DNA of 64,000 nucleotides, taken from IMG/VR virus record IMGVR_UViG_3300024054_000015, positions 16,046 to 80,045 of that record. One strand, written 5' to 3'. A program made the position numbers and the translations under genes. The notes under the pieces are model-generated. The model was given only the letters and a program-made list of their open reading frames with translations, did no database searches and was not told the DNA's origin. Shown here piece by piece: positions 1 to 64,000 of the stretch. Within the stretch, counting starts at the first letter, position 1. Every line of letters begins with the position of its first letter. Origin of the DNA: a virus.

Positions 1-2
1 CG

Positions 3-890
3 TTCTTCTTCCTTGGAGCCTTGTGGAGAAGAGACCTGTACGCCGTTGGTGGTAACGACGAGGAGTTCGTAAGCTACCAGGGATACGACGATGACTGGTT
101 TGCCAGATGCTTGGAGAATGGATTAGGTCTAAGGGCCGTTTATGTGGACTCAGTCGTGGGACACCACCAGTATCATGAGTGCCACGACACCAAGGAGAAG
201 TACACGCTCTCCAAAGCCTTTTATAGAAGGAAGTGCGAAATGGCTCAACAGGAGAATGTTTGGAGGGCTGCTGGAGGTCCTTGGCCTTACGAGGAGTCGT
301 TTGCCTCTGCCTATAAGAGCGGCGGTGATTGGAGCGGCCACGAGTCCGGTAGTGGTGAGGGGTCTTCCATCAAGGCCACTGAATCCATAAGGGTTATGCT
401 GAAGAACCTGATAGGGCTGCTGGACCTCAAGTCCATCCTGGACATACCTTGTGGAGACTTTAACTGGATGAGATGGGTGGAGCTAGGTGACGTGAAGTAC
501 CTGGGAGCCGACATCGTCAAGGAGCTAGTTCTGCAAAACCAAGAGAGGTTTCCAGGTAGAGAGTTCTTGTACCTGAACCTGCTAACGGAAAACCTGCCGA
601 CGGTAGACCTAGTTCTTTGCAGGGATTGCTTCGGGCACATGTCCTTTGAGGACTGCAACCGAGCCCTTGAGAACATCAAGCGTAGCAAGAGCAAGTACCT
701 GCTGATGACAACCTTTTGGAACCATGCTAACATGGACGGTAGGACAGGTCCTAGTTGGCACGCTAGGTCCATGACCAAGTCACCCTTCAACCTGCCACCA
801 CCCATGCTGACCGTGGACGAGTTGTGCCAGGAAGTCTATCCAAAGTACGCAGACAAGAGCTTAGGCTTATGGGAGGTTGCCAAGTTATGA
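3..890 (+). CDS. 5'-truncated glycosyltransferase (GT2/GT7 C-terminal-like) fused to class I SAM-dependent methyltransferase
   Basis: Frame open from window start; GGNDEEFVSYQGYDDDWFARCL resembles the GT7-C GGFDExFxGWGxEDxD motif; SILDIPCGDF..YLGADIV..DLVLCRD are SAM MTase motifs. Confidence 0.75.
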   Translation, partial: FFFLGALWRRDLYAVGGNDEEFVSYQGYDDDWFARCLENGLGLRAVYVDSVVGHHQYHECHDTKEKYTLSKAFYRRKCEMAQQENVWRAAGGPWPYEESFASAYKSGGDWSGHESGSGEGSSIKATESIRVMLKNLIGLLDLKSILDIPCGDFNWMRWVELGDVKYLGADIVKELVLQNQERFPGREFLYLNLLTENLPTVDLVLCRDCFGHMSFEDCNRALENIKRSKSKYLLMTTFWNHANMDGRTGPSWHARSMTKSPFNLPPPMLTVDELCQEVYPKYADKSLGLWEVAKL

Positions 891-1621
891 ACAGCATCGT
901 AGTCTGTGTGGAGTTCGACGATTTCCTAGCTCTTACTTTGCCAAGGAACAGGCGGCACTTTGGGCGGACGCTGGTAGTTACCTCCTGTGCTGATGTTTCC
1001 ACTCAGAAGCTGGCTCTGGAGAACTCCTGCGAGTGCTTCGTTACGAACTCGTTCTATGAACGTGGGGCGATGTTCAACAAGGGCTCGGCCTTGGAGAAGG
1101 GCCTGGACGTTCTCGGCAGGGAGGGCTGGATTTGCATCTGGGATGCAGACATTGTCATGCCGAACTCCATAGAGTTTGACAAGTCAGAGGAGTGCCTCTA
1201 TACAGCCCTACGCAGAACCCTAGACTTCCCGCAGGACTTCAACGACAACCTGGACTGGGAAACCGTTCCTGTTACTGGTCTCGAGTGCGAGTACCCTGGA
1301 TACTTTCAACTGTTCCATGTCTCAGCAGCTAGACAAAAGCCTTGGTACGAAACAGACTGGACGCACGCGGGCGGCTGTGATGGCAGCTTCCAGCACAGGT
1401 TCAAGAGGTTGGCTAGACCACCCTTCAACGTCCTGCACTTAGGCCCGAGCGTAGACGAAGCTCCACTATTCCATTTGAGAATAGGAAACAACTGGTGCGG
1501 CAGGACCACTCCCAGGTTAGACGGTAAACCACTGTCGCCAGATGCTAGGCTGCATCAAGTGGCCTCTATTTCAGAGAGTAGAAGGGTAGGTTGTGGCACA
1601 ATGAATGAGAAGCTGAAATGA
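887..1621 (+). CDS. GT-A fold glycosyltransferase (GT2-like)
   Basis: FNKGSALEKGL..WICIWDADIV (DxD) and GYFQLF motifs; ATG 887 overlaps the upstream stop. Confidence 0.7.
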   Translation: MNSIVVCVEFDDFLALTLPRNRRHFGRTLVVTSCADVSTQKLALENSCECFVTNSFYERGAMFNKGSALEKGLDVLGREGWICIWDADIVMPNSIEFDKSEECLYTALRRTLDFPQDFNDNLDWETVPVTGLECEYPGYFQLFHVSAARQKPWYETDWTHAGGCDGSFQHRFKRLARPPFNVLHLGPSVDEAPLFHLRIGNNWCGRTTPRLDGKPLSPDARLHQVASISESRRVGCGTMNEKLK

Positions 1622-2481
1622 TTTCAAAGCGTATGGCGTTCTTCTGGGTTGGTCGCATGTCTTGGCTAAGGTGGCTGACCCTCAGTAGCTTCGTTAGGTT
1701 CAACCCAGACTGGGAGGTTGTGCTTTACACAGCCGACAGTGAGTTTGTCGGGTCAAAGCATTGGAAGTCTGACAACGACGACGATAGCTCCTACGAGGGG
1801 CCTGACTATTGGGAGCATATTCCAAAGCAGGTCATCGTCAAGAAGTTTGTACCACCTTCCGTAATGAGTGCTGCCCAGATGTGTGATCTGTTCCAGTGGT
1901 GGTACTTGGGCACAGAGGGTGGGTTCTATGCCGACATGGACATCCTGTGGCTCCGGCCTTTCGATGAGACTTATAGAACCTGTCTAAACTCTAACGCTGT
2001 GTTCTGCCTAGAGGGTACACTCCTAGCCATTGGCCTTGTAGGCTCTACACCGGATTGCCCACTGTTCAGGGCTATCTATAGCGGAGCCGAGATAGAGTCC
2101 AATGCCGACTATCAGCACTATGGGACTAACCTTGTCTACAGAGTGTTCGAGATTGGCTATGGTAAACCTCATCCCGGCAAGAAGTTTCTTAACCTAGCTA
2201 GAAGGATCTACCCGAATCTGCAAATAGAGGAGATCCCGCAGAATACGGTCTATCCATTTATCTGGGATGAGGCCGACAAGATCTTTGAGAGAAAGCTGCC
2301 TGTGCCTAACAGTTCTGTAGGAATCCACTGGTTTGGAGGAGGGCCAATCCCTAACAAATGGAACAGGTTATTGACCGAGGACTCCTGGACAAGCTACGAC
2401 AACACTTTCACTGCCAGATTGAATAGGATCTGCAAAGTTGAAGGTAACTTTAATCTATCCCCCACAGCAGTCGCGTCCTGA
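1618..2481 (+). CDS. DXD glycosyltransferase, GT32/Och1-like sugar-binding family
   Basis: FFWVG..LSSFVRFNPDWEVVLY; CDLFQWWYLGTEGGFYADMDILWLRP; GIHWFGG. Confidence 0.8.
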   Translation: MISKRMAFFWVGRMSWLRWLTLSSFVRFNPDWEVVLYTADSEFVGSKHWKSDNDDDSSYEGPDYWEHIPKQVIVKKFVPPSVMSAAQMCDLFQWWYLGTEGGFYADMDILWLRPFDETYRTCLNSNAVFCLEGTLLAIGLVGSTPDCPLFRAIYSGAEIESNADYQHYGTNLVYRVFEIGYGKPHPGKKFLNLARRIYPNLQIEEIPQNTVYPFIWDEADKIFERKLPVPNSSVGIHWFGGGPIPNKWNRLLTEDSWTSYDNTFTARLNRICKVEGNFNLSPTAVAS

Positions 2482-3796
2482 CATTCCCCACAAGCCAGAG
2501 GCTTCCCTAGCTTATCCTTATCTGGCTGGGGGTCTACTAGACCTTGGTGTAAGTGTCAGTATCTATGACGCCTGTGTAGGGAACAGTAAAGATCCTGAGG
2601 ACGTGTTCTACAACTCTGTGGACCTCCCTAGTGGGCTACGCAGATACGGGGTTTCAGACGACAGGATCTTAGAGGAGGTTAGCGACAGTGACCTAGTTGG
2701 CATCACTTCCATATTCACTGCTCAGGAAACGATGGCCCTGTACGTCGGCAGGCTCATCAAGAAACATTTTCCAGACAAGGTCTTGGTTTGTGGCGGCACC
2801 AATGCCAGAAGCAGACCTAGGATGTTCATCAAGTCTGGGTTTGACGTGGTCTGTATGTCTGAGGCCGACTACAGCATCCAAGCCATCGCCTACGCAGTAG
2901 AGAACCACAGGCCGACTAGAAGGTTCTACCGGCAACCACTGATCACCAACCTGGACCAGCTTCCCATGCCAGCTTGGGAGCTACACCAGAACGATCGGTA
3001 CTGGCAGTTAGGAAAGCCTCACGGTTCAGCCCAAGGTGAGGGCTTCAAGTACGCTCCCATCATGACCTCTAGAGGATGTGTGTTCAGGTGCAGCTATTGC
3101 CACATCTCAGGAGAGCAAGGCATCTGCAAGTTTCGTGTCAAGTCCTTGGACAGGGTTTCCTTAGAGTTGGAGAAGCTTCGCACCCTGGGTGTAGAGAACC
3201 TCTTCATTGAGGACGACACGCTATTCGGGAACAAGCCCAGGGGCCTTGACGTCTTGAGGCTAGTCCAGCAGTTCAGCTTTAAGGTCTGGGACATCAACGG
3301 CGTCAACATTGCCCACCTGTTCAAAGGCAGCGAGCCAGACCAAGAAGTCCTGGACACTCTTCAGGCTTGTGGCTTTGCAGCCCTGACCATTCCAGTAGAG
3401 TCTGGTAGCCAGAGGATCCTGGACAAGTACGCCTCCAGGAAGTGGCAGGTAGCCAGATACGACATATCGAAACTCATCAAGGGTCTGAACAGCAGAGGCA
3501 TCAAGGCAGGCGTGAACTACATGCTGGGCTATCCAGACGAGACCCTAGAGGAGATGCAGTCAACCATCGCTCTAGCTCAGAAGCTAAGAGACGCTGGGGC
3601 GAACAGTTCAAACTTCATGATCGTTATCCCACTGCCTGGAACTGCCATCTATGACATGGCTATTAGGGAGGGGTATCTGGATCTAGACTTTAACCCAGAT
3701 ACGTTCAACTGGAGGCAAGCCAGCATGAAGAATACAACCGTGCCAGCAAGTCAAATAGAGGAGATGCAAGCCGAAGCCTACGCCAAGCTAAACTAG
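2438..3796 (+). CDS. Cobalamin-binding (class B) radical SAM enzyme
   Basis: N-terminal B12-binding-like domain (LVGITSIF, VCGGTNA) and CxxxCxxC (RGCVFRCSYC), VESGSQRIL, YMLGYPDET. Confidence 0.85.
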   Translation: MKVTLIYPPQQSRPDIPHKPEASLAYPYLAGGLLDLGVSVSIYDACVGNSKDPEDVFYNSVDLPSGLRRYGVSDDRILEEVSDSDLVGITSIFTAQETMALYVGRLIKKHFPDKVLVCGGTNARSRPRMFIKSGFDVVCMSEADYSIQAIAYAVENHRPTRRFYRQPLITNLDQLPMPAWELHQNDRYWQLGKPHGSAQGEGFKYAPIMTSRGCVFRCSYCHISGEQGICKFRVKSLDRVSLELEKLRTLGVENLFIEDDTLFGNKPRGLDVLRLVQQFSFKVWDINGVNIAHLFKGSEPDQEVLDTLQACGFAALTIPVESGSQRILDKYASRKWQVARYDISKLIKGLNSRGIKAGVNYMLGYPDETLEEMQSTIALAQKLRDAGANSSNFMIVIPLPGTAIYDMAIREGYLDLDFNPDTFNWRQASMKNTTVPASQIEEMQAEAYAKLN

Positions 3797-3818
3797 GCTG
3801 TTTGGCGTAATGCCCAAC

Positions 3819-3915
3819 AAGGCCCCTAGCTACCCTGTAGGCGAGCGCAAGCCGTAACAAGGTGCAGCTAGGCCACTAACTACCAGCGCTCGGCTACGGG
3901 CCTGCTAGGGGCTTT
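3819..3915. repeat. Inverted-repeat-bounded ~100-bp element A (paralog of element B at 37244-37340)
   Basis: AAGGCCCCTA at 3819 and CTGCTAGGGGCTTTAA at 3902; same ends and same 83-nt offset as element B. Confidence 0.6.
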
Positions 3916-3945
3916 AATTGGCATACTACCTTTGGGGGTAAGGTA

Positions 3946-3996
3946 GGCAGCGCTCTCGCTCGGGTCCTGCTCCGCCCGTAGCTTGAGAGCGCTGCC
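3946..3996. terminator. Hairpin between convergent genes, probable terminator
   Basis: GGCAGCGCTCTC ... GAGAGCGCTGCC inverted repeat. Confidence 0.55.
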
Positions 3997-4007
3997 CTAC
4001 CGTTCTG

Positions 4008-4181
4008 CTACTGTTTACCCTCCAGCTTGATCCTGTCGTAAACTTCCTGTCTATGCACTGGCATCTCTTTCGGGGCCTCGATGGCTATGCCCACCTTGTC
4101 TCCCCTAATGTAAGAGATAGAGATCCTGATGTTGTCACCAATCATGATCGACTCGCCAGCGTGTCTACTGAGAACTAGCAT
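4008..4181 (-). CDS. csrA: Carbon storage regulator CsrA/RsmA homolog
   Basis: MLVLSRHAGESIMIGDNIRISISYIRGDKVGIAIEAPKEMPVHRQEVY is the CsrA signature; AAGGAG RBS upstream. Confidence 0.92.
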   Translation of the reverse strand: MLVLSRHAGESIMIGDNIRISISYIRGDKVGIAIEAPKEMPVHRQEVYDRIKLEGKQ

Positions 4182-4326
4182 CTTGAACTCCTTTACGATC
4201 TGGTTCTGACCCTGTCTCATCAACTATCCCTAGATCATAGGCCTCCTCTAGAGACAACTCTCCATGATGGAATGCACTTCGTGCGTCTTCTGTATCAATC
4301 GTTTGATCCAAGAAGTCGTCAGCCAT
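4165..4326 (-). CDS. Small acidic hypothetical protein (53 aa; below ORF-track cutoff)
   Basis: Read by hand: MADDFLDQTIDTEDARSAFHHGELSLEEAYDLGIVDETGSEPDRKGVQDASSQ; fills the gap between ligase and csrA. Confidence 0.5.
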   Translation of the reverse strand: MADDFLDQTIDTEDARSAFHHGELSLEEAYDLGIVDETGSEPDRKGVQDASSQ

Positions 4327-4338
4327 ATCTCCCATAAC

Positions 4339-5244
4339 TTACTCCTTCGTTGTAGGAAGTGAAGACCGGAGACCTAAGTAGATCGGGAACCGTGGAGCAT
4401 CTCTAACTCCTGTGGGCTGGGACTTGTACTTGACAATCATACCACGTAGGAACTCTCTACAGTTCCAGAGAACCTTCCTGGTCTCATCGTCAAAGCCCGA
4501 TCCTATGTTGAATATCACGCCACTGTGAATGTCAATCACTGTTAGTGATCCCAATGTGTCCATTGGAATGAGATTGGCCTTGTGGGAGCTACGCTTGGTC
4601 CTGCCGAGCTCATCCAGCTTGGCCTCATTGGCGTTGTGCATCTTCTCCTCGACACCTATGATAACGGCCTCAGAATCTGAGAACCGTTTTATCTTGAGCA
4701 GCCACCCCTCCTTCTCGGTGCTGCGTCCGAACTTGTAAGGACCGTAGGGGTCACGAACCATCACACCTTCAAAGCCTAGTGATAGTACGTGATGCTCGTA
4801 CTCCTCCAGTTCTTCTGGGGTACTCATTCGGTCTGGTAGTACCAGTCGTACTGGATCACTCGGAGTGGGACTCTTGCCGAATTGGTCGGCCAGTCTAGTA
4901 ACCCTTATGTCGTATCCACACGTAGGGCTAGTTGCCAACCAGTCAAATACTTGATACTCGAAGTCAGGTGCTCCATCCCTGGACATGATGGCAGAACTGG
5001 TCTGCTGGAAAGTGCCCTCAGGTACGACCAACTCCCCGTCAAAGCCTACGGGGCAGATACTTTCTAGCTTGCCCCTAACGTACTCGTTGGGAATCGGCTT
5101 GAAGTTTCGGCTGACGGCAACCTTTCGATCGCCTTGCTGAATGATAAGACACCGAATGCCATCCAGCTTAGGCGTCGCCAGCACTGGATACTTCAGCTTG
5201 TTGATGTCCGAACATTTCCCCGCTAACATGGGTTTCTCGATCAT
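4339..5244 (-). CDS. ATP-dependent DNA ligase
   Basis: Motif I TPKLDGIRC, FDGEL, FEGVMVR, LLKIK, C-terminal OB fold with PRFP. Confidence 0.92.
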   Translation of the reverse strand: MIEKPMLAGKCSDINKLKYPVLATPKLDGIRCLIIQQGDRKVAVSRNFKPIPNEYVRGKLESICPVGFDGELVVPEGTFQQTSSAIMSRDGAPDFEYQVFDWLATSPTCGYDIRVTRLADQFGKSPTPSDPVRLVLPDRMSTPEELEEYEHHVLSLGFEGVMVRDPYGPYKFGRSTEKEGWLLKIKRFSDSEAVIIGVEEKMHNANEAKLDELGRTKRSSHKANLIPMDTLGSLTVIDIHSGVIFNIGSGFDDETRKVLWNCREFLRGMIVKYKSQPTGVRDAPRFPIYLGLRSSLPTTKE

Positions 5245-5539
5245 CTGGTTTCCTTCCAAACTTAACGGAAATTCCCTTGAGACCTAGCTTCTCGGCTAGG
5301 CCCCTAGCTTCCTCTAAACTCTTGACTAACCCCTGATCTGTATGCAACTCTAGGCTCCAACTAGAGGCATATACGGTAAGGTACTCTGGTCCTGAGTTGA
5401 TTCTGGAGTGAGTAAAGGCTTTGCTCTCCTCCAGTTCGTTTGGGACGCGTACCGAAACGTCCTCTCCGTTCAACACCCTAAGCTCGCGCTCGAGCCTCCT
5501 AAGCTGCTCCTCAAGGATCCGGGTCTGTAGAGACTTCAT
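5168..5539 (-). CDS. Hypothetical early protein
   Basis: ORF in the tiled leftward operon; overlaps the ligase start. Confidence 0.45.
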   Translation of the reverse strand: MKSLQTRILEEQLRRLERELRVLNGEDVSVRVPNELEESKAFTHSRINSGPEYLTVYASSWSLELHTDQGLVKSLEEARGLAEKLGLKGISVKFGRKPDDRETHVSGEMFGHQQAEVSSAGDA

Positions 5540-5744
5540 CGCCAGAGTCCTCCAACTTCTGAAACTTCTTTACAGTTTTCATAAAGATCTCTGGAGGATC
5601 TTCGTCCTGAAACCAAACGTGTGGCGTCTTGTTCTCCTTGATTGTGTGAGCTCTGAGGGCCTCCCTATTCTCTGGTGAGAAATGGGTTTCCTTCACATAT
5701 AGAAAGTTCTCCGTGTCCTCCGGGTGCATTATGTAGATCTTCAT
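5511..5744 (-). CDS. Hypothetical early protein
   Basis: ORF with GGAG RBS before MKIYIM. Confidence 0.55.
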   Translation of the reverse strand: MKIYIMHPEDTENFLYVKETHFSPENREALRAHTIKENKTPHVWFQDEDPPEIFMKTVKKFQKLEDSGDEVSTDPDP

Positions 5745-5745
5745 A

Positions 5746-6030
5746 TTATCTCCGGGAGATGTTAATCGCGTGATAGGTGTTGCCAGTGCGTTCATCCGTG
5801 ACCTCCGTCATGGTCACGTGGCAGTAATCCCTGACCATGCCGTGGACGATGTTCTTCCGCACCGTACTCTGTACGGCTCTAGGAGCACAGCGTACTGCGA
5901 GGTTGACGATTCGTCCAATCTTGATGGCCAGATCCTTAGCGTCGATGCCTGGATTAGCCGCCGTCAGATCATTGATCAAAGCCACCACTTCCTTACGACC
6001 TTCTTCTGCAATCTCTAAGTAACGAGCCAT
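5746..6030 (-). CDS. Hypothetical early protein
   Basis: ORF with AAGGAG RBS, tiled. Confidence 0.6.
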   Translation of the reverse strand: MARYLEIAEEGRKEVVALINDLTAANPGIDAKDLAIKIGRIVNLAVRCAPRAVQSTVRKNIVHGMVRDYCHVTMTEVTDERTGNTYHAINISRR

Positions 6031-6042
6031 GACTTGCTCCTT

Positions 6043-6255
6043 TCAGTTGGATCTAGCTGCATCTGCCTTCGGACCGTACACTGCCATTGGACCATCCACT
6101 GGATCTAGAACAGTTCCTCTTTCATCCTCGAACCAGACATGGGTTACGTCATAGATCTCCTTTATGATCTTTCTGGTAAGCTCCCTATCGAACTCCGTCA
6201 CAGACAGGGCTTCGCCACATTGCATCCCGATAGCATCCGCTGTGTAGTATCTCAT
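6043..6255 (-). CDS. Hypothetical early protein
   Basis: MRYYTAD start directly after the helicase stop. Confidence 0.5.
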   Translation of the reverse strand: MRYYTADAIGMQCGEALSVTEFDRELTRKIIKEIYDVTHVWFEDERGTVLDPVDGPMAVYGPKADAARSN

Positions 6256-6256
6256 G

Positions 6257-8137
6257 TTACACCTTGTACCTTGAAATTTCCCCATCCTCGGTGATAACCG
6301 ATACAAGGAACTTCCTGGAAATAGATCCGTCCTTGCGTACAACGTCTACGTACTGACCCATCTTTCCGCTGGGACCGCGTACGACCCATTTTCCGGTCAC
6401 CTTATCCATGGACCATGTGAACTCTCCTTCCGGTGGGCTTGAGGGTGTCGGTGGAATTACAGTTGGAATCTCTACTGGAATCGGTGTGGAGGCAATGATG
6501 TACTCCACATCCAAGCTATCATCTCCTGTAAAGGTAGGACACTCTGTTATGTCTAATTGTAGCTTGGCTCTGGTAACTGCGACGTAGACCAGCTTCTTGA
6601 TGGCGTCGTCGCACTTGCTAAGGGTTGGGAAGTCGCTGGCAAGTGCGACTGTATCCCACTCACGTCCTTTGGCCTTGTGAGCCGTGCTGATGATAAGATC
6701 CGCATCCTTTTCCTGCGGCATGTTCTTCAGGGCATCCTTGATCACCTTGGCCCCGAAGGTGTCAATCAGCTTAACCATCAGCCGCAGGTCTTCACCCTCG
6801 TCCTGTTTGCTGTACTCCTGCACTTCTGTCCAGGAAGCAAAGCAGGCAAGCTCTGGGTGAGAGGTAGGCTTCAGTTTCTGTAGGCACTCAGCAGCTTCTA
6901 CGAAGCTGATGACGTCTGAGCCGCCACCAACCAGGAAAGGTCGTAGACCGTTGCCAATCGCTGTGAGGAGCTTGGTCACTGCCATCGCATTGGTTCTGCA
7001 AAGGATGGCAACCGGATTCGCAATCGGTCCAACCACGCTCGGTATGCTCGGTAGACCTTTGAGCCTTAGAGGCGTCGGCTCATCCAACGTCTCAAGCACG
7101 GCATTGGCTACCTGAGCAATCGCCTCGCCAAAGCGAAAGCTCTGGCTTAAGAAGCAGCGTGGCGCGTCCGGAAAGAAGGACATCGCGTTGATGGCTCCAC
7201 GCCACTCATAGATCTGCTGGGCACTGTCGCCAACCAGGATCACTGGACACTTCTGCCGTCGTAGGATGTCCAGCATTACTGGCGCAGTGTCCTGAGCCTC
7301 ATCCAGTAGGATGTAGTCAGCAGAGATTACTGGATCGCTCAACTGCCAGATCTTGACGTAGTGGTCGTGTCCAAACGTCAGTTGCCCATCCTTGTCGCAC
7401 AGGTCCTTCCAAGCCTTCAACGCAAAGGGCAGCAGGTATTCCCTGACCTTCTTGTTGTTGGTGTAGGTTCTCCTTTCATCCACAGGAGCGTCGATACCAT
7501 CGATGTAACGAAAGTGATCGACCTTCAGTTCCATGTCTGCCGACTGGCAGAATCGCCGAATGGCGTCCAGCACCTTACCTGCCAGGAAGCCCGGAGCAAT
7601 TCGCCTGGTCTCATCACCAAGCTCAAACTCGAAGGCTTCCAGTTCCAGCATCCTTGCCACCTGCTCACTCTTGATCCTTGGTCGGTTGAGCTTGTGAGCA
7701 TACTGCTTTCCTACAGCCTGAAAGGCAAGGCTGTGAGTCGTGTTGCACTGTACTCGAGTCCCATGGAACTTGGGTTTCGTCTCGGCTACCAGTGCTGAAT
7801 TGAAAGCTGTGTACTGTCCACGACCTTCCATGACGTCTGCTAACATTCGCAGAGTCGTGGTTTTTCCAGTACCTGCTCCAGCTTCAATTATCAGACACTT
7901 CTTAACTCTACCTCCCTCAACCAAGATGACTTGCTGCTCCTTGGTTGGCTTCTTGTCACTCTTTGGTCCTGTGGGCGGTTTCAGCCTCTCTATTATTGAG
8001 GCTGTCTTCGTCTCACTTGCCACCACTTTCCTGGCAGTAGGGACACACTCTGGACACACGTTCCAGTTCCCTATTGCTCGGGGCCTGTTTGTCGGCTGTC
8101 CACAGATCTGACAGTCAACTGGTTGTTTCTTAGGCAT
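6257..8137 (-). CDS. Superfamily 1 (UvrD/Rep-like) DNA helicase with N-terminal Zn finger
   Basis: Walker A AGAGTGKTT, Walker B LLDEAQD, VGDSAQQIY, STAHKAKGREW, YVAVTRA. Confidence 0.92.
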   Translation of the reverse strand: MPKKQPVDCQICGQPTNRPRAIGNWNVCPECVPTARKVVASETKTASIIERLKPPTGPKSDKKPTKEQQVILVEGGRVKKCLIIEAGAGTGKTTTLRMLADVMEGRGQYTAFNSALVAETKPKFHGTRVQCNTTHSLAFQAVGKQYAHKLNRPRIKSEQVARMLELEAFEFELGDETRRIAPGFLAGKVLDAIRRFCQSADMELKVDHFRYIDGIDAPVDERRTYTNNKKVREYLLPFALKAWKDLCDKDGQLTFGHDHYVKIWQLSDPVISADYILLDEAQDTAPVMLDILRRQKCPVILVGDSAQQIYEWRGAINAMSFFPDAPRCFLSQSFRFGEAIAQVANAVLETLDEPTPLRLKGLPSIPSVVGPIANPVAILCRTNAMAVTKLLTAIGNGLRPFLVGGGSDVISFVEAAECLQKLKPTSHPELACFASWTEVQEYSKQDEGEDLRLMVKLIDTFGAKVIKDALKNMPQEKDADLIISTAHKAKGREWDTVALASDFPTLSKCDDAIKKLVYVAVTRAKLQLDITECPTFTGDDSLDVEYIIASTPIPVEIPTVIPPTPSSPPEGEFTWSMDKVTGKWVVRGPSGKMGQYVDVVRKDGSISRKFLVSVITEDGEISRYKV

Positions 8138-8151
8138 GACACTGATCCCTC

Positions 8152-8352
8152 TTAATGACCTTTGATCCTTCTCAACTCTGTACTAAATTCTAATGTTCCC
8201 CAATCAAGAACTTCCTGAACTCCTAGCTGCACACTTTTCGCTCCGAAAACTACTGGATCTTCTGCGGATCCCTTCACTGCCGAGCAGTTGCAGAACTTGA
8301 TCCAGTTAGCCTTGGTGAACTTCCACAATTCACCGTCAAGTAGAACATACAT
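8152..8352 (-). CDS. Hypothetical early protein
   Basis: AAGGAGG RBS; tiled. Confidence 0.55.
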   Translation of the reverse strand: MYVLLDGELWKFTKANWIKFCNCSAVKGSAEDPVVFGAKSVQLGVQEVLDWGTLEFSTELRRIKGH

Positions 8353-8437
8353 CGTAACCTCCTTCTAGTAGAGTGTCAATCAACACTGCACACTGCCGCA
8401 GCAGATCTTTCCAGGATCCCTGCGGGAGTTTGAAGTG

Positions 8438-8731
8438 TTACATGCCGTACCTACTGTGAGGGAAAGCCTTCTTGCAGATCTGCTCCTGCCTCTTGCGAGG
8501 CTGCTTCTCCAACCACTCCACAGCCTCGTTGTCTCCGCCGTGGGACATCGGATATCCTCCAGTGAATCCGCAGGATGTAACCGACTCGATTACTTGGGAT
8601 CTGGTCATTACAGCCCGCTCGATGCTCTTGGCTTCCCCACAGTCAACCATGCACTGAAGGGTGTCCGGTCCAATCGCCTGCCATGTGGCATCCAGTGCGC
8701 GAATGGCTCGTTTCTCCATGTCGTCTGTCAT
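8438..8731 (-). CDS. Hypothetical early protein
   Basis: Start overlaps upstream stop. Confidence 0.55.
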   Translation of the reverse strand: MTDDMEKRAIRALDATWQAIGPDTLQCMVDCGEAKSIERAVMTRSQVIESVTSCGFTGGYPMSHGGDNEAVEWLEKQPRKRQEQICKKAFPHSRYGM

Positions 8732-8955
8732 CTGTCAAGTCTCCCTTTGAATTGATTCACAGCATCAAAGAAGTTTTCGCTGTAGTGCCCGAACTCGGTA
8801 CTACCGTCTGGAAAGAATCTCCAGGAGACATACTCTCCATCAGGTCTACCTCCCTTGTTCCAATGGCAAAGAACATAAATGTTTCCGCAGCGGCTCTCCA
8901 TTCCTGTTAGGACTACCGCTCCGTTTTCTAGAATGGTTCCAGGTTTTGGAATCAT
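8728..8955 (-). CDS. Hypothetical early protein
   Basis: ATGA coupling, GGAGG RBS. Confidence 0.55.
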   Translation of the reverse strand: MIPKPGTILENGAVVLTGMESRCGNIYVLCHWNKGGRPDGEYVSWRFFPDGSTEFGHYSENFFDAVNQFKGRLDR

Positions 8956-9167
8956 GATGGCCTCCGGCTCAGTCTACGAGGGGGCTCTCTGCGAACAGGC
9001 TGCTCCTCTGGAAGAAGAGGCTGTGCTAACGGCTCTTGCTCACAGGGGTCAATTGGTCTCACTTGTATGTCTCCGTCCATGTTGATACCGAATCCCATCA
9101 AGTTGGTCGTGATAGCCATGCGGCCTCTAACGACACCATCCACTACTAGTTCGTAATACTGAATCAT
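8952..9167 (-). CDS. Hypothetical early protein
   Basis: ATGA coupling. Confidence 0.5.
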   Translation of the reverse strand: MIQYYELVVDGVVRGRMAITTNLMGFGINMDGDIQVRPIDPCEQEPLAQPLLPEEQPVRREPPRRLSRRPS

Positions 9168-10396
9168 CTGATCGGACCTCCCTGAAAGTAGTCCTCAAAC
9201 AAGTGTCGAACTTCTTTACTCACTGGACTGTTGCACGGTCCACTCACCTGAACTATAGCTCCGGCTCTCGTTTCGATTTGGCCCAGAGCTATCGGCTTTC
9301 CACCTCCGTTTCTAAGAACCAGTAGCACACTGGTCCTCTTGTCTATGGGATCGTGGTAGTTGGCAGCACAGTTATGAAGAGCCACCCCAATCTCCACGAG
9401 CTCACCGTAAGTCCTAACTGGACCAATGGTCGTTTCACCAACCTCCACAGTTGGGAACCTGTCTACCCAATCGTAGACGTACTCTTTGGGAACCGTCGGC
9501 ACCCAAGGATGGCCCCATCTCTCACGATTCGCGGCGTCTATAGCCTCGATCGTAGCGAACAGCCTTTCTGGTGGCATGGCTAAGACTTGATCAAACTCTT
9601 CGTCACGAAGTCTGGTGACCTCGTCCAGTCTGCCCATTCTGTTCTCCACCCTAAACCAGTCTCTGTACCTCCAGATGTACTCCAGGAGTCGCTTGATCTC
9701 CAGGCGCTTCTCCTTGGACTTCCAATACCATTTAGATGGAGTTAGTATCCCCTGCGACGTACCATAGCCTAGAGCTATGATATAGTCTGGAGGAACTATC
9801 GCCAGATCATTGACTTGTTGCAGAACCGTCTGCAAGTCAAACTTCCAGAGGATGAAGAAGTCCTTTCCCCTTTTGTACTTCATCCAAGTCTCCCTGACGT
9901 AAGGATCCTCGCAGAAGCAGAACTCGAGGTTATCTCTGTGAGGAACCTTCTTGTCACCAAAGATCCTGGTGTAGTTGTCGGCAGCTTTGACTGCCCGAAG
10001 ATAGAACTTCGGCTGTGCAGCTTTGATGTGCCGATAGAGAATGCCTGCTGGAATGCAGTCCTTGTCCAACTCATCCAGCGTTACATTCCCTCTACAGGTG
10101 TTAGACAGAATCATCAGGAACCTCTCAATAGAGGTATCAATCCTGTTCCCTCCAGCCCAAGCTCTGAGCTTTCCATTCTTAAGAGTCGGTTCTAAAGAAG
10201 GAACACGGCTATGCCATACAGACTCTGCTGCTGCGATAGCCCATCTCACGGACAGCTCTCTACTGTGTCCGCGTTCCCGAGCCTTCTTGTAGTTCTCGAT
10301 CATCTTAACGGCATTCGGCAAGAGTGCATGATGCCGTCCGATGTCGTTTACCCAACGAGGCTTGCCTGAAGACAAGCATGGAGTGCTCCAAGGCAT
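9164..10396 (-). CDS. PcfJ-like domain protein
   Basis: C-terminal ELVEIGVALHNCAANYH...VLLVLR...IVQVSGPCN; start MPWST coupled to upstream stop. Confidence 0.65.
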   Translation of the reverse strand: MPWSTPCLSSGKPRWVNDIGRHHALLPNAVKMIENYKKARERGHSRELSVRWAIAAAESVWHSRVPSLEPTLKNGKLRAWAGGNRIDTSIERFLMILSNTCRGNVTLDELDKDCIPAGILYRHIKAAQPKFYLRAVKAADNYTRIFGDKKVPHRDNLEFCFCEDPYVRETWMKYKRGKDFFILWKFDLQTVLQQVNDLAIVPPDYIIALGYGTSQGILTPSKWYWKSKEKRLEIKRLLEYIWRYRDWFRVENRMGRLDEVTRLRDEEFDQVLAMPPERLFATIEAIDAANRERWGHPWVPTVPKEYVYDWVDRFPTVEVGETTIGPVRTYGELVEIGVALHNCAANYHDPIDKRTSVLLVLRNGGGKPIALGQIETRAGAIVQVSGPCNSPVSKEVRHLFEDYFQGGPIR

Positions 10397-10686
10397 TACA
10401 AATCCTCCGCAGAAAGAACTGCGATCACAGTGGACATGTCTGAAGCCAACCCTCTTGGTGATACAGGGTGATCTGGCACCTTCTTGTGAGTGTTGTTCGG
10501 TCCATAAACCAGGATCACCCGCTGTCCTAGATATGAACTGTCCAGCATCTGGCACTCCAGCATGAACCATCCAGTAGGACGATAGTCACGCTTCTGCCTC
10601 AGCAAGATCTCTTTGAGACCTTCTGGAGTTTGCTCCTGTCTGTCGCAATACAGTTTTGCGAACTCATCGAACTTCACTTGCTTCAT
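10396..10686 (-). CDS. Hypothetical early protein
   Basis: RBS, tiled. Confidence 0.55.
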   Translation of the reverse strand: MKQVKFDEFAKLYCDRQEQTPEGLKEILLRQKRDYRPTGWFMLECQMLDSSYLGQRVILVYGPNNTHKKVPDHPVSPRGLASDMSTVIAVLSAEDL

Positions 10687-10719
10687 TTCCTTTCCCCTAA
10701 ACTAAGGTTACCGAACTCT

Positions 10720-10766
10720 ACCAAGAGCCAACCGAGGCTCACACTCCCTCGGTTGGTTGCTTGGTC
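10720..10766 (-). terminator. Stem-loop (terminator or processing site)
   Basis: CCAACCGAGG ... CCTCGGTTGG inverted repeat in an intergenic gap. Confidence 0.45.
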
Positions 10767-11097
10767 AGTTAGGTCGCTTGAATGTCAGGTGAATGTTGAA
10801 ACTGTTCGTCTTGGCACCATCAAAGAGCCAACCATCGTTTCTCATACGAGCGATGAATCTTTGTACGTTCTCCTCCTCTTCCAACTCGGTTGGGGGTCGT
10901 GGAATCACTATGACCTTGGTCGTGTAATCCTGATCCACTCGAGCCTTGCAGGGATTTTCTTCCAGACACTTATTCCACATGTCTGTTTCCTTTTGTGTAA
11001 TTCCCGGTCCTGCCGGAGCAGACTGTGCTAAGACCAGTCGCTTTGTGCTTTCCACGAACTTGCAGGCTTCGCAAACGCCGCAGCGAATTGTGATCAT
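10765..11097 (-). CDS. Hypothetical early protein
   Basis: ATGA coupling; CxxC. Confidence 0.5.
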   Translation of the reverse strand: MITIRCGVCEACKFVESTKRLVLAQSAPAGPGITQKETDMWNKCLEENPCKARVDQDYTTKVIVIPRPPTELEEEENVQRFIARMRNDGWLFDGAKTNSFNIHLTFKRPN

Positions 11098-11558
11098 GAT
11101 GCTCTTCCTATGCTGACGTTGAATTGAGCACAGAAGCTTCGCTTCGGGTTGGGTAACTCGATTCCGTCCAGTGTGTCAATGTCAAATGGCTCACTGGCAT
11201 TGCCGAGAGGGGCTGGCATCGTTCTGTACCACCACCACTTGACTCCATCACCATCCACATACTCCGGACAGTTCTCGTCCAAGCCTGCACAGGCTTTGGA
11301 GAAGTCACTGGTCATGTAGTCCTTCCAATCTCCATCACCCGGCTTGATGAGCCACCTTTCCAACTTGCCCTCATCAGCGGCCTCATCAAAGGCATCCTGA
11401 AGGTTAGAAGCAAACACGATGCACACCGGGAATCCATGGTCGTGAATCAACCACGGCACAACCTTGTGTGGATTGGACTCACCATCCGGAATCCAGTTGT
11501 CCAGATTCACGACATCGCTGTCAGAGAACTGGATTTCCCTGAACTTACTCATACTCAC
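11094..11558 (-). CDS. Hypothetical acidic early protein
   Basis: Tiled ORF. Confidence 0.55.
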   Translation of the reverse strand: MSMSKFREIQFSDSDVVNLDNWIPDGESNPHKVVPWLIHDHGFPVCIVFASNLQDAFDEAADEGKLERWLIKPGDGDWKDYMTSDFSKACAGLDENCPEYVDGDGVKWWWYRTMPAPLGNASEPFDIDTLDGIELPNPKRSFCAQFNVSIGRAS

Positions 11559-11902
11559 TGTTCTTCTCCTCTGTAGATCTCGTCCGCATCACCGGACTCG
11601 TCTGTATGGAGGTAAAGCTTCTGTCCACATGAACAGTAAGCGAATCCCTCCTTTACCTCCAGGATACCTTCAACAGCCCAATAGGTCTCACCGCAGGAGT
11701 CGTTCGGGTAGAACTTCCCGCAGTTGTGACACCAGAATCCTGCCCCTCCACACCAGAGCCGATTGTCTTCCTTGATCGATTCCGTGCATTCCTCTGCACA
11801 GGCAAGGTTCTTCCTGCCGCAGAATCCACAGATCTCATCAGGACCTTCGGCTGGTCCACAGTGAGGGTTCATGAACCACTCTTCTCTAGTAGTCATTGGC
11901 AT
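11555..11902 (-). CDS. Cys-rich (Zn-binding) hypothetical protein
   Basis: Several CxxC motifs; AAGGAG RBS. Confidence 0.55.
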   Translation of the reverse strand: MPMTTREEWFMNPHCGPAEGPDEICGFCGRKNLACAEECTESIKEDNRLWCGGAGFWCHNCGKFYPNDSCGETYWAVEGILEVKEGFAYCSCGQKLYLHTDESGDADEIYRGEEQ

Positions 11903-11949
11903 CTCCTTAGGTCTACTACGCTTCTCTCAGAGACTTCCCAACCGAAGGA

Positions 11950-12339
11950 TCACCACCGACCATGCGTCCACGTGCTCTCCTTGAGTTCGGACATCTTGTA
12001 GATCAAGGCCGGTTCTTTGAGGTACAACCCGTCCTCCGGATCCTCGTGCAGTTCCCAGTCCACGAAGGCTGCACTGTCGTATCGCAGCATGTCTTCCGGA
12101 AAGGAAAACAAGCCTCGGGCAACTCCGATGTGAACCCATCGGTACTTGACCGGACACTTCTTCAGGTCTGTGATCGGCAACCAGACGGCAGTCGCCGCTT
12201 GCGAGGGCACCATCCGCACGTAGATCTGTGCATCCGGTGCGTCGCTGGTCGGATAGGAAACCGTCTCCACTATCCGTCGTCTCTTGCTGGTTGGCAACTG
12301 AACCGTCGCCAACTCCCAAGGTTTCCACCTACTGTCCAT
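11950..12339 (-). CDS. Hypothetical early protein
   Basis: Tiled ORF with GGAG RBS. Confidence 0.5.
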   Translation of the reverse strand: MDSRWKPWELATVQLPTSKRRRIVETVSYPTSDAPDAQIYVRMVPSQAATAVWLPITDLKKCPVKYRWVHIGVARGLFSFPEDMLRYDSAAFVDWELHEDPEDGLYLKEPALIYKMSELKESTWTHGRW

Positions 12340-12535
12340 CAGCGTTCTCCTGACTGGCTGGAATCAAGACTTCCATCATGTTCCAGATGAGGTCATTGTA
12401 ACCGATGATCCCTTCCCACTGAAGGAATCTCTCCAAAACCTCTCGGGGCCGCATGTTGGCGATATCTTCCTCCGTGTACCCAGCATCATCCAGGGAATCC
12501 ACGACCATCATTGGTAGTCTTTCAACGTCGATCAT
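12329..12535 (-). CDS. Hypothetical acidic early protein
   Basis: TAGGAG RBS. Confidence 0.55.
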   Translation of the reverse strand: MIDVERLPMMVVDSLDDAGYTEEDIANMRPREVLERFLQWEGIIGYNDLIWNMMEVLIPASQENADGQ

Positions 12536-12720
12536 ATTGACATCTCCTAAGCTAAACCGAACACTAGAAACACAGCCCTCACGGTAGGAATCGCACCTAC
12601 TCTCGATCGCGTCTGTGAGGGTTAGCCCATCTTTACGAGTTTACCAGACTCTGGGCTGTAGCATGGGTCACCTCCTTTCATTTCGTTGCGCTTAGGGGAT
12701 GCAACGAAACCCATCAAAGG

Positions 12721-12753
12721 AGTCTGCTGGCAGAGTCAACCACCAGCAGACTT
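12721..12753 (-). terminator. Stem-loop downstream of the wHTH gene
   Basis: AGTCTGCTGG ... CCAGCAGACT inverted repeat. Confidence 0.5.
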
Positions 12754-12763
12754 GACCTCATGC

Positions 12764-13468
12764 TTACTCCTGGGCCTTGGCCTTCTTCAGTTCCTCACGA
12801 CCCTTGGCCGTGATCTTGAACCGCTTCCCTCGCACCCCCTCCTCCGGCACGAGCTCTTCGAGCAGCCCGCCTTCCACGATCTGGGGCAGCTTCTTGCCCT
12901 TCTGGATTCCAGTGCTGTCGGCGATCTCACTGGCAGTCCGAATGTTGCCGTCATCCATGGCCTCCAGCACCTTGATCATGTTCGGCGTCAAGCCATTGAA
13001 TGACTTCCGGCCTTCCCCCTTGGCCCTCGCCAGCTTCGGCAGCGGTCCAATCGAGGCCCGGTGCTTCTTGGCATCCTCCAGAATGCTCCACTCCTCGGTG
13101 TACTCCAGTTCCCGTTGGGCTTTCGCCACAGCGGCATCGGCCAGAGCGATCTCCTCCTCCTTCTTGGCCCTCTCAGCCAAGGCCAACTTCTTCTCGTTTT
13201 CCTTGGCCTCCTTCTTGGAGTTCTTCTCCTTTTTCTCCTTCTCCTGGGCTTGCTTCAGCTCCTTCTTGAGCTCCTCCATCTTCCGCTTGATGGCCTCCTT
13301 GGCCTCGTTCTGGGCCTTGGCCTTCTTGACGTTCTCCTCGTCCATCTTCTTCTCCTCGGGGGTCGTGGCGGGCTTCCCAACCGGCAGGGGCTTCGTGGTC
13401 CCCTCGGCGGCCTTCTTCTTCTGCTCCTCGGCCTTCTGCTGGTTCTGCGGGTTCTGATTCTTAGCCAT
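12764..13468 (-). CDS. Lys/Glu-rich coiled-coil plus C-terminal winged-helix DNA-binding protein
   Basis: LTPNMIKVLEAMDDGNIRTASEIADSTG...GLLEE...RFKITAKG wHTH; paralog at 32906-33226; AGGAG RBS. Confidence 0.7.
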   Translation of the reverse strand: MAKNQNPQNQQKAEEQKKKAAEGTTKPLPVGKPATTPEEKKMDEENVKKAKAQNEAKEAIKRKMEELKKELKQAQEKEKKEKNSKKEAKENEKKLALAERAKKEEEIALADAAVAKAQRELEYTEEWSILEDAKKHRASIGPLPKLARAKGEGRKSFNGLTPNMIKVLEAMDDGNIRTASEIADSTGIQKGKKLPQIVEGGLLEELVPEEGVRGKRFKITAKGREELKKAKAQE

Positions 13469-13577
13469 CTGTTGCTCCTGCGCTCCTAAGCGCTGTAAAC
13501 GAAACGAAACACGAAACACAGCCCTCCGCCGAGTAACGACACTCGGTACGATCCTCTCCGGAGGCTCCAAGGATCAC

Positions 13578-13631
13578 TGCCAAAGTGGCAACCCTTGGCA
13601 AGCACTGGCAACTAGAGCAAATGCCGTGCCA
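13578..13631 (-). promoter_or_regulatory. Sigma54-type promoter with downstream TGCCA-N3-TGGCA palindrome
   Basis: Minus strand TGGCAC-GGCAT-TTGCT (13631-13616) matches the RpoN -24/-12 consensus; TGGCAA phased at 13586, 13596, 13606. Confidence 0.65.
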
Positions 13632-13889
13632 TCACACGTATCCCCTTTCGCTCTTCCATGCGTCAAATGACAAGAGCAACGTCCTCTCTGCCGAGCGACG
13701 ATATTCGGTGATCCGGTCAAGCAGCTTCCCAAACTCGCAGTCGCTGCCGTACCGATTGAGGAGTTTGTGAGCCAAGAGCTCATCAATCTGAGACCTGGCT
13801 ATCTCTCCTGCGGCGTGCTGGATTTCATCCAGCGAGGTCCTCATCCTCCGGCTAGGACGCTTCATGACTTCTTCCCTTACTGGCTTCAT
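13632..13889 (-). CDS. Hypothetical early protein
   Basis: Tiled ORF. Confidence 0.5.
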   Translation of the reverse strand: MKPVREEVMKRPSRRMRTSLDEIQHAAGEIARSQIDELLAHKLLNRYGSDCEFGKLLDRITEYRRSAERTLLLSFDAWKSERGYV

Positions 13890-14149
13890 CAGATGGATCC
13901 CTTTCGCGAGTAGACCCCGAGGATCTTCGCGTCCTCGCCACGGTCGTTGAGGTACCTCAAGAGGTCAGACATCTTCGCCGGTTGCGTGACGGCAAAGACG
14001 TCGAGGCCTCCATCCACTAACACAAGAACGACGTGATCCAGTTCAACCGGCTCAAAGTCCCGGTCAAATCCGTTGTAAACGGTCTCGGCACCTGAATCTG
14101 TCACAGTGAACTTTCTAGGCTTTAGCATCCGAGTCTCCCTTTCCTCCAA
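13889..14149 (-). CDS. Hypothetical early protein
   Basis: Tiled ORF; exact start uncertain. Confidence 0.5.
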   Translation of the reverse strand: MEERETRMLKPRKFTVTDSGAETVYNGFDRDFEPVELDHVVLVLVDGGLDVFAVTQPAKMSDLLRYLNDRGEDAKILGVYSRKGSI

Positions 14150-14303
14150 CTACTTTCCACTGCCCGTAGTCCAACGCTGGACTACCACACTTCTTGCACA
14201 GCACATCCCTCCAGAGCTCTTTCGGTCCGGTATAGGTCGCCGGATCCTTGGCTCTCTGGCAATGGCCGCACTCCTGACACTCACGAATGAACCACTTAGT
14301 CAT
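14115..14303 (-). CDS. Small Zn-ribbon protein
   Basis: CQECGH...CKKCGS. Confidence 0.5.
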   Translation of the reverse strand: MTKWFIRECQECGHCQRAKDPATYTGPKELWRDVLCKKCGSPALDYGQWKVVGGKGDSDAKA

Positions 14304-14557
14304 ACTCTCATCTCCCCAAGTGTCAACCATACTTCAGAGAGGTTCTGCTTGTCTCGCTTAACGTGCAAGATCTTGTATCCGTGTTTCTTGATCCTCATTC
14401 CAGCGACGCTAGCGATTCTTTGCTCATCCATACTCTTCCAGCGGTCGTAGACCTCCATGGCTCTGTCCCTGGCTTCCTTCATGGATCCAGCCTTAACCAG
14501 ATCCGTCCACACGAAGAGTCCAGCTTGAACTCTCACTTTCCAAAAAGAGTCGGTCAT
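14300..14557 (-). CDS. Hypothetical early protein
   Basis: Start MTDSFW with GGAG RBS. Confidence 0.5.
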   Translation of the reverse strand: MTDSFWKVRVQAGLFVWTDLVKAGSMKEARDRAMEVYDRWKSMDEQRIASVAGMRIKKHGYKILHVKRDKQNLSEVWLTLGEMRV

Positions 14558-14801
14558 CTCACTTCTCCAAGTGAACCAAGAGTCTGTCAACCAGATCCGA
14601 GTCGCGGTCGTCGACCTCCGCCGCGTCGTTGAATACCTCCAACGCATGCTCCAGTTCGTCTCTGGTTAAGTTCCCCAGCGGCACTCCCGCCAAGATCTCC
14701 TTCAGTTCTGCTACACTCAACATTTTCATCCTAGCACTCCCTAAGCAATCATCGAGGAATCTGCCTCATCAGTGCCGGTAGATCATCTCCGGCAGAGTCA
14801 G

Positions 14802-14996
14802 TCACTCCTGGCTTTCGGCTTTCCTCGCAAGCTCCATCAGGGCACTGGTAATCTGCTCCTCTGTTATTCTAGCCTTTCGGCTCTTTGTGTTGTCGGTCAT
14901 CTGTACAAAACATCTCAGCCTTCTATTCGTTTTCGCTCTTATCATGTTCTCCGTAACAAACACGGAATTCATTCCACCTAGTTCTCTAACGCTCAT
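14802..14996 (-). CDS. Hypothetical early protein
   Basis: Tiled ORF. Confidence 0.45.
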   Translation of the reverse strand: MSVRELGGMNSVFVTENMIRAKTNRRLRCFVQMTDNTKSRKARITEEQITSALMELARKAESQE

Positions 14997-15397
14997 AGCT
15001 TTACTCCCAACTTTTCCATTCTGGCCGTTACCTCGGCCATCTCTTCATCACTCAAGGTTACTCCAGCCTGCTCGCAGGCTTGCAGTGCTGCCAACAGGGC
15101 TTGCATTTCATCCAGTTGCCCTCGCAGCTTCTTCGGCCTGTTCTTCTCTGCAATAAGTTCATTCTGCTTCTCGTTACTCTTATGGTAGCACGCCTGGCAT
15201 ACCGTCGTAACGTTCCAAGTGTCATAACCATTCTGGTTAATCAACAGCCTCGTAGCTTCCACTTCCTCCGCCTCCTCCACTGTAAGGCAAGGCTTGCAGT
15301 GGTAGGGGCAGTTTCGGCATCGTCCTATTCGGTACACTTCAGGTGGCATACTACCTGCCCTCCCGTCCTTATTTCCAAATGGTAATATTCTAATCAT
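14993..15397 (-). CDS. Cys-containing coiled-coil hypothetical protein
   Basis: GGAG RBS at 15401-15404; CxxC motifs. Confidence 0.55.
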   Translation of the reverse strand: MIRILPFGNKDGRAGSMPPEVYRIGRCRNCPYHCKPCLTVEEAEEVEATRLLINQNGYDTWNVTTVCQACYHKSNEKQNELIAEKNRPKKLRGQLDEMQALLAALQACEQAGVTLSDEEMAEVTARMEKLGVKL

Positions 15398-15473
15398 TCG
15401 CTCCACGCCTTACACTGCCTGCGCTGCCTGCTATACGCTGCGCCACTGTGTAGGCAAAAACCAATAGGCGCAA

Positions 15474-15505
15474 TAAAGCCCGTATGGCAAGCCATACGGG
15501 CTTTA
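15474..15505 (-). terminator. Intrinsic terminator-like hairpin of the island gene
   Basis: TAAAGCCCGTATGGC-AA-GCCATACGGGCTTTA perfect inverted repeat. Confidence 0.7.
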
Positions 15506-15521
15506 CGTGCGCTGCGCTGTG

Positions 15522-15875
15522 TTACTTGCCAGCGCTTACCAGCATGTAGTAGGCTGTGCCACCAACGGTAGTACCGTTGTTGCCAACGTAGCCGCCAGTG
15601 GTAACGCTTACCACTTGGCCAGCGCTGGCAAGCTTGCGCAATGTGCCGCGCAGTGGTGCCCATACAAGCTTGCCATTGCTGCGCTTGCGCGGCTTAAAGC
15701 CGCAAGCTTGCGCTACTTGGCGCAGTGTGTAGGGCTTACCTGCCTGCAAGCTTGCAAGTACTGCGCTGCCTTGCGGCGCTGCCTGCGCTGTGCTGGCAAG
15801 CGCTGCCTGCAATGCTGCAAGCGCTGCCTGTTGGGGGCTGGTGGTGGTGCTGGTGGTGGTGCTGGTGGTTGCCAT
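15522..15875 (-). CDS. Asp/Glu-free basic protein with probable winged-helix domain
   Basis: 117 aa with no D/E; AVLASLQAGKPYTLRQVAQACG...LRGTLRKLASAGQV looks wHTH-like; own promoter, AGGGG RBS and terminator. Confidence 0.7.
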   Translation of the reverse strand: MATTSTTTSTTTSPQQAALAALQAALASTAQAAPQGSAVLASLQAGKPYTLRQVAQACGFKPRKRSNGKLVWAPLRGTLRKLASAGQVVSVTTGGYVGNNGTTVGGTAYYMLVSAGK

Positions 15876-15907
15876 GTGCGTTACCCCTAAGCTGGTGGTG
15901 CAGTACC

Positions 15908-15968
15908 GTTGCTGCCACATTGGCAGCAACCGGCGTAACAGTGGCAACAACCGCAAGCGCTGTGCCAA
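15908..15968 (-). promoter_or_regulatory. Sigma54-type promoter with downstream TGCCA-N3-TGGCA palindrome
   Basis: Minus strand TTGGCAC-AGCGC-TTGCG (15968-15952); perfect IR GTTGCTGCCA-CAT-TGGCAGCAAC (15908-15930). Confidence 0.65.
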
Positions 15969-16102
15969 TGGCGCGCAAAATGGCTACAAGTGGCAGCGCG
16001 CGCGCACATATATGTTGTGTGCGCGCGCCGCCCCTGCCGGTCATTCACCATACAGACTCATAGAAAGTTTGGATAACATGGAAATACGACTATTGGAAAT
16101 AT

Positions 16103-16142
16103 CTAGACCTCCATACAAGATCCGTTTGTATGGAGATCTAGG
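16103..16142 (-). terminator. Hairpin downstream of the 16152 ORF
   Basis: CTAGAcCTCCATACAA ... TTGTATGGAGaTCTAG. Confidence 0.55.
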
Positions 16143-16151
16143 TTAGACTGC

Positions 16152-17402
16152 TCATCCTTGTGACTTGTCCAAGCTTCCAATGTCAATACCCATCAGGTCA
16201 CCAAACACTTCCCCAACCGTTGGACAAGCTGCCAACCTTTCCACTCCATCCTGGTCCTTGATTAGATCAAGGGTGACGTCCTCCTCAGCCAACTTCTTGT
16301 TTTCTGCGAATTTCCACCAGGATTGGACGATTAGGGCGACCCTTTCCTGGAGAAAAGAGCCTCCAGCAGAGTCCATCAGTTCTGATACAGCTTGTATGAG
16401 CAGCTTCATGGACTTGTCGCCAGAAGCGATGGCAGTCCAAAAGCTGCAAGCCTTATCCCACATGTCCCAATTCAGCAAGTCCTCTGTGGGACAGTCGGCC
16501 TGGATGTAGCCTGTGCCCTCGGAGTTCTCCCGCTCGCTGCTACTGGACCCCATGAGGTACAGCAGTGCCGCAGCGTATCCAGGACTGGGATAATACTTGA
16601 GCTTGTCGTCATTTCCATTCTCCTCGTATATGTGCCGCACGCACTCCAGGAGCTTCGGATGGCGTTGGATGAAGTCCAAGCTCTCGGCATGTGTACGCCT
16701 GGGAGCAAAGGCGTTTTCGCTGGCTCCAGTGCGCTGCCAGAGCAGCCTCACAGCATAGTCTGCCATACGGCTGAGCATTTTCAGCTTACGCTTGTCCTTG
16801 GACCTGGAGGCGTCCATGTCTCCAAACAGCCCGGAGGCGTAGATGGCATCCGCCAAGCTACGAGGCTTGCCAGTGTTGATGGTGTTAATGCTTTGGATGT
16901 CTTCACGTACTCCAATGTTGATGAAGCAGTGAATCTTCGGCTCTTCTCCCCAATGGTGGTACTTGTCCGGATTGTTGAGCCATTCCTGCTCAGCCAGCAC
17001 TAAGCCGATTAGGCGATGCTTCCCGTCGATCACTAGGGCTGTGCGGCTGATAATGATCGACTCACCGTTCGCCTCGCCGCCATCGCCGTTCCAGTGCCCA
17101 CCGAGTATTTCGCCCATCCACTGCAAGGCAGTAGCCATATAGAACGGTCGCTGCTTCTCGACGTTAAAGCACTTGGTTGCGACTCCATTGCGGTCCTTCA
17201 GGAGAAATTCTGTGTAGGGCTTGTCGGCGTTGTCCGACTGCTTCCAGCCTAGGAAGGTTCGAGCCTGCTCGGCTGTTAGCCAACCTACCTTCCCCTTGAG
17301 CTCGGGGTAGATCACCTTACGCTCTTTGGGCGGCGCTGGCTCTTTGGACTGCTTCTTGCTCTTAGCCTTGGACTCTTCCAACTTTTCAACAAACTTCGGC
17401 AT
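16152..17402 (-). CDS. ParB/Srx-like (DGxHR motif) domain protein
   Basis: NGESIII...IDGKHRLIGL and INTGKPRSLAD motifs; AAGGAG RBS. Confidence 0.6.
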   Translation of the reverse strand: MPKFVEKLEESKAKSKKQSKEPAPPKERKVIYPELKGKVGWLTAEQARTFLGWKQSDNADKPYTEFLLKDRNGVATKCFNVEKQRPFYMATALQWMGEILGGHWNGDGGEANGESIIISRTALVIDGKHRLIGLVLAEQEWLNNPDKYHHWGEEPKIHCFINIGVREDIQSINTINTGKPRSLADAIYASGLFGDMDASRSKDKRKLKMLSRMADYAVRLLWQRTGASENAFAPRRTHAESLDFIQRHPKLLECVRHIYEENGNDDKLKYYPSPGYAAALLYLMGSSSSERENSEGTGYIQADCPTEDLLNWDMWDKACSFWTAIASGDKSMKLLIQAVSELMDSAGGSFLQERVALIVQSWWKFAENKKLAEEDVTLDLIKDQDGVERLAACPTVGEVFGDLMGIDIGSLDKSQG

Positions 17403-17412
17403 GTGTTGCTCC

Positions 17413-17745
17413 TTAACCAAAATCAACTGCACTAGGTACAAACTGTTCCCTTTCGTCCAACTCTTCCTGAGGAACATCCTCAGGTTCTACTGGCTGTGCT
17501 GAAAGCGTTCTCCTTTCTTTGAGTTCTTCTTTTGTCAGGTACTGCCATCCACATAGACCCTCGTCTAGTTCTGGGGCTTCGTGGTTGGCAGTAGAGGTAC
17601 TAATGACCTTAATACCTATCCCTTTAGTAGTCCCACGGCCATTAGACCGTACGATGTGGTCCTCACTAGACCACCCTGCGCGAATTTTCGCAGTTTCCTG
17701 GGCAATTTCTTCCTCTGTGGGAAGATAGGGTGTAGCCCTCGGCAT
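17413..17745 (-). CDS. Hypothetical protein
   Basis: AAGGAGG RBS; PTEEEIAQETAKIRAGWS motif. Confidence 0.6.
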   Translation of the reverse strand: MPRATPYLPTEEEIAQETAKIRAGWSSEDHIVRSNGRGTTKGIGIKVISTSTANHEAPELDEGLCGWQYLTKEELKERRTLSAQPVEPEDVPQEELDEREQFVPSAVDFG

Positions 17746-17920
17746 TTGGAACCTCCTTTAGTTGCTGGCTGTTGTTCCAAGTATGCCTAATTATACACAA
17801 CTATTTATGTTTTAACAATAACCCCTTTGGGTGGGGCTAACAAGCAGTTCGGATCTACTTTGGATCTTCTTTAACTCTTACTCTAATAATATAATAATAA
17901 AATAATAAGAATACTGACCC

Positions 17921-18014
17921 ATTGTAAGTATAGTGGAGAATGCCGCAAGTGCAAGGCCCGAGGCCGCGAATGGTGTGCGGCTCCCTTGCAAAAGCCTTAT
18001 TTATGCTTTAACAT
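17921..18014. promoter_or_regulatory. Divergent sigma70-like promoters
   Basis: Plus TTGCAA(17986)-17-TAACAT(18009); minus TTGCAC-16-TATACT; AT-rich flank. Confidence 0.55.
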
Positions 18015-18020
18015 AAAGGT

Positions 18021-18593
18021 GTGGCACCTTACCCTTCTCTTCAGAAAGTTGCGGCGATGCGGGAAGAATTCGAAAGGATGATTGAGTTAGGCAAATGCGG
18101 GTACAAGCTCGCAGTCCTCAAGATTGTTAGACCAGACACCGATCCCGAGTACACCTACCAGTTAAGGCTGGATGGGCTGCGCTATGGGCAGTTCGGCATT
18201 GTGCAGGAGGATGAGATCTTCTACGTGGTCCACGTGGGCTCGGGCAGAGTTTGCGGTGAGTTCACAGTTATTGAGACTGCTGAGCGTGAGGTTTTTCTTC
18301 TCAGAAAATTGACCGACTGGAGGAAGGTTGGCTGGAGTGACAATGAGAAGTTTCTAAAGAGTCCTTTCCGCTTCATCTGTGCTGAAGCTGCGGAGTATTG
18401 TGTAGGTCTGGACAAGCCATTTGACAGACTCGCCAAGGCTGTGAAGGCCGCTCTCCCTAAGACTAAGGAAGAGATCGTGGAAGAGTTTGCATTTGAGCTA
18501 CAGTCCACTCCATTCGGGGATGATGAGGAATTTGTACCTCCCAAGCGGTCTGAAGCCAAGAAAGACGATGGCTGGGGGCATACTATTACATAG
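18021..18593 (+). CDS. Hypothetical protein (possibly leaderless)
   Basis: First ORF of the rightward arm; GTG 7 nt after the -10 box. Confidence 0.6.
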   Translation: MAPYPSLQKVAAMREEFERMIELGKCGYKLAVLKIVRPDTDPEYTYQLRLDGLRYGQFGIVQEDEIFYVVHVGSGRVCGEFTVIETAEREVFLLRKLTDWRKVGWSDNEKFLKSPFRFICAEAAEYCVGLDKPFDRLAKAVKAALPKTKEEIVEEFAFELQSTPFGDDEEFVPPKRSEAKKDDGWGHTIT

Positions 18594-18607
18594 TGGCGGC
18601 GGCGGGC

Positions 18608-18635
18608 TTGCCTTATTACTGTTTGTGGTTACTAT
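18608..18635 (+). promoter_or_regulatory. Sigma70-like promoter
   Basis: TTGCCT-16-TACTAT; ATG 18642 lies 7 nt downstream. Confidence 0.55.
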
Positions 18636-18641
18636 ACTAAT

Positions 18642-18857
18642 ATGGCACATAAATACAGCAATTATCGTGGTCGTCCAAGGAAGTATCCATGGAAGACCTG
18701 GTTCAAAAACTCTGTGACCCATTTGGTTCGTGGTAAGGACTACCAGTGTGAACCTTATAGTCTGGCTATACAGATACGCAGGATGTCTAACATCCTGGAC
18801 ATTCCAGTTACGGTCTCCGTACATGCAGAGCGGGTGACCATTACGAGGTTGAAATGA
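18642..18857 (+). CDS. Small basic DNA-binding-like protein
   Basis: RGRPRKYPW (AT-hook-like) N-terminus. Confidence 0.6.
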   Translation: MAHKYSNYRGRPRKYPWKTWFKNSVTHLVRGKDYQCEPYSLAIQIRRMSNILDIPVTVSVHAERVTITRLK

Positions 18858-19318
18858 ACTACACAGAGAAAGACTTAAAAAGGTTCTGGAGCAGAGTCAA
18901 CAAGTCTGGACCTGTTCATCCAGTTCATGGAACCTGTTGGAATTGGAAGACTTGGGATGGACGTAACTTCTATCACTATGGTGACTTCTTCTGCCAGGGA
19001 AGAATCTACAGGGCTCACAGGTTTTGCTGGGAGCTCCTTGTTGGACCAATTCCAGAAGGACTTATCGTCTGTCACAAGTGCGATAACGGAGGTTGTGTTA
19101 AGCCTAGTCATTTGTTCCTTGGCACTTACCAAGACAATATGACTGACGCCTCTGTTAAGGGTAGGATGAAAAGTCCTAAAGCTAAATTGAACAAGACTCA
19201 GGTTAGAAGAGTGAGGCAGGGTAAGGAATCCTTGGCCAAGCTGGCTAGGGAGTTTGGAATAACTGTTCCGGCGTTGATTCAAGTGAGAAAGAGAACTACT
19301 TACAAGTGGGTGAAATAA
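18854..19318 (+). CDS. HNH homing endonuclease
   Basis: RFWSRVNK..CWNW..RAHRF..VCHKCDNGGCVKPSHLFLGT..DN. Confidence 0.9.
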   Translation: MNYTEKDLKRFWSRVNKSGPVHPVHGTCWNWKTWDGRNFYHYGDFFCQGRIYRAHRFCWELLVGPIPEGLIVCHKCDNGGCVKPSHLFLGTYQDNMTDASVKGRMKSPKAKLNKTQVRRVRQGKESLAKLAREFGITVPALIQVRKRTTYKWVK

Positions 19319-19818
19319 TGCCTAAGCTCCCTATTCCTATAGTCATTAAACCTGAACCTTGGTTCATTGGAGTAGATCCAGGTCAGTCTGGAGGAATCGC
19401 TGTAGTCTCTTTCAGTGTAAAGTGTGAGTACCTTTTCAAAATGCCTGAGACAGAGCAGGGCATTTGGGAGCTCTTTAGAGACCTATCAGTTGCATGTGAG
19501 TGTCGTGCTGTGATAGAGAAGGTTCACGCCATGCCTAAGCAGGGTGTATCATCCACATTCAAGTTTGGCTGTGGATATGGTGGGCTTAGGATGGCTCTAA
19601 CTGGAAACCTAATTCCATTTGAGGAGGTTTCTCCACAGACTTGGCAGAAGCAAATGGGTATCCGTCCTCGAGCAAAGACGGAGAGCAAGAACGATCACAA
19701 AAACAAGCTCTTAGCAGCCGCCCAGCGACTATTTCCTGGACCGAGAATTACCAAGGCTACTGCTGATGCTCTATTGCTGGCGGAATACCTGCGTCGTGAG
19801 TACAGGGGAGTCATGTAA
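19318..19818 (+). CDS. RuvC-like Holliday junction resolvase
   Basis: IGVDPGQSGGIA, AVIEKV, FKFGCGYG, PQTWQK, ADALLLA. Confidence 0.85.
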   Translation: MPKLPIPIVIKPEPWFIGVDPGQSGGIAVVSFSVKCEYLFKMPETEQGIWELFRDLSVACECRAVIEKVHAMPKQGVSSTFKFGCGYGGLRMALTGNLIPFEEVSPQTWQKQMGIRPRAKTESKNDHKNKLLAAAQRLFPGPRITKATADALLLAEYLRREYRGVM

Positions 19819-20387
19819 TGCCTAGAGTTGGCGATACTCCTTGGCAACGCTTTAAGCTCAAGTGGTCTGACTGTACGCAGTGTGAACTGTGTCAGGTACG
19901 GAAGAAGATCGTGCTGTGTCGTGGCAGTATCCCCTGTGATGTACTCCTGATTGGTGAAGCTCCTGGAGCCAGCGAAGACGTAATAGGTCAACCGTTCGTT
20001 GGACCTGCCGGTCACTTGTTGGATGAGCAGGTAGAGAATGTCATGAAGAACCTGGACTTCCCAGAGATCAGCTTCTGCTTCACCAACCTAGTATGCTGTA
20101 TCCCCAAGGTTCATGGCCGAAAGATCACTGAACCTATGGAGGAGCATGTGGACTCCTGCCAGCAGAGGAGGCTCGAGTTCATCCAGTTGTGCCAGCCTAA
20201 GATTATAGTCTCTGTTGGAGACTTGGCCTACAAGTACCTGGAGAGGGATGAGTTGGAAACCGTTAAGATCACTCATCCTGCGGCAATCCTCAGGGCTGAG
20301 GTTGTAAGGCAAGGACTTATGTATCAGAAAGTGGTGGTAACTCTAGAAAACGCCATAAGGGATCTGTTAGATGGACAAGTTCATTGA
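19818..20387 (+). CDS. Family-4-like uracil-DNA glycosylase (Fe-S)
   Basis: CTQCELC, IGEAPG, GQPFVGPAG, TNLVCC, HPAAILR. Confidence 0.85.
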   Translation: MPRVGDTPWQRFKLKWSDCTQCELCQVRKKIVLCRGSIPCDVLLIGEAPGASEDVIGQPFVGPAGHLLDEQVENVMKNLDFPEISFCFTNLVCCIPKVHGRKITEPMEEHVDSCQQRRLEFIQLCQPKIIVSVGDLAYKYLERDELETVKITHPAAILRAEVVRQGLMYQKVVVTLENAIRDLLDGQVH

Positions 20388-20476
20388 GTTAATGATGGAA
20401 CCCGAACCGGAGTTGGTTAGGGAACAGTTGGAAATGCGTCGTGAGAGGTTCTTACCAGTTACACAGGAGCAGTTAG

Positions 20477-21595
20477 ATGCCCAAGCTCGCCAGCAAGCTG
20501 AAGAAGATTCAAGAAGAAAGGCCGAAAGGCCCAGTCTGGCAGGGTCCATGTGATCCTGGTCCCAATGGAGGAGTAACACAATCGTTACTCAACTCCTTTC
20601 TGGTGTGTCGGGAAAGGTTCAGAATCAAGTACATGGAGGGACTCCAGATACCGGATGACTTCAACCACCGGCTTGAGTATGGAAACATGTGGCACGCCTG
20701 TGAGGAAGGCTTGGCTGCAAAAGACAAGGATCCCTTCGAAAGACTCACAAAGCTGGTCGTGGAACTCTGTGAGAAGTATCCACTTAAGAAGGCTGATATC
20801 ATCCACTGGTACGAGATCTGTAGGATCCAGTTTCCAGTGTACCAAGCCTTCTGGGCTGAACACGAGGATACAGACAATCTCAGACCCGTTGCTCAAGAGC
20901 TTACGTTTAGGGTAGGCTTTCTACTGCCCAAAGGCAGGAAGGTCTGGCTGCGAGGCAAGTTCGACTCCATCGACAGAATTGGAACTAAGGTCTGGCTGCA
21001 AGAGAACAAGACCAAAGGAGACATTGACTCTGCTCTCATGCAGCGGCAGTTGTCGTTCGATCTGCAGACCATGCTATACCTCACAGCTATGCACAGTCAG
21101 GCGTGGACTGGTGAGGATGGAGCGCACTATGCTCCATCAGAGGTTGCCGGCGTCCGCTACAACGTGATCCGTAGACCTCTCAGCGGTGGTAAGGGTAGTA
21201 TCCGCCAAAAGAAGAACCAAACTTCTGAGGAGTTCTACCAGGAACTTGGTGAGTTGATCAAGAGTGCTACTGGCCCAGAGTGGGGAGTATTACCAAGAGA
21301 GCATTTCTTCTTCATGCGGTGGAAGGTGGCTGTAACCAATGCGGATATAGTCGCCTATGTGCAGCACTTCCTGATCCCAGTCCTGGAGATGTTGTGTGAC
21401 TGGTATGAGGAGCAGGTGGAGTTAAAGGAAATGAACCTTCGGCCCTTCGATGGTCATCACCACTTTAGGACACCTTATGGAATCTACTCTCCACTGTATG
21501 ATGGGAAGCCCACAGACGTGGATGAGTTTCTTTCTTCAGGGAGTACCGTAGGTCTTGTGAGAACCGAAAAGTTGTTTAAGGAGTTAGCAGAATGA
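20477..21595 (+). CDS. PD-(D/E)xK exonuclease (RecB/Cas4-like)
   Basis: YGNMWH, LRGKFDSI..LQENKT, QTMLY. Confidence 0.8.
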   Translation: MPKLASKLKKIQEERPKGPVWQGPCDPGPNGGVTQSLLNSFLVCRERFRIKYMEGLQIPDDFNHRLEYGNMWHACEEGLAAKDKDPFERLTKLVVELCEKYPLKKADIIHWYEICRIQFPVYQAFWAEHEDTDNLRPVAQELTFRVGFLLPKGRKVWLRGKFDSIDRIGTKVWLQENKTKGDIDSALMQRQLSFDLQTMLYLTAMHSQAWTGEDGAHYAPSEVAGVRYNVIRRPLSGGKGSIRQKKNQTSEEFYQELGELIKSATGPEWGVLPREHFFFMRWKVAVTNADIVAYVQHFLIPVLEMLCDWYEEQVELKEMNLRPFDGHHHFRTPYGIYSPLYDGKPTDVDEFLSSGSTVGLVRTEKLFKELAE

Positions 21596-21685
21596 GTAAG
21601 AGAGTCAGTTCTTGGTGGCCCTATCTTCAAGCAGTGGTCTGGGGGATTGGGATTCTGGAAGTGTTGATCTTGTCACTTGAGGAAA

Positions 21686-22519
21686 ATGAGAATGCCGTCG
21701 GTTCAGAAACAAACAGTGGGTCAAAGGCCAGTAGCAAGCGGAGTCCTCGGAAGAATCGTACCCGTAAGCAGCTTGTCAAAGGGGATGAAGCTGTTGGTGT
21801 ACGGAAGAGGAAAAACGGGTAAGACCCGTCTGTTCTCCACGTTTCCAAAGCCTGCTCTACTGGTAGGTACTGAGGATGGAACCAACAGTATCGCCGACGT
21901 GAAGGGCCTGGACTTTATCTACCTCAGGGAAAGCTCTGAGTTGGATGAAGTTTGTACGATGCTCAAGAGTGGCAAGTACAAGTCCGTAGGCTTGGACACG
22001 GCAGGTGGATTGCAGGACTTGATCCTCAAGGAAGTGTTGGGTTTGGATAACGTACCTGTTCAGCGTAGCTGGGGAATGGCCCAGCAACGTGATTGGGGTA
22101 CAGTTGGTGTCCAACTCAAGGAACGGCTACGCAGGTTGCTAGACCTAGCTGATGCTGGTATAATGGATGTAATGGTCATCGCTCACGAAAGAAACTTCAA
22201 CGATGAGGGTGGTAGTGAGCTCATGACCCCCACAGTAGGTGCTGCCCTCAGTCCTTCTGCTGCCGGTTGGCTTAATGGAGCCACCGACTACATCTGTCAA
22301 ACTTTTATCAAGGAAGCCACCCAGACAACTACACAAAAGGTGGCGGGAAAGGAGATTAGCCAAACGAAGAAGACGGGCAAGGCTGAGTATTGCCTTAGAA
22401 TTGGAGCCCATCCTGTGTATATTACAGGGTTCAGGGTAAGAAAGTCTGCCCAACAGTTGCCTGACATGATTGTGGACCCCAGCTACGAGAAGATTCGCAA
22501 ACTCATTGACGTTTCTTGA
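21686..22519 (+). CDS. AAA-family ATPase (Sak4-like recombination protein)
   Basis: LLVYGRGKTGKT, SVGLDT, VIAHE. Confidence 0.8.
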   Translation: MRMPSVQKQTVGQRPVASGVLGRIVPVSSLSKGMKLLVYGRGKTGKTRLFSTFPKPALLVGTEDGTNSIADVKGLDFIYLRESSELDEVCTMLKSGKYKSVGLDTAGGLQDLILKEVLGLDNVPVQRSWGMAQQRDWGTVGVQLKERLRRLLDLADAGIMDVMVIAHERNFNDEGGSELMTPTVGAALSPSAAGWLNGATDYICQTFIKEATQTTTQKVAGKEISQTKKTGKAEYCLRIGAHPVYITGFRVRKSAQQLPDMIVDPSYEKIRKLIDVS

Positions 22520-22533
22520 GAAAGGAACCCTGT

Positions 22534-23697
22534 ATGGCGAAGAAAGTGACGAAGAGTTCGTTCGCGGAGCGCTTGGCTCAGGCTCACGAGGAGCATAAGG
22601 GAGACGAAACACGAGTAGGAAGTGGTGGAGATCTGCCGCCCGGTATCGATCAGGGAGTAGCACGGCTGGTCGATGTCAAGGTTGGCACCTTCCAGAAGGG
22701 TGACAATAAGGGGCAACCGTTCTTCATGGCTGCTGGAACTGTGCTGGAACCTGACACCATCACAGTGGTTGACCAGAAGACAAAGAAGTCTCGCGTGATC
22801 CACGTCAAGGGCTTGCGTACCCAGATTGGGCCGGAACCCATCTGTGATACAACCGCCAAGAAGACTGGCGTGGTGACTTCCTTGTCGGACCATTGGGATC
22901 GCGTGCTCAACCACTTGCGGTTGTTGGGAATCGATACTAAAACTATTTCTCCAGAAGATGTGATCGCGGAGGCTGAAAATGGTGAGTTTAGCTCTGGTGC
23001 TGTGTTGGAAGCACTTCTGGAAGCTGCTCCGACATTTCGTTTCCGTACTTGGCAGGGCAAGCCTAGTGCAGAGTACCCCGATCCGCGTGTGAACCACGAT
23101 TGGCGAGGGGCCTTTGACTACAGCGAGAATGGAGACGGGGATGCTGTGCAAGACTCCTCTGGGGAAAAGCCTAAGTGGGAGTCGGATGCTGAGGCTGAGG
23201 CCGGGGCCACAGAGGAAGAGGCACCCGTAGAGGAAGAGCCTGAAACCGAAGCTACTGAAGAGCCTGAAGAGGATGAGAAGGTGGACTACCTCGCCTTGGC
23301 AAAGCTGGCTGATGCTGGCAAGCCCAAGAAGGAAGCCCTGGCAGCAGCCAAGACCTTGTCTGATCACGCCAAGATGCTTGGAATCGAGGGAGCTGAGGAC
23401 ATGGCTTCCTGGGTAGAGGTGGCCGAGGCAATCGTAGCAGAGGAGCAGCCCGAGGCCGAGGAAGAGGAGGAAGAGCCTCAGGAGGAGGAAGAGTACCAGG
23501 AAGAGCCTGAGGAGTGGGCACCCTCTGAGGGCGAAGTGTGCTACCTCAGCAACGGAGCTAAGAAGGCTCCCACTGAGTGTGAGATTGTCAAGGTGTACGG
23601 CAAGGTTCAGAAGGCCGACATCAAGCGTTTGGACACCAAGAAGATTATCAAGGGTGTTCCATTCGCGAAGCTGGGGCCGGATGAGATTCCGTTCTAA
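22534..23697 (+). CDS. Putative ssDNA-binding protein with long acidic linker
   Basis: Follows exonuclease-ATPase pair; acidic tracts; C-terminal DEIPF tail typical of SSBs. Confidence 0.6.
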   Translation: MAKKVTKSSFAERLAQAHEEHKGDETRVGSGGDLPPGIDQGVARLVDVKVGTFQKGDNKGQPFFMAAGTVLEPDTITVVDQKTKKSRVIHVKGLRTQIGPEPICDTTAKKTGVVTSLSDHWDRVLNHLRLLGIDTKTISPEDVIAEAENGEFSSGAVLEALLEAAPTFRFRTWQGKPSAEYPDPRVNHDWRGAFDYSENGDGDAVQDSSGEKPKWESDAEAEAGATEEEAPVEEEPETEATEEPEEDEKVDYLALAKLADAGKPKKEALAAAKTLSDHAKMLGIEGAEDMASWVEVAEAIVAEEQPEAEEEEEEPQEEEEYQEEPEEWAPSEGEVCYLSNGAKKAPTECEIVKVYGKVQKADIKRLDTKKIIKGVPFAKLGPDEIPF

Positions 23698-23714
23698 GTG
23701 ATCCCTTTCCCAAC

Positions 23715-23768
23715 CCTTCCCATCACGGTGGAATGCTGGCTCTGCCGTGGTTGGGAAGGGTATTTTAT
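23715..23768 (+). terminator. Intrinsic terminator
   Basis: CCCTTCCCA.CACGG ... CCGTGG.TGGGAAGGG followed by TATTTT. Confidence 0.6.
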
Positions 23769-23888
23769 ATGACCCATTTGGACTACCAACTGAAACCCGC
23801 CCGCAAAATGCTCGCTGGGTCCAAACCAGTGGAGAAACGGGCTATGGCTCAACACTGGTAGGAGGGTCTTATTCTTGCGGAGAAGTTA

Positions 23889-24172
23889 TGACGCCGGAAG
23901 AACACATACAGCAAGCCGAGTTGAAGATCAGGTGGTGGCGGTCGATCATTGCCAAGAAGCCGATTACTATTCAGGTTTTCGATAAGTGTAGGAGGGAGTG
24001 GGTTGTGATTAAGGATCCTTCCTGGGATTCGATAAACACCTATCGTGAGAAGCCTAAGCCCTTTGAGGGTTGGGTAGCGACAGCCGATTGCTACCGCACC
24101 CAAGAAGACGCGAGTCGTGCTATGGGTGACACTTTCCATAGGCTGATTCACGTCCGTGAAGTGGAGGAGTGA
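23889..24172 (+). CDS. Hypothetical protein
   Basis: MTPEEHI start with GGAG RBS (start approximate). Confidence 0.45.
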
Positions 24173-24561
24173 GGATGAGTCTACCAAAGCTCGAAGATCT
24201 GATCCGAGAAAAGATCGATTACAACGGCTATACGCTCAGCTACGTTAATGTCTCGGATGCTCTTAGGCTGTTGGAGCAGTGCCGACAACTCCAGATGGAA
24301 TTAGCACAAGCTCGTGCGACCCCTAATCCTACGCGAGACTTTGTTACAGAATGTAATGAAGCCTTAGATTCAAAGAATAAGGTAATTAAGCAGTTGGCTA
24401 CAGAAGTGGAGCGGTTGCGCAATGCGCTGGAACAGTACGCCGACAGAAATCGCTGGGCTGGAGTGGATCACCAAGTAACCTGGATCAGAACTGAAGGGCC
24501 GCAGAGGGATCAGAATTACCCTGGTTGGCGGATAGCTGAGGAGGCGCTGAGGTATGAGTAA
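24169..24561 (+). CDS. Coiled-coil hypothetical protein
   Basis: Tiled ORF. Confidence 0.55.
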   Translation: MRMSLPKLEDLIREKIDYNGYTLSYVNVSDALRLLEQCRQLQMELAQARATPNPTRDFVTECNEALDSKNKVIKQLATEVERLRNALEQYADRNRWAGVDHQVTWIRTEGPQRDQNYPGWRIAEEALRYE

Positions 24562-24787
24562 AATCTATGAACCATTGGATATGCACACAGAGTGTCGGCG
24601 GATAATCAAGCTCCGCATTGCGGAGCTTGGGCTCCTGCGGGCGGAAGTGGAGCGGTTGCGGAAGGCGTTGCTGTGTCCAGAGTGCGCTGGGAAAGGACAA
24701 GTGGCTGTGTTTGGTATCACTACCGTTAACTGGATGGACTGCCCCAACTGCGAGGCAGCGAAGATCCGAAAGGAAGCACAGAAATGA
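24554..24787 (+). CDS. Small Zn-finger protein
   Basis: CPECAGKG...CPNC. Confidence 0.55.
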   Translation: MSKIYEPLDMHTECRRIIKLRIAELGLLRAEVERLRKALLCPECAGKGQVAVFGITTVNWMDCPNCEAAKIRKEAQK

Positions 24788-26280
24788 GTAAGACTAGAAA
24801 GTTGCAGTTTGAGAATCTCGAGTCCCGTCAGTTGCTCTCGACCGATCTATGGCCGAAAGGGGTGGGACTGAAGGCCGATGTCTTCGTCGATGGCGGGGTT
24901 GAATTGTCGAAGGTGTCGTTGGCAAAATCCGCCAACCTCGCTGGACTCACACGCGAAGTGTTCTTCACCAACAGTGGTGCGACGACGCGCGCTGTGATCG
25001 GTGGCAATGCCAACGATACCAACGGTGCTCTGCTGTTCCCGGATGGCCAGCCGCGATTTGGCACCATCTATGTCAACGGCGGATCGGCGGGTCATGCCAA
25101 GATAATGGGCGCGGCGGGGCGACAAGCAATAGAAACCTTCTATGCCCACGGAGGTTCCTACACCGGCTCGTGTGCTGGTGAGTTTGTGGCAGCACGTCGT
25201 ATTCCGTCGCTTTGGGGCGGGAAGGTTGGTAATCAAGGTAACACAGGAAGACAAACCATTACGTTTGATGAAACCGACCATCCGCTGGTGCAGGATTTGA
25301 TGCGCTGGAACGGCGGCAGTAATGTCGTCACCAACGTCCCGCACTATTGGGGACCGACGAACCGGGAATCTTATCCGCATCCCGAGGGGACGCTGTTCCT
25401 CGGCACGATTACGGGCGGGCTGTATCGTGGAACCGATTTCCTCGTCGAATACCAACGCGATGCGGAATCGGGGGTAACGGTGCTCAGCCCCTCCCATCCT
25501 GAGTATGGTAGGCAGGCTAGTCATACAGCCTTGATGGCGTCGATACTAAAGCGGGCCAACGATCTGTCGCGCACCACACCGGACCTGAAGGGCACGCTGG
25601 TTAGCGACCAGTCCTTGGAAATGAGCGGCCCGGAACAGAAAGTCGGTGATGGGCAGTATCACAGATATACGCTCGAGGTTCCAGAGGGAACGAGCGTACT
25701 GTACGTGGGTCTCACCAACCTTAGCGGCAACGCTGACCTCTTTATACAGAAGGATGGCGTAGCGCACGCTGGTAGCTACCTAGTGAAGTCAACCAACGTC
25801 GGCGATGACATGGTGGCAATTCCAAGCCCGGAGGCTGGCACGTATGAGATCAGTGTGTTCGGGGCACATACGGTGTTGAATGGTGCAGCCTACACTTTGT
25901 CAGTGAAAGCTCAAGCGGTGGACATGGTACTAGCGGAAGCGGAGATGAACATGAGTGACGAGGTGAAGGTCGAAGGTCCGTACACCTTCGGGTTGACCCC
26001 TGGCTCCAAGTTGGAGGTCCAGACCATTGAAGGTCAGGAGATCGATCGCCTGCGGGTGGAAATGGATCAGTTACAAAAGAAACTGGATGAGGCTAACAAG
26101 TTGTTGGCCGCGTCGATGCGACTGTTGAAGAATCGCGATTACTATTGGAGTTGGAACTATAAGCTGGAGCAATACGGCTACTTCAGCCAGGGTGAGTACG
26201 TCGGTACGGAGTTACTGGACGTGGTGAAACTGGAGGCCAGACTCGCAAATGAAAGAGCCAGCAACAGTAACGCCAGTTGA
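24784..26280 (+). CDS. Planctomycete-type exported protein (LEPR-XLL motif, class-I glutamine amidotransferase/BPL-N-like domain, PPC domain), apparently fused to a downstream small gene
   Basis: RKLQFENLESRQLLS; GGSYTGSCAG and SPSHPE; PPC-like GNADLFI..GTYEISV; internal GGAG-ATG at 25945/25951. Confidence 0.7.
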   Translation: MSKTRKLQFENLESRQLLSTDLWPKGVGLKADVFVDGGVELSKVSLAKSANLAGLTREVFFTNSGATTRAVIGGNANDTNGALLFPDGQPRFGTIYVNGGSAGHAKIMGAAGRQAIETFYAHGGSYTGSCAGEFVAARRIPSLWGGKVGNQGNTGRQTITFDETDHPLVQDLMRWNGGSNVVTNVPHYWGPTNRESYPHPEGTLFLGTITGGLYRGTDFLVEYQRDAESGVTVLSPSHPEYGRQASHTALMASILKRANDLSRTTPDLKGTLVSDQSLEMSGPEQKVGDGQYHRYTLEVPEGTSVLYVGLTNLSGNADLFIQKDGVAHAGSYLVKSTNVGDDMVAIPSPEAGTYEISVFGAHTVLNGAAYTLSVKAQAVDMVLAEAEMNMSDEVKVEGPYTFGLTPGSKLEVQTIEGQEIDRLRVEMDQLQKKLDEANKLLAASMRLLKNRDYYWSWNYKLEQYGYFSQGEYVGTELLDVVKLEARLANERASNSNAS

Positions 26281-26428
26281 GTGTCGGGTGTGCGACGGCT
26301 ATGGGGTTCTGTATCGCACCGTCGTGCAGAGAGACGGTGAAGAATACGAGGTAGCCGATGAGTGTCCAGCGTGCGGCGGGCATGGGTGGACCGTAGAACT
26401 TGTCAAAGGTGGTGTTGTTTCTGTTTAG
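26249..26428 (+). CDS. DnaJ-type Zn-finger miniprotein (59 aa; below ORF-track cutoff)
   Basis: Read by hand: MKEPATVTPVECRVCDGYG...ECPACGGHGWTVELVKGGVVSV. Confidence 0.6.
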   Translation: MKEPATVTPVECRVCDGYGVLYRTVVQRDGEEYEVADECPACGGHGWTVELVKGGVVSV

Positions 26429-26442
26429 TTTCTGTAAGGAGA

Positions 26443-26892
26443 ATGATGATGGTGCGAAGGATGTTGATGGTGTTCGTGGTGTTGGTGTTGGTGTCTGACG
26501 TGAATGCAGGTATCTTCAACTGGCGAAGAGCTCGCTGCTCCAATGGATCCTGTGGTACAGCTTCAGCAGTACAAAAGGAAACTGCTGTGCAGAAGGAAGC
26601 CGTTCAAAAGGAGGCTGTGCAGAAAGAGGCCGTGCAAAAGTCCGTGGTGGTCACGCAAGGTAGTCCACTTTACGGGATCTGCCTCCGCAAAGCTCGTCTA
26701 CAGGCGGCACGCGGACGAGTGTTTCATCCAGGAGGTAGTATGGGCAGTTGCCATTACGAAGGATGTGGTAGTGGTTCTACAGCCGCTCAAGCTCTGGCTA
26801 ATTGCTGCTTCACTGGAAAGCGACGTTGTGCAGCCTCAGCAGTAGTGCGAGGGGCGAACGGTCGTTACTACGCTACCAAACTCTTCTGGTAG
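26443..26892 (+). CDS. Secreted Cys-rich protein with AVQKE repeats
   Basis: Signal peptide, five AVQK(E) repeats (26565-26640), Cys-rich C-terminal domain; AAGGAG RBS. Confidence 0.65.
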   Translation: MMMVRRMLMVFVVLVLVSDVNAGIFNWRRARCSNGSCGTASAVQKETAVQKEAVQKEAVQKEAVQKSVVVTQGSPLYGICLRKARLQAARGRVFHPGGSMGSCHYEGCGSGSTAAQALANCCFTGKRRCAASAVVRGANGRYYATKLFW

Positions 26893-26897
26893 TCTAC

Positions 26898-26985
26898 GGG
26901 CCTGATAGTGTAATCGGTAGCACATTGCTGTTCAAGATCGGTGGCTTGGCAGTGAAGGTGTGGGTTCGAATCCCACTAAGGTCCT
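26898..26985 (+). tRNA. tRNA-like element, anticodon arm non-canonical
   Basis: D arm GTGT-AATCGGTA-GCAC, T arm GTGGG-TTCGAAT-CCCAC, acceptor GGCCTGA/TAAGGTC with one mismatch. Confidence 0.5.
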
Positions 26986-27004
26986 TGAAAACAAGACTGT
27001 AAAT

Positions 27005-27240
27005 CTGGCAGCAGTAATGTCGCAACGCACAGTCTACAACCGACCTCACGGACGCTCGCGAAAGCGTTGGTCTGGCAGGTTTGTGCGTAGCTGTAGAAAT
27101 GTCTGGTCTTTGTTCGCGGGAGCTGGACCGTCTCCACGGAGACGTTTCGAGCCTACACTCCTTTCCACAGATGGGCTTTTGTCCGGGTTAGCCGCCGGAC
27201 GCTGGTGGGCTCCGGAAGCTAATGTCCGTCCCACCCAACT
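27005..27240 (+). ncRNA. Putative structured RNA
   Basis: Nested/adjacent stems ACGCACA/TGTGCGT, GACGC/GCGTT, CGTCTCC/GGAGACG, GTCCGG/CCGGAC, GGTGGG/CCCACC. Confidence 0.3.
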
Positions 27241-27251
27241 AAGCAGTACCT

Positions 27252-27917
27252 ATGGTCATATCTACCGCCTGCTGGGGCGGAAGAAAGAAATACCAGCTAG
27301 AGTTTTACAAGAATTATCATACAGAATGGAGTCAATTAGTGGGACCATTTCTTGATAAGTTAAGGAAGACTCTGGACGAGAAGCCAGTAGCTATATGGAC
27401 GCCTAGGCCAGAAGTCTTGCTTCTTCCGCAGATTCCCAAACCCATGCACGGACTTGCTCCTAGGGTAATCCTTGGAGACAAGTGGTGGAATGAGACTAGA
27501 CGTGCTGCCTACAATAAAACTGACAATCATTGTATCGCCTGTGGAGTTCACAAAACCCGAGCTAAGGGTCCAAAATGGATGGAGGCCCACGAGGTCTACC
27601 GTACTAACTATCTACAGGGCAGAATGGTCTTTCTGGAAGCTGTTCCACTGTGTCACTACTGTCACAACTTCATACATAGTGGGCGTCTGCAGGCCCTCTT
27701 GGATAAGCACAGAATCACACAGCAGCGGTTTACCTCTATTATCCAACATGGTGAGCGCGTGCTTGGTCAGGCTGGTTTGGAGAAGGCTCCGCCATACGAA
27801 GGTAAAATCGCGCCGTGGTCAAGCTGGCGTCTCGTGTTGAACCGTAAGATGTATAAGCCACGCTTCAAGTCAGCAGAGGCTTGGGCTAAACACTTCGGGG
27901 TAGAATTGGAGGAGTAA
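27252..27917 (+). CDS. HNH-like nuclease domain protein
   Basis: CIACG...EAHEVY...PLCHYCHNFIH. Confidence 0.65.
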   Translation: MVISTACWGGRKKYQLEFYKNYHTEWSQLVGPFLDKLRKTLDEKPVAIWTPRPEVLLLPQIPKPMHGLAPRVILGDKWWNETRRAAYNKTDNHCIACGVHKTRAKGPKWMEAHEVYRTNYLQGRMVFLEAVPLCHYCHNFIHSGRLQALLDKHRITQQRFTSIIQHGERVLGQAGLEKAPPYEGKIAPWSSWRLVLNRKMYKPRFKSAEAWAKHFGVELEE

Positions 27918-27918
27918 G

Positions 27919-29925
27919 GTGCCGAAAGTAAAGGAGCATATCTATGCCTTGGATACCGAAGCTACAGGGTTAGATCTAAGGCATGGGGCTAGGCCGTTCT
28001 TTGTCAGCATTTGCACACAGGACAACGAGGTACACTATTGGGAAGCTACAGTTGATCCACTAACTAGGAGGCCTTATTGGAAAGAGGAGGACTTGTATGA
28101 AATCCAGGAGATGATAGATGAGGCCGATACCTTGGTCCTGCAAAACCCTCGGTACGACTTTCGTGGGCTGGACCTGTTGGGACTCAGGGCTGGTACTCCA
28201 AGGAATTGGATCAAGGTCCGCGATACGTTAATGGCTGGGCATCTGCTAGTGTCCAATCAGCCACATGATCTAACCACTATGGCTATGATCTATCTGAGGC
28301 TGAACATTCAACCACTTGAGGACAAGCTGGAGGCAGCGGTTAAGGAGGCCGTTAGGATTGCCAAGCGCAAGTACCCTAAGTGGAGGTTGGCTAAGAAAGA
28401 CCTGCCCGAGATGCCTAGTGCCAAGGACAAGGTCTGGAAGTACGACTCCTGGCTACCCAAGGCTATTGCCGCAGCAGAGGGCTACGAGCCTGACCATGAC
28501 TGGTGGACCGTTCTAGCAAACTACGGCAACGGCGACAGTAGTGTGACCCTGCCGTTGTACTTAGCCCAGGAGAAGCTGCTAATCAAGGCTGGGCTTTACA
28601 GTATCTACAAGTTCCGGCTCAAGCTGTTGCCAACCATCTACAAGATGGAAACACATGGCATGACTATGAGTAAGGAGCGGACCACCGAACTACTGGCTAG
28701 GCTCACAGATGAATCCGAGCAGTGTCGCGCTAACTGTATAGAGCTCTCTGATGGAGAGTTGGAGGACTTGCCCGTTAATGGAATGAGCAATGCTCTACGG
28801 CATGTGCTGTTTGAGAAGTTCTCCTTACACTCACCTAAGCAAACAGCCGCAGGAAAGTCCAGTGCTGACAAGTTCGTGCTGGACCACTGGATCGCTACTC
28901 TTCCAGAAAGTTCCAGGGCTTGGAAGTTTGTTAACGACCTGAAGAGGTACCGAAAGCGTAAGACTGCCATAGGGTACATTCACTCCTATGAGAAGTTCTG
29001 GCAGCATACGGTAGTCACGCTGCGTGGTAGTGGTACTGTCATGATAGTGTACCCCTCGTATAATCCGACGGGCACAGATACGCTGCGGTTCAGTAGCCAG
29101 AACCCTAATGCCCAACAGGTCAGCAAGCAGGAGGAGGTCAACACTCGCTACTGCTTTGGTCCAGCCCCAGGTCGTGAGTGGTGGTCCATAGACTTCTCCA
29201 ACCTGGAGTTGCGTATCCCAGCCTACGAGTCGGGCGAAGAGGAGATGATATTCCTGTTCGAGCATCCGAACGATCCACCCTACTATGGCTCCTACCACAT
29301 GATGATCTTCGACACGCTGCACCCTAACCTGTTCCTGGAACATGGTATGGAGTGCAAGAAGGTCTTCGAGTCTACGTGGTATCAGTGGACCAAGAATGGA
29401 AACTTTGCTGTGCAGTATGGGGCTGTGGAGCATAGTGGTACGGCAGATAAAGCCTACCACGTACTAGGAGCCCAGCGTAAGATCATGTCGCGGTTCACTA
29501 GGATCAAGCAACTCAGCAATCGGTGGATCGAGTTCGCCAATAAGTCTGGCTATGTGGAAACAATGCCCGACAAGACAGTGGACCCTATTCGGGGTTATCC
29601 CCTATACTGTACCCGCACCAACTACGGCAAGGTCTTGGAAACAGTGCCTCTAAGCTACCACGTTCAGGGTACTGCCATGTGGATCACCTGTAGGGCGATG
29701 ATTGACTGCCAGAACTACTTGGACATACATAAGAGTAGTGGTGGCAGGATAATCTCACAGATCCATGACGAGATCCTGTTCGACTTCCCGGTAGGTGTAG
29801 GCAAGCACCATGTTGGGAATCTTAGGAAGCTAATGGAGCAGGTAGGTCAGGATATTGGGGTTCCATTGGCAACCACTTGCGGCTATCATCCAGTAACTTG
29901 GGCCAAGTCGGAGAACTATCAGTGA
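27919..29925 (+). CDS. Family A DNA polymerase with 3'-5' exonuclease
   Basis: ALDTEATG (ExoI), TLRFSSQNPNAQQ, IDFSNLELR (motif A), KNGNFAVQYG (motif B), QIHDEI (motif C). Confidence 0.95.
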   Translation: MPKVKEHIYALDTEATGLDLRHGARPFFVSICTQDNEVHYWEATVDPLTRRPYWKEEDLYEIQEMIDEADTLVLQNPRYDFRGLDLLGLRAGTPRNWIKVRDTLMAGHLLVSNQPHDLTTMAMIYLRLNIQPLEDKLEAAVKEAVRIAKRKYPKWRLAKKDLPEMPSAKDKVWKYDSWLPKAIAAAEGYEPDHDWWTVLANYGNGDSSVTLPLYLAQEKLLIKAGLYSIYKFRLKLLPTIYKMETHGMTMSKERTTELLARLTDESEQCRANCIELSDGELEDLPVNGMSNALRHVLFEKFSLHSPKQTAAGKSSADKFVLDHWIATLPESSRAWKFVNDLKRYRKRKTAIGYIHSYEKFWQHTVVTLRGSGTVMIVYPSYNPTGTDTLRFSSQNPNAQQVSKQEEVNTRYCFGPAPGREWWSIDFSNLELRIPAYESGEEEMIFLFEHPNDPPYYGSYHMMIFDTLHPNLFLEHGMECKKVFESTWYQWTKNGNFAVQYGAVEHSGTADKAYHVLGAQRKIMSRFTRIKQLSNRWIEFANKSGYVETMPDKTVDPIRGYPLYCTRTNYGKVLETVPLSYHVQGTAMWITCRAMIDCQNYLDIHKSSGGRIISQIHDEILFDFPVGVGKHHVGNLRKLMEQVGQDIGVPLATTCGYHPVTWAKSENYQ

Positions 29926-30311
29926 AGGCTAAGTGTGTAGCTATCTTAGATACTATGTGGGGAGGATCTGGCAAGGCTCCAGGTATGTTTAGGATAAACC
30001 CTAAGAACCACACAGGCCGGAGGCTGTACTGGTTCCTCGGCCACAAGGATCTATGGGTTACGAATGCCTGCACAGAGTACGTCGCCAATGCCAAGCTGCA
30101 CGGGAGGCCAGACCCTAAGAGGTTGGCAACTAACCTCCAGAGAGTCACCTGTGACCTATTGCTGGTCTGTGGTTCGGTGGCTGCTAAAGCCTTTAGGAAG
30201 TGTGGCTACAAACCGAAGTGTAGGGTCATATACATTCCGCATCCAGCTTGGCGTGGTTGGACAATGGAGCACTTGGAAGAAGTGAGAAGGAGAATACAAG
30301 ATGAAGATTGA
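29922..30311 (+). CDS. Minimal UDG-like fold protein
   Basis: TGRRL, VTNAC, LLLVCGSVA, IPHPAWR; GTG overlaps the pol stop. Confidence 0.55.
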   Translation: MKAKCVAILDTMWGGSGKAPGMFRINPKNHTGRRLYWFLGHKDLWVTNACTEYVANAKLHGRPDPKRLATNLQRVTCDLLLVCGSVAAKAFRKCGYKPKCRVIYIPHPAWRGWTMEHLEEVRRRIQDED

Positions 30312-31179
30312 AGATGTTAGGAAGCTAAGCCCAGAAGGGAGGTTTCTGTATTGGGTTGGGGAAAGATGGAATATCCTTAGCAAGAGAAGGAGTGGCTATG
30401 TAAGGCCCTGGACGAATGACAAGATCTTACAGTCCTACTACTTTACCAATGTGAAGCGTAAGGATGACAAGGTCACCATCTGGGTTACTGAGAACATTAT
30501 TGGACCAATGCAATGGGATCCACTGGTCATCTTTGCAGTCCTAGCCTTTCGGTGGTTCAACCAACCCCAACCTTCTGGAGAGTATCTAGTAAGTCATGAT
30601 CTTCTAAAGCTGTGGAACTGCGAGTTGGCAGTGAAGGGACTTACAGGGTTCAAGAACGCGGGCTTGAAAGTGTTCACTGGAGCCTTTAACATTTCCAATG
30701 GAGGTAGTAGCAAGCCTAAAGTCAACCGCGTCTGCGAGGACTACATCCAGCCAGTATGGGAGTGTCGAGAGAACTTACTGAACCGTATATTAGAGCCCAA
30801 GGAGCGTACCCTCGCAAGAGCCTTTGAGGTAATCTCCGAGTATCCAGGTATGGGTGGCAGTGGCTTCATGGCTGCTCAGGTTGTCTGTGATCTAGCCTAC
30901 ACACACTTTCTAGAGGATGCTAAGGACTTTGAAACATGGTGTTCCTGGGGTCCGGGAAGTAGACGTGGTATGAATAGAGTGTGTGGCTTTGATGAAAACT
31001 TTCCAATGCCAGCAGGGGATTGGAATGTTAGACTTCAACGCTTGCGTGGGGTCATCAGTAGGAAGCTTGGCCTAAACCTCCATGCCCGCGATGTTCAGAA
31101 CTGTCTATGTGAGTTCTCGAAATACGAAAGGGCTTTGTGGAATCAAGGTCACTTAAAGAGGAGGTACAAGGGTGCCTAG
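30301..31179 (+). CDS. aGPT-Pplase1 / 5-hmdU-DNA-kinase helical-domain family protein (thymidine hypermodification)
   Basis: ERWNI..RRSG..PWTNDKILQSYYFTNVKRKDD, GFMAAQVVCDL, GPGSRRGMNR, DVQNCLCEFSKY. Confidence 0.8.
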   Translation: MKIEDVRKLSPEGRFLYWVGERWNILSKRRSGYVRPWTNDKILQSYYFTNVKRKDDKVTIWVTENIIGPMQWDPLVIFAVLAFRWFNQPQPSGEYLVSHDLLKLWNCELAVKGLTGFKNAGLKVFTGAFNISNGGSSKPKVNRVCEDYIQPVWECRENLLNRILEPKERTLARAFEVISEYPGMGGSGFMAAQVVCDLAYTHFLEDAKDFETWCSWGPGSRRGMNRVCGFDENFPMPAGDWNVRLQRLRGVISRKLGLNLHARDVQNCLCEFSKYERALWNQGHLKRRYKGA

Positions 31180-32089
31180 AATACAGGAGCAGTTGATTGT
31201 CTATGTCCCCACTAGGGGAAGAGCTCGCAAGCAGACAACCCTCAAGCAGTTTGACCTCTATAAAAGGCCAGACGTGTTTGTAGTGGTTCCAGAGTGTGAA
31301 CGCAGGTTGTGGACTAGGGATGTGCTGGTAGTTCCAGACGACTACAAGTTTTCTGACATTCGGCAGTTCATCCTTAACTGTCCTGGGAAGTACCATCTGG
31401 TGTTGGATGACGACCTAAGACCCGCGGTCAGAAGGATCGACGATCCAACTAAGTTCACCAACCTAGAGGTTATGGACAGGGCTTCTAGGGCAGACCATAT
31501 TGACCAACTGTTTGATACGATACTGTCGTTACTCCAAGAGGGATGGGTGCATGGAGGCATTGCGGCTCGGCAAGGGGCCAACAACGACACCAATCAGTAT
31601 CAGTTCTGTAGTCGGGTGGTAAGAGCCCACTTCTACAACGCAGAGATTGTGAAGAGTCTAGGACACGACTTTCGGCAGTTCGTTATTAAGCAGGACTATG
31701 ACTTCATCCTGTCCATGCTGTGTAAGGGGATCCCTAACATAGTGATAAACGAATATGTCCAGGATCAGGTTGGCAGTAACACTTCAGGAGGTTGCTCCAG
31801 GTATAGGACAAGCTCGGTGCTAGAGGAAGGAGCTAATCTACTACACCAGAAGTATCCAGACTTCGTAAAGGTGGTGCATAAGCACCCCAAGACTTCCTGG
31901 GGAGGAAAGCCTAGAGTGGATGTAGTGATCCAGTGGAAGAAAGCCTATAAGGAGGGGTTAGAGTATGCCCGTCATTTACAGAGAAAGAATCCGGCCTCCA
32001 TGGACAATAAAGATAGAGCAATCGCGCGGTTGCAACCTCTCATGCAAGTTCTGTCCAATAAACTACTTGAAGGAAATCAACCAAAGTAG
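31172..32089 (+). CDS. GT-A glycosyltransferase of the DNA-modifying (TET-associated/GREB1-like) type
   Basis: YVPTRGRA, LVLDDDL, QDYDFILSML..G, SNTSGGCS, WKKAY. Confidence 0.7.
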   Translation: MPRIQEQLIVYVPTRGRARKQTTLKQFDLYKRPDVFVVVPECERRLWTRDVLVVPDDYKFSDIRQFILNCPGKYHLVLDDDLRPAVRRIDDPTKFTNLEVMDRASRADHIDQLFDTILSLLQEGWVHGGIAARQGANNDTNQYQFCSRVVRAHFYNAEIVKSLGHDFRQFVIKQDYDFILSMLCKGIPNIVINEYVQDQVGSNTSGGCSRYRTSSVLEEGANLLHQKYPDFVKVVHKHPKTSWGGKPRVDVVIQWKKAYKEGLEYARHLQRKNPASMDNKDRAIARLQPLMQVLSNKLLEGNQPK

Positions 32090-32861
32090 GAAGTTCCTAA
32101 GCCCCTCAATGTGTAGGATTATTACTCGGCAGGCAGTGGAGCTAAAGCCCAACCTGAGAGTGGAACTGACCCTTAGAGGGGAGCCTACTCTAAACCCGCA
32201 CATTCTGGAGAACCTCTCCATTATTAGAGAGGAGGCGCCTGAGTTCCAGATAAGTCTGTTCACCAATGGGGTGAAGACCTTTGGTGATCCGTCCCTGATC
32301 GTAGCGTTGCTGGATGCAGGTGTGAACATCCTGTGCATCGATTGCTACAACAATACCTACCAGAGATTTCTCGAAGCTGCCAAGAGAACCAAGGAGCAGG
32401 TCGTGGACTTCAGGGAGTTCTCTGCCTACAAGAGATACAGGAACGGTCATAGGCTACGGGTTATCAACCTAGTACCCGACATCCAGGAGGGATCTGTAGA
32501 CGTCAGGAAGATCCACAATAACGCTGGAAACGTGGACCCCGAGTACCTGTCTAAACTTGAGGGCTACGTTAAGCAAGCCCTACCATTGGCCCGAGGATGC
32601 TCTAGACCATTCACTGAGGTTGTGGTCTACTACAATGGGGATGTTCCAATCTGCTGTAGTGATTGGAAGGCTGAGTATGTCCTAGGTAATGTTATGGACC
32701 AAGACCTATCGGACATCTGGTATGGTAAGAGACACTACGAAGCCTTGGTGAAGCTTCACATGTCTAGGGCAGATAGAAGTCTACCTCCATGTGCCAAGTG
32801 TGACTACCACGGTGGGTATCGTCTTGGACTTCTGCAAGATCCAATAAAAAACCCCCGCTGA
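31965..32861 (+). CDS. Radical SAM enzyme with SPASM/twitch domain
   Basis: GCNLSCKFC, GEPTL, CSRPF..GDVPICCSD..LGNV..PCAKC. Confidence 0.85.
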   Translation: MPVIYRERIRPPWTIKIEQSRGCNLSCKFCPINYLKEINQSRKFLSPSMCRIITRQAVELKPNLRVELTLRGEPTLNPHILENLSIIREEAPEFQISLFTNGVKTFGDPSLIVALLDAGVNILCIDCYNNTYQRFLEAAKRTKEQVVDFREFSAYKRYRNGHRLRVINLVPDIQEGSVDVRKIHNNAGNVDPEYLSKLEGYVKQALPLARGCSRPFTEVVVYYNGDVPICCSDWKAEYVLGNVMDQDLSDIWYGKRHYEALVKLHMSRADRSLPPCAKCDYHGGYRLGLLQDPIKNPR

Positions 32862-32884
32862 ACACCGTTCAACGAGGGTTGTTT
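32846..32884. terminator. Probable bidirectional terminator
   Basis: AAAAACCCCCGCTGAAC/GTTCAACGAGGGTTGTTT between convergent genes. Confidence 0.55.
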
Positions 32885-32905
32885 GTGTTGATCGTAGTTG
32901 CCGTG

Positions 32906-33226
32906 TTAGCTCTTTGATTCCTTCAGGGCTTTTTCCAGGGCTTTTCGACCAACGGGTGTAATCTTGAATCTCTTGCCACGCTTGCCTTCCTCGGCCACCA
33001 GTTCCTGTAGATATCCTTTCTCCACAAGCTCGGGCAGTCGGCGTCCCTTGTCGATCCCGGTCGAGGAACTGATCTCAGCGGCAGTCAACACGCTACCACT
33101 CTTCAGCGAGTCCAACACCTTCATCATGTTGGGAGTAAGATCCTTTGGCTCCCGAGGGGTTTGCTCCTTCTTCTCCTCCTTGGCGACCTTTCCCTTCTTC
33201 ACTGGAAGTTCTGCTGTCTTGGGCAT
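32906..33226 (-). CDS. Winged-helix DNA-binding protein, paralog of 12764-13468
   Basis: LTPNMMKVLDSLKSGSVLTAAEISSSTG...RGKRFKITPVG; AAGGAG RBS. Confidence 0.75.
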   Translation of the reverse strand: MPKTAELPVKKGKVAKEEKKEQTPREPKDLTPNMMKVLDSLKSGSVLTAAEISSSTGIDKGRRLPELVEKGYLQELVAEEGKRGKRFKITPVGRKALEKALKESKS

Positions 33227-33272
33227 CAAATGCTCCTTTAGAAATGTAACCAACAAAACACCACTACCTTGC

Positions 33273-33300
33273 ATTGTAGGGTATAATGAAGTATTGGCAA
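33273..33300 (-). promoter_or_regulatory. Sigma70-like promoter
   Basis: Minus strand TTGCCA-16-TACAAT. Confidence 0.5.
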
Positions 33301-33366
33301 GTCCTAGCTGAAAAATTTGTTCAAATAGTTGCAACTCGTGTTCCCACTCTCACTTAGGAGCAGACA

Positions 33367-34413
33367 ATGCACCTGTCTTACATGAATGTGAACGCCGCTT
33401 TCAACGACTTGGTGTGCAAGTTCCACTACAGTGAAATCCCCATAACTGTAGCCCCTAGTAGGAATGGGGACGTGATCATGGCGACCCAGCCCATGACCAT
33501 CACCTACCTGAACCCCAAGCAAAGAGTCTTGTTTAACGAGGCTCGGGATTGCAACCCATTCTTTCATCTGTTTGAGTCCTTGTGGATACTGGCTGGCAGG
33601 GATGACGTCGCTCCTCTGAAGTATTTTGTGTCTACGATTAATGAGTTCTCTGACACAGGTTTCACGTTCAATGGTGCCTATGGTCAGAGATTGAGGTACT
33701 TCCATAGGATTGATCAGATTAAAGAGGCCATTGCCCAACTGAAGCACAACCCAAACTCTAGAAGGGTAGTGCTACAGATGTGGACTCTCTCAGACATGAT
33801 GAAAGCTGACAACAGACATGGAACCATGTCCAAGGACGTTCCATGCAACACACATGCCTACGTCTCTATCAACCCACTTGGCCTAGAACTAACTGTCTGT
33901 AACCGAAGCAACGACATGATCTGGGGAATGCTGGGAGCCAATGTCGTACACTTCTCTTTCCTTCAGGAATACTTGGCGGCTTGTATAGGAGTTCCGGTCA
34001 ACGTCTACAATCAGTTCACTAACAACCTACACGTTTACCGAAGCAACTGGAAGCCAGATGAATGGTTGAGTGACCGGACCGAGGATCTGTATAGTATGCC
34101 ACGCGTCTTGAGAGCAGTGCCCTTAGTAAAAGACGTAGAGAGGTTCAACTACGAGTGTGCAGAGTTCATAGACCTAAAGGAGGATGGAGTCTATCAGGAA
34201 CCATTTCTTAACGACGTAGCTGTCTGGGCTTGCTTGGGGTACAGACACCATAAGAACCGGGAGTACCCTCGAGCTCTGGAAGCTGTGTCCAGGATAGAGT
34301 CTGATGATTGGAGAGTTGCTTGTCGTAGGTGGTTGGAACGAAGGTCAGTAGCTTGGAGGAAGAAGAATGGAGATGTCGAAAGAGCCGAGAGTTGTGATAA
34401 CGCTGAGGCTTAG
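33367..34413 (+). CDS. Thymidylate synthase superfamily enzyme, probable dUMP hydroxymethylase
   Basis: SRRVVL, KDVPCN, NRSNDMIWGMLGANVVHF (Asn at the dUMP/dCMP specificity position), NNLHVY; context next to the aGPT-Pplase1-like gene. Confidence 0.8.
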   Translation: MHLSYMNVNAAFNDLVCKFHYSEIPITVAPSRNGDVIMATQPMTITYLNPKQRVLFNEARDCNPFFHLFESLWILAGRDDVAPLKYFVSTINEFSDTGFTFNGAYGQRLRYFHRIDQIKEAIAQLKHNPNSRRVVLQMWTLSDMMKADNRHGTMSKDVPCNTHAYVSINPLGLELTVCNRSNDMIWGMLGANVVHFSFLQEYLAACIGVPVNVYNQFTNNLHVYRSNWKPDEWLSDRTEDLYSMPRVLRAVPLVKDVERFNYECAEFIDLKEDGVYQEPFLNDVAVWACLGYRHHKNREYPRALEAVSRIESDDWRVACRRWLERRSVAWRKKNGDVERAESCDNAEA

Positions 34414-34645
34414 TAAGCTCGAGAGGGACAAGTTGATTGACAAGGCTAACAAGATGGGCATTAGCCTGAACGAGTACCTGAGGTTTAGATTAGGATTCCC
34501 CCTAAATGAAAAGAGTACCAAGATCATCAGCGCTCCAAACCCCTATCTCATCAACGAACTTTCCAGATCTATCGCTACCGAACTTGCCAGACAGGAGGCC
34601 AGTCCTAACAAAGCAGGACTTTGCCCGCCGGTATCGTTCGGGTGA
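34367..34645 (+). CDS. Ribbon-helix-helix protein
   Basis: VVITLRLSKLERDKLIDKANKMGISLNEYLR. Confidence 0.6.
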   Translation: MEMSKEPRVVITLRLSKLERDKLIDKANKMGISLNEYLRFRLGFPLNEKSTKIISAPNPYLINELSRSIATELARQEASPNKAGLCPPVSFG

Positions 34646-35129
34646 GTTCGGCAATGCCGCCCCTACGTGGGATTGCAGTATCGAGCTACTCCGTTCTGGC
34701 TATCTAGATCCAGTACATCTACGCTGTAGGGAGTCTAGTGGAGCAACCTTCTACAACCTGGAGCCTTCAGAAGCTCTACGCATGTGGAAGGCAATGCCCT
34801 TCCCAGAGATGTACTACTGCTCGGCAATGGCTCCACATGGTAGGGGAACCATCCAAGGCGAAGTACAGCAAACAGAAAGGGGTTTGTCACTGTTGGCCTT
34901 TAGTGCCGACATAACTATGCGGGATGCTATGGCAAGGCGTGGTGTGGAGCTACATGGCATCCTTGCCGTCCACTTACTGAAGATGAACATGTGTCCTAAG
35001 AGCTATGACTGGCTTCAGTTCCTACTGGAGGCCTATCCACTTCATGTTGTGGAGTTCACTTGCTTTGATTGTAATTGGGGTACGTTACCTGGATTCAACA
35101 CCGTCTTTTGGGAGGTCCGCCTGTATTAG
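34506..35129 (+). CDS. Hypothetical protein in the modification cluster
   Basis: Long ORF; start uncertain because of overlap. Confidence 0.55.
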   Translation: MKRVPRSSALQTPISSTNFPDLSLPNLPDRRPVLTKQDFARRYRSGEFGNAAPTWDCSIELLRSGYLDPVHLRCRESSGATFYNLEPSEALRMWKAMPFPEMYYCSAMAPHGRGTIQGEVQQTERGLSLLAFSADITMRDAMARRGVELHGILAVHLLKMNMCPKSYDWLQFLLEAYPLHVVEFTCFDCNWGTLPGFNTVFWEVRLY

Positions 35130-35138
35130 GAGTTCTAA

Positions 35139-35684
35139 ATGCCGTTTACACAGAAAATTTTAGACAGATTCTGGTCCAAGGTAGATAAGAAAGGTCCTAT
35201 CCATACAGCCTATGGGAAATGTTGGACCTGGAGTAGTGCAATTAACAATAAAGGATACGGTGTGTTTAGCCTACGTAGAGGTAGAAATTCCTACTCTCAC
35301 AGGCTATCTTGGAGGATTCATTATGGTAAGATTCCGGACGGGATGTGTGTACTTCACAAGTGCGACAACCCAAGATGTGTAAATCCAAGCCATTTATTTC
35401 TTGGATCTCACAAGGACAACACGCAGGACATGATTAGAAAGGGAAGGAGAGGATACACTGGAGTATCTGGAGACTCAAATCCTTCCAGGACTCATCCAGA
35501 GTGTTTAGCTAGAGGCTCTAGTCATGGAATGGCAAAGCTATCAGAAGGTCAAGTTTTAGAAATTCTTAAACTTAGAAAGGTTGGGTATACGCAGGCCAGA
35601 TTAGGAAAGATGTTTGGTGTTAGCAGGGAGCAGATTAAGAATATTGTCAACAATAAGCAGTGGAGACATGTCGTATGTCAATGA
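35139..35684 (+). CDS. HNH homing endonuclease with C-terminal HTH
   Basis: RFWSKVDK..CWTW..HRLSW..VLHKCDNPRCVNPSHL. Confidence 0.9.
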   Translation: MPFTQKILDRFWSKVDKKGPIHTAYGKCWTWSSAINNKGYGVFSLRRGRNSYSHRLSWRIHYGKIPDGMCVLHKCDNPRCVNPSHLFLGSHKDNTQDMIRKGRRGYTGVSGDSNPSRTHPECLARGSSHGMAKLSEGQVLEILKLRKVGYTQARLGKMFGVSREQIKNIVNNKQWRHVVCQ

Positions 35685-36292
35685 CTCTAAAAGAGTATCA
35701 ACAGTTAGCTCTACGAACGGAATGTGATCAAAATCGCAGTCTTAACAACATTGTTCATCATCAGCCTCCACTTATTACTGTTAGGGCGCTACACAGTGTG
35801 ATTGGAATGTCTGGAGAAGTAGGTGAATTATCTGGGTCCATAGAGAAATGGATCTACTATGGACAACCCTTGGATGTTTTGAATATCAAAGAGGAGATAG
35901 GAGACCTACTATGGTATGTGAATCAGTTATGCAGCGTGTTACATCTGGACCTAGGACAGATCATGGAGGCCAACATTGCCAAGCTGAGACAACGCTATCC
36001 CCAGAAGTTCGAGGAAGTCTTAGCCAAGGAAGAGAACCGCGACCGTGCTGCTGAGGCGGAGTGTGTAGCCTGTAGCACAGGTGGAAACATGAACTGTTCG
36101 GAGGAAGTCACGGAGAGTGGATCCGACTTCATCAAGCATCAAATGCTGAATAAGCCTAGGACTGCTCTCTGCCCTCATTGTGGTGGGCATCTGAATAGAC
36201 AGGCTTGTAACAGGGCTGCTGAGGGTGGTAGGTCCGTAGCGTGCCCAGACTGCTTGAAATCGTTTTCCGTTAAGGAGATCAGATACGCATGA
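35681..36292 (+). CDS. MazG-like nucleotide pyrophosphohydrolase with C-terminal Zn ribbon
   Basis: EYQQLALRT, GMSGEVGEL, EEIGDLLWY, ANIAKLRQRYP. Confidence 0.85.
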   Translation: MTLKEYQQLALRTECDQNRSLNNIVHHQPPLITVRALHSVIGMSGEVGELSGSIEKWIYYGQPLDVLNIKEEIGDLLWYVNQLCSVLHLDLGQIMEANIAKLRQRYPQKFEEVLAKEENRDRAAEAECVACSTGGNMNCSEEVTESGSDFIKHQMLNKPRTALCPHCGGHLNRQACNRAAEGGRSVACPDCLKSFSVKEIRYA

Positions 36293-37182
36293 CAGAGGAT
36301 CTGCCAGCAAAGATAAGACCTTTTGTGTTTCATGGACTGACTTTATCAAAGAGAAACAACGAGTACGTAGGAGCCTGCCCCTTTTGTGATAAGGAGAAGT
36401 TCTCGGTCAACTGTATCACAGGACTCTGGAAGTGTTGGTACTGCGCCACTGGTAGCGAGAAGGCCGGAGGCAACATTAGCACTTTCATCCAGAAGTTTCA
36501 TGGGATGTGCATGGAAGCCACTAAGCCCAGCGAGTATTCCAAACTAGCTGAGGACCGTAGCTTTGTGGATGGCATGGCTGTAGTGGAATGGCAGTTGGCT
36601 CTATCAACCACTACGGGCGATTGGCTAGTCCCAGGGTACAACCATCAGCGAACGCTGTGTTCCCTGTATCGCTACATCCACCAGAGAGATGGTGGCTATA
36701 GGCTGATCCCTACTCCCACACTAGGTCATCACATTCATGGGATGAACTTATGGGTCAAGAGCAAGCCTGTAGTCTACATCTGTGAAGGGCCTTGGGATGC
36801 CATCGCCTTATGGGAATGCTTGATTGCTGCTAAGAACTCTTCCAATGGTCTAGCTCTCACTGCCAGCAGAGAGTCTAGCCTAGCTTCTCAAGCTAACGTG
36901 ATAGCTGTTCCTGGATGTGAGGTATTCTACGAGCCGTGGCTATCTCTGTTCGAGGGCAAGATCGTTAACCTGATGTACGATAGCGATCATCCTCGTAAGC
37001 ATCCGAATACAGGACACATCACAGAGGGTGCTGGCTACAGAGCCATGAAGAGGATCACGGAGTTGTTCTCTAAGTCTAAACATCAACCAGAGGAGTTGAA
37101 TTACTTATGTTGGGGTCCAGAGGGTTACGATCCCAAGAGAAAGTCTGGGTTCGACGTTAGGGACTTCATCGTTAGGGGATAG
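36289..37182 (+). CDS. DNA primase (Zn finger + TOPRIM)
   Basis: CPFC..KCWYC; VYICEGPWDAIAL; MYDSD. Confidence 0.8.
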   Translation: MTEDLPAKIRPFVFHGLTLSKRNNEYVGACPFCDKEKFSVNCITGLWKCWYCATGSEKAGGNISTFIQKFHGMCMEATKPSEYSKLAEDRSFVDGMAVVEWQLALSTTTGDWLVPGYNHQRTLCSLYRYIHQRDGGYRLIPTPTLGHHIHGMNLWVKSKPVVYICEGPWDAIALWECLIAAKNSSNGLALTASRESSLASQANVIAVPGCEVFYEPWLSLFEGKIVNLMYDSDHPRKHPNTGHITEGAGYRAMKRITELFSKSKHQPEELNYLCWGPEGYDPKRKSGFDVRDFIVRG

Positions 37183-37184
37183 AT

Positions 37185-38561
37185 ATGCCGAGATTGCCAG
37201 CACTTGAAGAGCCCTTACAGCCTGCCACCCAAACAAGCCCAGCAAGGCCCCTACAAGCCCGTTTAACGCATTTGCGGGCTTTATTGGGGTTGGTGCAGCC
37301 TGTACCGCGCGCGTGGCTTGTAGGGGCTGCTAGGGGCCTTAAAAGCCATGCCACTAGTTCGGGGGGTGAAGAAACTACCATTAGACTTAAATCCTGCGAG
37401 TCGTATCAAGATCTCGTGAAGGCTTGGCGTAAGGCCCTCAAGTGGTCTCCAGGTCTTGATAACACGTTAGCAGTGATGTTAGCCTCGAGCTTCTCTACAC
37501 AGTTCGTTGGAGAGCAGTTGTGGCTTAAAGTCATCGGGCCTCCTAGTTGTGGAAAGACAACCCTAATGGAAGGGTTAGCCACTGCTAGGAAGTGGTATTT
37601 GAGTAAAGATACCATACGAGGCTTTCATAGTGGTTGGAAGCGTGAGGACAATGCAGACGTATCGTTAGCCGATATGGTCAAGGGAATGACATTAGGGACT
37701 AAGGATGGCGATACACTCCTCAAGGCTCCCAACCTCAAACAGATACTAGCCGAGGCTCGAGCTCTCTACGATCGTGTATCCAGAACCAACTACCGCAACG
37801 ATACCAATCGTGAGTACCAAGGTCATCGCATGACTTGGCACCTAGCAGGCACTAACGCTCTTAGGGAGATCGACGACTCAGAGCTTGGTGTAAGGTTTCT
37901 GGACGTAGTGGTAATGGATAAGATTGATGACGAGTTCGAGTACGAGGTCTGCTGGAGGGCTGTCAACCAAGAGATGATCAACATGCGTCATCTCTCTGAC
38001 GGAAAACCCGAAACGCAGTATCCTGAGGATTTGGCTAATGCAATGGCCCTTTCTGGAGGATATCTCGACTTCCTCAGGACTAATGCTGTGGAGCTAGCTC
38101 GTAGTCTAGAGTTGTCTGATGAAAGCGTCGTTAATCGCTGTATTCAGCTAGGGATCTTCACAGCCTTTATGCGTGCTAGATCTGGTGCTAACTCCGAGGA
38201 AGCTACTCGTGAGTTTGGCCCTAGACTAACGACACAGTTAGGGCGATTGGCTACAGGATTAGCCTGTGTCTTCAACAAGCCTAGAGTTGATGATGAGGTC
38301 ATGCACAAGACTTGGCAAGTCGCTATGCACACATCCAGAGGGCCTACGTTAGAGCTCGTGAAGGTTCTACACAAGATCCCTCAAGGGATAGAAGTGCGTG
38401 GTTTAGCAGCCCTAATGCGTGCTAATGATGACAAGCTGCGCGCGCAGTTAAGATTCTTGCGAGCTATTGGTGTAGTGGAAACTGATGTGAACTTTAAGCG
38501 TTGGCGTATAACTCCCAAGCTATCCAAGCTCTATGAGGCTGTCAATGCCCAGAGATCCTAA
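37185..38561 (+). CDS. P-loop ATPase, putative replicative helicase
   Basis: IGPPSCGKTT Walker A; follows primase; C-terminal wHTH-like region. Confidence 0.7.
   Translation: MPRLPALEEPLQPATQTSPARPLQARLTHLRALLGLVQPVPRAWLVGAARGLKSHATSSGGEETTIRLKSCESYQDLVKAWRKALKWSPGLDNTLAVMLASSFSTQFVGEQLWLKVIGPPSCGKTTLMEGLATARKWYLSKDTIRGFHSGWKREDNADVSLADMVKGMTLGTKDGDTLLKAPNLKQILAEARALYDRVSRTNYRNDTNREYQGHRMTWHLAGTNALREIDDSELGVRFLDVVVMDKIDDEFEYEVCWRAVNQEMINMRHLSDGKPETQYPEDLANAMALSGGYLDFLRTNAVELARSLELSDESVVNRCIQLGIFTAFMRARSGANSEEATREFGPRLTTQLGRLATGLACVFNKPRVDDEVMHKTWQVAMHTSRGPTLELVKVLHKIPQGIEVRGLAALMRANDDKLRAQLRFLRAIGVVETDVNFKRWRITPKLSKLYEAVNAQRS
37244..37340. repeat. Inverted-repeat-bounded ~100-bp element B inside a 150-nt GA/TC-free tract (37210-37359)
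   Basis: AAGGCCCCTACAAGCC ... GGCTTGTAGGGGCTGCTAGGGGCCTT. Confidence 0.65.
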
Positions 38562-38717
38562 CACTTATGGAGAGGTTCTTAAGGAAAGGCTGAGGAATTG
38601 GGCATTTCCTGTTTGCATGGATGCTCTTAGGGAAATAGAGCGCTTAGAACGTCTTTTAAGAGAGAAAGACAGAGAGATAGAAGAGTTAACCTCTAAGCGC
38701 AAGTATATTAGATTGTA

Positions 38718-38768
38718 ATTATATCAAGTGTTTTCGGGCTTGCAAGTGACATTTGTGCGTGGTAAGTT
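38718..38768. promoter_or_regulatory. Overlapping divergent sigma70-like promoters sharing TTGCAA
   Basis: Plus TTGCAA(38740)-17-TAAGTT with TGn; minus TTGCAA-16-TATAAT with TGn. Confidence 0.55.
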
Positions 38769-38774
38769 GCACTT

Positions 38775-39359
38775 GTGGAGACACCCTGGGAGCAGACTAT
38801 GAACGGATTGGTGTACGATCTGGAGATTGTCAAGGGTATCCCTTTAGGACATAAAGAAGAGGGTGTGGAGTACTGTGACGGATGGACAGACTATGCTAAC
38901 ATGGGCATCAGTGTTCTCTGTGCCTACGACTTCGTGAGCAAGTCTTTTAGGGTCTTCTGTCAGGACAACCTTCAGGAGTTCTTTGAGTTAGCAGCCCAAA
39001 GGGATCCATTGATTGGGTTCAACTCTGTAGGATTCGATAACAACGTCCTCTCATGCTTTGGTACTCTTCCAGAGGGTAAGGACTACTACGATATCCTTCA
39101 GGAGATCTATCGCACGGTTGGCAAAAGATTCAAGGGTAGTGGTCTTGATGCTATCTGTACTCTGAATGGGTTGGGTAGCAAGTCTGGAAATGGTGCTCTA
39201 GCTCCTGTGCAATGGCAGAGAGGGCAAATTGGTAGTGTCATTGATTACTGCTTGAGGGATGTAAGGCTTACGAGGGATCTCTTCGTCCTCAGTCAGAAGG
39301 CTATCATCAAGACTCCTAAGGGAAACCTCTCGTTGAGGAAGGTTGATGATGCTGATTAA
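38775..39359 (+). CDS. DEDD/RNase H-like 3'-5' exonuclease
   Basis: VYDLEI, IGFNSVGFD, LDAIC, DYCLRDV; alternative ATG 38799. Confidence 0.8.
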   Translation: METPWEQTMNGLVYDLEIVKGIPLGHKEEGVEYCDGWTDYANMGISVLCAYDFVSKSFRVFCQDNLQEFFELAAQRDPLIGFNSVGFDNNVLSCFGTLPEGKDYYDILQEIYRTVGKRFKGSGLDAICTLNGLGSKSGNGALAPVQWQRGQIGSVIDYCLRDVRLTRDLFVLSQKAIIKTPKGNLSLRKVDDAD

Positions 39360-39921
39360 CCCTTTCACTGGTCAAGTCTTGAATGCTAATCCAGAGGGGC
39401 ATAACCAGTATTGGAACCCTAATGGACCTTCTGCAGACTTCTCTCTGCCTCTGAAGCCCTCTATCTCTCCAGGAAGTCTATCGAGGGGGTTGGCTAAGAG
39501 AAGGTCTAGGGAGGCTATTCGCCTTCTTAAAGTTGCCTCTAGAGCTCCTGGCACAAGTCTTGATAAGTTCATGTCTAAAATGACTGGAGTTGACGCTGAT
39601 AGCCGAGTGGCTGAGGAAGCTAAGGATCAGCTAGAGAGACTTAGGAGTAGTAGAAAGCCCTCAAAACACGCTCTGGTTGCTAAGAAGCTCAGGGACATCT
39701 ACGAAAACGAGGAATTCCTCATGGTTGATGAGGCAGATGCCCTAAAGAGACTCTCCGGCGCAAATCAGAGAGCAGCAGATGCCTATGCCGTGGCTAAGAA
39801 GATTAGATCAAGGAGAAACGCCAGTAGTGGTCAATTCGTGAAGAAGAGTGGTGATTTGATTCCAGTTCAACCCTTCAATCAACCTTTCTGGACTCCTCGT
39901 GAGTACCCTGAACCTGACTAG
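39349..39921 (+). CDS. Putative internal head protein, NPFTG leader family #1
   Basis: MLINPFTGQVLN-ANPEGHNQY; basic helical body. Confidence 0.65.
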   Translation: MLINPFTGQVLNANPEGHNQYWNPNGPSADFSLPLKPSISPGSLSRGLAKRRSREAIRLLKVASRAPGTSLDKFMSKMTGVDADSRVAEEAKDQLERLRSSRKPSKHALVAKKLRDIYENEEFLMVDEADALKRLSGANQRAADAYAVAKKIRSRRNASSGQFVKKSGDLIPVQPFNQPFWTPREYPEPD

Positions 39922-39933
39922 TGGAGACCTATC

Positions 39934-40167
39934 ATGACTGAAGGCTGGCAACAACGACTCATTGACGAAGCAGAGGACCTCGAGATCAGGATCAAGAAGC
40001 TCTCTGAGTTTGCTAACACCGAGGAGTTCAAGAGCCTTGACAGTACTCATCGTGATTTCGTGAGGATTCAGCAGTATCACATGGGGTGGTATCTCTGGGC
40101 TCTGAAGGCTCGAATCAAGAGACTTTCTGAGCCTGCTCCTCCGGTTATCATTCCGTTGAATAAATAA
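39934..40167 (+). CDS. Small coiled-coil phage protein (crAss001_48-like)
   Basis: WQQRLIDEAEDL..IKKL..F...QQYHM..Y..LKARI. Confidence 0.6.
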   Translation: MTEGWQQRLIDEAEDLEIRIKKLSEFANTEEFKSLDSTHRDFVRIQQYHMGWYLWALKARIKRLSEPAPPVIIPLNK

Positions 40168-40191
40168 TGTCTAGTGGTGGATGGGACAGAA

Positions 40192-40851
40192 ATGCCATCT
40201 GTGATTCTCAAGAAACGTGATCTTGATTCCTTGAATGATATGGAATTGAGATTCGTCAAGGCTTTGATCGCTGACGATCTTTGGAGACCTGTTCAGGCAG
40301 CTAGGACTGTTGGATATAAGAGCCCTTCATTAGCTGCTACGAGGTTGATGAAGAAGCCCGTAGTAGCAGCAGCCTTAGGAAGAGAACAACGTCGCAGATT
40401 AGAACGTCTTCAGTTGAAAGCTGATGAAGTTCTGCACATGCTCGCTACTGGACTCTTCTTCAATCCACTTTCACTCTTTAAGCCTTCTGCTGATGGAAAG
40501 TGGGTCGTAGAGGACTTGGACAAAGTCCCTGCGGAAATAGGACGTTGTGTAGAGGAAGTCAAGTGTCGTACTGTGGACAGTATGGACGACGATGGGAACG
40601 TGACTTCCACAACGTACTTTGAACTGAAGATGATGTCCAAGACGAAGCTCTTAGAGCTTGCGATGAAACACTGCGGAGTTGACGGCACGCAGAAGATAGA
40701 GCATACGGGCAATCTGGGTCTACAGATCGGCCTCAGCAATGGGATCAATGGGCTGCTGATGGCCATTGAGAACACACGCTCTTCCCAAGTGGTCGATGGT
40801 ACAGTGTTGGAGAAAGAGGTAACAGATGTTACTAATCAATCCGCTGACTAG
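40192..40851 (+). CDS. terS: Terminase small subunit
   Basis: RFVKALI..QAARTVGYKS..ATRLMKKP HTH; KTKLLELAMKH; position. Confidence 0.8.
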   Translation: MPSVILKKRDLDSLNDMELRFVKALIADDLWRPVQAARTVGYKSPSLAATRLMKKPVVAAALGREQRRRLERLQLKADEVLHMLATGLFFNPLSLFKPSADGKWVVEDLDKVPAEIGRCVEEVKCRTVDSMDDDGNVTSTTYFELKMMSKTKLLELAMKHCGVDGTQKIEHTGNLGLQIGLSNGINGLLMAIENTRSSQVVDGTVLEKEVTDVTNQSAD

Positions 40852-41299
40852 GCAAGTTCTAAACCACATGCAAGGAAGGCATGATCAGTCAGGACATGGA
40901 CAGGAGGCTTTGCCAGACAAGTTCTACAAGAAGAGAAGGGATTCTACTTCCAGTAGGTTGGCCAAGAGAATCTTTGAGGGACCATTTGACAGTTTTGAAG
41001 AGGCTGCTGCTCACTCGTACGTGTTGGATGACCTGGACACTAGGAAGTCTTCCCTGGATAAAGGCTTTCTGATGGGAGCTCATGGGAAAGCAATCCCTGT
41101 CACCAAAGGCTCTTATCTTCAGGAGGATATCACAGGAGGAAATGAGGGAGACATTCACGACTACAACAAGAGTGGAGATCGTATCCCTATAAGGCATAGG
41201 ATTGTCCCGGTAAGGAGTGTGGCAAAGCTCCGACCCAAAAGAGTGAACATGATGGCAGACGTGATAGCAGAACTTAGGCAGAGAAGGGGATTAGACTGA
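40826..41299 (+). CDS. Putative internal head protein, NPFTG leader family #2
   Basis: MLLINPLTRQVLN-HMQGRHDQSGHG. Confidence 0.6.
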   Translation: MLLINPLTRQVLNHMQGRHDQSGHGQEALPDKFYKKRRDSTSSRLAKRIFEGPFDSFEEAAAHSYVLDDLDTRKSSLDKGFLMGAHGKAIPVTKGSYLQEDITGGNEGDIHDYNKSGDRIPIRHRIVPVRSVAKLRPKRVNMMADVIAELRQRRGLD

Positions 41300-41688
41300 T
41301 GTCCAACGAGATACAGGTAACGATTCAGCTTAGTTGTGCTAAGGGTGAGTTCTATCAGCCTGCCCTTGGAACGCCTCAATCAGTAGACCAGAACGGTCTA
41401 GGTGGAGGCAATCCAGGGTTCATTAACGTAGGGGCCTCTGAGGAGGACGTTAGCTTGGGAGACCTTACGACTCCAGGCTATTGCTACATCAAGAACCTTG
41501 GCCCTTTGACTGGCACGGCTCAGCCTGTGATCACCTTTGGTCCTAAGAGTGGCGGAGCTATGGTCGGCTTCTGTAGTCTAAAGACTGGCGAGGAAGCGTG
41601 CTTTAGGCTCACGGACACAACTCCCACGCTGCGCATTGTCAGCGATATCGCGAATACAGGCGTGCAGATAGTCATCCTGGAGGATTAG
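41299..41688 (+). CDS. Hypothetical beta-rich (virion?) protein
   Basis: Tiled ORF. Confidence 0.55.
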   Translation: MSNEIQVTIQLSCAKGEFYQPALGTPQSVDQNGLGGGNPGFINVGASEEDVSLGDLTTPGYCYIKNLGPLTGTAQPVITFGPKSGGAMVGFCSLKTGEEACFRLTDTTPTLRIVSDIANTGVQIVILED

Positions 41689-41689
41689 C

Positions 41690-41896
41690 ATGGCTACGAT
41701 TCATCTAGCAGGTCCAATAGTAACTGTAGACAGCAGAGTCGTTCAGCGTTGTGCTGTCTGTGGACAGAAGCTAGTGGACTTGGACGCTTTCGAGCCAGGA
41801 AAGCCTGTAGTGGAAGAGGGCTGTCAGTTGAAGACAGTGCAGAACGTAGATATGTACCATAGCTCCGACCTGTGCGTGACCTTGGTGGAGAAATGA
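41690..41896 (+). CDS. Small Cys/His protein
   Basis: H..CAVCG..C. Confidence 0.5.
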   Translation: MATIHLAGPIVTVDSRVVQRCAVCGQKLVDLDAFEPGKPVVEEGCQLKTVQNVDMYHSSDLCVTLVEK

Positions 41897-42378
41897 CCAT
41901 GCTCATCAATCCGTTTACAGGTCAGGTACTCAACGTCAATCCACAGGGATACAATCAGTACACTGGAAAGGGTCCGGAGTCTAACAGGAAGAGACTTCAG
42001 CAGATCGCTGGAGATGATGTCCGTATTGAGTACAAGATCCCAGAGGCCTACGAGAAGAGCGTGAGGCTGTCTGGAGACTACTTTCCTCCAGAGGTAGACT
42101 GGGACACTGAAGAGGTAACGAAGCCAGCGACTATCTTTGTTTCTCCAGGCAGATACGAAGGTGCTATAGCTGCCCATGAGATAGGGCATCATAAGCTAGG
42201 TCACACGCAGGATGTGGAATACGAAGATGATGCAGAGAGCCGTGAAAGAGATGCCTGGCGATATGCTCTTAAGAACAGAAAGAGTATGGCAGTCTCTAAG
42301 AGGAAACTGTTCCGCCTTATGAGGACTGCTGAGGTTCTGGCTAAGAAGTCTAGAGGAACTTTCGGACCAGCTAAGTGA
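41893..42378 (+). CDS. Putative internal head protein, NPFTG leader family #3, with HExxH metallopeptidase motif
   Basis: MLINPFTGQVLN-VNPQGYNQY; AAHEIGHHKLGH...ERDAWRYA. Confidence 0.65.
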   Translation: MTMLINPFTGQVLNVNPQGYNQYTGKGPESNRKRLQQIAGDDVRIEYKIPEAYEKSVRLSGDYFPPEVDWDTEEVTKPATIFVSPGRYEGAIAAHEIGHHKLGHTQDVEYEDDAESRERDAWRYALKNRKSMAVSKRKLFRLMRTAEVLAKKSRGTFGPAK

Positions 42379-43976
42379 TCAACTCCGAAGCTGACCTACT
42401 CTCTGATCCCTTTAACTTTCTTGCTCTGTGTTGGCCAGACATCAAGCTGACCAAGCCGCAAGCCAAGATCGTACATAGCATTGTCCACAATCACACTACT
42501 GTCGTGCCTGCTGGCAACGATCAAGGCAAGGACTTTATTGCAGCCTTTATCTGCGTCTGGTTCTTCTGCTCTCGTAGCCCTTGCAAGATTGTGACCCATT
42601 CGGTAGATCAGCCTCAGCTTAAAGGCGTTCTCTGGGGCGAAATGAAGAGGTTTATTCAGACCTCGAGATATCCTCTGCCGCTGAACGTGCGTGAGGATAT
42701 GTTCATGCAGTTCGTGCGTCCTGATGGTACAGCCGATCCCTTGAGCTACCTCATTGGCCGTGTCACACGTAAGGGTGAGGGATTGCTGGGTCATCATATC
42801 GCTAACACAGAGAGCGATAGACTGCCCGATGGCTCTATGCTTCCTCGTACGCTGTTCGTAGCTGATGAAGCCAGCGGTATTGACGACGAGGCATGGGAGA
42901 AGGTGGACACCTGGAGTCATCGTAAGCTCGCTATCGGCAATCCCTATCCCACTACGAACTTCTTCTATAAGGCCACGAAGGCCGGAGATATCCCGCACCC
43001 CAGGCTCAAGGGACGTTTCCTTCAGAAGGTTATCCACATCGATTGCGATGATAGTCCGCACGTAGAGCGGGCTAAGTCGATGATGGACATTGGTCTAGAC
43101 CCTGATGACAAGGTCTTGATCCCAGGCATCCTCAGTTGGCAGGAATACGAGCGACGTCTCAAGGTCTGGGATGAGATGCGGCAGTGCATCGGCCTACATG
43201 GGAAGTTCTATGAAGGTCGTGAAGTCAAGCTATTTCCTCCCAACTGGCTAGACCGTGCTGAGGAAGTCGCTGAGAGGTTGCCGAAGGATCGCATAGGCAA
43301 AGCGATGGGAGTGGACGCTGCTGAAGGTGGCGATAACTCCGTGTGGTGCATAGTGGACGAGTTGGGCTTGATCTACATGGAGGCCCATAAGACAAATGAC
43401 ACAAATGATATTCCTGGACTTTCCATTGCCATCGGGAAGCGTTTCGGTGTTGCTCCTGAGCGTTGGGTATTCGATCGTGGGGGTGGCGGCAAGCAACATG
43501 CCGATCGGTTACGAGCAATGGGGTATGAGTGTGCTTCCATCGGTTTTGGTGAGGGTGTGGTAGATCCACAAGCCTGGAAGCGTACTGCGGACTATATCCC
43601 GAAGAAAGAAGTGCGGGAGGCTACAGAAGAGAGGTACATCTACAAGAACCGTAGAGCCGAGATGTACGGCACGCTTAGGCTTGCATTAGATCCGACTGTG
43701 TTGCAAAATGGCTTCGGGCTACCAAAAGAGTTGATTCGGGTGAAACGGTTGGACGGTGGACCTTCCCTCAGAGATCAGTTAGAGATACTACCGCTGCTCT
43801 ACGATCCTGAGGGAAGGCTCTACTTGCCGCCTAAGCAGAAGAAGAATGCGGACGACAAAACAGTCACGATCAAAGATATGCTGGGCGACTATAGCCCAGA
43901 CGAGGCAGACGCGCTTGTGCTCGCCTGCTATGGAATGACCTTTAAGAGTCCTCCAGTCATCAGGAGTATGATATGA
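42375..43976 (+). CDS. terL: Terminase large subunit
   Basis: PAGNDQGKDF Walker A-like, FVADEASG Walker B, IGNP, GVDAAEGGDNSV nuclease, SPDEADAL. Confidence 0.9.
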   Translation: MINSEADLLSDPFNFLALCWPDIKLTKPQAKIVHSIVHNHTTVVPAGNDQGKDFIAAFICVWFFCSRSPCKIVTHSVDQPQLKGVLWGEMKRFIQTSRYPLPLNVREDMFMQFVRPDGTADPLSYLIGRVTRKGEGLLGHHIANTESDRLPDGSMLPRTLFVADEASGIDDEAWEKVDTWSHRKLAIGNPYPTTNFFYKATKAGDIPHPRLKGRFLQKVIHIDCDDSPHVERAKSMMDIGLDPDDKVLIPGILSWQEYERRLKVWDEMRQCIGLHGKFYEGREVKLFPPNWLDRAEEVAERLPKDRIGKAMGVDAAEGGDNSVWCIVDELGLIYMEAHKTNDTNDIPGLSIAIGKRFGVAPERWVFDRGGGGKQHADRLRAMGYECASIGFGEGVVDPQAWKRTADYIPKKEVREATEERYIYKNRRAEMYGTLRLALDPTVLQNGFGLPKELIRVKRLDGGPSLRDQLEILPLLYDPEGRLYLPPKQKKNADDKTVTIKDMLGDYSPDEADALVLACYGMTFKSPPVIRSMI

Positions 43977-44575
43977 GCAAAGAGCCAATCGTGAATCCGT
44001 TTACTGGAGAAGTGGTGGCGAACTTCAGTCTTAGGGGAATCGGAGAGGTATTTGACCTGGGAAGGAAGGCCCAGAAGCTCGGTCAGATGGCAGGAACTAA
44101 GTCAGGTGCGGTTGAGTCCAGGTGGGCTAAACTTCGCGGTAAAGACGCTGGTCTCTCTAGGAGAGCTTCCAGAAGGATCTACCGAGCCGGTGCTGGAACC
44201 CAGAAGGCCATAGAAGCCGCGAAGAAGCACTCCTTCAAGACGGGAGTGGCGACTGGTGCGGTTGCTGGTGCTGCCTCTACAGGAGCCGCCATGAAGTACT
44301 CCAAGTCCAAGAAGAAGCAGATGGCTCACAACATCCTCGGCATGGCTCTGGGAAAGGTCAGGAACCCTCTGCAAGATGCCCTCACCAAACCCTTCCGCAA
44401 GAAGAAGACCACTGTCGGTGGCGTGCTGAAGGGCGGACTCACAGGCGTTAGGAACGAGAGCCATCTTGGCCTCATTACGCCTTCCAAGGCTAGGAAGCGT
44501 AAGCTCATCTCTTCTGCAGAGCAAGATGCCAAGAAGAGGGGATTGGTCCTCAAGCCCGTCGGGAGCTTCAGATGA
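43973..44575 (+). CDS. Putative internal head protein, NPFTG leader family #4 (basic, Gly/Ala-rich)
   Basis: IVNPFTGEVVAN; internal MAHN and GVRN sites. Confidence 0.6.
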   Translation: MSKEPIVNPFTGEVVANFSLRGIGEVFDLGRKAQKLGQMAGTKSGAVESRWAKLRGKDAGLSRRASRRIYRAGAGTQKAIEAAKKHSFKTGVATGAVAGAASTGAAMKYSKSKKKQMAHNILGMALGKVRNPLQDALTKPFRKKKTTVGGVLKGGLTGVRNESHLGLITPSKARKRKLISSAEQDAKKRGLVLKPVGSFR

Positions 44576-44760
44576 CTCTTGGACAAATCGCTTACGAAGC
44601 CTACTGCAAGTTCAGTGACAACAAGTCTCTGGTCTCTGGGCAAGAGCTACCAAGCTGGGGAAACCTCAACAGTCGCATTAAGGCTGCTTGGGAAGCATGT
44701 GCTAAAGAGGTTGGCAGGTATGTGATGACAGAATTGGCAGACCTTGCCAAAGGAGACTAG
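44572..44760 (+). CDS. Small hypothetical protein
   Basis: LGQIAYEAY...AAWEA. Confidence 0.55.
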   Translation: MTLGQIAYEAYCKFSDNKSLVSGQELPSWGNLNSRIKAAWEACAKEVGRYVMTELADLAKGD

Positions 44761-44985
44761 GTGGACAAGCCTAAGACCATTGCTGACCTGGGCGACAACA
44801 CCGAACGTGATAAGCCCATTATCGGCAAGTCCATGATAGACCATGGACCTAAGTCGGTAAGTCGTCGCATTGAGGAAGCCCAGAAGCGGCATGAGGAAGA
44901 GCAGAAGCTGCTAGAGGCTGGCGGCTATGACTATGGCGGCACAGAGGCTTTCGAACGAGCCATGAGGAACGTGGGGAGATGGTGA
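44761..44985 (+). CDS. Small hypothetical protein
   Basis: Tiled ORF with GGAG RBS. Confidence 0.5.
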   Translation: MDKPKTIADLGDNTERDKPIIGKSMIDHGPKSVSRRIEEAQKRHEEEQKLLEAGGYDYGGTEAFERAMRNVGRW

Positions 44986-45515
44986 TGATTCTAGTCAATC
45001 CATTCACTGGCCAAGTGCTTATCAACGCCAACCCTAGAGGCGACAATCAGTACATCAATCCCGATGGGCCTAGCCAGAAGCCTGTTAGAACAGCGAAGCA
45101 TCTCGTTAAACGTCTGACTGCTGGCGTGCTAGGACCTGTCTCGGCAGATCGTGTTGCTGGATTTGCACTGCCTGACGACAGTCTAGTGGGAGGCCTGGGC
45201 AAGATGCATGAGGATCTGGTGCGAGAGGATCCTGAGAAGTTCGGAATGGACAGAGGAGACATGCCAAGAGATCCAGTGGCCAAGGCTATCTCCAAGGGAG
45301 CCATACGCTTTCGTGGAGTTTCCCTAGAGCTCGACTCTAGCAGACACACTCCAGGGAAGATTGGCATGATGATCTCCAGCGGTAAGTTGCCCTCTACTAC
45401 CGAAGGTCATGTCTACATTGACTCTGCAGACTTCAATGGTGCAGCCCATGTGGATGAGTTGCTGATGGCCAAGTCTTGGAGACATCTAGCTTACGGGAAG
45501 AAAAGACTAAGATAA
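44985..45515 (+). CDS. Putative internal head protein, NPFTG leader family #5
   Basis: MILVNPFTGQVLIN-ANPRGDNQY. Confidence 0.65.
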   Translation: MILVNPFTGQVLINANPRGDNQYINPDGPSQKPVRTAKHLVKRLTAGVLGPVSADRVAGFALPDDSLVGGLGKMHEDLVREDPEKFGMDRGDMPRDPVAKAISKGAIRFRGVSLELDSSRHTPGKIGMMISSGKLPSTTEGHVYIDSADFNGAAHVDELLMAKSWRHLAYGKKRLR

Positions 45516-45525
45516 GGAAATAAGA

Positions 45526-48144
45526 ATGCCCACAGCAGAACGCAAGCGCCTGGCCTTGGAGCAGATGGCCAACTCCAAAGACTTCGTCATGAACGCTGAG
45601 TTCCAGGCCAAGTTCTTAGACCTCGTGCAAAACGAGTTCCTTAGTCGTGGAGCTTTCATTCAACGCTGGATGGACCCACGTCGGGACTACAACCGTGAGT
45701 GCGGCTATCCCGAGACGTATGAGATCACCAGTGAGAAGTGGCAGGACTACTACGAACGTCATCCCATTGCTGCCCGCGTTGTGGAGATCATGCCTAGCGA
45801 GTGCTGGCAGATAACGCCAGATCTGTACGAGGTTGATGACCCCAACGTCAACACTCCGTTCGAACAGGGCTTTAAGGACTTGGCTGGGGACCTGCGTGGA
45901 GTCCAGTCGTACTACAAGCCTGAGGAAGAGGTCGTGCATCCGCTGTGGGAGTACTGCCGACGGCTAGACATTCTCTCAGGAATTGGTCAGTTCGGTGTGA
46001 TGCTGCTAGGGTACGACGATGGCATTTCCCTGAACCAACCTGTAGAGGGTTGGCAAGAGCCAGAGGTAGGGAACATCACCTGGAACCAAGAGGCACTGCC
46101 TTTCCTCAGAGAGTTGTCCAAGCACTTCCATATCACCGCTAACGGTGAGCTAATATGGAATGCACCAACTCCCGATGAAGAAGAGCAGTTGAAGAAAAAG
46201 TCCAAGTCTGTGCCTGAGGCAACTAACGGCAAGAAGCCCAAGGAGAAGAAGGTCACCGACAAGGAGAACATGCAGAGCTCAGAAGGCTATCTGCCTCCAG
46301 AGCCTACAGGGAAGTCCATGCCTAGTCCTGCGGCCTTCGGTAATGTCAACCCGCAGCAGGGAAAGTATCACGATCCCATGGACCCAGAGGCTTTGAAGGA
46401 CATCCAGCCTCAAGGGCCAGAGCAGCCAGAGTTTGGGGACTTTACTACTGAGGACCAACGCCAACAGCCAGGAATGCAGACCGCTCCCACAGGCAGACGT
46501 AGGCTGATCTATGTGCGAGTGTTCCCCGAGGCGTTAGTGCAGATCATGCGATACGAGCAGAACATGGCGAGTCCACGCTTTGGACAGCCTACCATGTATC
46601 GCATCACGCTCAATGACCCCATGCAGAACCAGACGGGAGTGGGACTGCCTCTAAGCACCATTGAGGTCCACTACTCGCGGGTTATTCACGCTGCTGATTT
46701 GGGAGCTAATGCCGGATCTAGTGAAATCTTCGCTCCTCCTCGCATGAGGCCGGTGCTGAACAACCTCATCGATCTACAGAAGATCTATGGAGCTTGCGGG
46801 GAAGGCTACTGGAAGAACGCTTTCGCAACGCTGGCAGCAGAGACACATCCTCAACTCGGTGGAGATGTTACTCTGGACGTAGAAGCCATGCGGGAGCAGA
46901 TGAAGAAGTGGAGAGATAGCCTGGATCGTGTGCTGGCAGCTACGGGCGTCACTTGGAGGACTATCAGCCCGCAACTGATTGATCCCAATAGCTACGTGCA
47001 GAATCACCTGACTGCCATTTGCATCAAGCTCGGCTGTCCGTTGCGAGTGTTCATGGGCAGCGAACAAGGAGTGTTGGCCGCGAGCCAGGACTCGTACTCT
47101 TGGGGATTGCGAGTTCAAGAGCGTCGCAAGAACTACCTGACTCCTCGGCTAATCGTGCCGTTGATTGACAGACTCATCACCGTAGGCGTGCTGCCTGCTC
47201 CGCAAGAGTCGTACATGGTCAACTGGAACGATGAGCAGAAGCTGACTCCTCAGGAGCAGGCGAGCATCGGTGGAGCAATCACTGGAGCGATGGCAACCTA
47301 CATCAGTGGCCAAGTTGACCAACTGATTGAGCCTGTGACCTGGATGACAGAGGTTCTGGGCTGGAATAGGGAGAAGGCTCAGTCTGTGGTAGATGCCACG
47401 ATGGAGCATATCCTCAAGCAGCAAGAGCAGCAGGCGATGCAGGGGCAGCAGATGATTGACCCCATGACGGGTCAGCCCATGCAGCAGGACGAGATGGGAC
47501 AGTTCATTGATCCCAATACGGGCGAGCCTGCTCCGACAGATGAGATGGGCAAGCCGATGGTGATGGATCCCAATACTGGACAACCGATGCCCGCTCAGCC
47601 TCAGTCGCCACAAGAGAGCCAAGGCCCGCTAGGGGCAGAGGCTTCAGAGGCCGCTCAGGTTAGCCAAGAGATGGATCCTGGAGTTGAGGCACCAGAAGAG
47701 CAGATGGAACCCGAGGAAGAAGAGTTGCCCACAGACCCCGACTCTGGGTTGATGATCGACGAGGAAGCAGGACTAGCTCTTGATCCAGAGACAGGTGACG
47801 TGTACGACATAGAGACTGGAGAAGTAGTAGGGAACGTGAACGATGATGAGCAATATGCTGACGAGTTTGATCAGGAGCAACCGGATCAAGAAGATGGTTC
47901 TGAACTGGAAACTGAAGAACCCGAGGACGGCTTTGAAGACATGGAAGGTGATCAAGAGCTTGGTCAAGAAGACCCGATGGAAGAAGCCCAGGAGCCAGAA
48001 CATCAGATAGATCCAGAAACGGGTCGCATCGTTAACCCTGAGAATGGCTATCAGCTTGATCAGGAAACGGGCGACATCTACACACCTGAAGGCGAGTTGT
48101 GGGGAAATATCAATGACGAGGATGACCAGGAAGAGATGGAATAG
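45526..48144 (+). CDS. Portal protein (DUF1073-like) with internal insertion and long acidic repeat tail
   Basis: YYERHPIAARVVE, SPRFGQPTMY, VHYSRVIH, PLRVFMG; position after terL. Confidence 0.85.
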   Translation: MPTAERKRLALEQMANSKDFVMNAEFQAKFLDLVQNEFLSRGAFIQRWMDPRRDYNRECGYPETYEITSEKWQDYYERHPIAARVVEIMPSECWQITPDLYEVDDPNVNTPFEQGFKDLAGDLRGVQSYYKPEEEVVHPLWEYCRRLDILSGIGQFGVMLLGYDDGISLNQPVEGWQEPEVGNITWNQEALPFLRELSKHFHITANGELIWNAPTPDEEEQLKKKSKSVPEATNGKKPKEKKVTDKENMQSSEGYLPPEPTGKSMPSPAAFGNVNPQQGKYHDPMDPEALKDIQPQGPEQPEFGDFTTEDQRQQPGMQTAPTGRRRLIYVRVFPEALVQIMRYEQNMASPRFGQPTMYRITLNDPMQNQTGVGLPLSTIEVHYSRVIHAADLGANAGSSEIFAPPRMRPVLNNLIDLQKIYGACGEGYWKNAFATLAAETHPQLGGDVTLDVEAMREQMKKWRDSLDRVLAATGVTWRTISPQLIDPNSYVQNHLTAICIKLGCPLRVFMGSEQGVLAASQDSYSWGLRVQERRKNYLTPRLIVPLIDRLITVGVLPAPQESYMVNWNDEQKLTPQEQASIGGAITGAMATYISGQVDQLIEPVTWMTEVLGWNREKAQSVVDATMEHILKQQEQQAMQGQQMIDPMTGQPMQQDEMGQFIDPNTGEPAPTDEMGKPMVMDPNTGQPMPAQPQSPQESQGPLGAEASEAAQVSQEMDPGVEAPEEQMEPEEEELPTDPDSGLMIDEEAGLALDPETGDVYDIETGEVVGNVNDDEQYADEFDQEQPDQEDGSELETEEPEDGFEDMEGDQELGQEDPMEEAQEPEHQIDPETGRIVNPENGYQLDQETGDIYTPEGELWGNINDEDDQEEME

Positions 48145-48354
48145 AGCCAAGTGGCTAGGGATGCTAGGACGCGATCAGGAGGAGCTCCACCAACGCGAAA
48201 GGTTAGAAACGGGACAAGACCCGGACGAGTACACGATCTGGCACGTTCTGTGCCCTGCCATACGAAAGGGCTGGACGAAAGCTATGGAGCGTGACAGAAG
48301 GGCCTATGGTCGTAGGCTGGCAGTTACGATTCAAGAAGTCTCTGGCAAATCGAC

Positions 48355-49347
48355 ATGAGCATCCTTCGCGTAGACCCCACTCGCACTACTAGACTTCGTC
48401 GTCAGTTCACTAGTGCGATTAACGTGCGGTTCACCATGTTCAAGAAGGACCTATTGCATCTGTTTCAGCATGGAATGCTGGGCATGGTCCGCCCTACCCT
48501 TAACGCCGAGTGGACCTTTCCCACAGAGCATAAGCTGCAAGAGCTCAAGCGATGGCTTCAGTTTAAGACTGGTCAGCTATTCCTAAAGAACTATATGGAG
48601 GACTCTGCACAGTCTTGGGTTGGGGAGTACATACAGCAGTCGTACCAGCGAGGCTTGAAGAGATCTTGGGGCGACTGGCGTAGGCCGACTCAGGTTATGA
48701 CCATGCCTGGAGACGTAGGAGCTATCTTCCAGAAGGGTGGCGAAGCAGAGTTTATGCGGCAGTCTTTTGGTGGACCTATTCCTGTAGAGAAGGTAAGACT
48801 ACTCTCAACACGCACCTACAGTGACTTGGCTAACGTCACAGAGCAGATGTCCGCACAGATCTCTCGAACTCTGCTGGACGGTGCTGTTAGTGGACTCAAT
48901 CCCCGCAAGGTCGCCAAGCAACTGTCTAAGCTCGTAGACATGAGTAAGGGTCGGGCCTACATGGTCGCCCAGACAGAGACGATCAGGAGCTTTAACGAGG
49001 GAGCCTTAGATGGATTGGAGAACCTGGGAGCTAAGGCTGTAGGCGTGATGGTGGAATGGTCCGTGTCAGGGCTGGGCTACACCGAAAAGGGCTATCCTTC
49101 ACCCTGCAAGAAGTGTGCCCCTTTGGCGGGACTGGTGCTGACCGTTGATGAGGCTAGAGGGATGCTGCCTCGGCATCCGCGTTGTCGGTGCAGTTTCATA
49201 CCCGCGAACGTAGGAGAAAAGACCGCCAAGCAAGTCCGTGATGCTGAACGCATACGAGCGGCCATTGCCCGTTCTGCTAGTGGTGACACCCGTTGGATTG
49301 GAGCAAGTAAGACTATCTCTTCAGAAAGACCAGTGGAGGCCTCATGA
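48355..49347 (+). CDS. MuF/SPP1 gp7-like head morphogenesis protein
   Basis: DPTRTT, RAYMVAQTETIR, CKKC..LPRHPRCRC. Confidence 0.85.
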   Translation: MSILRVDPTRTTRLRRQFTSAINVRFTMFKKDLLHLFQHGMLGMVRPTLNAEWTFPTEHKLQELKRWLQFKTGQLFLKNYMEDSAQSWVGEYIQQSYQRGLKRSWGDWRRPTQVMTMPGDVGAIFQKGGEAEFMRQSFGGPIPVEKVRLLSTRTYSDLANVTEQMSAQISRTLLDGAVSGLNPRKVAKQLSKLVDMSKGRAYMVAQTETIRSFNEGALDGLENLGAKAVGVMVEWSVSGLGYTEKGYPSPCKKCAPLAGLVLTVDEARGMLPRHPRCRCSFIPANVGEKTAKQVRDAERIRAAIARSASGDTRWIGASKTISSERPVEAS

Positions 49348-49604
49348 GTGGAGTCAATGGATTTACACCCACGGAGCGTAGAATGCTAGAGCTCCTTAAG
49401 GACGGCAAGCCTCATAGAAGGGAGGAGTTGCACTCGTGCTTGCAGGATGAGCTTGCAGACTTGTCTGCGATACAGCCGCATATCTCAAACATCAGGAAAC
49501 GTATCAGGAACCTTGGTGAGGAGATCGTGTGCGAGTTCTATCAGAGATCGTTGCACTACAGACACGTAAGGCTCCTTAGTTCTCCGTATGATGGTAGAGT
49601 TTAA
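49344..49604 (+). CDS. Winged-helix (OmpR/PhoB-type) DNA-binding protein
   Basis: FTPTERRMLELL..REEL..HISNIRKRI. Confidence 0.7.
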   Translation: MSGVNGFTPTERRMLELLKDGKPHRREELHSCLQDELADLSAIQPHISNIRKRIRNLGEEIVCEFYQRSLHYRHVRLLSSPYDGRV

Positions 49605-49633
49605 GGCTTAGGCCAAAGGCTCTCATCCATTGA

Positions 49634-49661
49634 TTGCTCAAGAACCCTAAGTTGGTATATT
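49634..49661 (+). promoter_or_regulatory. Sigma70-like promoter (extended -10)
   Basis: TTGCTC-16-TATATT preceded by TGG; ATG 49668 lies 7 nt downstream. Confidence 0.55.
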
Positions 49662-49667
49662 TGCATT

Positions 49668-52600
49668 ATGAACATTCCACGAGAAATGTCTCCAAAGTCG
49701 TACAGGCTGGTTTCGTCAATTCTCCACAATGAATGGAGTGATGAAGCCCGGAAGAAGTCTGCCGAGTCTAGGAAGCGCAAAGCCCAACAGCGTGGATCTT
49801 GGTTAGGGTCTACAGCGAAGGCTGTGGGCAAGGCTGGGCTGATCGCCGGTGGAGTAGTCGCTGGAGGACTCCTTGGGGGAAGGATAGCTCCTAGAGTCTT
49901 CGGTAAGGGAAGACTAGCTAGGGTTGGAGAGAACCTCACCGGAAAGGTCGTCTACACCGTTCCGCCTAAGAACTTGGAAGGATTCGAGAAGTGGTCTATA
50001 GGGGCTGCAATTCCAGTCGGTAGGAAGCGGAGTCTAGGCTCGGTACTGGAAGAACAGGGCAAAAGAGCTGGACTCAGAGGAAGAGTTGCCAGAAGACTCA
50101 GTGCCATAGAGAAGTGGTTCGGGATCCCTGAACGACATTACGGTGTTGGCACTGACAAGGGTCACGTGACTCACTTCTCTCCGCATGGAGTAAAGAAGCA
50201 CACCAAAGGTGAGTTCGGGGCCTACTGGTCTGAAAGAATGTCAGATCGCGAGCCTCGTAACATCTGGGTTGTGGACGAGGGTCTGGTAAGCGGAAAGAAG
50301 GGAAGTGTAAGGAAGGCAGAGCTCGCTGCGGTTAAGTCCAGGCTTGCAGCTAGGAGAAACTGGAGAGGCAGAGAACTTAGATGCCTTGGCAAGAAGAACT
50401 GCGAGACCTTCGCTAGAGAGATCTCCAGCGGCAGAAAGCAGTACAAGAGCCGATTGGCTCTTACAGGTGCAGCCGGAATCGCAGGTGGTGGAACCACTGG
50501 TGGAGCGGTCACTGGAGCCGCTACCCTACTCGGCGGGAAGAAAAAGAAGGACTCCAAGAGAAGGATGGTCAGAAACGTCCTACAAGTGATCAACGGTGGT
50601 CCAGGCTCAGGCTTCCGTGGGCACAAGGGAAGACCGGGTCAAAGGGGTGGGTCAGCTCCGGAAGGTGGCGGAATGCTGGGATCGACTACTTATAGACCAG
50701 CTTCGCTTCCATTGTCAGAGTCTCCTCAGGCTCGAGCCAAGCGAATTAAGCTGATCTACACTAAGGCCTCTAGACTGGCCGATGTGTACGGGGATCATGC
50801 GAACAAGCTCGAGCAGAAGAGGCGCAGCAAGCTCCTTCCGCTGAACAGGCGAGAACTGATCGATCTGTTGGAAGCCCACAAGAACGCTGCTGACAACTTC
50901 CGGGCGAGTGCCGAGCAGTCTACCTTGGTCAAGAGATTCACTCCCGAGCAGCAACTCCAACGCTTGGAGCAGGCGAGTCGTCACGAGGAGATGGCAGCTA
51001 AATACCTCAAGAGGCTAAACCGTGAGATCCCAGGTAAGGACTTCGTTAAGGCTGTGGGCAAGACATTCCTCGGAGAACTGGTTGGGGATCTTCCTTCAGA
51101 GATTGGTCGCATGGGTGCGGACATCACTAGGGAATCGATCCGAGGCGGCTTCAAGTCTTTGGTCGGTAAGAGCCCTTCGCTGGGCAAGTTTGGAGAGGGT
51201 GTCTTTAAGGGTGGAAAGGCCAAGGCCGAGGAGTACAAGAATTCAATCCTAGAAGGCGGAAGGATTAGGGACAAGTCCAAAATGCTGAGAGCCGCCATGG
51301 AAGAGGTCAAGAGGCTTCAAGCTATCGACAAGAACATCAAGAAGCAACTCCATGCTCTTGGTGGTCGGGTCAGTCGAGGCAAGCCTAAGTCAGCTTCCGA
51401 GAAGCCGAAGCAATTCAGTGCAGACGCTATTCGGAAAGCTCTAATCGAGGCCGCTAATCAGAAGCTGGCTGATGCCGAAGAGAGGGTTCTGGCCTCGAAT
51501 GAGTTCACAGCCCTGGTGTCTAACCTTGAAGGTCAGGTGCGTCGGGAAACGCTGCACGACCGCGAGTATCTAGTGGCACCCCTAACGATGATCGTTCCAG
51601 GCGTCTTGGCAGGAAGCAAAGGCCCACTTCTATACCCAGAAGAGGAAGTTGCTAAGAACCCGAGCGCCTGGAACGGTATGCCCATCGTGGTCAATCACCC
51701 GATGAAAGACGGGATGCCGGTAGAGGCTCGCAACCCTGCCATCCTCAATCAGTACCAGATCGGTACTGTCTTCAACACCAAGTACAACGGCAAGCTCGTA
51801 GCTGAGGGCTGGTTCGACGTGGACCGCACTCGCAAGACCAACATCGGCATCTACGAGCAGTTGGTCAACAACCGGCCGATTGAGTTGAGTACGGGTCTGT
51901 ACACGGACAACGAGTCCTCTGAGGGAACCTGGAACGGTCGCCCTTATAGCTACGTGGCTCGCAACTATCGCCCGGATCATCTGGCGATCTTGCTGGGCTC
52001 CAAAGGTGCTTGCAGCATTAAGGACGGCTGTGGAGTGCTGATCAACGAAACTGATCCCGTAACCAACATCGTCCAGAAGACTGGTGGAGGCTACAAGCTC
52101 GTCAGCCATAAGGGCAAGAACCTCGGCACGGCCAAGACTAAGGCTGGTATCCTCAAGCGTGAGCGTCAGGTGGAGTACTTCAAGCACGTGAGAAACGAAG
52201 TGCGAGAAGTGATAGACCTCATCAACAACGGTCCCTATCGTGCTGCCGCAGGAAGCTTGTGGAAGGCTGTCAAGTTAGGTGGTGGTCAGGCCATTAAGGA
52301 CGTGCTGGGAGTTGCCAAGAAGACATCTAAGACTAGAAGGTTTATCAAGAAGTTCCCGAAGACTTCTACAGCCGTAGCTGCCGGTGGAATCGGTTATGCT
52401 GCTGGAAAGCGTAAGAGGAGCCAGACGAACAATGCCCTCAAGGCTGGGATCGTAAACATACCCTTCATCAGCAAGAACCGTGCCAAGGCTCGGCGTCAAG
52501 TCGCTGGCTTTGCTGGAGGGGCGGCTGCTGGAGCCTATGGCACAGTCAAGGGTGCTGCTATAGGAACCGCTGTAGGTGGACCAGTTGGAGGGATTATAGG

Positions 52601-53153
52601 AGGGGCTGCTGGTGGTGCGACTGGAGCCTGGGGCGCTCGCAAGATTGCCAAGAGACTTGGCGGTAGCAGTGCTGAGTCCGGTGCAGACCTGGGAGGCCTA
52701 GCAGGTACGTTCGCTCCCATAGGTTCTGGGGCTGCTAGAGCCGCTGGAGCAGCCGTTAAAGCTTCCAGAACCAAAAGGATTATCGGCGGTGCTGGAAGAT
52801 TGGGTGCAGATTATGCAGCTTATGAGGGAACTACTAGAGGTCTGGATAAGCTGGCTTCAAAGTTCAGCAGACGTAGGAAACGCTCTGTGGTAAGTAATGC
52901 CTGGACTGAGGAAGCCCGCCGCAAGTCGCTAGAGACCCGTAGGCGTCATGCTGTAGGTGGAACTGATATTGGATTGGGGATAGCTGGCGGCATGGCTGTG
53001 GGAAAGATTGGGTCGAAACTGGTAGAGCCTGAAATCGACGCAGCGGTGGACAGAATCCGACAGGCTATCATCAGGTCTTTTAAGGATGTGAAGAGGAATC
53101 CGGGTCTTGGTCGTAGAGTGATCAGGCTTCTCAAGTCAATCAGGAGAGTCTAA
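49668..53153 (+). CDS. Head polyprotein: LRAT-like domain + DUF2213 prohead protease + multiple basic/Gly-zipper modules
   Basis: Protease ~51510-52045 (WNGMPIVVNHP, IELSTGLY, PDHLAIL, GACS); HYG...NCETFA LRAT motif; repeated hydrophobic-X-N junctions. Confidence 0.8.
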   Translation: MNIPREMSPKSYRLVSSILHNEWSDEARKKSAESRKRKAQQRGSWLGSTAKAVGKAGLIAGGVVAGGLLGGRIAPRVFGKGRLARVGENLTGKVVYTVPPKNLEGFEKWSIGAAIPVGRKRSLGSVLEEQGKRAGLRGRVARRLSAIEKWFGIPERHYGVGTDKGHVTHFSPHGVKKHTKGEFGAYWSERMSDREPRNIWVVDEGLVSGKKGSVRKAELAAVKSRLAARRNWRGRELRCLGKKNCETFAREISSGRKQYKSRLALTGAAGIAGGGTTGGAVTGAATLLGGKKKKDSKRRMVRNVLQVINGGPGSGFRGHKGRPGQRGGSAPEGGGMLGSTTYRPASLPLSESPQARAKRIKLIYTKASRLADVYGDHANKLEQKRRSKLLPLNRRELIDLLEAHKNAADNFRASAEQSTLVKRFTPEQQLQRLEQASRHEEMAAKYLKRLNREIPGKDFVKAVGKTFLGELVGDLPSEIGRMGADITRESIRGGFKSLVGKSPSLGKFGEGVFKGGKAKAEEYKNSILEGGRIRDKSKMLRAAMEEVKRLQAIDKNIKKQLHALGGRVSRGKPKSASEKPKQFSADAIRKALIEAANQKLADAEERVLASNEFTALVSNLEGQVRRETLHDREYLVAPLTMIVPGVLAGSKGPLLYPEEEVAKNPSAWNGMPIVVNHPMKDGMPVEARNPAILNQYQIGTVFNTKYNGKLVAEGWFDVDRTRKTNIGIYEQLVNNRPIELSTGLYTDNESSEGTWNGRPYSYVARNYRPDHLAILLGSKGACSIKDGCGVLINETDPVTNIVQKTGGGYKLVSHKGKNLGTAKTKAGILKRERQVEYFKHVRNEVREVIDLINNGPYRAAAGSLWKAVKLGGGQAIKDVLGVAKKTSKTRRFIKKFPKTSTAVAAGGIGYAAGKRKRSQTNNALKAGIVNIPFISKNRAKARRQVAGFAGGAAAGAYGTVKGAAIGTAVGGPVGGIIGGAAGGATGAWGARKIAKRLGGSSAESGADLGGLAGTFAPIGSGAARAAGAAVKASRTKRIIGGAGRLGADYAAYEGTTRGLDKLASKFSRRRKRSVVSNAWTEEARRKSLETRRRHAVGGTDIGLGIAGGMAVGKIGSKLVEPEIDAAVDRIRQAIIRSFKDVKRNPGLGRRVIRLLKSIRRV

Positions 53154-53504
53154 GTGACTACTGTAACCATCAACAACGCTCAGCAGCGAGAGATCGAGTC
53201 TCGTATGCTGATGAAATCTCTTACGATCAACATTCCTGGATATGCCCCTAAGAAGCGTGGACTCGTTCGTCGTACGTTAGGGGCTGGATTAGGAGCAGTC
53301 GGCGGTGGCATCAAAGGAATGATGGGTGGAGCGGTCAAGGGTGGTACAGTTGGAGGACTTGGTGGTTCGATGGTTGGAGCGGCTCCTATGGGAGCCACTG
53401 CTGGAGCTCTTGGTGGTGGTGCCATTGGCGGAATTCGTGGAGCCATGCGGGGGGCTGCTTACGGAGCTCGTAAGTTCTCGAAACCTAAGGTCATTTATCA
53501 ATAG
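53154..53504 (+). CDS. Glycine-zipper protein with scaffold-type leader
   Basis: TVTINNAQQREIE leader; GxxxG repeats. Confidence 0.65.
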   Translation: MTTVTINNAQQREIESRMLMKSLTINIPGYAPKKRGLVRRTLGAGLGAVGGGIKGMMGGAVKGGTVGGLGGSMVGAAPMGATAGALGGGAIGGIRGAMRGAAYGARKFSKPKVIYQ

Positions 53505-53517
53505 CGGGAGAAGCACG

Positions 53518-54306
53518 ATGCCCACAACGGTAACGATCAACAGATCGGAACAGCAGCGAGTTGAGAACCAACTTGTTGCTAATGGACTTGCTAAGGACAT
53601 CGGTCATGGATGGTCCTTCAGCAGGGACTTGATAAAGTCTGGAATAAAGAAAAGACCACGGATGGTCGATCCAAACCTGGGGTTCTCTGTGGGGTTTGAA
53701 GGTCACCGTCTGAAGGAAGCTATCAAAAGGCATCCAAAGACGACCGCAGGCGTTGCTGGAGTAGGAGCTGGTCTGGTTGGTGCTGGCTATCTTGCAGGGA
53801 AGAGGAAAGGCAAAAAGAAAACCACCAACAACGAGGTTTTGATCAACCACTCCGAGCAGCAACGAGTTGAGCGGCAGATGTTGATCAATCAACTGTCACA
53901 GAACTACCAGCCAGTGGAGATGATCGACAATGCCTCCATAGGAAAGATGGTGAAGGGTGGTAAGGCAATGGCCCGGCGAGGATTTAAGAGGTTGTCCTCT
54001 GGAGTCCAGTCATTCAAGACTGGAAGTGAGGTTGGCACCAAGTATGGCGCGAAGGCTAGAAAAGGTATAGGAAAGTCAAGCACTCCTGCCAGCTACAAAG
54101 CTGGGGTGATCTTTGGATCCACCGCTGGAAGGGCTGGAAAGGCTGCTGCAATCCAAGCCAAGCGAGCCGGGCTTAGAGCGAAGAAATTTGCTAAGAGCCC
54201 TGCTGGAAAAATGACTGGAGTAGGTGCGGCGGCTGCTGGTGGAGCCGCTTTTGGAAGTACGGTTAGTAGCCGCGCTCGTCGCAAGAAGGCTAGAAACGAT
54301 TATTGA
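53518..54306 (+). CDS. Two-module basic protein with duplicated scaffold-type leader
   Basis: TVTINRSEQQRVENQLVAN and VLINHSEQQRVERQMLIN. Confidence 0.7.
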   Translation: MPTTVTINRSEQQRVENQLVANGLAKDIGHGWSFSRDLIKSGIKKRPRMVDPNLGFSVGFEGHRLKEAIKRHPKTTAGVAGVGAGLVGAGYLAGKRKGKKKTTNNEVLINHSEQQRVERQMLINQLSQNYQPVEMIDNASIGKMVKGGKAMARRGFKRLSSGVQSFKTGSEVGTKYGAKARKGIGKSSTPASYKAGVIFGSTAGRAGKAAAIQAKRAGLRAKKFAKSPAGKMTGVGAAAAGGAAFGSTVSSRARRKKARNDY

Positions 54307-54368
54307 CCAACAATTCACAGACGACCATTGTTGGCTCGTCTAAACGTTCGTTTACAAGGAGAGCCTAA

Positions 54369-55082
54369 ATGGCCAGAATGACTTTGAACCAAGCAGAGAG
54401 GCGAGAGTTGATCTCGTCAATGGTCACCAACTGCGCTGGTTGGGACAAAGAGGACTTGGACATTCTTCACAACATGAGCGACGACAAGCTCTGGGTCCAT
54501 GCCCGAGGCTGTGCGCAGTTGATCGCCAATGAGGAAGAAGACGCCGGTGACCTTAGCGACGAAATCGAACCCTCGGCTGCGACAGAGTTGGAAAGCTCTG
54601 CCACAGAAGGGCTTGAGGATGAAGAGGTTGATGGCAATCAGGGTGAGCAAGGTCCACCCGCTGTGGAGCCTGACGCCGAGACCAAGGATCAACCCAAGAA
54701 GTGTTGGGATGAGGAAGGAAACGAGACCTCTTGCCCCGAAGAAACGGCTGATGGTGAAAACGTGACTGAAAACCAATACCTGAACTTTCTGCCGCCTCGT
54801 ATCCGCAGCGTGGTCGTCAACGCCATCAAGTTTGAGCAGGCCCAGAAAGCTCAGTTGGTTGGTTCCATCACGGCCAACAGTCGCAACCGCTTCAGTTCTC
54901 AGTACCTGATGCGCATGAGCTTGGACGAACTCCAGGCTCTGGCGGATCTGGCCTCGCCTCGTCGTTCGAATCAGCTTTATGTTGGAGCCGCTGGCGGTCC
55001 GGTTCTCAACCAGTCGGACGTTGACCGCGAAGACATTCTGACTGTTCCGACTCTCGAGTTCACCATGAGCTCGAAGGGTTGA
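54369..55082 (+). CDS. Putative capsid scaffold protein
   Basis: Acidic, helical; directly upstream of decoration and capsid genes; AAGGAG RBS. Confidence 0.6.
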   Translation: MARMTLNQAERRELISSMVTNCAGWDKEDLDILHNMSDDKLWVHARGCAQLIANEEEDAGDLSDEIEPSAATELESSATEGLEDEEVDGNQGEQGPPAVEPDAETKDQPKKCWDEEGNETSCPEETADGENVTENQYLNFLPPRIRSVVVNAIKFEQAQKAQLVGSITANSRNRFSSQYLMRMSLDELQALADLASPRRSNQLYVGAAGGPVLNQSDVDREDILTVPTLEFTMSSKG

Positions 55083-55113
55083 GTAACAATCGCCAAACAA
55101 AGGAGGTTCTACA

Positions 55114-55608
55114 ATGGGTGCTGTTGACAGTCACAACACGATTGTGTTGACTCCGGCTCCGGCTGGACGATTTCTGGAGGGTCTCCTGGACGTAACCACG
55201 TCCTTGAAGCCTGGACACTTGATGGCCATCAAGGCGGCTACCGAGCCGGTCGGTGGTCGTCACACCTGGACGAAGTATGAAGGCACTGCTGGTCATCGCA
55301 CACTGATTGCGATTCTGCTGGAAAACGAGATGGTGGGACTCACCTGCGAAGACGCCATCAGCGACGGTCAGCGTATTCGCCTGTACTGTCCGATTCCTGG
55401 AGATGAGTTGCTGGTTCGCGTTAGTGCCGCTGGTACGGGTACTGGCGATGCCTTGGCCATTGGAGATAAGGTGATTGCCTCTAACGATGGAACGTTTAAG
55501 GCCAACACTGGCTCTCCAGAGTCTGAGCCGTTCATTGTCATGGAGACAGTGGCAGACGTGACTGCGTCTCCTGGTGATCTGGTTCACGTGATGTTCACAG
55601 GATTCTAA
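55114..55608 (+). CDS. Head decoration/cement protein
   Basis: LKPGHL..; IGDKVIASNDGT; position before MCP. Confidence 0.65.
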   Translation: MGAVDSHNTIVLTPAPAGRFLEGLLDVTTSLKPGHLMAIKAATEPVGGRHTWTKYEGTAGHRTLIAILLENEMVGLTCEDAISDGQRIRLYCPIPGDELLVRVSAAGTGTGDALAIGDKVIASNDGTFKANTGSPESEPFIVMETVADVTASPGDLVHVMFTGF

Positions 55609-55653
55609 CTGATCAGCTCCTCATGCTGACGTCTCTTTTTAAGGAGGTTTGAA

Positions 55654-56907
55654 ATGTTTGTTGATTCCTTTGTTCAGAATGAGGGCTGGTCCGGTGATTC
55701 GCTGGGCAGCGCCCTCGAACTCGTAAGGGACCGTGGGACCATTTGGGATCCAGGTCTCATGCGACCGTACCTGGACAGTAAGGGCCGAGCCTGTGTGACA
55801 GTGAACACAGGTCGCAAGGCCCCTCGCAGGGACGAGCGCGGTGGTGGATTCATTACCAACGAGCATGGGATGCCCAAGATGTTTCCCATTCTCGAGAAGC
55901 AACTGATCTCCGAGCGTGCCGCTCGAGGACTGGCAGTTCCAACGGTCAACGCAGGCAACCTGCTCACGAAGGAAGCCTGGGTGATGTTGGACAACGCGGT
56001 CCTGGAAGCTGCACGGAATCGCCTGCGTGCTTGGGCAGATCTTCGCGCTGCCAACACGTATGGTGGTTTCGACGGGATGGCCAATCCCATCCTGGAGTTC
56101 GAACGAGTGACGGACGTGGGTGAGGCCGTAGAAGACATGGACGGCATGACCGAGGCCCGCTCGTTTGCTCCGAAGTTTGACTTGCAAGGAATGCCCTTGC
56201 CGATCACGCACAGTGACTTCTTCCTGTCGGCTCGCTTCTTGGCCGTCAGCAAGAACAAGTCACAGCCCATGGACACCATGCGTGCGGAGATGGCTGGACG
56301 CCGTATTGGTGAGCGTATTGAGCAAGTCACTATCGGTTCAGCAACAGGGATGCTCTATGGTGAGGCCGCTGGCAGTCGCTACACTTATGCGAACGACAGT
56401 CAGGTCTACGGCTATATGACCCATCCGGATCGGTTGACGTCCAGTGGACTCACTACTCCTACTGGATCCAACGGTACGACCATTTTGGGTGATTGGCTGT
56501 CTATTCGTGAAACGATGTACACGAACAAGTTCTTTGGCCCGTACATCGTGTACACGTCCACGGATTGGGATCAGTATCTGGACAACCTGTTCAGCACGAC
56601 TGAGCCGAGTGCGGGCACGTTGCGCAAGCGATTGCTGGAGATCTCTGATATCCAAGACATTCGTCGCTTGGATTATCTCACGAGTGCCAGCTATCCCTTC
56701 ACAACGATCTGGGTCCAAATGACTCCAGAAACAGCACGGGCTGTCAACGGTATGGAGATCACCACTGTTCAGTGGCCCTCCATGGGTGGCATGCGCTTGA
56801 ACTTCAAGGTCATGTGCATCCAGGTGCCGCAGATTCGCTCTCGCTTCACTGGTCCCAACACGACCACGGCGAAAGCTGGTGTCTGCATTGGTACTCACAC
56901 TTCGTAG
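55654..56907 (+). CDS. Major capsid protein (HK97 fold, linocin/encapsulin-like subgroup)
   Basis: VN-AGNLLTKEAWVMLDNAV, PLPITHSDF, FKVMCIQVPQIR; strong AAGGAGG RBS; downstream terminator. Confidence 0.85.
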   Translation: MFVDSFVQNEGWSGDSLGSALELVRDRGTIWDPGLMRPYLDSKGRACVTVNTGRKAPRRDERGGGFITNEHGMPKMFPILEKQLISERAARGLAVPTVNAGNLLTKEAWVMLDNAVLEAARNRLRAWADLRAANTYGGFDGMANPILEFERVTDVGEAVEDMDGMTEARSFAPKFDLQGMPLPITHSDFFLSARFLAVSKNKSQPMDTMRAEMAGRRIGERIEQVTIGSATGMLYGEAAGSRYTYANDSQVYGYMTHPDRLTSSGLTTPTGSNGTTILGDWLSIRETMYTNKFFGPYIVYTSTDWDQYLDNLFSTTEPSAGTLRKRLLEISDIQDIRRLDYLTSASYPFTTIWVQMTPETARAVNGMEITTVQWPSMGGMRLNFKVMCIQVPQIRSRFTGPNTTTAKAGVCIGTHTS

Positions 56908-56916
56908 TCCCCTTCC

Positions 56917-56962
56917 AAGCGCGCTGAGGGTTGAGAGAATGGGCTCAGCCCTCAGCGCTTTT
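56917..56962 (+). terminator. Intrinsic terminator after MCP
   Basis: GCGCTGAGGG.TGAG ... CTCAGCCCTCAGCGC-TTTT. Confidence 0.7.
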
Positions 56963-56979
56963 ACTTCCTAGGAGCAGCC

Positions 56980-57363
56980 ATGTCCACAGTACAGCAAGAA
57001 TACCGCTATGCTTTCAAGCTCAAGAGCGGATCTCATTACGACTTTAAGCGAAAGCTCAGTATTGAGGCTGGAGAGATCTACCACACCGATACGGACATGA
57101 TCAAGCTTCACGGCAAAAACCGTTGGGAGCTTGTTGGTGAAGGTGAAGAGTCGATCGACAGTCTCCGAAACAAGATCAAACAGCTTGAAAGCCGTCTACC
57201 CCAAGCTCAGCCCGTAGCCAAAGACCAGGACGACCTGGACGCAAAGTCCATCAAGGACTTGCGAACAATGGCTGCTGAGATGTCTCCGCCAGTTGACCTA
57301 ACGACCTGTACTGGCAAGGCCGAGATCATCAACGCCATTCGCCAAGCTATGGACGCCGCCTGA
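56980..57363 (+). CDS. Protein with C-terminal Rho-N/HeH-like motif
   Basis: LDAKSIKDLRTMA...KAEIINAI. Confidence 0.6.
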   Translation: MSTVQQEYRYAFKLKSGSHYDFKRKLSIEAGEIYHTDTDMIKLHGKNRWELVGEGEESIDSLRNKIKQLESRLPQAQPVAKDQDDLDAKSIKDLRTMAAEMSPPVDLTTCTGKAEIINAIRQAMDAA

Positions 57364-57376
57364 CAGGAGCTAGTCA

Positions 57377-57814
57377 ATGCCTAGAGCCACTAAAGATGCG
57401 GTTATTGAAGTGGTAGAGTGGCAGGACGGAACTATCTCCGAAGAGTCCGCCATTTCTTTAACTCCATTTCTTAGGCAGGCTAACATCCTAGTTGACTGGT
57501 TGCACAGTAAGGACACAGACAACGAACTCAACGATGCAGCCCTGACAGCTATCGAAGTTCAGTTGGCTGCACACTTCTACTCTGTGCAGCGTGATCCGCA
57601 GCTTCAGTCTAAGAGTACAGATGGAGCCTCTGGTTCGTATCAAGGGGCTACAGGCTTCAGTCTACAAGCCACTCACTACGGACAGACTGCAATGCTGTTG
57701 GATGTAACTGGTAACTTGACCAAGAGAAACATCGAGGCTCAGCAAGGTAAGAGAGTCTCCGTGACAACTTGGTTGGGATGGCAAGACCATTCAGAGGATC
57801 CGTACGATGCCTGA
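57377..57814 (+). CDS. Head-tail adaptor-like protein
   Basis: LAAHF..GASGSY..THYGQTAMLLD. Confidence 0.7.
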   Translation: MPRATKDAVIEVVEWQDGTISEESAISLTPFLRQANILVDWLHSKDTDNELNDAALTAIEVQLAAHFYSVQRDPQLQSKSTDGASGSYQGATGFSLQATHYGQTAMLLDVTGNLTKRNIEAQQGKRVSVTTWLGWQDHSEDPYDA

Positions 57815-58172
57815 CGTACATCTACTAGTTCTAACGAATTGGTGTACTGTCTGGCAGCGGCAAGACACGAAGACTCGGTATGGTCAAGCTAGGGTTTCTT
57901 CTCCAGAGAATATGAAGTGTCGGTGGACGGTAAGAGATGCCGACAGTGTGGGACAGGATTCTACTACTGAGTTCTACCCTAGATCAGTCATGGTTGCAAA
58001 ACAGGTTGCTCTAGGGAGTTACGTGGCGAGGGGAAAGATTGCAGATCTTCCAACGTCACCTCAGTATTTTGAAGTGGTAGGAATTGACGAAATCTCCGAT
58101 GTGAAGGGTAGACATACGTCTTATCGGCTAACTCTTCAGAAGGCTTCCAAGACCCTTCCGGAAGTCATCTAA
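57807..58172 (+). CDS. Head closure-like protein
   Basis: CTVW..RYGQ..KCRW; position. Confidence 0.6.
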   Translation: MPDVHLLVLTNWCTVWQRQDTKTRYGQARVSSPENMKCRWTVRDADSVGQDSTTEFYPRSVMVAKQVALGSYVARGKIADLPTSPQYFEVVGIDEISDVKGRHTSYRLTLQKASKTLPEVI

Positions 58173-58187
58173 CGAAAGGAGCATTCA

Positions 58188-58472
58188 ATGAACGCTGAAG
58201 CTTTCTATGACCTGATCAACGAAGCCATGCCGGAGGCTTCTGGCGAAGAGGAAATGGTCGGGGCCGAAGGGGGTATGATTACGAGCTTGCTGACATCCGT
58301 TCTGTTCAAGAAGGTCAGCGACCTGATCTTGGAGTACGGTTGTGAGAATGCCGACTCCATCATGGAAGCCGTCAACCGCATTATCGACGAGCGTGTCAAG
58401 AATCCTATCTTCAAGATGGCTCTCAAGTCTGGTTCGGAAGCTCTGCGTGGAGCCCTTTGCAATCAAGCGTAG
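58188..58472 (+). CDS. Hypothetical protein
   Basis: AAGGAG RBS. Confidence 0.55.
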   Translation: MNAEAFYDLINEAMPEASGEEEMVGAEGGMITSLLTSVLFKKVSDLILEYGCENADSIMEAVNRIIDERVKNPIFKMALKSGSEALRGALCNQA

Positions 58473-58522
58473 CCGAGCCCGCTGGTCGGACGTGAGGGGT
58501 GGGCACGGAGGCCCATTTTGAA

Positions 58523-58921
58523 ATGAAGTGGTTCATCGTTCTAGTTCTGCTGTGTGGATGCAACTACCAGTTCCCTGAGTGTCCAGCGGAACCTGAAGCC
58601 TACCAAGGAGAGGTTCAGGAATGTGCCAAGCTGGCTCGTAAGTATAGAGCCAAGACTGAGGTACGCTTAGAGGATGGTACTCGCTGTGATCTGGTCAACG
58701 ACACGTATGCCATCGAATGCGAGTACCCGGACAAGTGGGCTGAGGCCATCGGCCAGTCGCTGTACTACGGCATTCAGTTGAACAAGAAACCTGCCATACT
58801 CTTTCTCATCAAGGACGTACCCAGAGAAGCGAAGTTTGTTCGCAGGTGCAAGGTCGTTGCCAAGCAACACGAAATCGAAGTATTTGAAGAGTACATTGGT
58901 CCTATAGGAGCAAAGTCATGA
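58523..58921 (+). CDS. Lipoprotein-signal protein with PD-(D/E)xK-like fold
   Basis: MKWFIVLVLLCGC; EVRLEDGTRCDL..AIECE..KWAEAIGQSLYY. Confidence 0.55.
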   Translation: MKWFIVLVLLCGCNYQFPECPAEPEAYQGEVQECAKLARKYRAKTEVRLEDGTRCDLVNDTYAIECEYPDKWAEAIGQSLYYGIQLNKKPAILFLIKDVPREAKFVRRCKVVAKQHEIEVFEEYIGPIGAKS

Positions 58922-59643
58922 ATCTGTTAGCCTTAGCTCTCTGCTGCCTAATGGGAGCAGACGCCGGAATCGGTGTAGTAGGTCCGAACAAGGCAGAGGT
59001 CAACAATGCCGTAAGACTATCTCTTCAGGGATTACCTCCGGTAGACTTGACCAAGGCGATGAACGAGCAACTGTCTTGGGTCAGCGATGTAGCCATCTTT
59101 GTTGATACACCAACCTCCGTAGACCCAGGTCAGTACACCCTTAGCAAGAAGCTCTCTATTGACGTCTCACCATTTCGCTGGGCATTTGAGTTGGACTTTG
59201 TTGCCAACAAGCCTGGGGATTATGTACTGATTATCGACTGGAACAAAGCTCCTTTTGAGCTCTGCCATCACCGTATCACCATAGGTGGAGGCACGGCTCC
59301 GGCGGACCCTACGAAACCAGTCGACCCTACGAAACCCCAGCCCCCCAACCAGAAGATAACCCGCGTGACGTGGGTGTGGGAGAAGGACGAAGGCCCAATC
59401 CCACGGTACGTCGCTACAGCCCTCCAAAAGCTCAGCGACCCCGCTGGGGGTTATTCCGTCGTCGCAACTGACTTCGAAGACGATACTACGGACGGTGATG
59501 GACAGGTGCCGGAGCAGTATAAGCTCGCCCTGGAAACCTCCAAGACGACAGGTGTGCCAGTGCTGGTCCTCCAGTCCGATGGCATAGTAGTCAAGACCTT
59601 GAAGCCCAAAACTGAAGCTGAAATTCTGGAGGCTGTGCGATGA
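58918..59643 (+). CDS. Exported protein with Pro-rich linker
   Basis: Signal peptide; DPTKP repeats. Confidence 0.55.
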   Translation: MNLLALALCCLMGADAGIGVVGPNKAEVNNAVRLSLQGLPPVDLTKAMNEQLSWVSDVAIFVDTPTSVDPGQYTLSKKLSIDVSPFRWAFELDFVANKPGDYVLIIDWNKAPFELCHHRITIGGGTAPADPTKPVDPTKPQPPNQKITRVTWVWEKDEGPIPRYVATALQKLSDPAGGYSVVATDFEDDTTDGDGQVPEQYKLALETSKTTGVPVLVLQSDGIVVKTLKPKTEAEILEAVR

Positions 59644-60551
59644 CTGGCAAAATCAACCCTGCCCTGATCGACGTGACCATCCCGGACATCACAGGCTACC
59701 CGGAGGAGTTCGAGCTTGAGGACACCCGCGACGTGTTGATGTGTGCCGTGCGGGATCTGGCGGGTTTAGACCCCCGTATCAAGGCCACCGACTTTCCCAA
59801 GGAGATGTGGATCGAGCGCAAGGATTGGTTGGAAGTGCAGAAGCTGGGCGAAAAGAATCGCACGCGGGCCATCGACTTCCTGGACCGCTTCACCAATCAA
59901 TCGCCTACGCATGAGTGTACCTGTCACGCTGCTACCTCGGCTCAGGCCGCGATTCGCAATCGTTCCCGTCGTATCGCCCTCGGTCCACCTGTTGCTCATC
60001 AACAGTTGCCGATCTCGGCTCAATCTGCGAGTGTGTGGCTATCACCACTCTCGGTCTATGCTGAGGCCAATCCCCGCAAGTGGGGTGGAGCCAATGTGCG
60101 ACAAGTGTTGGAGATCATGCTCAAGCGTGGTATCCTGCCAGACAAGAAGCAGCCCCGGGATTGGGGATTCAAGCACACGCTGACTGGGACCAACGGCAAG
60201 GGTAATGAATGCCAGTCCAGCGGTGATTGGGTGCGGCTTTCCAAGTTCCCTGAAGGCTGGCGGGAAACATCCAAGCACTTCCGGCCCCTGGAAGTCATCT
60301 TCCCAGAGAACTTCGAACAGCTAGTCTGCTTGCTGCTGGGCGGTCCCGAAGCAATGGGCCTGCCCGTCGTCGTGGGCGGTCGCGGGCACTCCATCCCTTA
60401 CATGTTCGTAGACGTCGAGGAGCAGGTCATCGGCTATCCTGATTCCTATGACGTGATCCGCTACGATTCCTTCCGCAACTACCGTTCAGGAGGCATGTAT
60501 GCTCCGGTCAGTTGCACCCTTCCTGATGACTGGAACAAACCCGCAGGTTGA
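59640..60551 (+). CDS. Papain-like (C1-type) cysteine peptidase
   Basis: NQSPTHECTCHA (Q...C), LSPLSVY, GGANVRQVLE, GHSI. Confidence 0.65.
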   Translation: MTGKINPALIDVTIPDITGYPEEFELEDTRDVLMCAVRDLAGLDPRIKATDFPKEMWIERKDWLEVQKLGEKNRTRAIDFLDRFTNQSPTHECTCHAATSAQAAIRNRSRRIALGPPVAHQQLPISAQSASVWLSPLSVYAEANPRKWGGANVRQVLEIMLKRGILPDKKQPRDWGFKHTLTGTNGKGNECQSSGDWVRLSKFPEGWRETSKHFRPLEVIFPENFEQLVCLLLGGPEAMGLPVVVGGRGHSIPYMFVDVEEQVIGYPDSYDVIRYDSFRNYRSGGMYAPVSCTLPDDWNKPAG

Positions 60552-60574
60552 TATACAGGTTGAAAGGATAACTC

Positions 60575-61162
60575 ATGAATCCACGACGAGCCGACGCCTC
60601 TCGTCCCGACGCCGACCCGCCCAAGATTGAAGGGAACCTAGTCGTGCTTAAAAGTACGGTTGATTGGGTGTTGCAAAAGGTTGACAAGCACGGAGTTGCT
60701 GTTGTGGGTCTGGTGGTCATCACTTCGATTCTCTGGTTTGGCTTTGTAGTTCCGCAGAACGCGGATCGCACGGCGGTGCGCACCGAACGTGAAACGCTGA
60801 TGAAGTCGATGGTTGCTACCAATGAGAATCTGAATAAGAACAATGATCGGATAGCTGAAGTCTTGGCTGAACTCAAATCGGCTTTTGATCGCTACAGTCA
60901 AGACACGCGGGATTCTGTGGATGCTGGTTTTGAGGTAGTGCAGAGTAACGCCAATATCCTAGCGGGGGTACAACGTACTCATGAGCTTCAGACGCAGCAG
61001 CTAAATGAGCTGAAGGATCTCAGCAAAAACACCAATACATTGATGGAGAACGCCGCGACTATGATGGCTCCGGCTAATTCTGATCGCAGAGAAATGATTA
61101 CCCTCCTTAAAGAACTGGCTGAGGAGAGTAAGCGTAAGGCAGAGCCCCCAGCTAACCCGTGA
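60575..61162 (+). CDS. Single-TM coiled-coil membrane protein (holin/spanin-like candidate)
   Basis: HGVAVVGLVVITSILWFGFVV TM then heptad-rich region. Confidence 0.55.
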   Translation: MNPRRADASRPDADPPKIEGNLVVLKSTVDWVLQKVDKHGVAVVGLVVITSILWFGFVVPQNADRTAVRTERETLMKSMVATNENLNKNNDRIAEVLAELKSAFDRYSQDTRDSVDAGFEVVQSNANILAGVQRTHELQTQQLNELKDLSKNTNTLMENAATMMAPANSDRREMITLLKELAEESKRKAEPPANP

Positions 61163-61171
61163 GGCACTAGC

Positions 61172-63682
61172 ATGAATTCCGGCGCACCATACGCAGCAGT
61201 CGTGGGCGCACCGTTCATGGGGACCACCCACGGCGGTCATGTCCACCGTAATGCCACGACGGGACTGCAAGAACTGAAGAAGTCGAATCTCATCGCCACG
61301 ACCGATCCCACGGTGGGCGATGACACTGACGACGGCTACGCAGTCGGCTCACAATGGATCAACGTCAGTTCGGGCTCGGTCTTCACCTGCACGAACGCTG
61401 CGGCGGGTGCTGCCAACTGGACGCTCTTGGGTGGTGGGTCTGGCGTAGGCATCCCGGCGGGCTCTGGTACGGAAGTCCAATACCGCGTCAACGCCACCAC
61501 GTTCGGTGCCGTGACTGGTTCCTCGTGGGACGGCACGACGCTGACGCTGCCGAAGACGAACTTCTCGGGCGTTGTTGGTGCGGCGGCCGGTTCTGCCGCT
61601 GCTCCCTCGCTCTCCTTCTCAGGAGATACCGACACCGGCTTCTTCCTGAGCGCCGCCAATAAAATCGGTGTGGCGTCGGCGGGTGGCGAGATGTTCACGA
61701 TCAGTACCACATCAGGTATCACACCCACCATAGGATCACTATATGGATTCGGTAGCGGTAGTCTCTCCTGGCTGACGGGCTTGTTTGATCGAATCAACGC
61801 GGCAACTGCTGGGAATAACAAAACCGTTTTCAATATGAGTTCCGCCGGCACGTACTACGGGGCTATCATGGTAGACCCGGCTGGTGTGGCTGCTGGAGCA
61901 TGGTCGCTAGGTTATTCGGCAGCAACGACAAACGCCTACGGCACTCCGGTCCTCACTTGGACGGGAGACGGTCGTGTCGGCATCGGCACCGCGACACCAA
62001 TAGCTCTTGCACATATCAATAGCTCTACAGTCTCCTCACGGATTAAGCTGACCAATTCCACGACTGGCGTCACGGCTACAGACGGCTTCGATCTTCAGAT
62101 GGAATCGTCGGCAGCTTACGTGTGGAACTATGAAAACGGACCGCTGTATGTAGGGGTGAACAACGCCACCGCCATCACAGTGACCGCTGCTGGCAGAGTG
62201 GGGATTGGAATTACTGGACCCGGAGCAGCATTGGAGGTCGCCAGTGACAATATAACGCTCTCCAATATGAATCTCACTGATACTCGCTCTATGGCAATCA
62301 CTTGCGGCGGGCAAGTGTATTTCTGGGGCAAGTACACCAGCGGCGGAGCGTATGCTGCATTCGGACAAGTCAGTGGTTCCAAAGAGAGTGGTACGAGCGG
62401 ACAGACGCAAGGCAGTCTCGTCTTCCAGGTCAATACGGGTGGTGGTGCGACTGCCGTGTTCGAGAAGATGCGGTTGACGAGTGCCGGGTATCTGGGTATC
62501 GGCAAGACCGCACCCGCTGCAGCGTTGGACGTGATGCTGAGCGCCCAGATCAGCGTACCCGGACTAGCGTTCAACGAGATTTCCAGCCTTGTGTTTCAGG
62601 CAACTCGTCCTGCCTCTACAGCGGCCTTGAACGCCGGCAAGATTTACGGCAAGTATTTCGGCGGGGGACTCGATACGTCGGCTTTGATCTTCCAGGTCAT
62701 CGACGCGGGTGGTTCCGGTGTCGATGCCATGTGCATCACGAACGGCGGCAACGTCGGCATCGGTATTGCGTCGGGCCTTGGGAACCTTCTGCACGTGCGC
62801 GGAACCGCCAACCAAACTGGTCTGCGGGTTGATTCGGGAGCCTCATACACCTGCTCCGTGGTTGAACTCTACAACGCAAACACCGGAGCCACGGCAGCTA
62901 GAAACTGGCGGTTAGCGAGTAACTATACAGCTAACGGGATGTTTGAGATTCAACGCTCATTGGCCGCGGATGCTGCCGCAACAACTACTGCCTTAGCCTT
63001 TGATTCCAACGGCAACGTCGGTATCGGCACAACAAGTCCATCCACCAAGCTGCACGTCATCCAGACCGCCGAGCAACTGCGCCTGGGATACGATGCCACT
63101 AAGTACACGACATTCACCGTTGATGTTGGTGGTGATTTGAACGTCACGCCGAGTGGCAACTTTATGGTACTCAACGGAAAACTGGTCGTCACTGCTACGG
63201 GATCTAACGTAGCTTATATCAGCTACCAACAGCCGGTCGATGGTCAAGGTGGTTACATCCTCCTTCGCGGCGGAGTAGCCGGCACTACCGTAAGAGGCTA
63301 CGTCGGCTTCACGCACAATGGTGTGGGTGCCTCCACATTATTCACCGGGGAAACCGCAGACTATGTGGCACTGCGTGGTGAAAACGGCGTGCATCTGGGG
63401 GTTAGCACGAACCTCTACGCCACACTGGCATCTTCGGCCATCACCGTTGCCGAGGGTATCAATCTGGCTGCGGGCACTACGACCGGCACCAAGATTGGCA
63501 CGGCTACGAATCAGAAACTCGGTTTCTGGAACGCGACTCCTGTCATCCAGCAAACCACGGGAGCTTCTGCGGCGACGTTTGTGCAGAATAGCGGCAATGC
63601 CGTCAACGATGCGAGTACGTTCGACGGTTACACGATTGCTCAAATGGCGAAGATCATTCGAACTTTAGGATTGGCGGCATAA
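61172..63682 (+). CDS. Tail fibre/spike-like protein
   Basis: Repeated GxVGIGT...LHV units, Gly/Ala/Thr-rich. Confidence 0.75.
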   Translation: MNSGAPYAAVVGAPFMGTTHGGHVHRNATTGLQELKKSNLIATTDPTVGDDTDDGYAVGSQWINVSSGSVFTCTNAAAGAANWTLLGGGSGVGIPAGSGTEVQYRVNATTFGAVTGSSWDGTTLTLPKTNFSGVVGAAAGSAAAPSLSFSGDTDTGFFLSAANKIGVASAGGEMFTISTTSGITPTIGSLYGFGSGSLSWLTGLFDRINAATAGNNKTVFNMSSAGTYYGAIMVDPAGVAAGAWSLGYSAATTNAYGTPVLTWTGDGRVGIGTATPIALAHINSSTVSSRIKLTNSTTGVTATDGFDLQMESSAAYVWNYENGPLYVGVNNATAITVTAAGRVGIGITGPGAALEVASDNITLSNMNLTDTRSMAITCGGQVYFWGKYTSGGAYAAFGQVSGSKESGTSGQTQGSLVFQVNTGGGATAVFEKMRLTSAGYLGIGKTAPAAALDVMLSAQISVPGLAFNEISSLVFQATRPASTAALNAGKIYGKYFGGGLDTSALIFQVIDAGGSGVDAMCITNGGNVGIGIASGLGNLLHVRGTANQTGLRVDSGASYTCSVVELYNANTGATAARNWRLASNYTANGMFEIQRSLAADAAATTTALAFDSNGNVGIGTTSPSTKLHVIQTAEQLRLGYDATKYTTFTVDVGGDLNVTPSGNFMVLNGKLVVTATGSNVAYISYQQPVDGQGGYILLRGGVAGTTVRGYVGFTHNGVGASTLFTGETADYVALRGENGVHLGVSTNLYATLASSAITVAEGINLAAGTTTGTKIGTATNQKLGFWNATPVIQQTTGASAATFVQNSGNAVNDASTFDGYTIAQMAKIIRTLGLAA

Positions 63683-64000
63683 TGGCAATCTCACTCTTAC
63701 AGCACGGCGGCGTGGCAGCGATCGGGTACGACTCCGCGACCAACGAGCGCGGTTTCCTGTTGAAGATGCTCAACAAGACCGGCGTATCGTCGGTCAAAGG
63801 GGAACTGGTTGCGCAGCACTCGTCCAACAACCGTGAAGTAACTCTGCAAACCGGCGAATACGATACAATCGGTATCGTCCAGGAAGCAGGAGTTGCTGAA
63901 GGTTCCGAAATGTGGGTTTGGCAGATCGGCAGCGTGTGCCAAGCGCTGCTCAAGAACACCGTGTCCGCGTCTCGTGCTAATTTGGCGATTGCGGCTGACA
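63682..64000 (+). CDS. 3'-truncated virion protein (cement/fibre-associated-like)
   Basis: ATG overlaps the upstream TAA; LNKTGVSSVKGELV..IGIVQEAGVAEG; open to window end. Confidence 0.55.
   Translation, partial: MAISLLQHGGVAAIGYDSATNERGFLLKMLNKTGVSSVKGELVAQHSSNNREVTLQTGEYDTIGIVQEAGVAEGSEMWVWQIGSVCQALLKNTVSASRANLAIAAD

Follow-up and report, generated by a model that had tools for sequence, protein, structure and literature searches.

The window, a stretch of 64,000 nucleotides, belongs to the genome of an uncultured lake phage that is held as one viral record of 80,045 bp, rated complete. Between positions 15403 and 16040 of the window neither GA nor TC was found (0 GA and 0 TC). The last TC before this island lies at 15401-15402 and the next at 16040-16041, leaving a gap of 639 nt, and counts of dinucleotide gaps across the window and the whole genome bore out the 639 consecutive nucleotides without GA or TC that had been reported in a preliminary description of this DNA. 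The island and its surroundings contain the following features:

15403..16040, both strands: island free of GA and TC (gap counts, bridging assemblies)
15997-16030, no strand assigned: GC-rich palindrome, arms of 11 bp each, at the island's upstream edge (sequence; paired in the fold)
15953-15967, minus strand: match to a sigma54-type -24/-12 promoter, TGGCAC-N5-TTGC, approximately 75 nt 5' of the start codon (exact pattern match only)
15909-15929, minus strand: 9-bp hairpin in the presumed 5' leader (sequence, fold)
15888-15884, minus strand: ribosome-binding site AGGGG (sequence)
15522-15875, minus strand: gene for a 117-aa protein without Asp or Glu (open reading frame)
15475-15504, minus strand: terminator-like hairpin of approximately 14 bp, followed by TTTATTG to approximately 15467 (sequence, fold)
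16103-16145, minus strand: hairpin 3' of the upstream 441-aa gene, outside the island and rich in GA/TC, a putative terminator by sequence

The void spans 166 nt 5' of the start codon and 119 nt 3' of the stop codon of the 117-aa gene, and takes in approximately 75-100 nt upstream of the sigma54-type promoter match. An activator site and a hairpin are both possible roles for the palindrome. At the other end, a spacer of 65 nt separates the terminator-like hairpin from the GGAG of the next gene, and the end of the void coincides with this GGAG (15404-15401), which precedes the ATG at 15397. The upstream neighbour is the 441-aa gene, ending at 16152. The hairpin of that gene lies outside the island and the promoter match, ribosome-binding site, gene and terminator-like hairpin lie inside, and the island looks like a self-contained unit. 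The contents listed in the preliminary description (promoter, AGGGG, a 117-aa gene lacking Asp and Glu, terminator, spacer and an end at GGAG) were all recovered, the sigma54-type match and the terminator-like hairpin being recognised by sequence. The predicted RNA of the island was found to be unusually structured (-319 kcal/mol, z -4.8).

When at most one mismatch was allowed, the sigma54-type pattern gave 10 matches compared to 4.1 expected, counted as a pattern only, and the match in the island was exact. A second exact match was found at 13617-13631 on the minus strand, 5' of the next winged-helix gene. This gene (12764-13462, minus strand) is Lys/Glu-rich with a winged-helix-like C-terminus, and TA occurs 2 times in it compared to 22.6 ± 3.8 expected after codon shuffling, a depletion that is confined to the coding sequence. 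A consensus scan detected no sigma70-type promoter and no canonical terminator, and the hairpin at 15475-15504 was not called. It had been proposed that the 117-aa gene is the first to be read by host RNA polymerase and that its product enables transcription of the remainder of the genome. The gene is instead the third in a leftward block, approximately 1.9 kb separate it from the AT-rich, divergent control region (17.8-18.0 kb), and its sole promoter match is of the sigma54 type, which requires an activator, with no sigma70-type match in the consensus scan. Nothing was found in support of the role proposed for the product.

The pair GA/TC accounts for 14% of dinucleotide positions in the window, and its O/E over the whole genome was 1.14, with 1.15 for coding and 1.05 for intergenic sequence; the last value excludes a general avoidance of GA/TC in intergenic DNA. 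Across all 80,045 bp of the genome, the next GA/TC-free gaps in order of length measured 150, 98 and 73 nt. For the other dinucleotides the longest gap was close to the chance expectation, except for TA with two gaps, and no outlier matched GA/TC in size. When the base composition of the island itself was used, the probability of 638 hit-free positions was found to be approximately 9e-36, of the same order as the earlier estimate of approximately 1e-37, and approximately 7e-31 after correction for all start positions.

Maintenance of the void was followed in assembled contigs of metagenome runs. Contigs from 2018 and 2025, obtained from separate lake-water metagenomes, each bridged the entire island, and the reading of the island as an assembly artefact fails on these independent assemblies. 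The contigs differed within the island at three places (C to T at 15984, A to G at 15986, and TGGT added after 15517), and no new GA or TC was created. In diverged contigs overlapping the 117-aa gene, the 30-nt ends were also free of GA/TC. When codons were shuffled with the 117-aa protein fixed and the codon usage of the genome, 16.4 ± 3.1 TC and 11.6 ± 2.8 GA were expected compared to 0 and 0 observed, respectively; the minima in 3000 draws were 7 TC and 3 GA, and z was approximately -5 for both. On this result, the void cannot be put down to amino-acid composition. Because the 285 nt of non-coding flank are also void and z is approximately -5, the constraint acts on nucleotides rather than on protein, as had been suggested. 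These findings demonstrate that the void is maintained by selection.

The 117-aa protein contains 0 Asp and 0 Glu, and its N-terminus is rich in Thr, Ser, Ala and Gln. Four homologues from other metagenomes, with 56-74% identity, also lack Asp and Glu at the protein level except for one Asp in two of them. No sequence family in Pfam, PHROG or PDB matched the protein. The AF2 model was poor (pLDDT 52), and structural look-alikes of the Atlas model were small regulators of the MarR/IclR/HTH_24 type with TM of 0.45-0.5, so the C-terminal domain may be described as winged-helix-like on the basis of the models. Neither a DNA nor a protein match to the island was found in the phage collection, a homologue of the protein was absent from 46 related viral records, and searches of viral and metagenome contigs by related locus and by degenerate DNA pattern gave no match to the island gene. 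A twin of the gene with normal composition was sought in the phage's own genome and was not found.

The end of the void at 15403, at GGAG, stood as previously described, but GA was found to be absent from the plus strand over 14965-16055, and a single GA occurs within 14795-16055, so that the void is larger than had been recognised and strand-specific in the added part. On the coding (minus) strand the TC void is 1260 nt long and covers three cistrons, with one exception at 14965-14966. The features of this region are:

14796..15402, minus strand only: TC-free extension with the exception at 14965-14966 (codon shuffle, variant contigs)
14993-15397, minus strand: gene for a 134-aa Cys-rich protein, in the extension
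14802-14996, minus strand: gene for a 64-aa protein, in the extension
14755-14820, minus strand: type II hammerhead ribozyme (Rfam RF02276, 39.4 bits compared to a gathering score of 37, E 4e-6)

Codon shuffling gave an expectation of 15.7 ± 3.2 TC for the 134-aa gene and 9.9 ± 2.3 for the 64-aa gene, compared to 0 and 1 observed, respectively. GA is plentiful on the coding strand of both genes (46 and 30), and 25 of the 46 and 18 of the 30 could be avoided synonymously; the idea that GA was kept in the extension only where Asp or Glu forces it was discarded, since more than half is avoidable. The template strand of the two genes contains 11-15 TC per 100 nt and the non-template strand is purged. 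A rationale in which a clean template is needed for transcription is contradicted by this arrangement, because only the non-template strand is clean in these genes. The other neighbouring genes were of normal composition. In two diverged variant contigs over the extension, 19 substitutions were found and none created a new GA on the plus strand.

Both conserved cores of the hammerhead (CUGAUGA and GAAA) are present, and the predicted cleavage triplet is CUC at 14797-14795. The first TC after the coding-strand void sits in this CUC, overlapping the stop codon of the 64-aa gene. The coincidence of the void end with the cleavage site is suggestive only, as normal TC density resumes there anyway. 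No hammerhead was found at the Rfam gathering threshold near the voids of related phages. A strand-specific purge that ends at a ribozyme presents a separate, testable puzzle. The predicted hammerhead would cut the early leftward transcript approximately 65 nt ahead of the next ORF.

Elsewhere in the genome, GA/TC-free patches of at least 45 nt were few and nearly all intergenic. A patch scan of the window gave:

17776-17849 and 17982-18036, no strand assigned: two GA/TC-free patches in the divergent AT-rich control region
18567-18665, no strand assigned: GA/TC-free patch
3773..3954, no strand assigned: GA/TC-poor inverted-repeat element A (AAGGCCCCTAGC ... GCTAGGGGCTTT) at a convergent gene junction
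37209..37359, no strand assigned: element B, free of GA/TC and with the 16-mer GCTAGGGGCCTTAAAA, lying between the genes for primase and helicase

One further GA/TC-free patch lies outside the window, with the 16-mer at genome position 4170. The 16-mer is common to element A, element B and this outside patch, and occurs in A and B as inverted pairs approximately 83 nt apart. It defines a family of inverted repeats of approximately 105 nt, at 3819-3920 and 37244-37345 of the window and at genome position 4170. Members were also found in relatives G001 (11691/11780, 26562/26651 and 44165) and G004 (6569 and 20675). The elements are kept in three related phages, always in GA/TC-poor DNA, and their flanking runs of T and A are in the wrong order for terminators.

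A search of relatives for islands of this kind had been recommended. Relatives were found through the terminase and capsid proteins, and 20 genomes were compared. Five of them (G011, G004, G029, G001 and G012) contained GA/TC voids that reached 1.4-4.9 times the expected maximum, demonstrating that the void recurs in related phages. The longest, in G011, is a 747-nt stretch made up of 127, 343 and 277 nt, with two hits. The void lengths in the others were 241 and 131 nt in G004; 180, 162 and 117 nt in G029; 121, 116, 103 and 93 nt in G001; and 102 and 93 nt in G012. GA/TC was the top outlier pair in four of the five void genomes, and the void in G012 was only 1.4 times the expected maximum. 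Among the other 15 relatives, only G021 exceeded the chance maximum (98 nt compared to approximately 73 nt). Genome-wide O/E of GA/TC did not separate void-positive from void-negative relatives.

The G011 island lies at a different genome site, ahead of the terminase genes, and holds a gene for a 149-aa Ala/Lys-rich protein in which one Asp is the only acidic residue and whose sole homologue has no Asp and no Glu. No relation between this protein and the 117-aa protein was detected by BLAST or hhalign; two unrelated proteins have therefore undergone the same loss of acidic residues in islands. The remaining voids are structured elements between genes, and they recur in place: the 241-nt void of G004 is at the position homologous to element A, a void of G001 is at the same primase-helicase junction as element B, inverted pairs of the 16-mer occur at matching positions in G001 and G004, and for the divergent control region, G012 and G029 are void as well. 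Three tandem 15-nt repeats (AAAAGAATTGGACCG, minus strand) were observed directly downstream of the G011 island (L113:16515-16600), within a stretch in which the coding strand alone is TC-free. In G036 and G023, the genome-wide O/E of CA/TG was 0.67 and 0.78, respectively; both have thymidine-modification genes and no GA/TC voids.

The preliminary description had stated that the genome encodes 5hmU-type hypermodification enzymes, and profile and sequence matches located such a gene set:

29877..34413, plus strand: thymidine hypermodification cluster, with a small UDG-like ORF and genes for an HMUDK_hel/aGPT-Pplase-like protein, a glucosyltransferase-like protein, a radical SAM/SPASM protein and a thymidylate-synthase homologue
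29877-30311, plus strand: the small UDG-like ORF, between the polymerase gene and the aGPT-Pplase-like gene

The thymidylate-synthase homologue matched PF00303 (1.2e-20); sequence alone cannot tell a hydroxymethylase from a methylating enzyme. The HMUDK_hel/aGPT-Pplase-like protein matched PF18723 (1.4e-38) and is 33-37% identical to its counterparts in M6-like and other phages. Homologues of the small UDG-like ORF were found, among the 21 genomes, only in this phage (G000) and in the void-positive G011 and G012, an association drawn post hoc; the phage has two UDG-family or UDG-like genes in all. In every complete void-positive genome, both the aGPT-Pplase-like gene and the homologue of thymidylate synthase are present. 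Nine void-negative relatives also have these core modification genes, and no GA/TC voids were found in the cultured T-hypermodifying phages Epa5, Ab18 and PhiJL001, for which reason the idea that voids are typical of T-hypermodifying phages at large was rejected. Because these nine relatives and three cultured phages have no voids, the cluster is at best necessary and not sufficient, and its link to the voids is permissive rather than proven. Approximately 30% of all T in the genome precede C; partial replacement of T in such phages is 20-50%, and a mark on the T of TC would fall within this range.

Taken together, we assign a probability of approximately one half to the reading that 5'-TC-3' is the context of a 5hmU-derived thymidine hypermodification and that void stretches are kept unmodified; we infer both that TC is the modified context and that the unmodified state is the selected trait. 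The hypermodification would be installed on T before C, and a TC-free stretch would be ordinary DNA within a marked genome. Selection would keep the island free of the duplex step 5'-TC-3'/5'-GA-3', and the unmodified stretch could be recognised normally by DNA-binding proteins of host and phage, such as RNA polymerase holoenzyme, its activator and perhaps the encoded protein itself. The same reason would hold for the shorter voids in the divergent control region and the inverted-repeat elements. This reading is preferred because the ban is strand-symmetric, as a cause at the level of the duplex predicts, includes DNA that does not look transcribed, is seen again at control regions and is found together with thymidine-modification genes. 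Against it, genes elsewhere are transcribed from TC-rich DNA, so that modification cannot block transcription as such, and the reading does not account for the purge of a whole coding region. Nor does a duplex-level model predict a clean non-template strand with a TC-bearing template in the next two genes.

A broader form of the modification reading, put forward tentatively, is that this phage clade has a two-state genome, with a hypermodified bulk and a few hard-wired, TC-deleted blank domains, one of which would be the gene of a DNA-binding protein that forgoes Asp and Glu. Unrelated genes would be recruited by lineage, and the coding-strand purge would mean that, in active genes, the non-template strand is where the mark, or an attack on the mark, is read. 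If true, this would be a phage counterpart of the promoter islands in methylated eukaryotic genomes.

The strand asymmetry of the extension is better accommodated by RNase escape, or by an agent that attacks T-C in single-stranded DNA, than by modification; for the symmetric void, neither of these is as simple as the modification reading. In the first case, transcripts without UC (and, in the first cistron, also without GA) would escape a dinucleotide-preferring endoribonuclease, either a host abortive-infection or toxin RNase or a phage shut-off RNase, and their proteins would still be made while other messages are cut. We regard this as unlikely. The 1260-nt length of the coding-strand TC void over three cistrons is in its favour, and the void stops where the hammerhead would cleave and the third ORF ends, which is the shape of a processed RNA. 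Diverged variants retain the strand-specific ban, and the structured island RNA (-319 kcal/mol, z -4.8) would couple the loss of UC to the loss of GA in paired arms. Moreover, the neighbouring sigma54-type-driven gene is nearly UA-free in its coding sequence only (2 compared to 22.6 expected), and shielding single messages makes sense whereas shielding 1% of the genome from a DNA cutter does not. However, a total loss of both GA and UC that includes loops, spacers and DNA ahead of the promoter match would need two specificities or transcription of both strands, and the other voids lie in divergent control regions and in inverted-repeat elements unlike terminators. No gene for such an RNase was recognised in the phage, and it would be by chance that the voids occur alongside thymidine-modification genes.

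Evasion of an agent that attacks DNA at 5'-TC-3' appears quite unlikely. Candidates for the agent are host enzymes that work on single strands, for example a thymidine ADP-ribosyltransferase of the DarT type or a cytidine deaminase specific for TC, and a phage nuclease that cuts at unmodified TC; strands that are single-stranded during heavy transcription would be purged. The target of DarT in single-stranded DNA is the second T of TNTC, a T before C (PMC5179494), and an agent limited to single strands would account for a purge confined to the non-template strand in the two downstream genes; the presence of two UDG-family or UDG-like genes also points in this direction. Every TC is gone, however, and not TNTC alone, and approximately three quarters of the expected TC have no T two bases upstream. 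A purge limited to 1-2% of the genome would leave the rest unprotected, no such system could be tied to the host of the phage, and the cleanness of both strands over the first 639 nt is not accounted for. An origin of the void as a side effect of GC-rich repeats and of low-complexity coding sequence rich in Ala, Gly and Thr, or as an assembly artefact, is scarcely credible: the island is indeed rich in GC, GCA, GCG and AGC words and short repeats, and few acidic residues are expected in a basic protein anyway, but codon shuffling reached no lower than 7 TC and 3 GA compared to 0, the non-coding flanks are void, the voids of relatives lie in unrelated sequence, and independent assemblies bridge the island.

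Under the modification reading, the nearest known system is the 5-hmdU-derived hypermodification of Pseudomonas M6, Salmonella ViI, Delftia phiW-14 and Bacillus SP10, which uses a gene set of the same kind, with a thymidylate-synthase homologue, an HMUDK_hel/aGPT-Pplase-like protein and a radical SAM enzyme, and in which T is modified partly, 5hmU being converted in sequence-specific contexts (PMC5889632, PMC8989533, PMC6449724). In M6, ViI and phiW-14, patterns of resistance to restriction pointed to TG/TC as the context that is modified (PMC6449724). In the present phage, the context would be TC alone, a glucosyltransferase-like protein is added, and the system is known from its genes alone. 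To our knowledge, no modification-free islands have been described for M6, ViI, phiW-14 or SP10. The contexts of thymidine hypermodification were reportedly called unknown in 2018 and are said to have been only inferred from restriction patterns since then.

A genome marked at the two-base step GA, the complement of TC, is found where DpdA places dPreQ0 at the strict motif GA in phages iggy and CAjan (PMC10484667, PMC7544227). In contrast, the complete 80-kb genome analysed here gave no match to TGT/DpdA (PF01702) or QueC (PF06508), with positive controls, and 7-deazaguanine at GA was rejected for this reason. We know of no GA-free islands reported for iggy or CAjan. Known avoidance of restriction sites and short motifs is genome-wide and concerns sites of 4-6 bp. 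The removal of a short word by synonymous change is similar, but here a 2-bp step with a genome-wide O/E of 1.14 is wholly gone from approximately 1% of the genome at the cost of two amino acids; genome-wide restriction-site avoidance was rejected, as GA/TC is not depleted. DarT resembles the strand-specific part of the void in acting on T before C and on single strands only, and differs in its four-base motif, as every TC is absent here. As a functional analogy only, with no evolutionary relation, the unmethylated CpG islands of vertebrates are control regions spared a mark that covers the rest; they keep the target dinucleotide and exclude the enzyme, whereas here the target dinucleotide is deleted.

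The 1260-nt coding-strand TC-free zone, the voids in relatives and the 747-nt island with an unrelated gene are new here. If the void marks the modified context, this context could be read from genome sequence alone, which could be tested on many uncultured phages. If the modification reading is true, phages keep defined unmodified domains, and a phage's own DNA mark constrains gene regulation enough to reshape the amino-acid content of a protein. It would also be relevant to the handling of modified DNA by host polymerases and regulators, and to the engineering and sequencing of such phages.

Two further features of the window were observed. A tRNA-like gene at 26898-26985 on the plus strand has a four-base anticodon (caag) according to ARAGORN and scored 41.8 bits against the Rfam tRNA model. 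The 498-aa product of the plus-strand gene at 24784-26280 has a PPC domain and a weak match to the Planctomycete extracellular signal motif, and gives a hint to a Planctomycete host.

Follow-up and report, generated by a model that had tools for sequence, protein, structure and literature searches.

The locus described here lies in a window of 64,000 bp (positions 16,046 to 80,045) of the IMG/VR record IMGVR_UViG_3300024054_000015, an 80,045-bp genome of an uncultured phage rated as 100% complete by CheckV. A putative DNA modification cluster directly follows polA at window positions 29922-36292, and these limits, set in a first-pass annotation, are exact: the GTG codon at 29922 overlaps the polA stop codon (29925), and the mazG stop codon lies at 36292. 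The identities proposed there for the genes after polA were borne out for most of them by Pfam and PHROG profile matches. The region comprises the following features:

27919..29925 (+), polA, family A DNA polymerase (PF00476, 9e-34; phrog_17, 4e-59)
29922..30311 (+), UDG-superfamily-like protein, 129 aa (PF03167-bearing neighbours and homologues)
30301..31179 (+), HMUDK_hel protein (PF18723, 1.4e-38, whole-protein coverage)
31172..32089 (+), TAGT-type GT-A glycosyltransferase (PF20691, 3.6e-10; phrog_842, 5e-35)
31965..32861 (+), BtrN-like radical SAM enzyme (Radical_SAM and SPASM domains)
32850..32880 (-), terminator-like hairpin (14-bp stem, then a T run)
32906..33334 (-), small winged-helix (MarR-like) protein (weak NCBIfam MarR match, 1.8e-4)
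33367..34413 (+), dUMP hydroxymethylase-type thymidylate synthase (TS) homologue (Thymidylat_synt, PF00303, 1.2e-20; phrog_5131, 4e-93)
34506..35129 (+), 207-aa member of a large, uncharacterised family of phage proteins (588 relatives)
35139..35684 (+), free-standing HNH homing-type endonuclease (PF13392, 6e-15; phrog_59, 5e-36)
35660..36292 (+), MazG with a C-terminal zinc ribbon (PF03819, 1e-9; phrog_229, 7e-33)

Two corrections to the initial gene list were necessary: the presumed single "orphan" gene is in fact an ORF (34506-35129) followed by the HNH endonuclease gene (35139-35684), and the minus-strand winged-helix gene between the radical SAM (rSAM) and TS homologue genes had been overlooked. 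The cluster, with polA as its upstream neighbour, is embedded in the replication module, beside polA, primase and helicase genes. Elsewhere in the genome there is a second, glycan-type cluster with glycosyltransferases, methyltransferases and rSAM enzymes, which could contribute to the same product or be independent of it.

The TS homologue shares 39-42% identity with its homologues in M6, PaMx11 and Ab18. Its residues D157, C160, D183 and N192 occupy ThyA positions 143, 146, 169 and 177 (L143D, C146, D169 and N177; E. coli numbering), which are diagnostic for the product classes of the TS superfamily (PMC13326640), and this signature is identical to that of M6 gp58 and PaMx11 gp51, proteins of phages that make 5hmdU-derived bases (PMC8989533, PMC13326640). 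Asn at the N177 position points to a uracil substrate and Asp at the L143 position, found in all tested hydroxymethylases, to a hydroxymethyl product, while the catalytic Cys is kept; the active-site residues therefore predict a dUMP-type enzyme, as initially proposed, with a hydroxymethylase signature. A 5-hydroxy-pyrimidine synthase of the RB69 gp48 type was rejected, since such an enzyme needs Asn in place of ThyA Asp169, the diagnostic of 5-hydroxylases (PMC13326640), and the TS homologue keeps Asp183, as do 52 of 55 aligned homologues. The NCBIfam TS equivalog models scored far below their cut-offs against this protein. Annotation pipelines label such homologues as thymidylate synthases. 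The adjoining position, held in 32 related loci by an HD-domain protein, is occupied here by MazG, presumably a dTTP/dUTP-clearing enzyme substituting for that protein.

To our knowledge, in all thymidine hypermodification pathways solved so far, a DNA kinase and then an amino acid:DNA transferase (ADDT) carry out the opening steps. For the 5-hmdU DNA kinase, searches of the whole 80,045-bp record gave best E-values of 0.12 (tblastn with five kinases) and 0.79 (an HMM built from seven kinases, which recovered all 4 kinases of related loci at 1e-63 or better), and the P-loop motifs detected were those of Sak4, helicases and structural genes only. Likewise, ADDT (aGPT-Pplase2, PF18724) gave no match when the entire record was searched with Pfam in six frames, a procedure that does find this protein in M6, PaMx11 and the related locus L045, and neither tblastn nor a local HMM detected it in the record. 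PLP decarboxylases, other PLP enzymes and FAD lyases are missing from the whole record as well. That the window has neither a PLP enzyme nor a P-loop hmU kinase, as first noticed, thus applies to the rest of the 80,045-bp genome as well.

The glycosyltransferase (GT) matches PF20691 (TAGT) with 40.5 bits, against a curated cut-off of 27.5, and its GT-A DXD motif (D79-D80-D81; DDD) is invariant in 22 sequences. The Tet/JBP domain, known for its association with TAGT, was not found: there was no PF12851 match in the whole record (a search run without a positive control), and the domain is absent from approximately 80 ORFs scanned with Pfam. The rSAM gene, preceded by a strong RBS, shares 125 nt with the GT reading frame. 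Its product carries a CX3CX2C motif (C23x3C27x2C30) and a C-terminal shortened SPASM (Twitch-like) domain with four Cys (C212, C230, C276 and C279), all seven cysteines being invariant in 32 sequences. The best PDB match of the predicted rSAM model (pLDDT 91) in a Foldseek search was BtrN (4m7t; E 2e-14, TM-score 0.77 normalised to BtrN), five orders of magnitude ahead of the next fold, with SpeY and DesII also among the matches. BtrN is a radical SAM dehydrogenase whose substrate is a sugar-like aminocyclitol, and SpeY and DesII are sugar/cyclitol enzymes.

Comparison with 81 IMG/VR loci carrying a related rSAM gene revealed that the enzyme set, at first described as non-standard, is not singular: the module recurs in dozens of uncultured phages. 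Among these loci, a GT is present in 60 (usually adjacent to the rSAM gene, and within 300 nt of it in 38), a TS homologue in 46, the helical (HMUDK_hel) protein in 33 and an HD-domain protein in 32, while polA is no more than 9 kb away from the rSAM gene in 41. Two cultured phages, PhiJL001 and LuckyBarnes, carry part of the set; in cultured-phage records, the rSAM family was detected only as distant homologues in Campylobacter phages. The GT and rSAM genes occur without the helical protein in at least 24 loci, also together with cytosine-type TS homologues (all eight loci of this type keep both genes and are missing the helical protein), which argues for a self-sufficient pair; it behaves as a portable cassette, serving hmC-producing phages too. 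Six loci with the helical protein and a TS homologue have no detectable GT and four of them (L040, L045, L050 and L079) carry a kinase instead, so a sugar substrate is not strictly required by the rSAM enzyme.

The HMUDK_hel protein matches PF18723 (1.4e-38) over residues 15-281 of 292 and shares 30% identity with M6 gp55 (E 1e-32); by sequence, it is assigned to the clade-1 paralogues of amino acid:DNA transferases, as an orthologue of M6 gp55 and PaMx11 gp50. M6 gp55 is dispensable in vitro. The predicted model (pLDDT 94) has a helix-hairpin-helix glycosylase-like fold, and its best PDB match is PaMx11 gp46/PUGT (228 residues aligned), with a Z-score of 11.4, a value that for helical folds lies in the range (around 11) where, as the tool warns, a match can reflect a common arrangement. 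Cys270-Glu271 is invariant in the family, and a weak hhalign match, not significant by itself, pairs C270 with C247, the catalytic residue of gp46. The protein seems, from this alignment, to keep the catalytic Cys of gp46-type transferases, and probably acts as an enzyme through a nucleophilic Cys of its own. It is present in 29 of 34 loci with a uracil-type TS homologue and in none of the 8 with a cytosine-type one, i.e., it tracks uracil-type and not cytosine-type hydroxymethylases.

Four further genes lie in the region. The product of the UDG-like ORF (29922-30311) has no Pfam or PHROG match of its own, and searching the PDB with its profile returned nothing; the support for a UDG-like identity is indirect, in that its ESM Atlas neighbours carry PF03167 (score 0.94), as do 6 of 43 homologues in precomputed annotations. 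It contains the invariant motifs GxAPG and HPA (the superfamily motifs A and B being G-x-x-P-G and H-P-S/A, respectively), and its G..A...HPA motif gave a weak hhalign match (E 0.019) to the true UDG of the window. Homologues of this ORF are absent from all 81 related loci, and it is outside the conserved module. The minus-strand winged-helix gene probably starts at a Met codon at 33226, which gives a protein of about 106 aa, and has its own promoter-like site at 33300-33273; the hairpin downstream of it (32850-32880) divides two plus-strand units. GC skew falls in this region (32-34 kb). The 588 metagenome relatives of the 207-aa protein, which rule out the label "orphan", include none with a Pfam family; the family shows 30 invariant residues, its members lie immediately downstream of the TS and HD genes in two related loci (L015 and L065), and no similarity to PDB entries or Nmad5 was found. 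The HNH endonuclease, with a C-terminal HTH and a second copy encoded at 18854-19318, is an insertion and not an enzyme of the pathway.

On balance, we consider it probable, by a modest measure, that the module directs DNA hypermodification in a lytic-type tailed phage through pre-replicative synthesis of 5hmdU followed by glycosylation and radical tailoring. As judged from the residues of its active site and from its relatives, the TS homologue would convert dUMP to 5-hydroxymethyl-dUMP, MazG would deplete dTTP and dUTP, and the phage polymerase would place 5hmdU in DNA instead of T. The TAGT-type enzyme would then transfer a sugar from a nucleotide sugar to the hydroxymethyl group in DNA, as suggested by its family, DXD motif and gene coupling, and the translationally coupled BtrN-like rSAM enzyme may, given its fold, oxidise or rework a secondary alcohol of this sugar, either already on DNA or still on the donor. 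The HMUDK_hel protein, with its Cys apparently kept, may act on the C5 substituent in a reaction specific for hmU and independent of both kinase and GT. Since the GT and the sugar-dehydrogenase-like rSAM enzyme are tightly coupled and conserved, the glycosylated, radical-tailored hmU suggested at the outset remains the best-supported product; the plain base J-like picture drawn with it omits the helical protein and, as this is probably an enzyme with its own Cys, leaves one conserved part unexplained.

Three rival readings were considered. The rSAM enzyme could act on the NDP-sugar donor only, turning a host UDP- or TDP-sugar into an unusual keto or deoxy sugar that the GT then moves in finished form, with no radical step on DNA. 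BtrN, SpeY and DesII do use small molecules (DesII a TDP-sugar), and the close GT-rSAM coupling is equally compatible with donor supply; yet a sugar donor would be useless in the four loci where the rSAM family accompanies a kinase and no GT (in one of them with ADDT as well), and M6, with an unrelated rSAM family, demonstrates that action on DNA-borne adducts is possible. We hold this reading to be unlikely. It is decidedly improbable that group transfer is actually the task of the helical protein, with the GT merely activating the hydroxymethyl group as the M6 kinase does. The Cys enzyme would form an exocyclic methylene and install another nucleophile or a hydride (the latter giving thymine), so that the final base would be sugar-free or carry sugar at some positions only. 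This agrees with the alignment of the invariant Cys270-Glu271 to the catalytic Cys247 of gp46, with the fold match, with GT and kinase being alternatives in otherwise similar loci, and with the clade-2 enzymes, which require both the Cys and a Glu close to it and whose methylene intermediate can undergo reduction to thymidine (PMC8989533). However, a glycoside is a poorer leaving group than phosphate, the GT-rSAM pair does without the helical protein in the loci counted above, including those with cytosine-type enzymes, and L045 has an ADDT gene of its own beside its kinase.

We regard as very improbable a third reading, in which the TS homologue simply makes dTMP, as an ordinary synthase, and the GT and rSAM enzymes glycosylate the virion, the host surface or another non-DNA target. 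The names given by annotation pipelines and the other glycan-type cluster, which has no obvious tie to DNA, would fit it, but the Asp at the L143 position, the low equivalog scores, the location within the replication module, the conserved TS-HD/MazG pairing and the HMUDK_hel family, known solely from hmU-modifying phages, all speak against it.

The GA/TC-free islands were confirmed in this genome and are also found in several related phages. In a joint extension of the favoured pathway, which we hold to be rather doubtful, HMUDK_hel would be a kinase-independent, Cys-dependent, 5hmU-specific DNA enzyme that might turn unglycosylated hmU into thymine or a different adduct, GT and rSAM together would form a cassette for adding a sugar and tailoring it by radical chemistry whatever the base, modification would fall on T in a TC context, and the islands would stay unmodified for the binding of regulatory or replication proteins. 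If true, a whole transcription unit is shaped by the grammar of DNA modification.

The module lacks kinase and ADDT and pairs a DNA glycosyltransferase with a sugar-type rSAM enzyme; it also offers a handle on the clade-1 helical paralogue. As it occurs partly in cultured PhiJL001 and LuckyBarnes and in dozens of uncultured phages, its product can be tested at the bench. A new sugar-modified thymine, if real, would bear on phage resistance to restriction and CRISPR, on enzymatic tools for hmU labelling and on artefacts in virome sequencing.

Among known systems, the reference kinase/ADDT clusters are those of M6/YuA, PaMx11, ViI, PhiW-14, SP10 and SH-Ab 15599 (PMC5889632, PMC8989533, PMC11472151, PMC13458397). 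The module shares with M6/PaMx11-type clusters the dUMP hydroxymethylase signature, an NTP pyrophosphatase adjoining the TS homologue, the clade-1 helical paralogue, the polA-side position and an rSAM tailoring enzyme. It differs in that kinase, ADDT, PLP decarboxylase and FAD lyase are missing and a TAGT-type GT stands instead, in the MazG found where those clusters have an HD-domain enzyme, and in the BtrN-like rSAM enzyme, which has only the CX3CX2C motif in common with the M6 gp53 isomerase. TAGT (PF20691) glycosylates phage 5hmC (Burke et al., 2021, PMC8256090; Pyle et al., 2023, bioRxiv 10.1101/2023.12.21.572611), and GT-A enzymes in metagenomes often adjoin TS homologues (Pyle et al., 2023). 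The GT family and the predicted post-replicative action on a hydroxymethylpyrimidine are common to both; here, in contrast, the hydroxymethyl group would come from a TS homologue, before replication and on uracil rather than cytosine, and no methyltransferase or Tet_JBP accompanies the GT. A coupled rSAM enzyme and a helical Cys protein are not mentioned in either of these two papers, and the pairing of a DNA glycosyltransferase with a sugar-type rSAM enzyme was not found in the literature searched.

The rSAM enzyme resembles BtrN, the 2-deoxy-scyllo-inosamine dehydrogenase of butirosin biosynthesis, in fold, small size and the Cys for one auxiliary cluster in a shortened SPASM domain, but is only 19% identical to it and is found in a phage, next to a DNA glycosyltransferase. 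In kinetoplastids, base J is made by the hydroxylase JBP1/2 and the glucosyltransferase JGT, which glycosylates 5hmU in DNA at its hydroxymethyl group. The core product inferred here would be of the same kind, whereas its hmU is predicted to arise by dUMP hydroxymethylation with full replacement of T and not by oxidation of T in DNA, a JBP homologue is missing, and radical SAM tailoring is added. Finally, the oligosaccharide-modified thymidines of SP-15, YerA41 and Carin-5 (PMC12686479) involve a dihydroxypentyl linker, a UDG-fused polA and other gene sets, but share with the locus described here a sugar-bearing thymine derivative formed from a TS-homologue product (predicted in our case) and GT genes beside the polymerase gene.

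The 80,045-bp IMG/VR record, of which the window covers positions 16046-80045, is a single, linear sequence, 100% complete according to CheckV, and a megablast search of 50,697 phage records identified no close DNA-level relative of the region. The following features were distinguished in its modification module and the adjoining polA gene (window positions):

27919-29925, plus strand: polA
29922-30311, plus strand: ORF129, a UDG-like protein of 129 aa, whose GTG start (29922) overlaps the polA stop
30301-31179, plus strand: helical protein of the HMUDK_hel family (PF18723), 292 aa
31172-32089, plus strand: TAGT-type glycosyltransferase (GT), 305 aa
31965-32861, plus strand: radical SAM enzyme (rSAM), 298 aa, with a strong AAGGAGG ribosome-binding site
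32880-32850, minus strand: 14-bp terminator hairpin of the winged-helix gene
32906-33334, minus strand: gene of a small MarR-like winged-helix protein
33300-33273, minus strand: promoter-like site of the winged-helix gene
33367-34413, plus strand: thymidylate synthase (TS) homologue, 348 aa
34506-35129, plus strand: ORF207, 207 aa
35139-35684, plus strand: HNH endonuclease
35660-36292, plus strand: MazG with a zinc ribbon

The rSAM gene starts 125 nt within the GT reading frame, and primase and helicase genes follow 3' of MazG on the plus strand. The gene assignments of the first-pass annotation were correct, except that it had overlooked the minus-strand gene and its single "orphan" comprises two genes, ORF207 and the HNH endonuclease. 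Nor is ORF207 an orphan, as its family contains at least 588 metagenomic proteins, all without a Pfam domain; it shows no similarity to Nmad5, which rules out a counterpart of gp23 of phage PhiJL001. A cryptic kinase was likewise ruled out for ORF129, which resembles neither PaMx11 gp49 nor PhiJL001 gp18. Sequence and profile searches of the PDB gave no match for the helical protein, ORF129, ORF207 or GT. The HNH endonuclease gene is an insertion between ORF207 and MazG, within the modification module, and it is one of two paralogous free-standing HNH genes of the window (the other at 18854-19318). A true member of the UDG superfamily (PF03167, 1e-17) is encoded at 19818-20387, among the replication genes and 10 kb upstream from ORF129, and the phage would therefore encode two UDG-type proteins.

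In ThyA (E. coli numbering) C146 is the catalytic residue, Asn or Asp at position N177 determines the choice of dUMP or dCMP, respectively, a bulky residue at L143 leads to a methyl product and an acidic one to a hydroxymethyl product, while Asn at D169 is a mark of 5-hydroxylases (PMC13326640). The residues of the TS homologue at positions 143, 146, 169 and 177 are Asp157, Cys160, Asp183 and Asn192, and this D/C/D/N signature is the same as that of M6 gp58, PaMx11 gp51, PhiJL001 gp24 and LuckyBarnes gp41. A 5-hydroxylase is ruled out by Asp183 and a cytosine enzyme by Asn192, the latter in agreement with the earlier assignment of the protein as a dUMP-type homologue. Its nearest named relatives are the enzymes of M6, YuA, Ab18 and PaMx11 (39-42% identity), and these phages are known to produce 5hmdU-derived bases (PMC8989533). 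Together, the signature and these relatives support its prediction as a dUMP hydroxymethylase.

The enzymes that classically act on 5hmdU in such phages were looked for in the whole record. In tblastn searches, five 5-hmdU DNA kinases (5-HMUDK), three amino acid:DNA transferases (ADDT), the PLP enzyme of M6, the FAD lyase of PaMx11, M6 gp53, Nmad5 and a dCMP deaminase gave no match below E 0.1. Kinase and ADDT HMMs, which recovered kinases and an ADDT in related loci, found no match among all six-frame ORFs of the record. A six-frame Pfam search for ADDT, which did detect the family in M6, in PaMx11 and in the record of locus L045, was also negative here; a search of the same kind for Tet_JBP, run without a positive control, was negative as well. 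Thus, the lack of an hmU kinase and a PLP enzyme, first noticed in the window, extends to the entire record (by tblastn and, for the kinase, also by HMM).

The rSAM protein carries the cluster motif C23x3C27x2C30, and its C-terminal domain departs from the SPASM pattern after CX2C and has four invariant cysteines (212, 230, 276 and 279) that suffice for one auxiliary cluster. Its structural model (pLDDT 91) matches BtrN (E 2e-14, TM 0.77-0.80 normalised to BtrN) clearly ahead of the sactipeptide, anSME and PqqE enzymes; the sugar/cyclitol enzymes SpeY and DesII are also among the matches. Membership in the M6 gp53 isomerase family was ruled out, since the CX3CX2C motif alone aligns. The closest homologues (65% identity) are encoded on long metagenome contigs. 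The only cultured phages with homologues are Campylobacter phages, whose proteins are distant and annotated as BtrN.

This enzyme set is not singular; it recurs, to varying extents, among 81 related IMG/VR loci and, in part and without this rSAM, in two cultured phages: PhiJL001, encoding a helical protein (gp19), GT (gp22), Nmad5 (gp23) and TS (gp24), and LuckyBarnes, encoding TS, two GTs and a helical protein (gp38; PF18723, 5e-68). An IMG/VR scan with a single rSAM sequence gave no matches, and an alignment of rSAM homologues was needed to retrieve 80 of the loci; one more was found via GT. The numbers of loci, as counted with HMMs built from the matches themselves, are 60 for a GT of this family, 46 for TS, 33 for the helical protein and 32 for an HD-domain NTPase (HD). 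GT, mostly directly upstream of rSAM, lies within 300 nt of it in 38 of the 60 loci, and the most frequent complete gene order is helical protein, GT, rSAM, TS, HD, polA. In four loci a 5-HMUDK kinase adjoins rSAM and GT is absent; one of them, L045, additionally shows a weak ADDT match. A cytosine-type TS (Asp at the N177 position) was found in eight loci, all of which contain GT and rSAM, and none the helical protein or HD. Judged from its distribution, the GT-rSAM pair appears to be a self-contained cassette for producers of either hydroxymethyl-uracil or hydroxymethyl-cytosine, and the pattern would fit glycosylation of the hydroxymethyl group, with radical reworking of the sugar after or before it.

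Among the eight cytosine-type loci, six contain a small ORF between rSAM and TS with a weak match to the kinase HMM (E 2e-4 to 9e-4); by analogy with T4 it may encode a nucleotide kinase for modified dCMP:

L025, 10063-10554: small ORF with weak kinase match
L030, 9533-10024: small ORF with weak kinase match
L032, 10054-10545: small ORF with weak kinase match
L039, 2641-3132: small ORF with weak kinase match
L048, 9989-10429: small ORF with weak kinase match
L058, 10262-10741: small ORF with weak kinase match

Elsewhere, a very long ORF matching the UDG of the window adjoins GT-rSAM (L018:10621-13992, also in L019 and L020; L036:12778-15411; L052:15733-18375, the last in a locus where TS and the helical protein are encoded as well). 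This ORF probably represents a UDG-polA fusion like those of SP-15 and YerA41.

The helical protein is matched over its entire length by HMUDK_hel and is orthologous to PaMx11 gp50 and M6 gp55. The latter was described as the second aGPT-Pplase paralogue of M6 in a 2018 paper, and was not needed for the formation of glycinyl-thymidine in vitro (2021 paper). The model of the helical protein (pLDDT 94, built on 26 sequences) has as its top solved structure PaMx11 gp46/PUGT, the 5-PmdU glycinyltransferase (Foldseek probability 0.94), followed by queuine-salvage DUF2419 and Ogg/AlkA-type glycosylases. The VIA-align comparison with gp46 gave Z 11.4 (rmsd 4.4, 228 aligned residues), which is support rather than proof, because helical folds may reach a Z of this size through their arrangement alone, as the tool warns. 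Seventeen residues are invariant, including Cys270-Glu271 within an LCEFxKYER motif. In the sole stretch paired by hhalign between the helical family and gp46, Cys270 falls on Cys247; this pairing, not significant alone, fits the structural alignment at its ends. Cys247 of gp46 is the proposed nucleophile attacking C6 (PMC11472151), and clade-2 enzymes require both a Cys and a Glu close to it (PMC8989533). The fold match and the placement of Cys270 on Cys247 suggest that the helical protein is likely an enzyme rather than a mere DNA-binding domain. A GT-specific adaptor was ruled out, as the protein occurs without GT and alongside kinases. In uracil-type loci it is present in 29 of 34 cases, with three of the five exceptions cut at a contig edge. 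Its distribution thus ties it to uracil and not to GT, which points to an hmU-specific job of its own.

The GA/TC-free islands, from which a target context of the modification had been predicted, are real and recur in several related loci. Positions 15403-16041 of the window (639 nt) are entirely devoid of GA and TC (0.142 per nt across the genome), while the longest runs of other dinucleotide pairs of similar frequency are 50-90 nt; further GA/TC-free runs span 150 nt (37210-37359) and 98 nt (18568-18665). Extreme dinucleotide-free runs in related loci are again GA/TC: 478 nt in L065 (16215-16692), 172 nt in L027, 144 nt in L029, 142 nt in L023, and 136 nt in both L028 and L059. On the basis of polA (50%) and the helical protein (40%), L065 is the closest relative, and its island, like that of the window, covers a small minus-strand gene with a high Ala, Thr and Gln content. 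The helical protein is present in the loci of six outliers and missing from that of one; when the run scores of all loci were compared by a rank test according to the presence of this protein, the difference was not significant (p 0.18).

A second sugar-type gene cluster (L007:472-7841, i.e., record bases 12472-19841) reaches window position 3796. It encodes, in order, an rSAM-SPASM protein (347 aa), a SAM methyltransferase (177 aa), an ORF of 273 aa, a Caps_synth-like GT, a GT2-methyltransferase fusion (449 aa), an ORF of 265 aa, a DXD GT (287 aa) and a B12-binding rSAM enzyme (452 aa). Its genes have no homologues in the 81 related loci, and its products might either elaborate the DNA glycan or have a role in an unrelated one.

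A full-text literature search found no characterization of this enzyme combination. The metavirome survey of Lee et al. used kinases as anchors, and kinase-free clusters could therefore not appear in it. Pyle et al. reported that thymidylate synthase homologues often neighbour GT-A enzymes, with no mention of radical SAM or aGPT-Pplase proteins (bioRxiv 10.1101/2023.12.21.572611). Oligosaccharide-modified thymidines are known from phages SP-15, YerA41 and Carin-5, whose gene sets differ from that of the window (PMC12686479).

What the first reader, a model, noticed from the sequence alone, without database searches (positions are those of the whole stretch)
39349..45515. Five unrelated genes share an N-terminal INPFTGQVLN leader: a candidate capsid-targeting signal
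Seen: MLINPFTGQVLN (39349), MLLINPLTRQVLN (40826), MLINPFTGQVLN (41899), PIVNPFTGEVVAN (43973) and MILVNPFTGQVLIN (44985). Codons differ synonymously and the downstream bodies are unrelated. The genes are interleaved with terS, terL and portal. Known: T4 internal proteins use a short cleavable capsid-targeting sequence. Inference: a modular address tag, cleaved after the terminal Asn, that loads interchangeable cargo into the head for injection.
Basis: partly seen in the sequence, partly recalled or inferred. Interest (0 to 1): 0.9.

Follow-up and report, generated by a model that had tools for sequence, protein, structure and literature searches.

The report
Shared capsid-address tag on phage proteins
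Five unrelated small proteins in the head-assembly genes of an uncultured 80-kb phage start with the same 12-residue peptide, which most likely loads them into the virus head and is then cut off after a fixed asparagine; no experiment has tested this.

Summary
Five + strand genes (39349, 40826, 41899, 43973, 44985) start with h-h-N-P-F/L-T-x-x-h-h-N. The peptide is conserved but third codon positions are randomised. It occurs nowhere else in the 80-kb genome.

The tag is not private to this phage. Three close relatives carry it, and 72 distinct metagenomic proteins (44 unrelated body clusters) carry it, always at residues 1-5 or so.

The architecture has three parts: a tag ending in an invariant Asn, a short module (NPxGxNQY, or W-S/T-D/E-x-A-R), then a variable small basic body.

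In other phages the same Asn-plus-module junction links cargo bodies homologous to the tagged ones into a MuF polyprotein (P0060). It also joins a different zincin to a portal (L060/L061). The tag therefore appears to replace covalent fusion to a head protein.

The same hydrophobic-x-Asn joint brackets the DUF2213 prohead protease domain in 36 relatives. It also precedes the conserved core of the capsid protein in about 25.

Best reading (about 0.5): an address-and-cut tag like T4's capsid-targeting sequence, in a non-T4 lineage with a different predicted cutting rule. Packaging, cleavage and injection are all untested.

This scan has already reported analogous tags in T4-like and huge phages.

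The parts
39349..39921 (+). Tagged protein 1 (190 aa, pI 9.9). Tag MLINPFTGQVLN = 39349-39384, then the module ANPEGHNQYWNPNGPS, then an orphan basic body.
   Evidence: 26.9 bits. No Pfam or PHROG match. Body family P0007/P0010. pI.
40826..41299 (+). Tagged protein 2 (157 aa, pI 9.7). Tag MLLINPLTRQVLN = 40826-40864 (F to L and G to R variant), followed by a degenerate module HMQGRHDQ.
   Evidence: 22.4 bits. Body family with P0024, P0033 and P0046, which carry canonical tags.
41899..42378 (+). Tagged protein 3 (159 aa). Tag = 41899-41934, module VNPQGYNQY, body a minimal zincin-like metalloprotease (HEIGHH).
   Evidence: phrog_87 metallo-protease, E 5e-5. AF2 model pLDDT 75; the weak top Foldseek hits are all small zincins (abylysin 4jiu E 0.15, selecase). 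Homologues in L014 carry the same tag with a different module.
43973..44575 (+). Tagged protein 4 (200 aa, pI 11.4). Tag MSKEPIVNPFTGEVVAN = 43973-44023. Lys/Gly/Ala-rich body resembling segments of the 1161-aa polyprotein.
   Evidence: 17.6 bits. Low-complexity similarity to the polyprotein, E 2e-5.
44985..45515 (+). Tagged protein 5 (176 aa, pI 9.6). Tag MILVNPFTGQVLIN = 44985-45026, module ANPRGDNQYINPDGPS, then a globular alpha/beta body of unknown fold.
   Evidence: AF2: residues 1-52 have pLDDT below 55 and residues 55-176 above 83. No fold match. The body is homologous to an internal segment of the MuF polyprotein P0060, E 2e-10.
40174..40851 (+). Terminase small subunit.
   Evidence: PF03592 E 4e-10; phrog_51.
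42375..43976 (+). Terminase large subunit.
   Evidence: phrog_2 E 1.5e-14.
45526..48144 (+). Portal protein (872 aa). It has a ~230-aa acidic C-terminal tail (about 47455-48144) with five h-D-P-x-T-G repeats, the last reading IDPETGRIVN|PENGYQ.
   Evidence: PF06381 and phrog_146. Repeats counted. Such tails occur only in the tag-bearing clade.
48355..49347 (+). MuF-like head morphogenesis protein. The joint RPTLN50|A51EW (48502-48507) is the point where the orthologue P0060 carries two inserted cargo modules.
   Evidence: PF04233 and phrog_758. 40% identity to P0060 residues 389-663. Coordinates.
49668..53153 (+). 1161-aa polyprotein with an embedded DUF2213 prohead protease (residues 620-793 = 51525-52046). 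Clade-invariant Asn joints at N21, N309, N619, N793 and N1077.
   Evidence: PF09979; phrog_760 and phrog_530. Alignment A6. 36-member alignment A7 with invariant His, Ser and Asp-His. Coordinates.
55654..56907 (+). Major capsid protein (417 aa). It starts MFVDSFVQN9|EGW. The conserved joint VPTVN99|A100GNLL (55948-55953) lies just before the HK97-fold core.
   Evidence: phrog_771 match from residue 97. Encapsulin EncA match from residue 100. P-h-x-N|A-T-x-L-R-K is conserved in about 25 relatives.

Best explanation
The peptide h-h-N-P-F-T-G-Q-h-h-N is a portable N-terminal address tag of one lineage of uncultured tailed phages.

Proposed mechanism:
1. The tag brings small, mostly basic, otherwise unrelated proteins into the assembling procapsid. 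It does the job that covalent fusion to MuF or to the portal does in related phages.
2. It ends at an invariant Asn. This is the same hydrophobic-x-Asn joint that separates modules in this lineage's head proteins: both ends of the protease domain, the capsid-protein N-terminal extension, the MuF insertion point and the polyprotein modules.
3. The DUF2213 Ser/His prohead protease most likely cuts after that Asn.
4. Cutting releases cargo that begins with a short conserved module (A-N-P-x-G-x-N-Q-Y or A-W-T/S-x-x-A-R...). The cargo stays in the head and may leave with the DNA.

Shown: the tag, its modularity, its strong purifying selection, its exclusively N-terminal position, the recurrence of the Asn joint, and the equivalence of tagged and MuF-fused cargo bodies.

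Inferred: encapsidation (about 0.6), cleavage after Asn (about 0.4 overall), the identity of the protease, and ejection into the host.
For: 1. Five tags in one head module, with the peptide conserved and third codon positions randomised.
2. Close relatives carry the tag on other genes between terS and MuF. L013 has one, L014 three and L016 one. About 85 loci with portals at or below 49% identity lack it.
3. A word-based and an exhaustive profile search found 35 and 64 proteins. All true hits start at residues 1-5 or so. Pooled, they are 72 distinct proteins in 44 BLASTP body clusters, with median length 158 aa and median pI 9.3.
4. Within one body family the first 30 residues are 71-86% identical while the body is 21-48% identical.
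5. Homologous zincin bodies carry the same tag with either of two different post-Asn modules, so the architecture has three parts.
6. P0060 is a MuF orthologue (40% identity over 278 aa). It has three internal ...T-T/V-N|ANPEGHNQY junctions. Its insert 1 is homologous to the tagged proteins P0069 (E 2e-38) and P0020. Its insert 2 is homologous to the family of the 44985 protein (E 2e-10).
7. In L060/L061 the portal is joined through ...LAGN|ANPEGCNQH to a C-terminal HELGH zincin.
8. In 36 divergent DUF2213 domains, h-x-h-x-N precedes the domain and DG[CA]G-h-h-x-N ends it, followed by variable sequence.
9. The capsid proteins of about 25 relatives, and of cultured Sf11 / Vi II-E1, keep h-x-N|A-T before the core.
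10. After the tag's Asn the residue is Ala in 26 of 36 cases, as at the capsid-protein joint.
11. AF2 models give the tag and module as a low-confidence flexible N-terminal arm, separate from a confident body.
12. In Sf11 the first ~39 residues of the capsid protein are absent from virions (PMC12724387).
Against: - There are no virion, proteomic or expression data for this phage or any tag-bearing relative.
- h-x-N is too short to be statistically diagnostic on its own. The conserved Asn residues could be structural, for example strand caps or turns.
- In Sf11, tryptic coverage from residue 40 implies that a peptide spanning N45|A46 was seen. The best-conserved capsid joint is therefore not evidently the cut site there. 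N33|A34 would fit, but that is a guess.
- No cleavage specificity is known for any DUF2213 protease, and no sequence relative of it is in the PDB.
- In many relatives the protease ORF begins only 6 residues before its 'N-side' Asn. That makes a cut there look pointless and suggests the Asn is part of the fold.
- The receptor for the tag is unknown.
Confidence: 0.5

Rival explanations
1. The tag is an uncleaved docking peptide. A small beta-hairpin (strand, N-P-F-T-G turn, strand) stays on the protein and tethers it to a head component. Candidates are the portal's acidic tail with its h-D-P-x-T-G-x-h-h repeats, or MuF.
For: AF2 places short paired strand residues on either side of NPFTG, at low confidence. 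Portal tails with five to six DPxTG repeats occur only in the tag-bearing clade. The last portal repeat, IDPETGRIVN|PENGYQ, mirrors INPFTGQVLN|ANPEGHNQY. The cargo is basic and the tail acidic.
Against: The tag profile does not detect the portal repeats; the best non-tag score is 4.0 bits. The co-occurrence rests on one clade, that is, one evolutionary event. The invariant Asn, the variable spacing before it, and its reuse as an internal joint between modules are better explained by a processing site.
Confidence: 0.2
2. The tag is a substrate or propeptide signal for the tag-bearing zincin metalloprotease, or a latency propeptide for effectors. It would have no role in head loading. The zincin, not the DUF2213 protease, would cut the Asn joints of cargo.
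For: Zincin bodies form the largest tagged family: 13 sequences, one of them the window's copy counted twice. They occur in the window, L014 and L016, and fused to the portal in L060/L061. Iyer et al. 2017 (PMC5512222) predicted that zincin-like peptidases process phage polyvalent proteins.
Against: Distant relatives that keep the Asn joints in the capsid protein and protease have no homologue of this zincin. The MuF and portal fusions tie the cargo to head proteins. All tagged genes lie in the head module.
Confidence: 0.12
3. The Asn joints cleave themselves through Asn cyclisation, the asparagine peptide lyase mechanism. This is how nodavirus coat protein cuts at Asn|Ala and how intein C-termini cleave. 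No protease would read the tag.
For: The scissile-looking residue is always Asn and is usually followed by Ala. One polyprotein joint is Asn-Gly, which is prone to succinimide formation. This rests on established knowledge of MEROPS N-families, recalled and not tested here.
Against: Known Asn lyases need a specific folded catalytic environment. Here the joint sits in at least four unrelated sequence contexts and in regions predicted to be flexible. A conserved Ser/His protease is encoded alongside.
Confidence: 0.05
4. The tag is an evolutionary leftover of gene fission from MuF or portal polyproteins, or a shared translation-initiation region. It would have no present function as a peptide.
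For: The tagged bodies have fused counterparts.
Against: Second codon positions are 100% identical and third positions 32%. The tag is 71-86% identical where the bodies are 21-48%. There are 44 body clusters. Upstream DNA is not conserved.
Confidence: 0.03

Closest known systems
Capsid-targeting sequence (CTS) of phage T4 internal proteins IPI-III and Alt (about 10 N-terminal residues, removed by the gp21 prohead protease after L/I-x-E)
   Same: A short N-terminal peptide on small, basic, otherwise unrelated proteins. It ends in a motif that recurs at the maturation sites of the phage's own head proteins. The genes lie with the head genes.
   Different: There is no sequence similarity. The prohead protease belongs to a different family (DUF2213, not T4 gp21/S77). 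The predicted P1 residue is Asn, not Glu. A second conserved module follows the joint. Function is shown for T4 and only inferred here.
Polyvalent proteins and MuF- or portal-fused effectors of phages (Iyer et al. 2017, PMC5512222)
   Same: Cargo domains, including zincin-like metallopeptidases, are delivered through head proteins. Relatives P0060 (MuF) and L060/L061 (portal) are such fusions and use the same Asn-module junction.
   Different: In the window the cargo proteins are separate genes that carry a 12-residue tag instead of a covalent link. The tag and the Asn joint are not described in that paper.
Propeptide-bearing ejection and inner-body proteins of phiKZ/SPN3US-type giant phages, trimmed by the prohead protease (PMC10052503, PMC7411985)
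   Same: Many head-internal proteins are processed at one short motif shared with the capsid protein.
   Different: Those propeptides are long and diverse, not one portable 12-mer. The motif ends in Glu (from established knowledge). The protease is T4-like.
Encapsulin cargo-loading peptides
   Same: A short terminal peptide addresses unrelated cargo to the interior of an HK97-fold shell. The capsid-protein core here weakly matches encapsulin EncA.
   Different: Encapsulin peptides are usually C-terminal, are not cleaved and have an unrelated sequence. No protease is involved.
Shared N-terminal leaders reported earlier by this scan in T4-like and huge phages
   Same: The same phenomenon: one tag on many unrelated late proteins.
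   Different: Those lie in T4-type or jumbo lineages. This one is in a MuF/DUF2213 lineage distantly related to Sf11/TW1-type siphophages. Direct fused counterparts support the head-loading reading here.

Membership tests
T4-type capsid-targeting sequence | Short N-terminal peptide shared by otherwise unrelated small head-module proteins | tested here: met
   Five in the window and 72 distinct proteins in 44 body clusters overall, always at residues 1-5 or so.
T4-type capsid-targeting sequence | The tag ends in the cleavage motif of the phage's own prohead protease, which is also present at capsid and scaffold maturation sites | tested here: inconclusive
   The h-x-N joint recurs at the protease domain ends, before the capsid-protein core, in MuF and in the polyprotein. 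No cleavage site of a DUF2213 protease has been mapped, and the Sf11 data are ambiguous.
T4-type capsid-targeting sequence | Sequence related to MKTYQEFIAE, and a gp21-type (S77) protease | tested here: not met
   The tag is h-h-NPFTGQ-h-h-N. The protease is PF09979 DUF2213. This is an analogue, not a member.
T4-type capsid-targeting sequence | Tag necessary and sufficient for encapsidation | not testable with these tools
Polyvalent / MuF- or portal-fused effector proteins | Several effector domains in one polypeptide with a MuF or portal domain | tested here: not met
   The window's five are single-body proteins of 157-200 aa. The feature is met by the relatives P0060 and L060/L061.
Polyvalent / MuF- or portal-fused effector proteins | Associated zincin-like metallopeptidase | tested here: met
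   The 41899 protein has HEIGHH, matches phrog_87, and its weak fold hits are all small zincins.
Sec/Tat/lipoprotein signal peptides | Basic n-region plus a hydrophobic core of 7-15 residues (or a twin-Arg motif or lipobox) | tested here: not met
   Read directly from the sequence: 12 residues, no basic residue, the hydrophobic run interrupted by N-P-F-T-G-Q, no RR and no lipobox Cys.
Sortase sorting signals (LPxTG / NPxTG) | C-terminal motif followed by a membrane span and a basic tail | tested here: not met
   NPFTG lies at residues 4-8 of the protein and no membrane span follows it.
DUF2213 (PF09979) prohead protease, as the proposed processing enzyme | Pfam domain match above the gathering score, with conserved Ser/His residues | tested here: met
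   24.4 bits against a cut-off of 22. His78, Ser142 and Asp171-His172 are invariant in 36 relatives. Catalytic roles are inferred.

The most novel reading that the evidence does not exclude
This lineage would use a sequence-readable head-maturation code: a portable 12-residue address (h-h-NPFTGQ-h-h-N) plus an Asn-specific cut by DUF2213-type prohead proteases. The same Asn joint would separate modules in the capsid protein, protease, MuF, portal fusions and cargo. Packaged (and possibly injected) proteins could then be predicted from sequence alone, and foreign proteins could be loaded into heads of a large non-T4 group. That group includes cultured Sf11/Vi II-E1/TW1-type siphophages.
Probability: 0.3. 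Interest if true: 0.8.

Novelty: new variant of a known kind. Interest (0 to 1): 0.62.

Why it matters
The experimentally established model for capsid-targeting tags on packaged phage proteins is phage T4, where the tag is already used to load foreign proteins into heads.

A second, unrelated tag in a MuF/DUF2213 lineage would show that the 'address plus cut' solution evolved more than once. Here that reading is backed by natural tag-versus-fusion counterparts.

It would also give a way to list the packaged proteins of uncultured phages. Those found here are 44 families, almost all without any annotation.

It points to an unmapped specificity for a widespread prohead protease family. That specificity can be tested in cultured phages such as Sf11.

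Tried and rejected
- **Exact-pattern scans.** INPFTGQV in IMG/VR gave 8 hits, all internal and therefore chance. NPFTGQVLNA gave 0 hits in IMG/VR and 0 in GTDB genomes.
- **Host.** The portal profile against genomes found only two distant MAG prophages, so the host is unknown.
- **Docking test.** No binding test exists.
- **Portal repeats.** The tag profile does not pick up the portal DPxTG repeats. The resemblance stays a pattern-level lead.
- **Other shared leaders.** A de novo search in about 90 related loci found no other shared N-terminal leader.
- **Body of the 44985 protein.**
  - No Pfam or PHROG match.
  - Best Foldseek E-value 0.33.
  - Best VIA Z-score 4.2.
  - Protein-atlas scores below 0.8.
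- **Pfam and PHROG scans of 36 tagged proteins.** These returned only two phrog_87 (metallo-protease) matches and one weak DUF2203 hit.
- **Protease in the PDB.** There is no sequence relative, either with a single sequence or with the profile.
- **Phage T1.** It was examined as a possible experimental anchor, but its capsid protein is of another type.
- **Literature.** No paper in the searchable library contains NPFTG or GHNQY in a phage context. DUF2213 papers give no cleavage data.
- **Readings rejected from the sequence.** A signal peptide, a sortase signal and a 2A-like skipping site do not fit.
Full report
**Observation.** They start at 39349, 40826, 41899, 43973 and 44985.
- A profile built from the tag scores them at 17.6-26.9 bits. 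The next best hit in all six frames of the window scores 4.0 bits.
- The remaining 16 kb of the genome has no copy.
- Over the nine shared codons, pairwise identity is 0.72, 1.00 and 0.32 at codon positions 1, 2 and 3. The DNA upstream is only 31% identical.
- These are therefore old, independently evolving genes whose peptide is held constant. They are not a DNA repeat or a recent duplication.
- The bodies show no BLASTP similarity to each other.
- One correction: three of the five share a second module, A/V-N-P-x-G-x-N-Q-Y, directly after the terminal Asn.

**Setting.** The window is bases 16046-80045 of an 80,045-bp IMG/VR virus record rated complete.
- The tagged genes are interleaved with terS, terL and the portal.
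- They are followed by a MuF-like protein, a 1161-aa polyprotein with an embedded DUF2213 prohead protease, scaffold-like Gly-rich proteins, a decoration protein and an HK97-type capsid protein.
- The nearest cultured phages share only about 27% portal identity. The host is unknown.

**Spread.** Relatives were fetched through terL and the portal.
- Only the close clade (portal at or above about 59% identity) has the tag. L013 has one tagged gene, L014 three and L016 one, all between terS and MuF.
- About 85 more distant loci have none, and no other shared leader was found in them.
- A profile of ten tag fragments found 35 proteins by the word-indexed search and 64 by the exhaustive search of 1.84 billion representatives.
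- Two of the 64 are exceptions: a spurious repeat protein, and P0060 (see below). Every other match begins at residue 1-5 of its protein.
- Pooled, there are 72 distinct tagged proteins in 44 BLASTP body clusters, with median length 158 aa and median pI 9.3.
- Almost none has a Pfam or PHROG match. The exceptions are two PHROG metallo-protease (phrog_87) matches and one weak Pfam DUF2203 hit.

**Anatomy.** Alignment of the tags gives invariant N4, P5, T7 and N12, with F6 nearly invariant. One to three residues of variable spacing precede the last Asn.
- The residue after that Asn is Ala in 26 of 36 cases.
- Then comes one of a few short modules: NPxGxNQ[YH] (55 proteins), W-S/T-D/E-x-A-R plus a basic helix (12), FSECERD (3) or other (7).
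- Homologous zincin bodies carry the same tag with either of the first two modules. Tag, module and body are therefore three separable parts.
- Within the family of the 44985 protein, the first 30 residues are 71-86% identical while the body is 21-48% identical.
- AF2 models of the 44985 and 41899 proteins give a confident body. The N-terminal arm has low confidence, with at most a hairpin-like pairing around NPFTG.

**Tagged and fused forms of the same cargo.** This is the strongest evidence for head loading.
- P0060 is an 878-aa orthologue of the window's MuF protein (40% identity over 278 aa).
- It contains three internal ...T-T/V-N|ANPEGHNQYWNPD junctions.
- Its first insert is homologous to the bodies of the tagged proteins P0069 (42% identity, E 2e-38) and P0020.
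- Its second insert is homologous to the body family of the window's 44985 protein (E 2e-10).
- The inserts sit exactly where the window's MuF reads RPTLN50|A51EW.
- In L060/L061 the portal is joined through ...LAGN|ANPEGCNQH to a C-terminal HExxH zincin.
- MuF and the portal are head-internal proteins. Iyer et al. (PMC5512222) argued that domains fused to them are packaged and delivered.
- So bodies homologous to the tagged ones enter the head by covalent fusion in some phages. In this clade they carry the 12-residue tag instead. This supports an address function by homology of context, but it is not a direct test.

**The Asn joint.** The joint recurs in several head proteins.
- In 36 divergent DUF2213 domains (alignment A7), His78, Ser142 and Asp171-His172 are invariant.
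- h-x-h-x-N precedes the domain, and DG[CA]G-h-h-x-N ends it before variable sequence.
- In the clade's polyproteins, N21, N309, N619, N793 and N1077 are invariant joints between conserved and variable parts.
- The capsid proteins of about 25 relatives keep P-h-x-N|A-T-x-L-R-K just before the fold core, while the upstream part varies. In the window this is VPTVN99|A100, and the weak encapsulin match starts at residue 100.
- The scaffold-like proteins and the capsid protein also begin with a short strand ending in Asn.
- The tag's ...QVLN|A therefore looks like one more instance of a lineage-wide joint. This is what one expects if the prohead protease cuts after Asn.

**Caveats on the joint.**
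- h-x-N is too short to prove anything by counting.
- In many relatives the protease ORF starts only six residues before 'its' Asn. That Asn may simply be part of the fold.

**Experimental anchor.** The motif extends to cultured phages.
- Salmonella phage Vi II-E1 and Shigella phage Sf11 have a DUF2213 protein ending ...GVGIFATN|.
- Their coat protein reads ...KVFVN33|AENALAKKYALN45|ATALVTK.
- For Sf11 the cryo-EM model starts at residue 46, and tryptic virion spectra cover residues 40-356. [quoted passage not shown]
- This shows loss of the N-terminus in a related system.
- However, coverage from residue 40 implies that a peptide across N45|A46 was seen. That site is not supported. N33|A34 would fit but is a guess.

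**Mechanism and odds.** My reading is an address-and-cut tag.
- The tag brings cargo into the procapsid (about 0.6).
- It is removed after Asn, most likely by the DUF2213 protease (about 0.4 overall).
- The basic cargo then stays with the DNA.
- Ejection into the host is a further, untested step.

**Rivals.**
- An uncleaved docking hairpin, possibly binding the portal's acidic tail (0.2). The tail's DPxTG repeats occur only in this clade, but the tag profile does not detect them.
- Processing by the tagged zincin rather than the serine protease (0.12). The zincin is absent from distant relatives that keep the joints.
- Self-cleavage at Asn (0.05).
- A functionless remnant (0.03, contradicted).

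**Comparison and novelty.** It works like the T4 capsid-targeting sequence, but it is not a member of that system.
- The sequence and the protease family differ, and so does the predicted P1 residue.
- It is the unfused counterpart of polyvalent MuF and portal fusions.
- I found no paper describing the tag or the modules.
- This scan has already reported analogous tags in T4-like and huge phages, so the phenomenon itself is not new.
- What is new is the lineage, the predicted Asn rule and the natural fused counterparts.

Noticed in passing
L028:12844-14898 (MuF of a close relative): The MuF orthologue is 684 aa instead of about 330 and carries an intein splicing domain (PF14890, E 1e-6) right after the MuF domain. 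This would be an intein in a head morphogenesis gene.
   Followed up: no
window 26898-26985 (+): ARAGORN calls an 88-nt tRNA-like gene with an unassignable four-base anticodon (caag). It could be a frameshift-suppressor-like or intron-containing tRNA, or a false call.
   Followed up: no
window 47455-48144 (portal C-terminal tail): A ~230-residue, very acidic, Q/P/M-rich tail with five h-D-P-x-T-G repeats and a weak OCRE-domain match (E 2e-4). Tails like this occur only in the tag-bearing clade.
   Followed up: partly
window 50592-50660 (polyprotein residues 309-331): After N309 comes GGPGSG-x-x-GHKG-x-PG-x-RGGS, invariant in the clade. L033 has ...VMVN|GGPGSG directly after its protease domain. 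It is a third recurrent post-Asn module of unknown role.
   Followed up: partly
window 53154-55082: Scaffold-like Gly/Ala/Lys-rich proteins begin with, and internally repeat, a unit T-V-T-I-N|x-x-E-Q-Q-R-h-E. The acidic 237-aa protein starts MARMTLN|QAERRE. This is a second family of strand-plus-Asn N-termini in the head module.
   Followed up: partly
L023:16912 and L023:17715: One distant relative encodes two DUF2213 protease-like paralogues side by side.
   Followed up: no
window 44572-44985: Two small ORFs (62 and 74 aa) between terL and the portal are conserved in L013 and L014 at the same place. They have no family match, and their function in the head module is unknown.
   Followed up: no
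P0060 residues 665-878: The third, C-terminal cargo of the MuF polyprotein has no Pfam match and no tagged counterpart among the proteins collected.
   Followed up: partly
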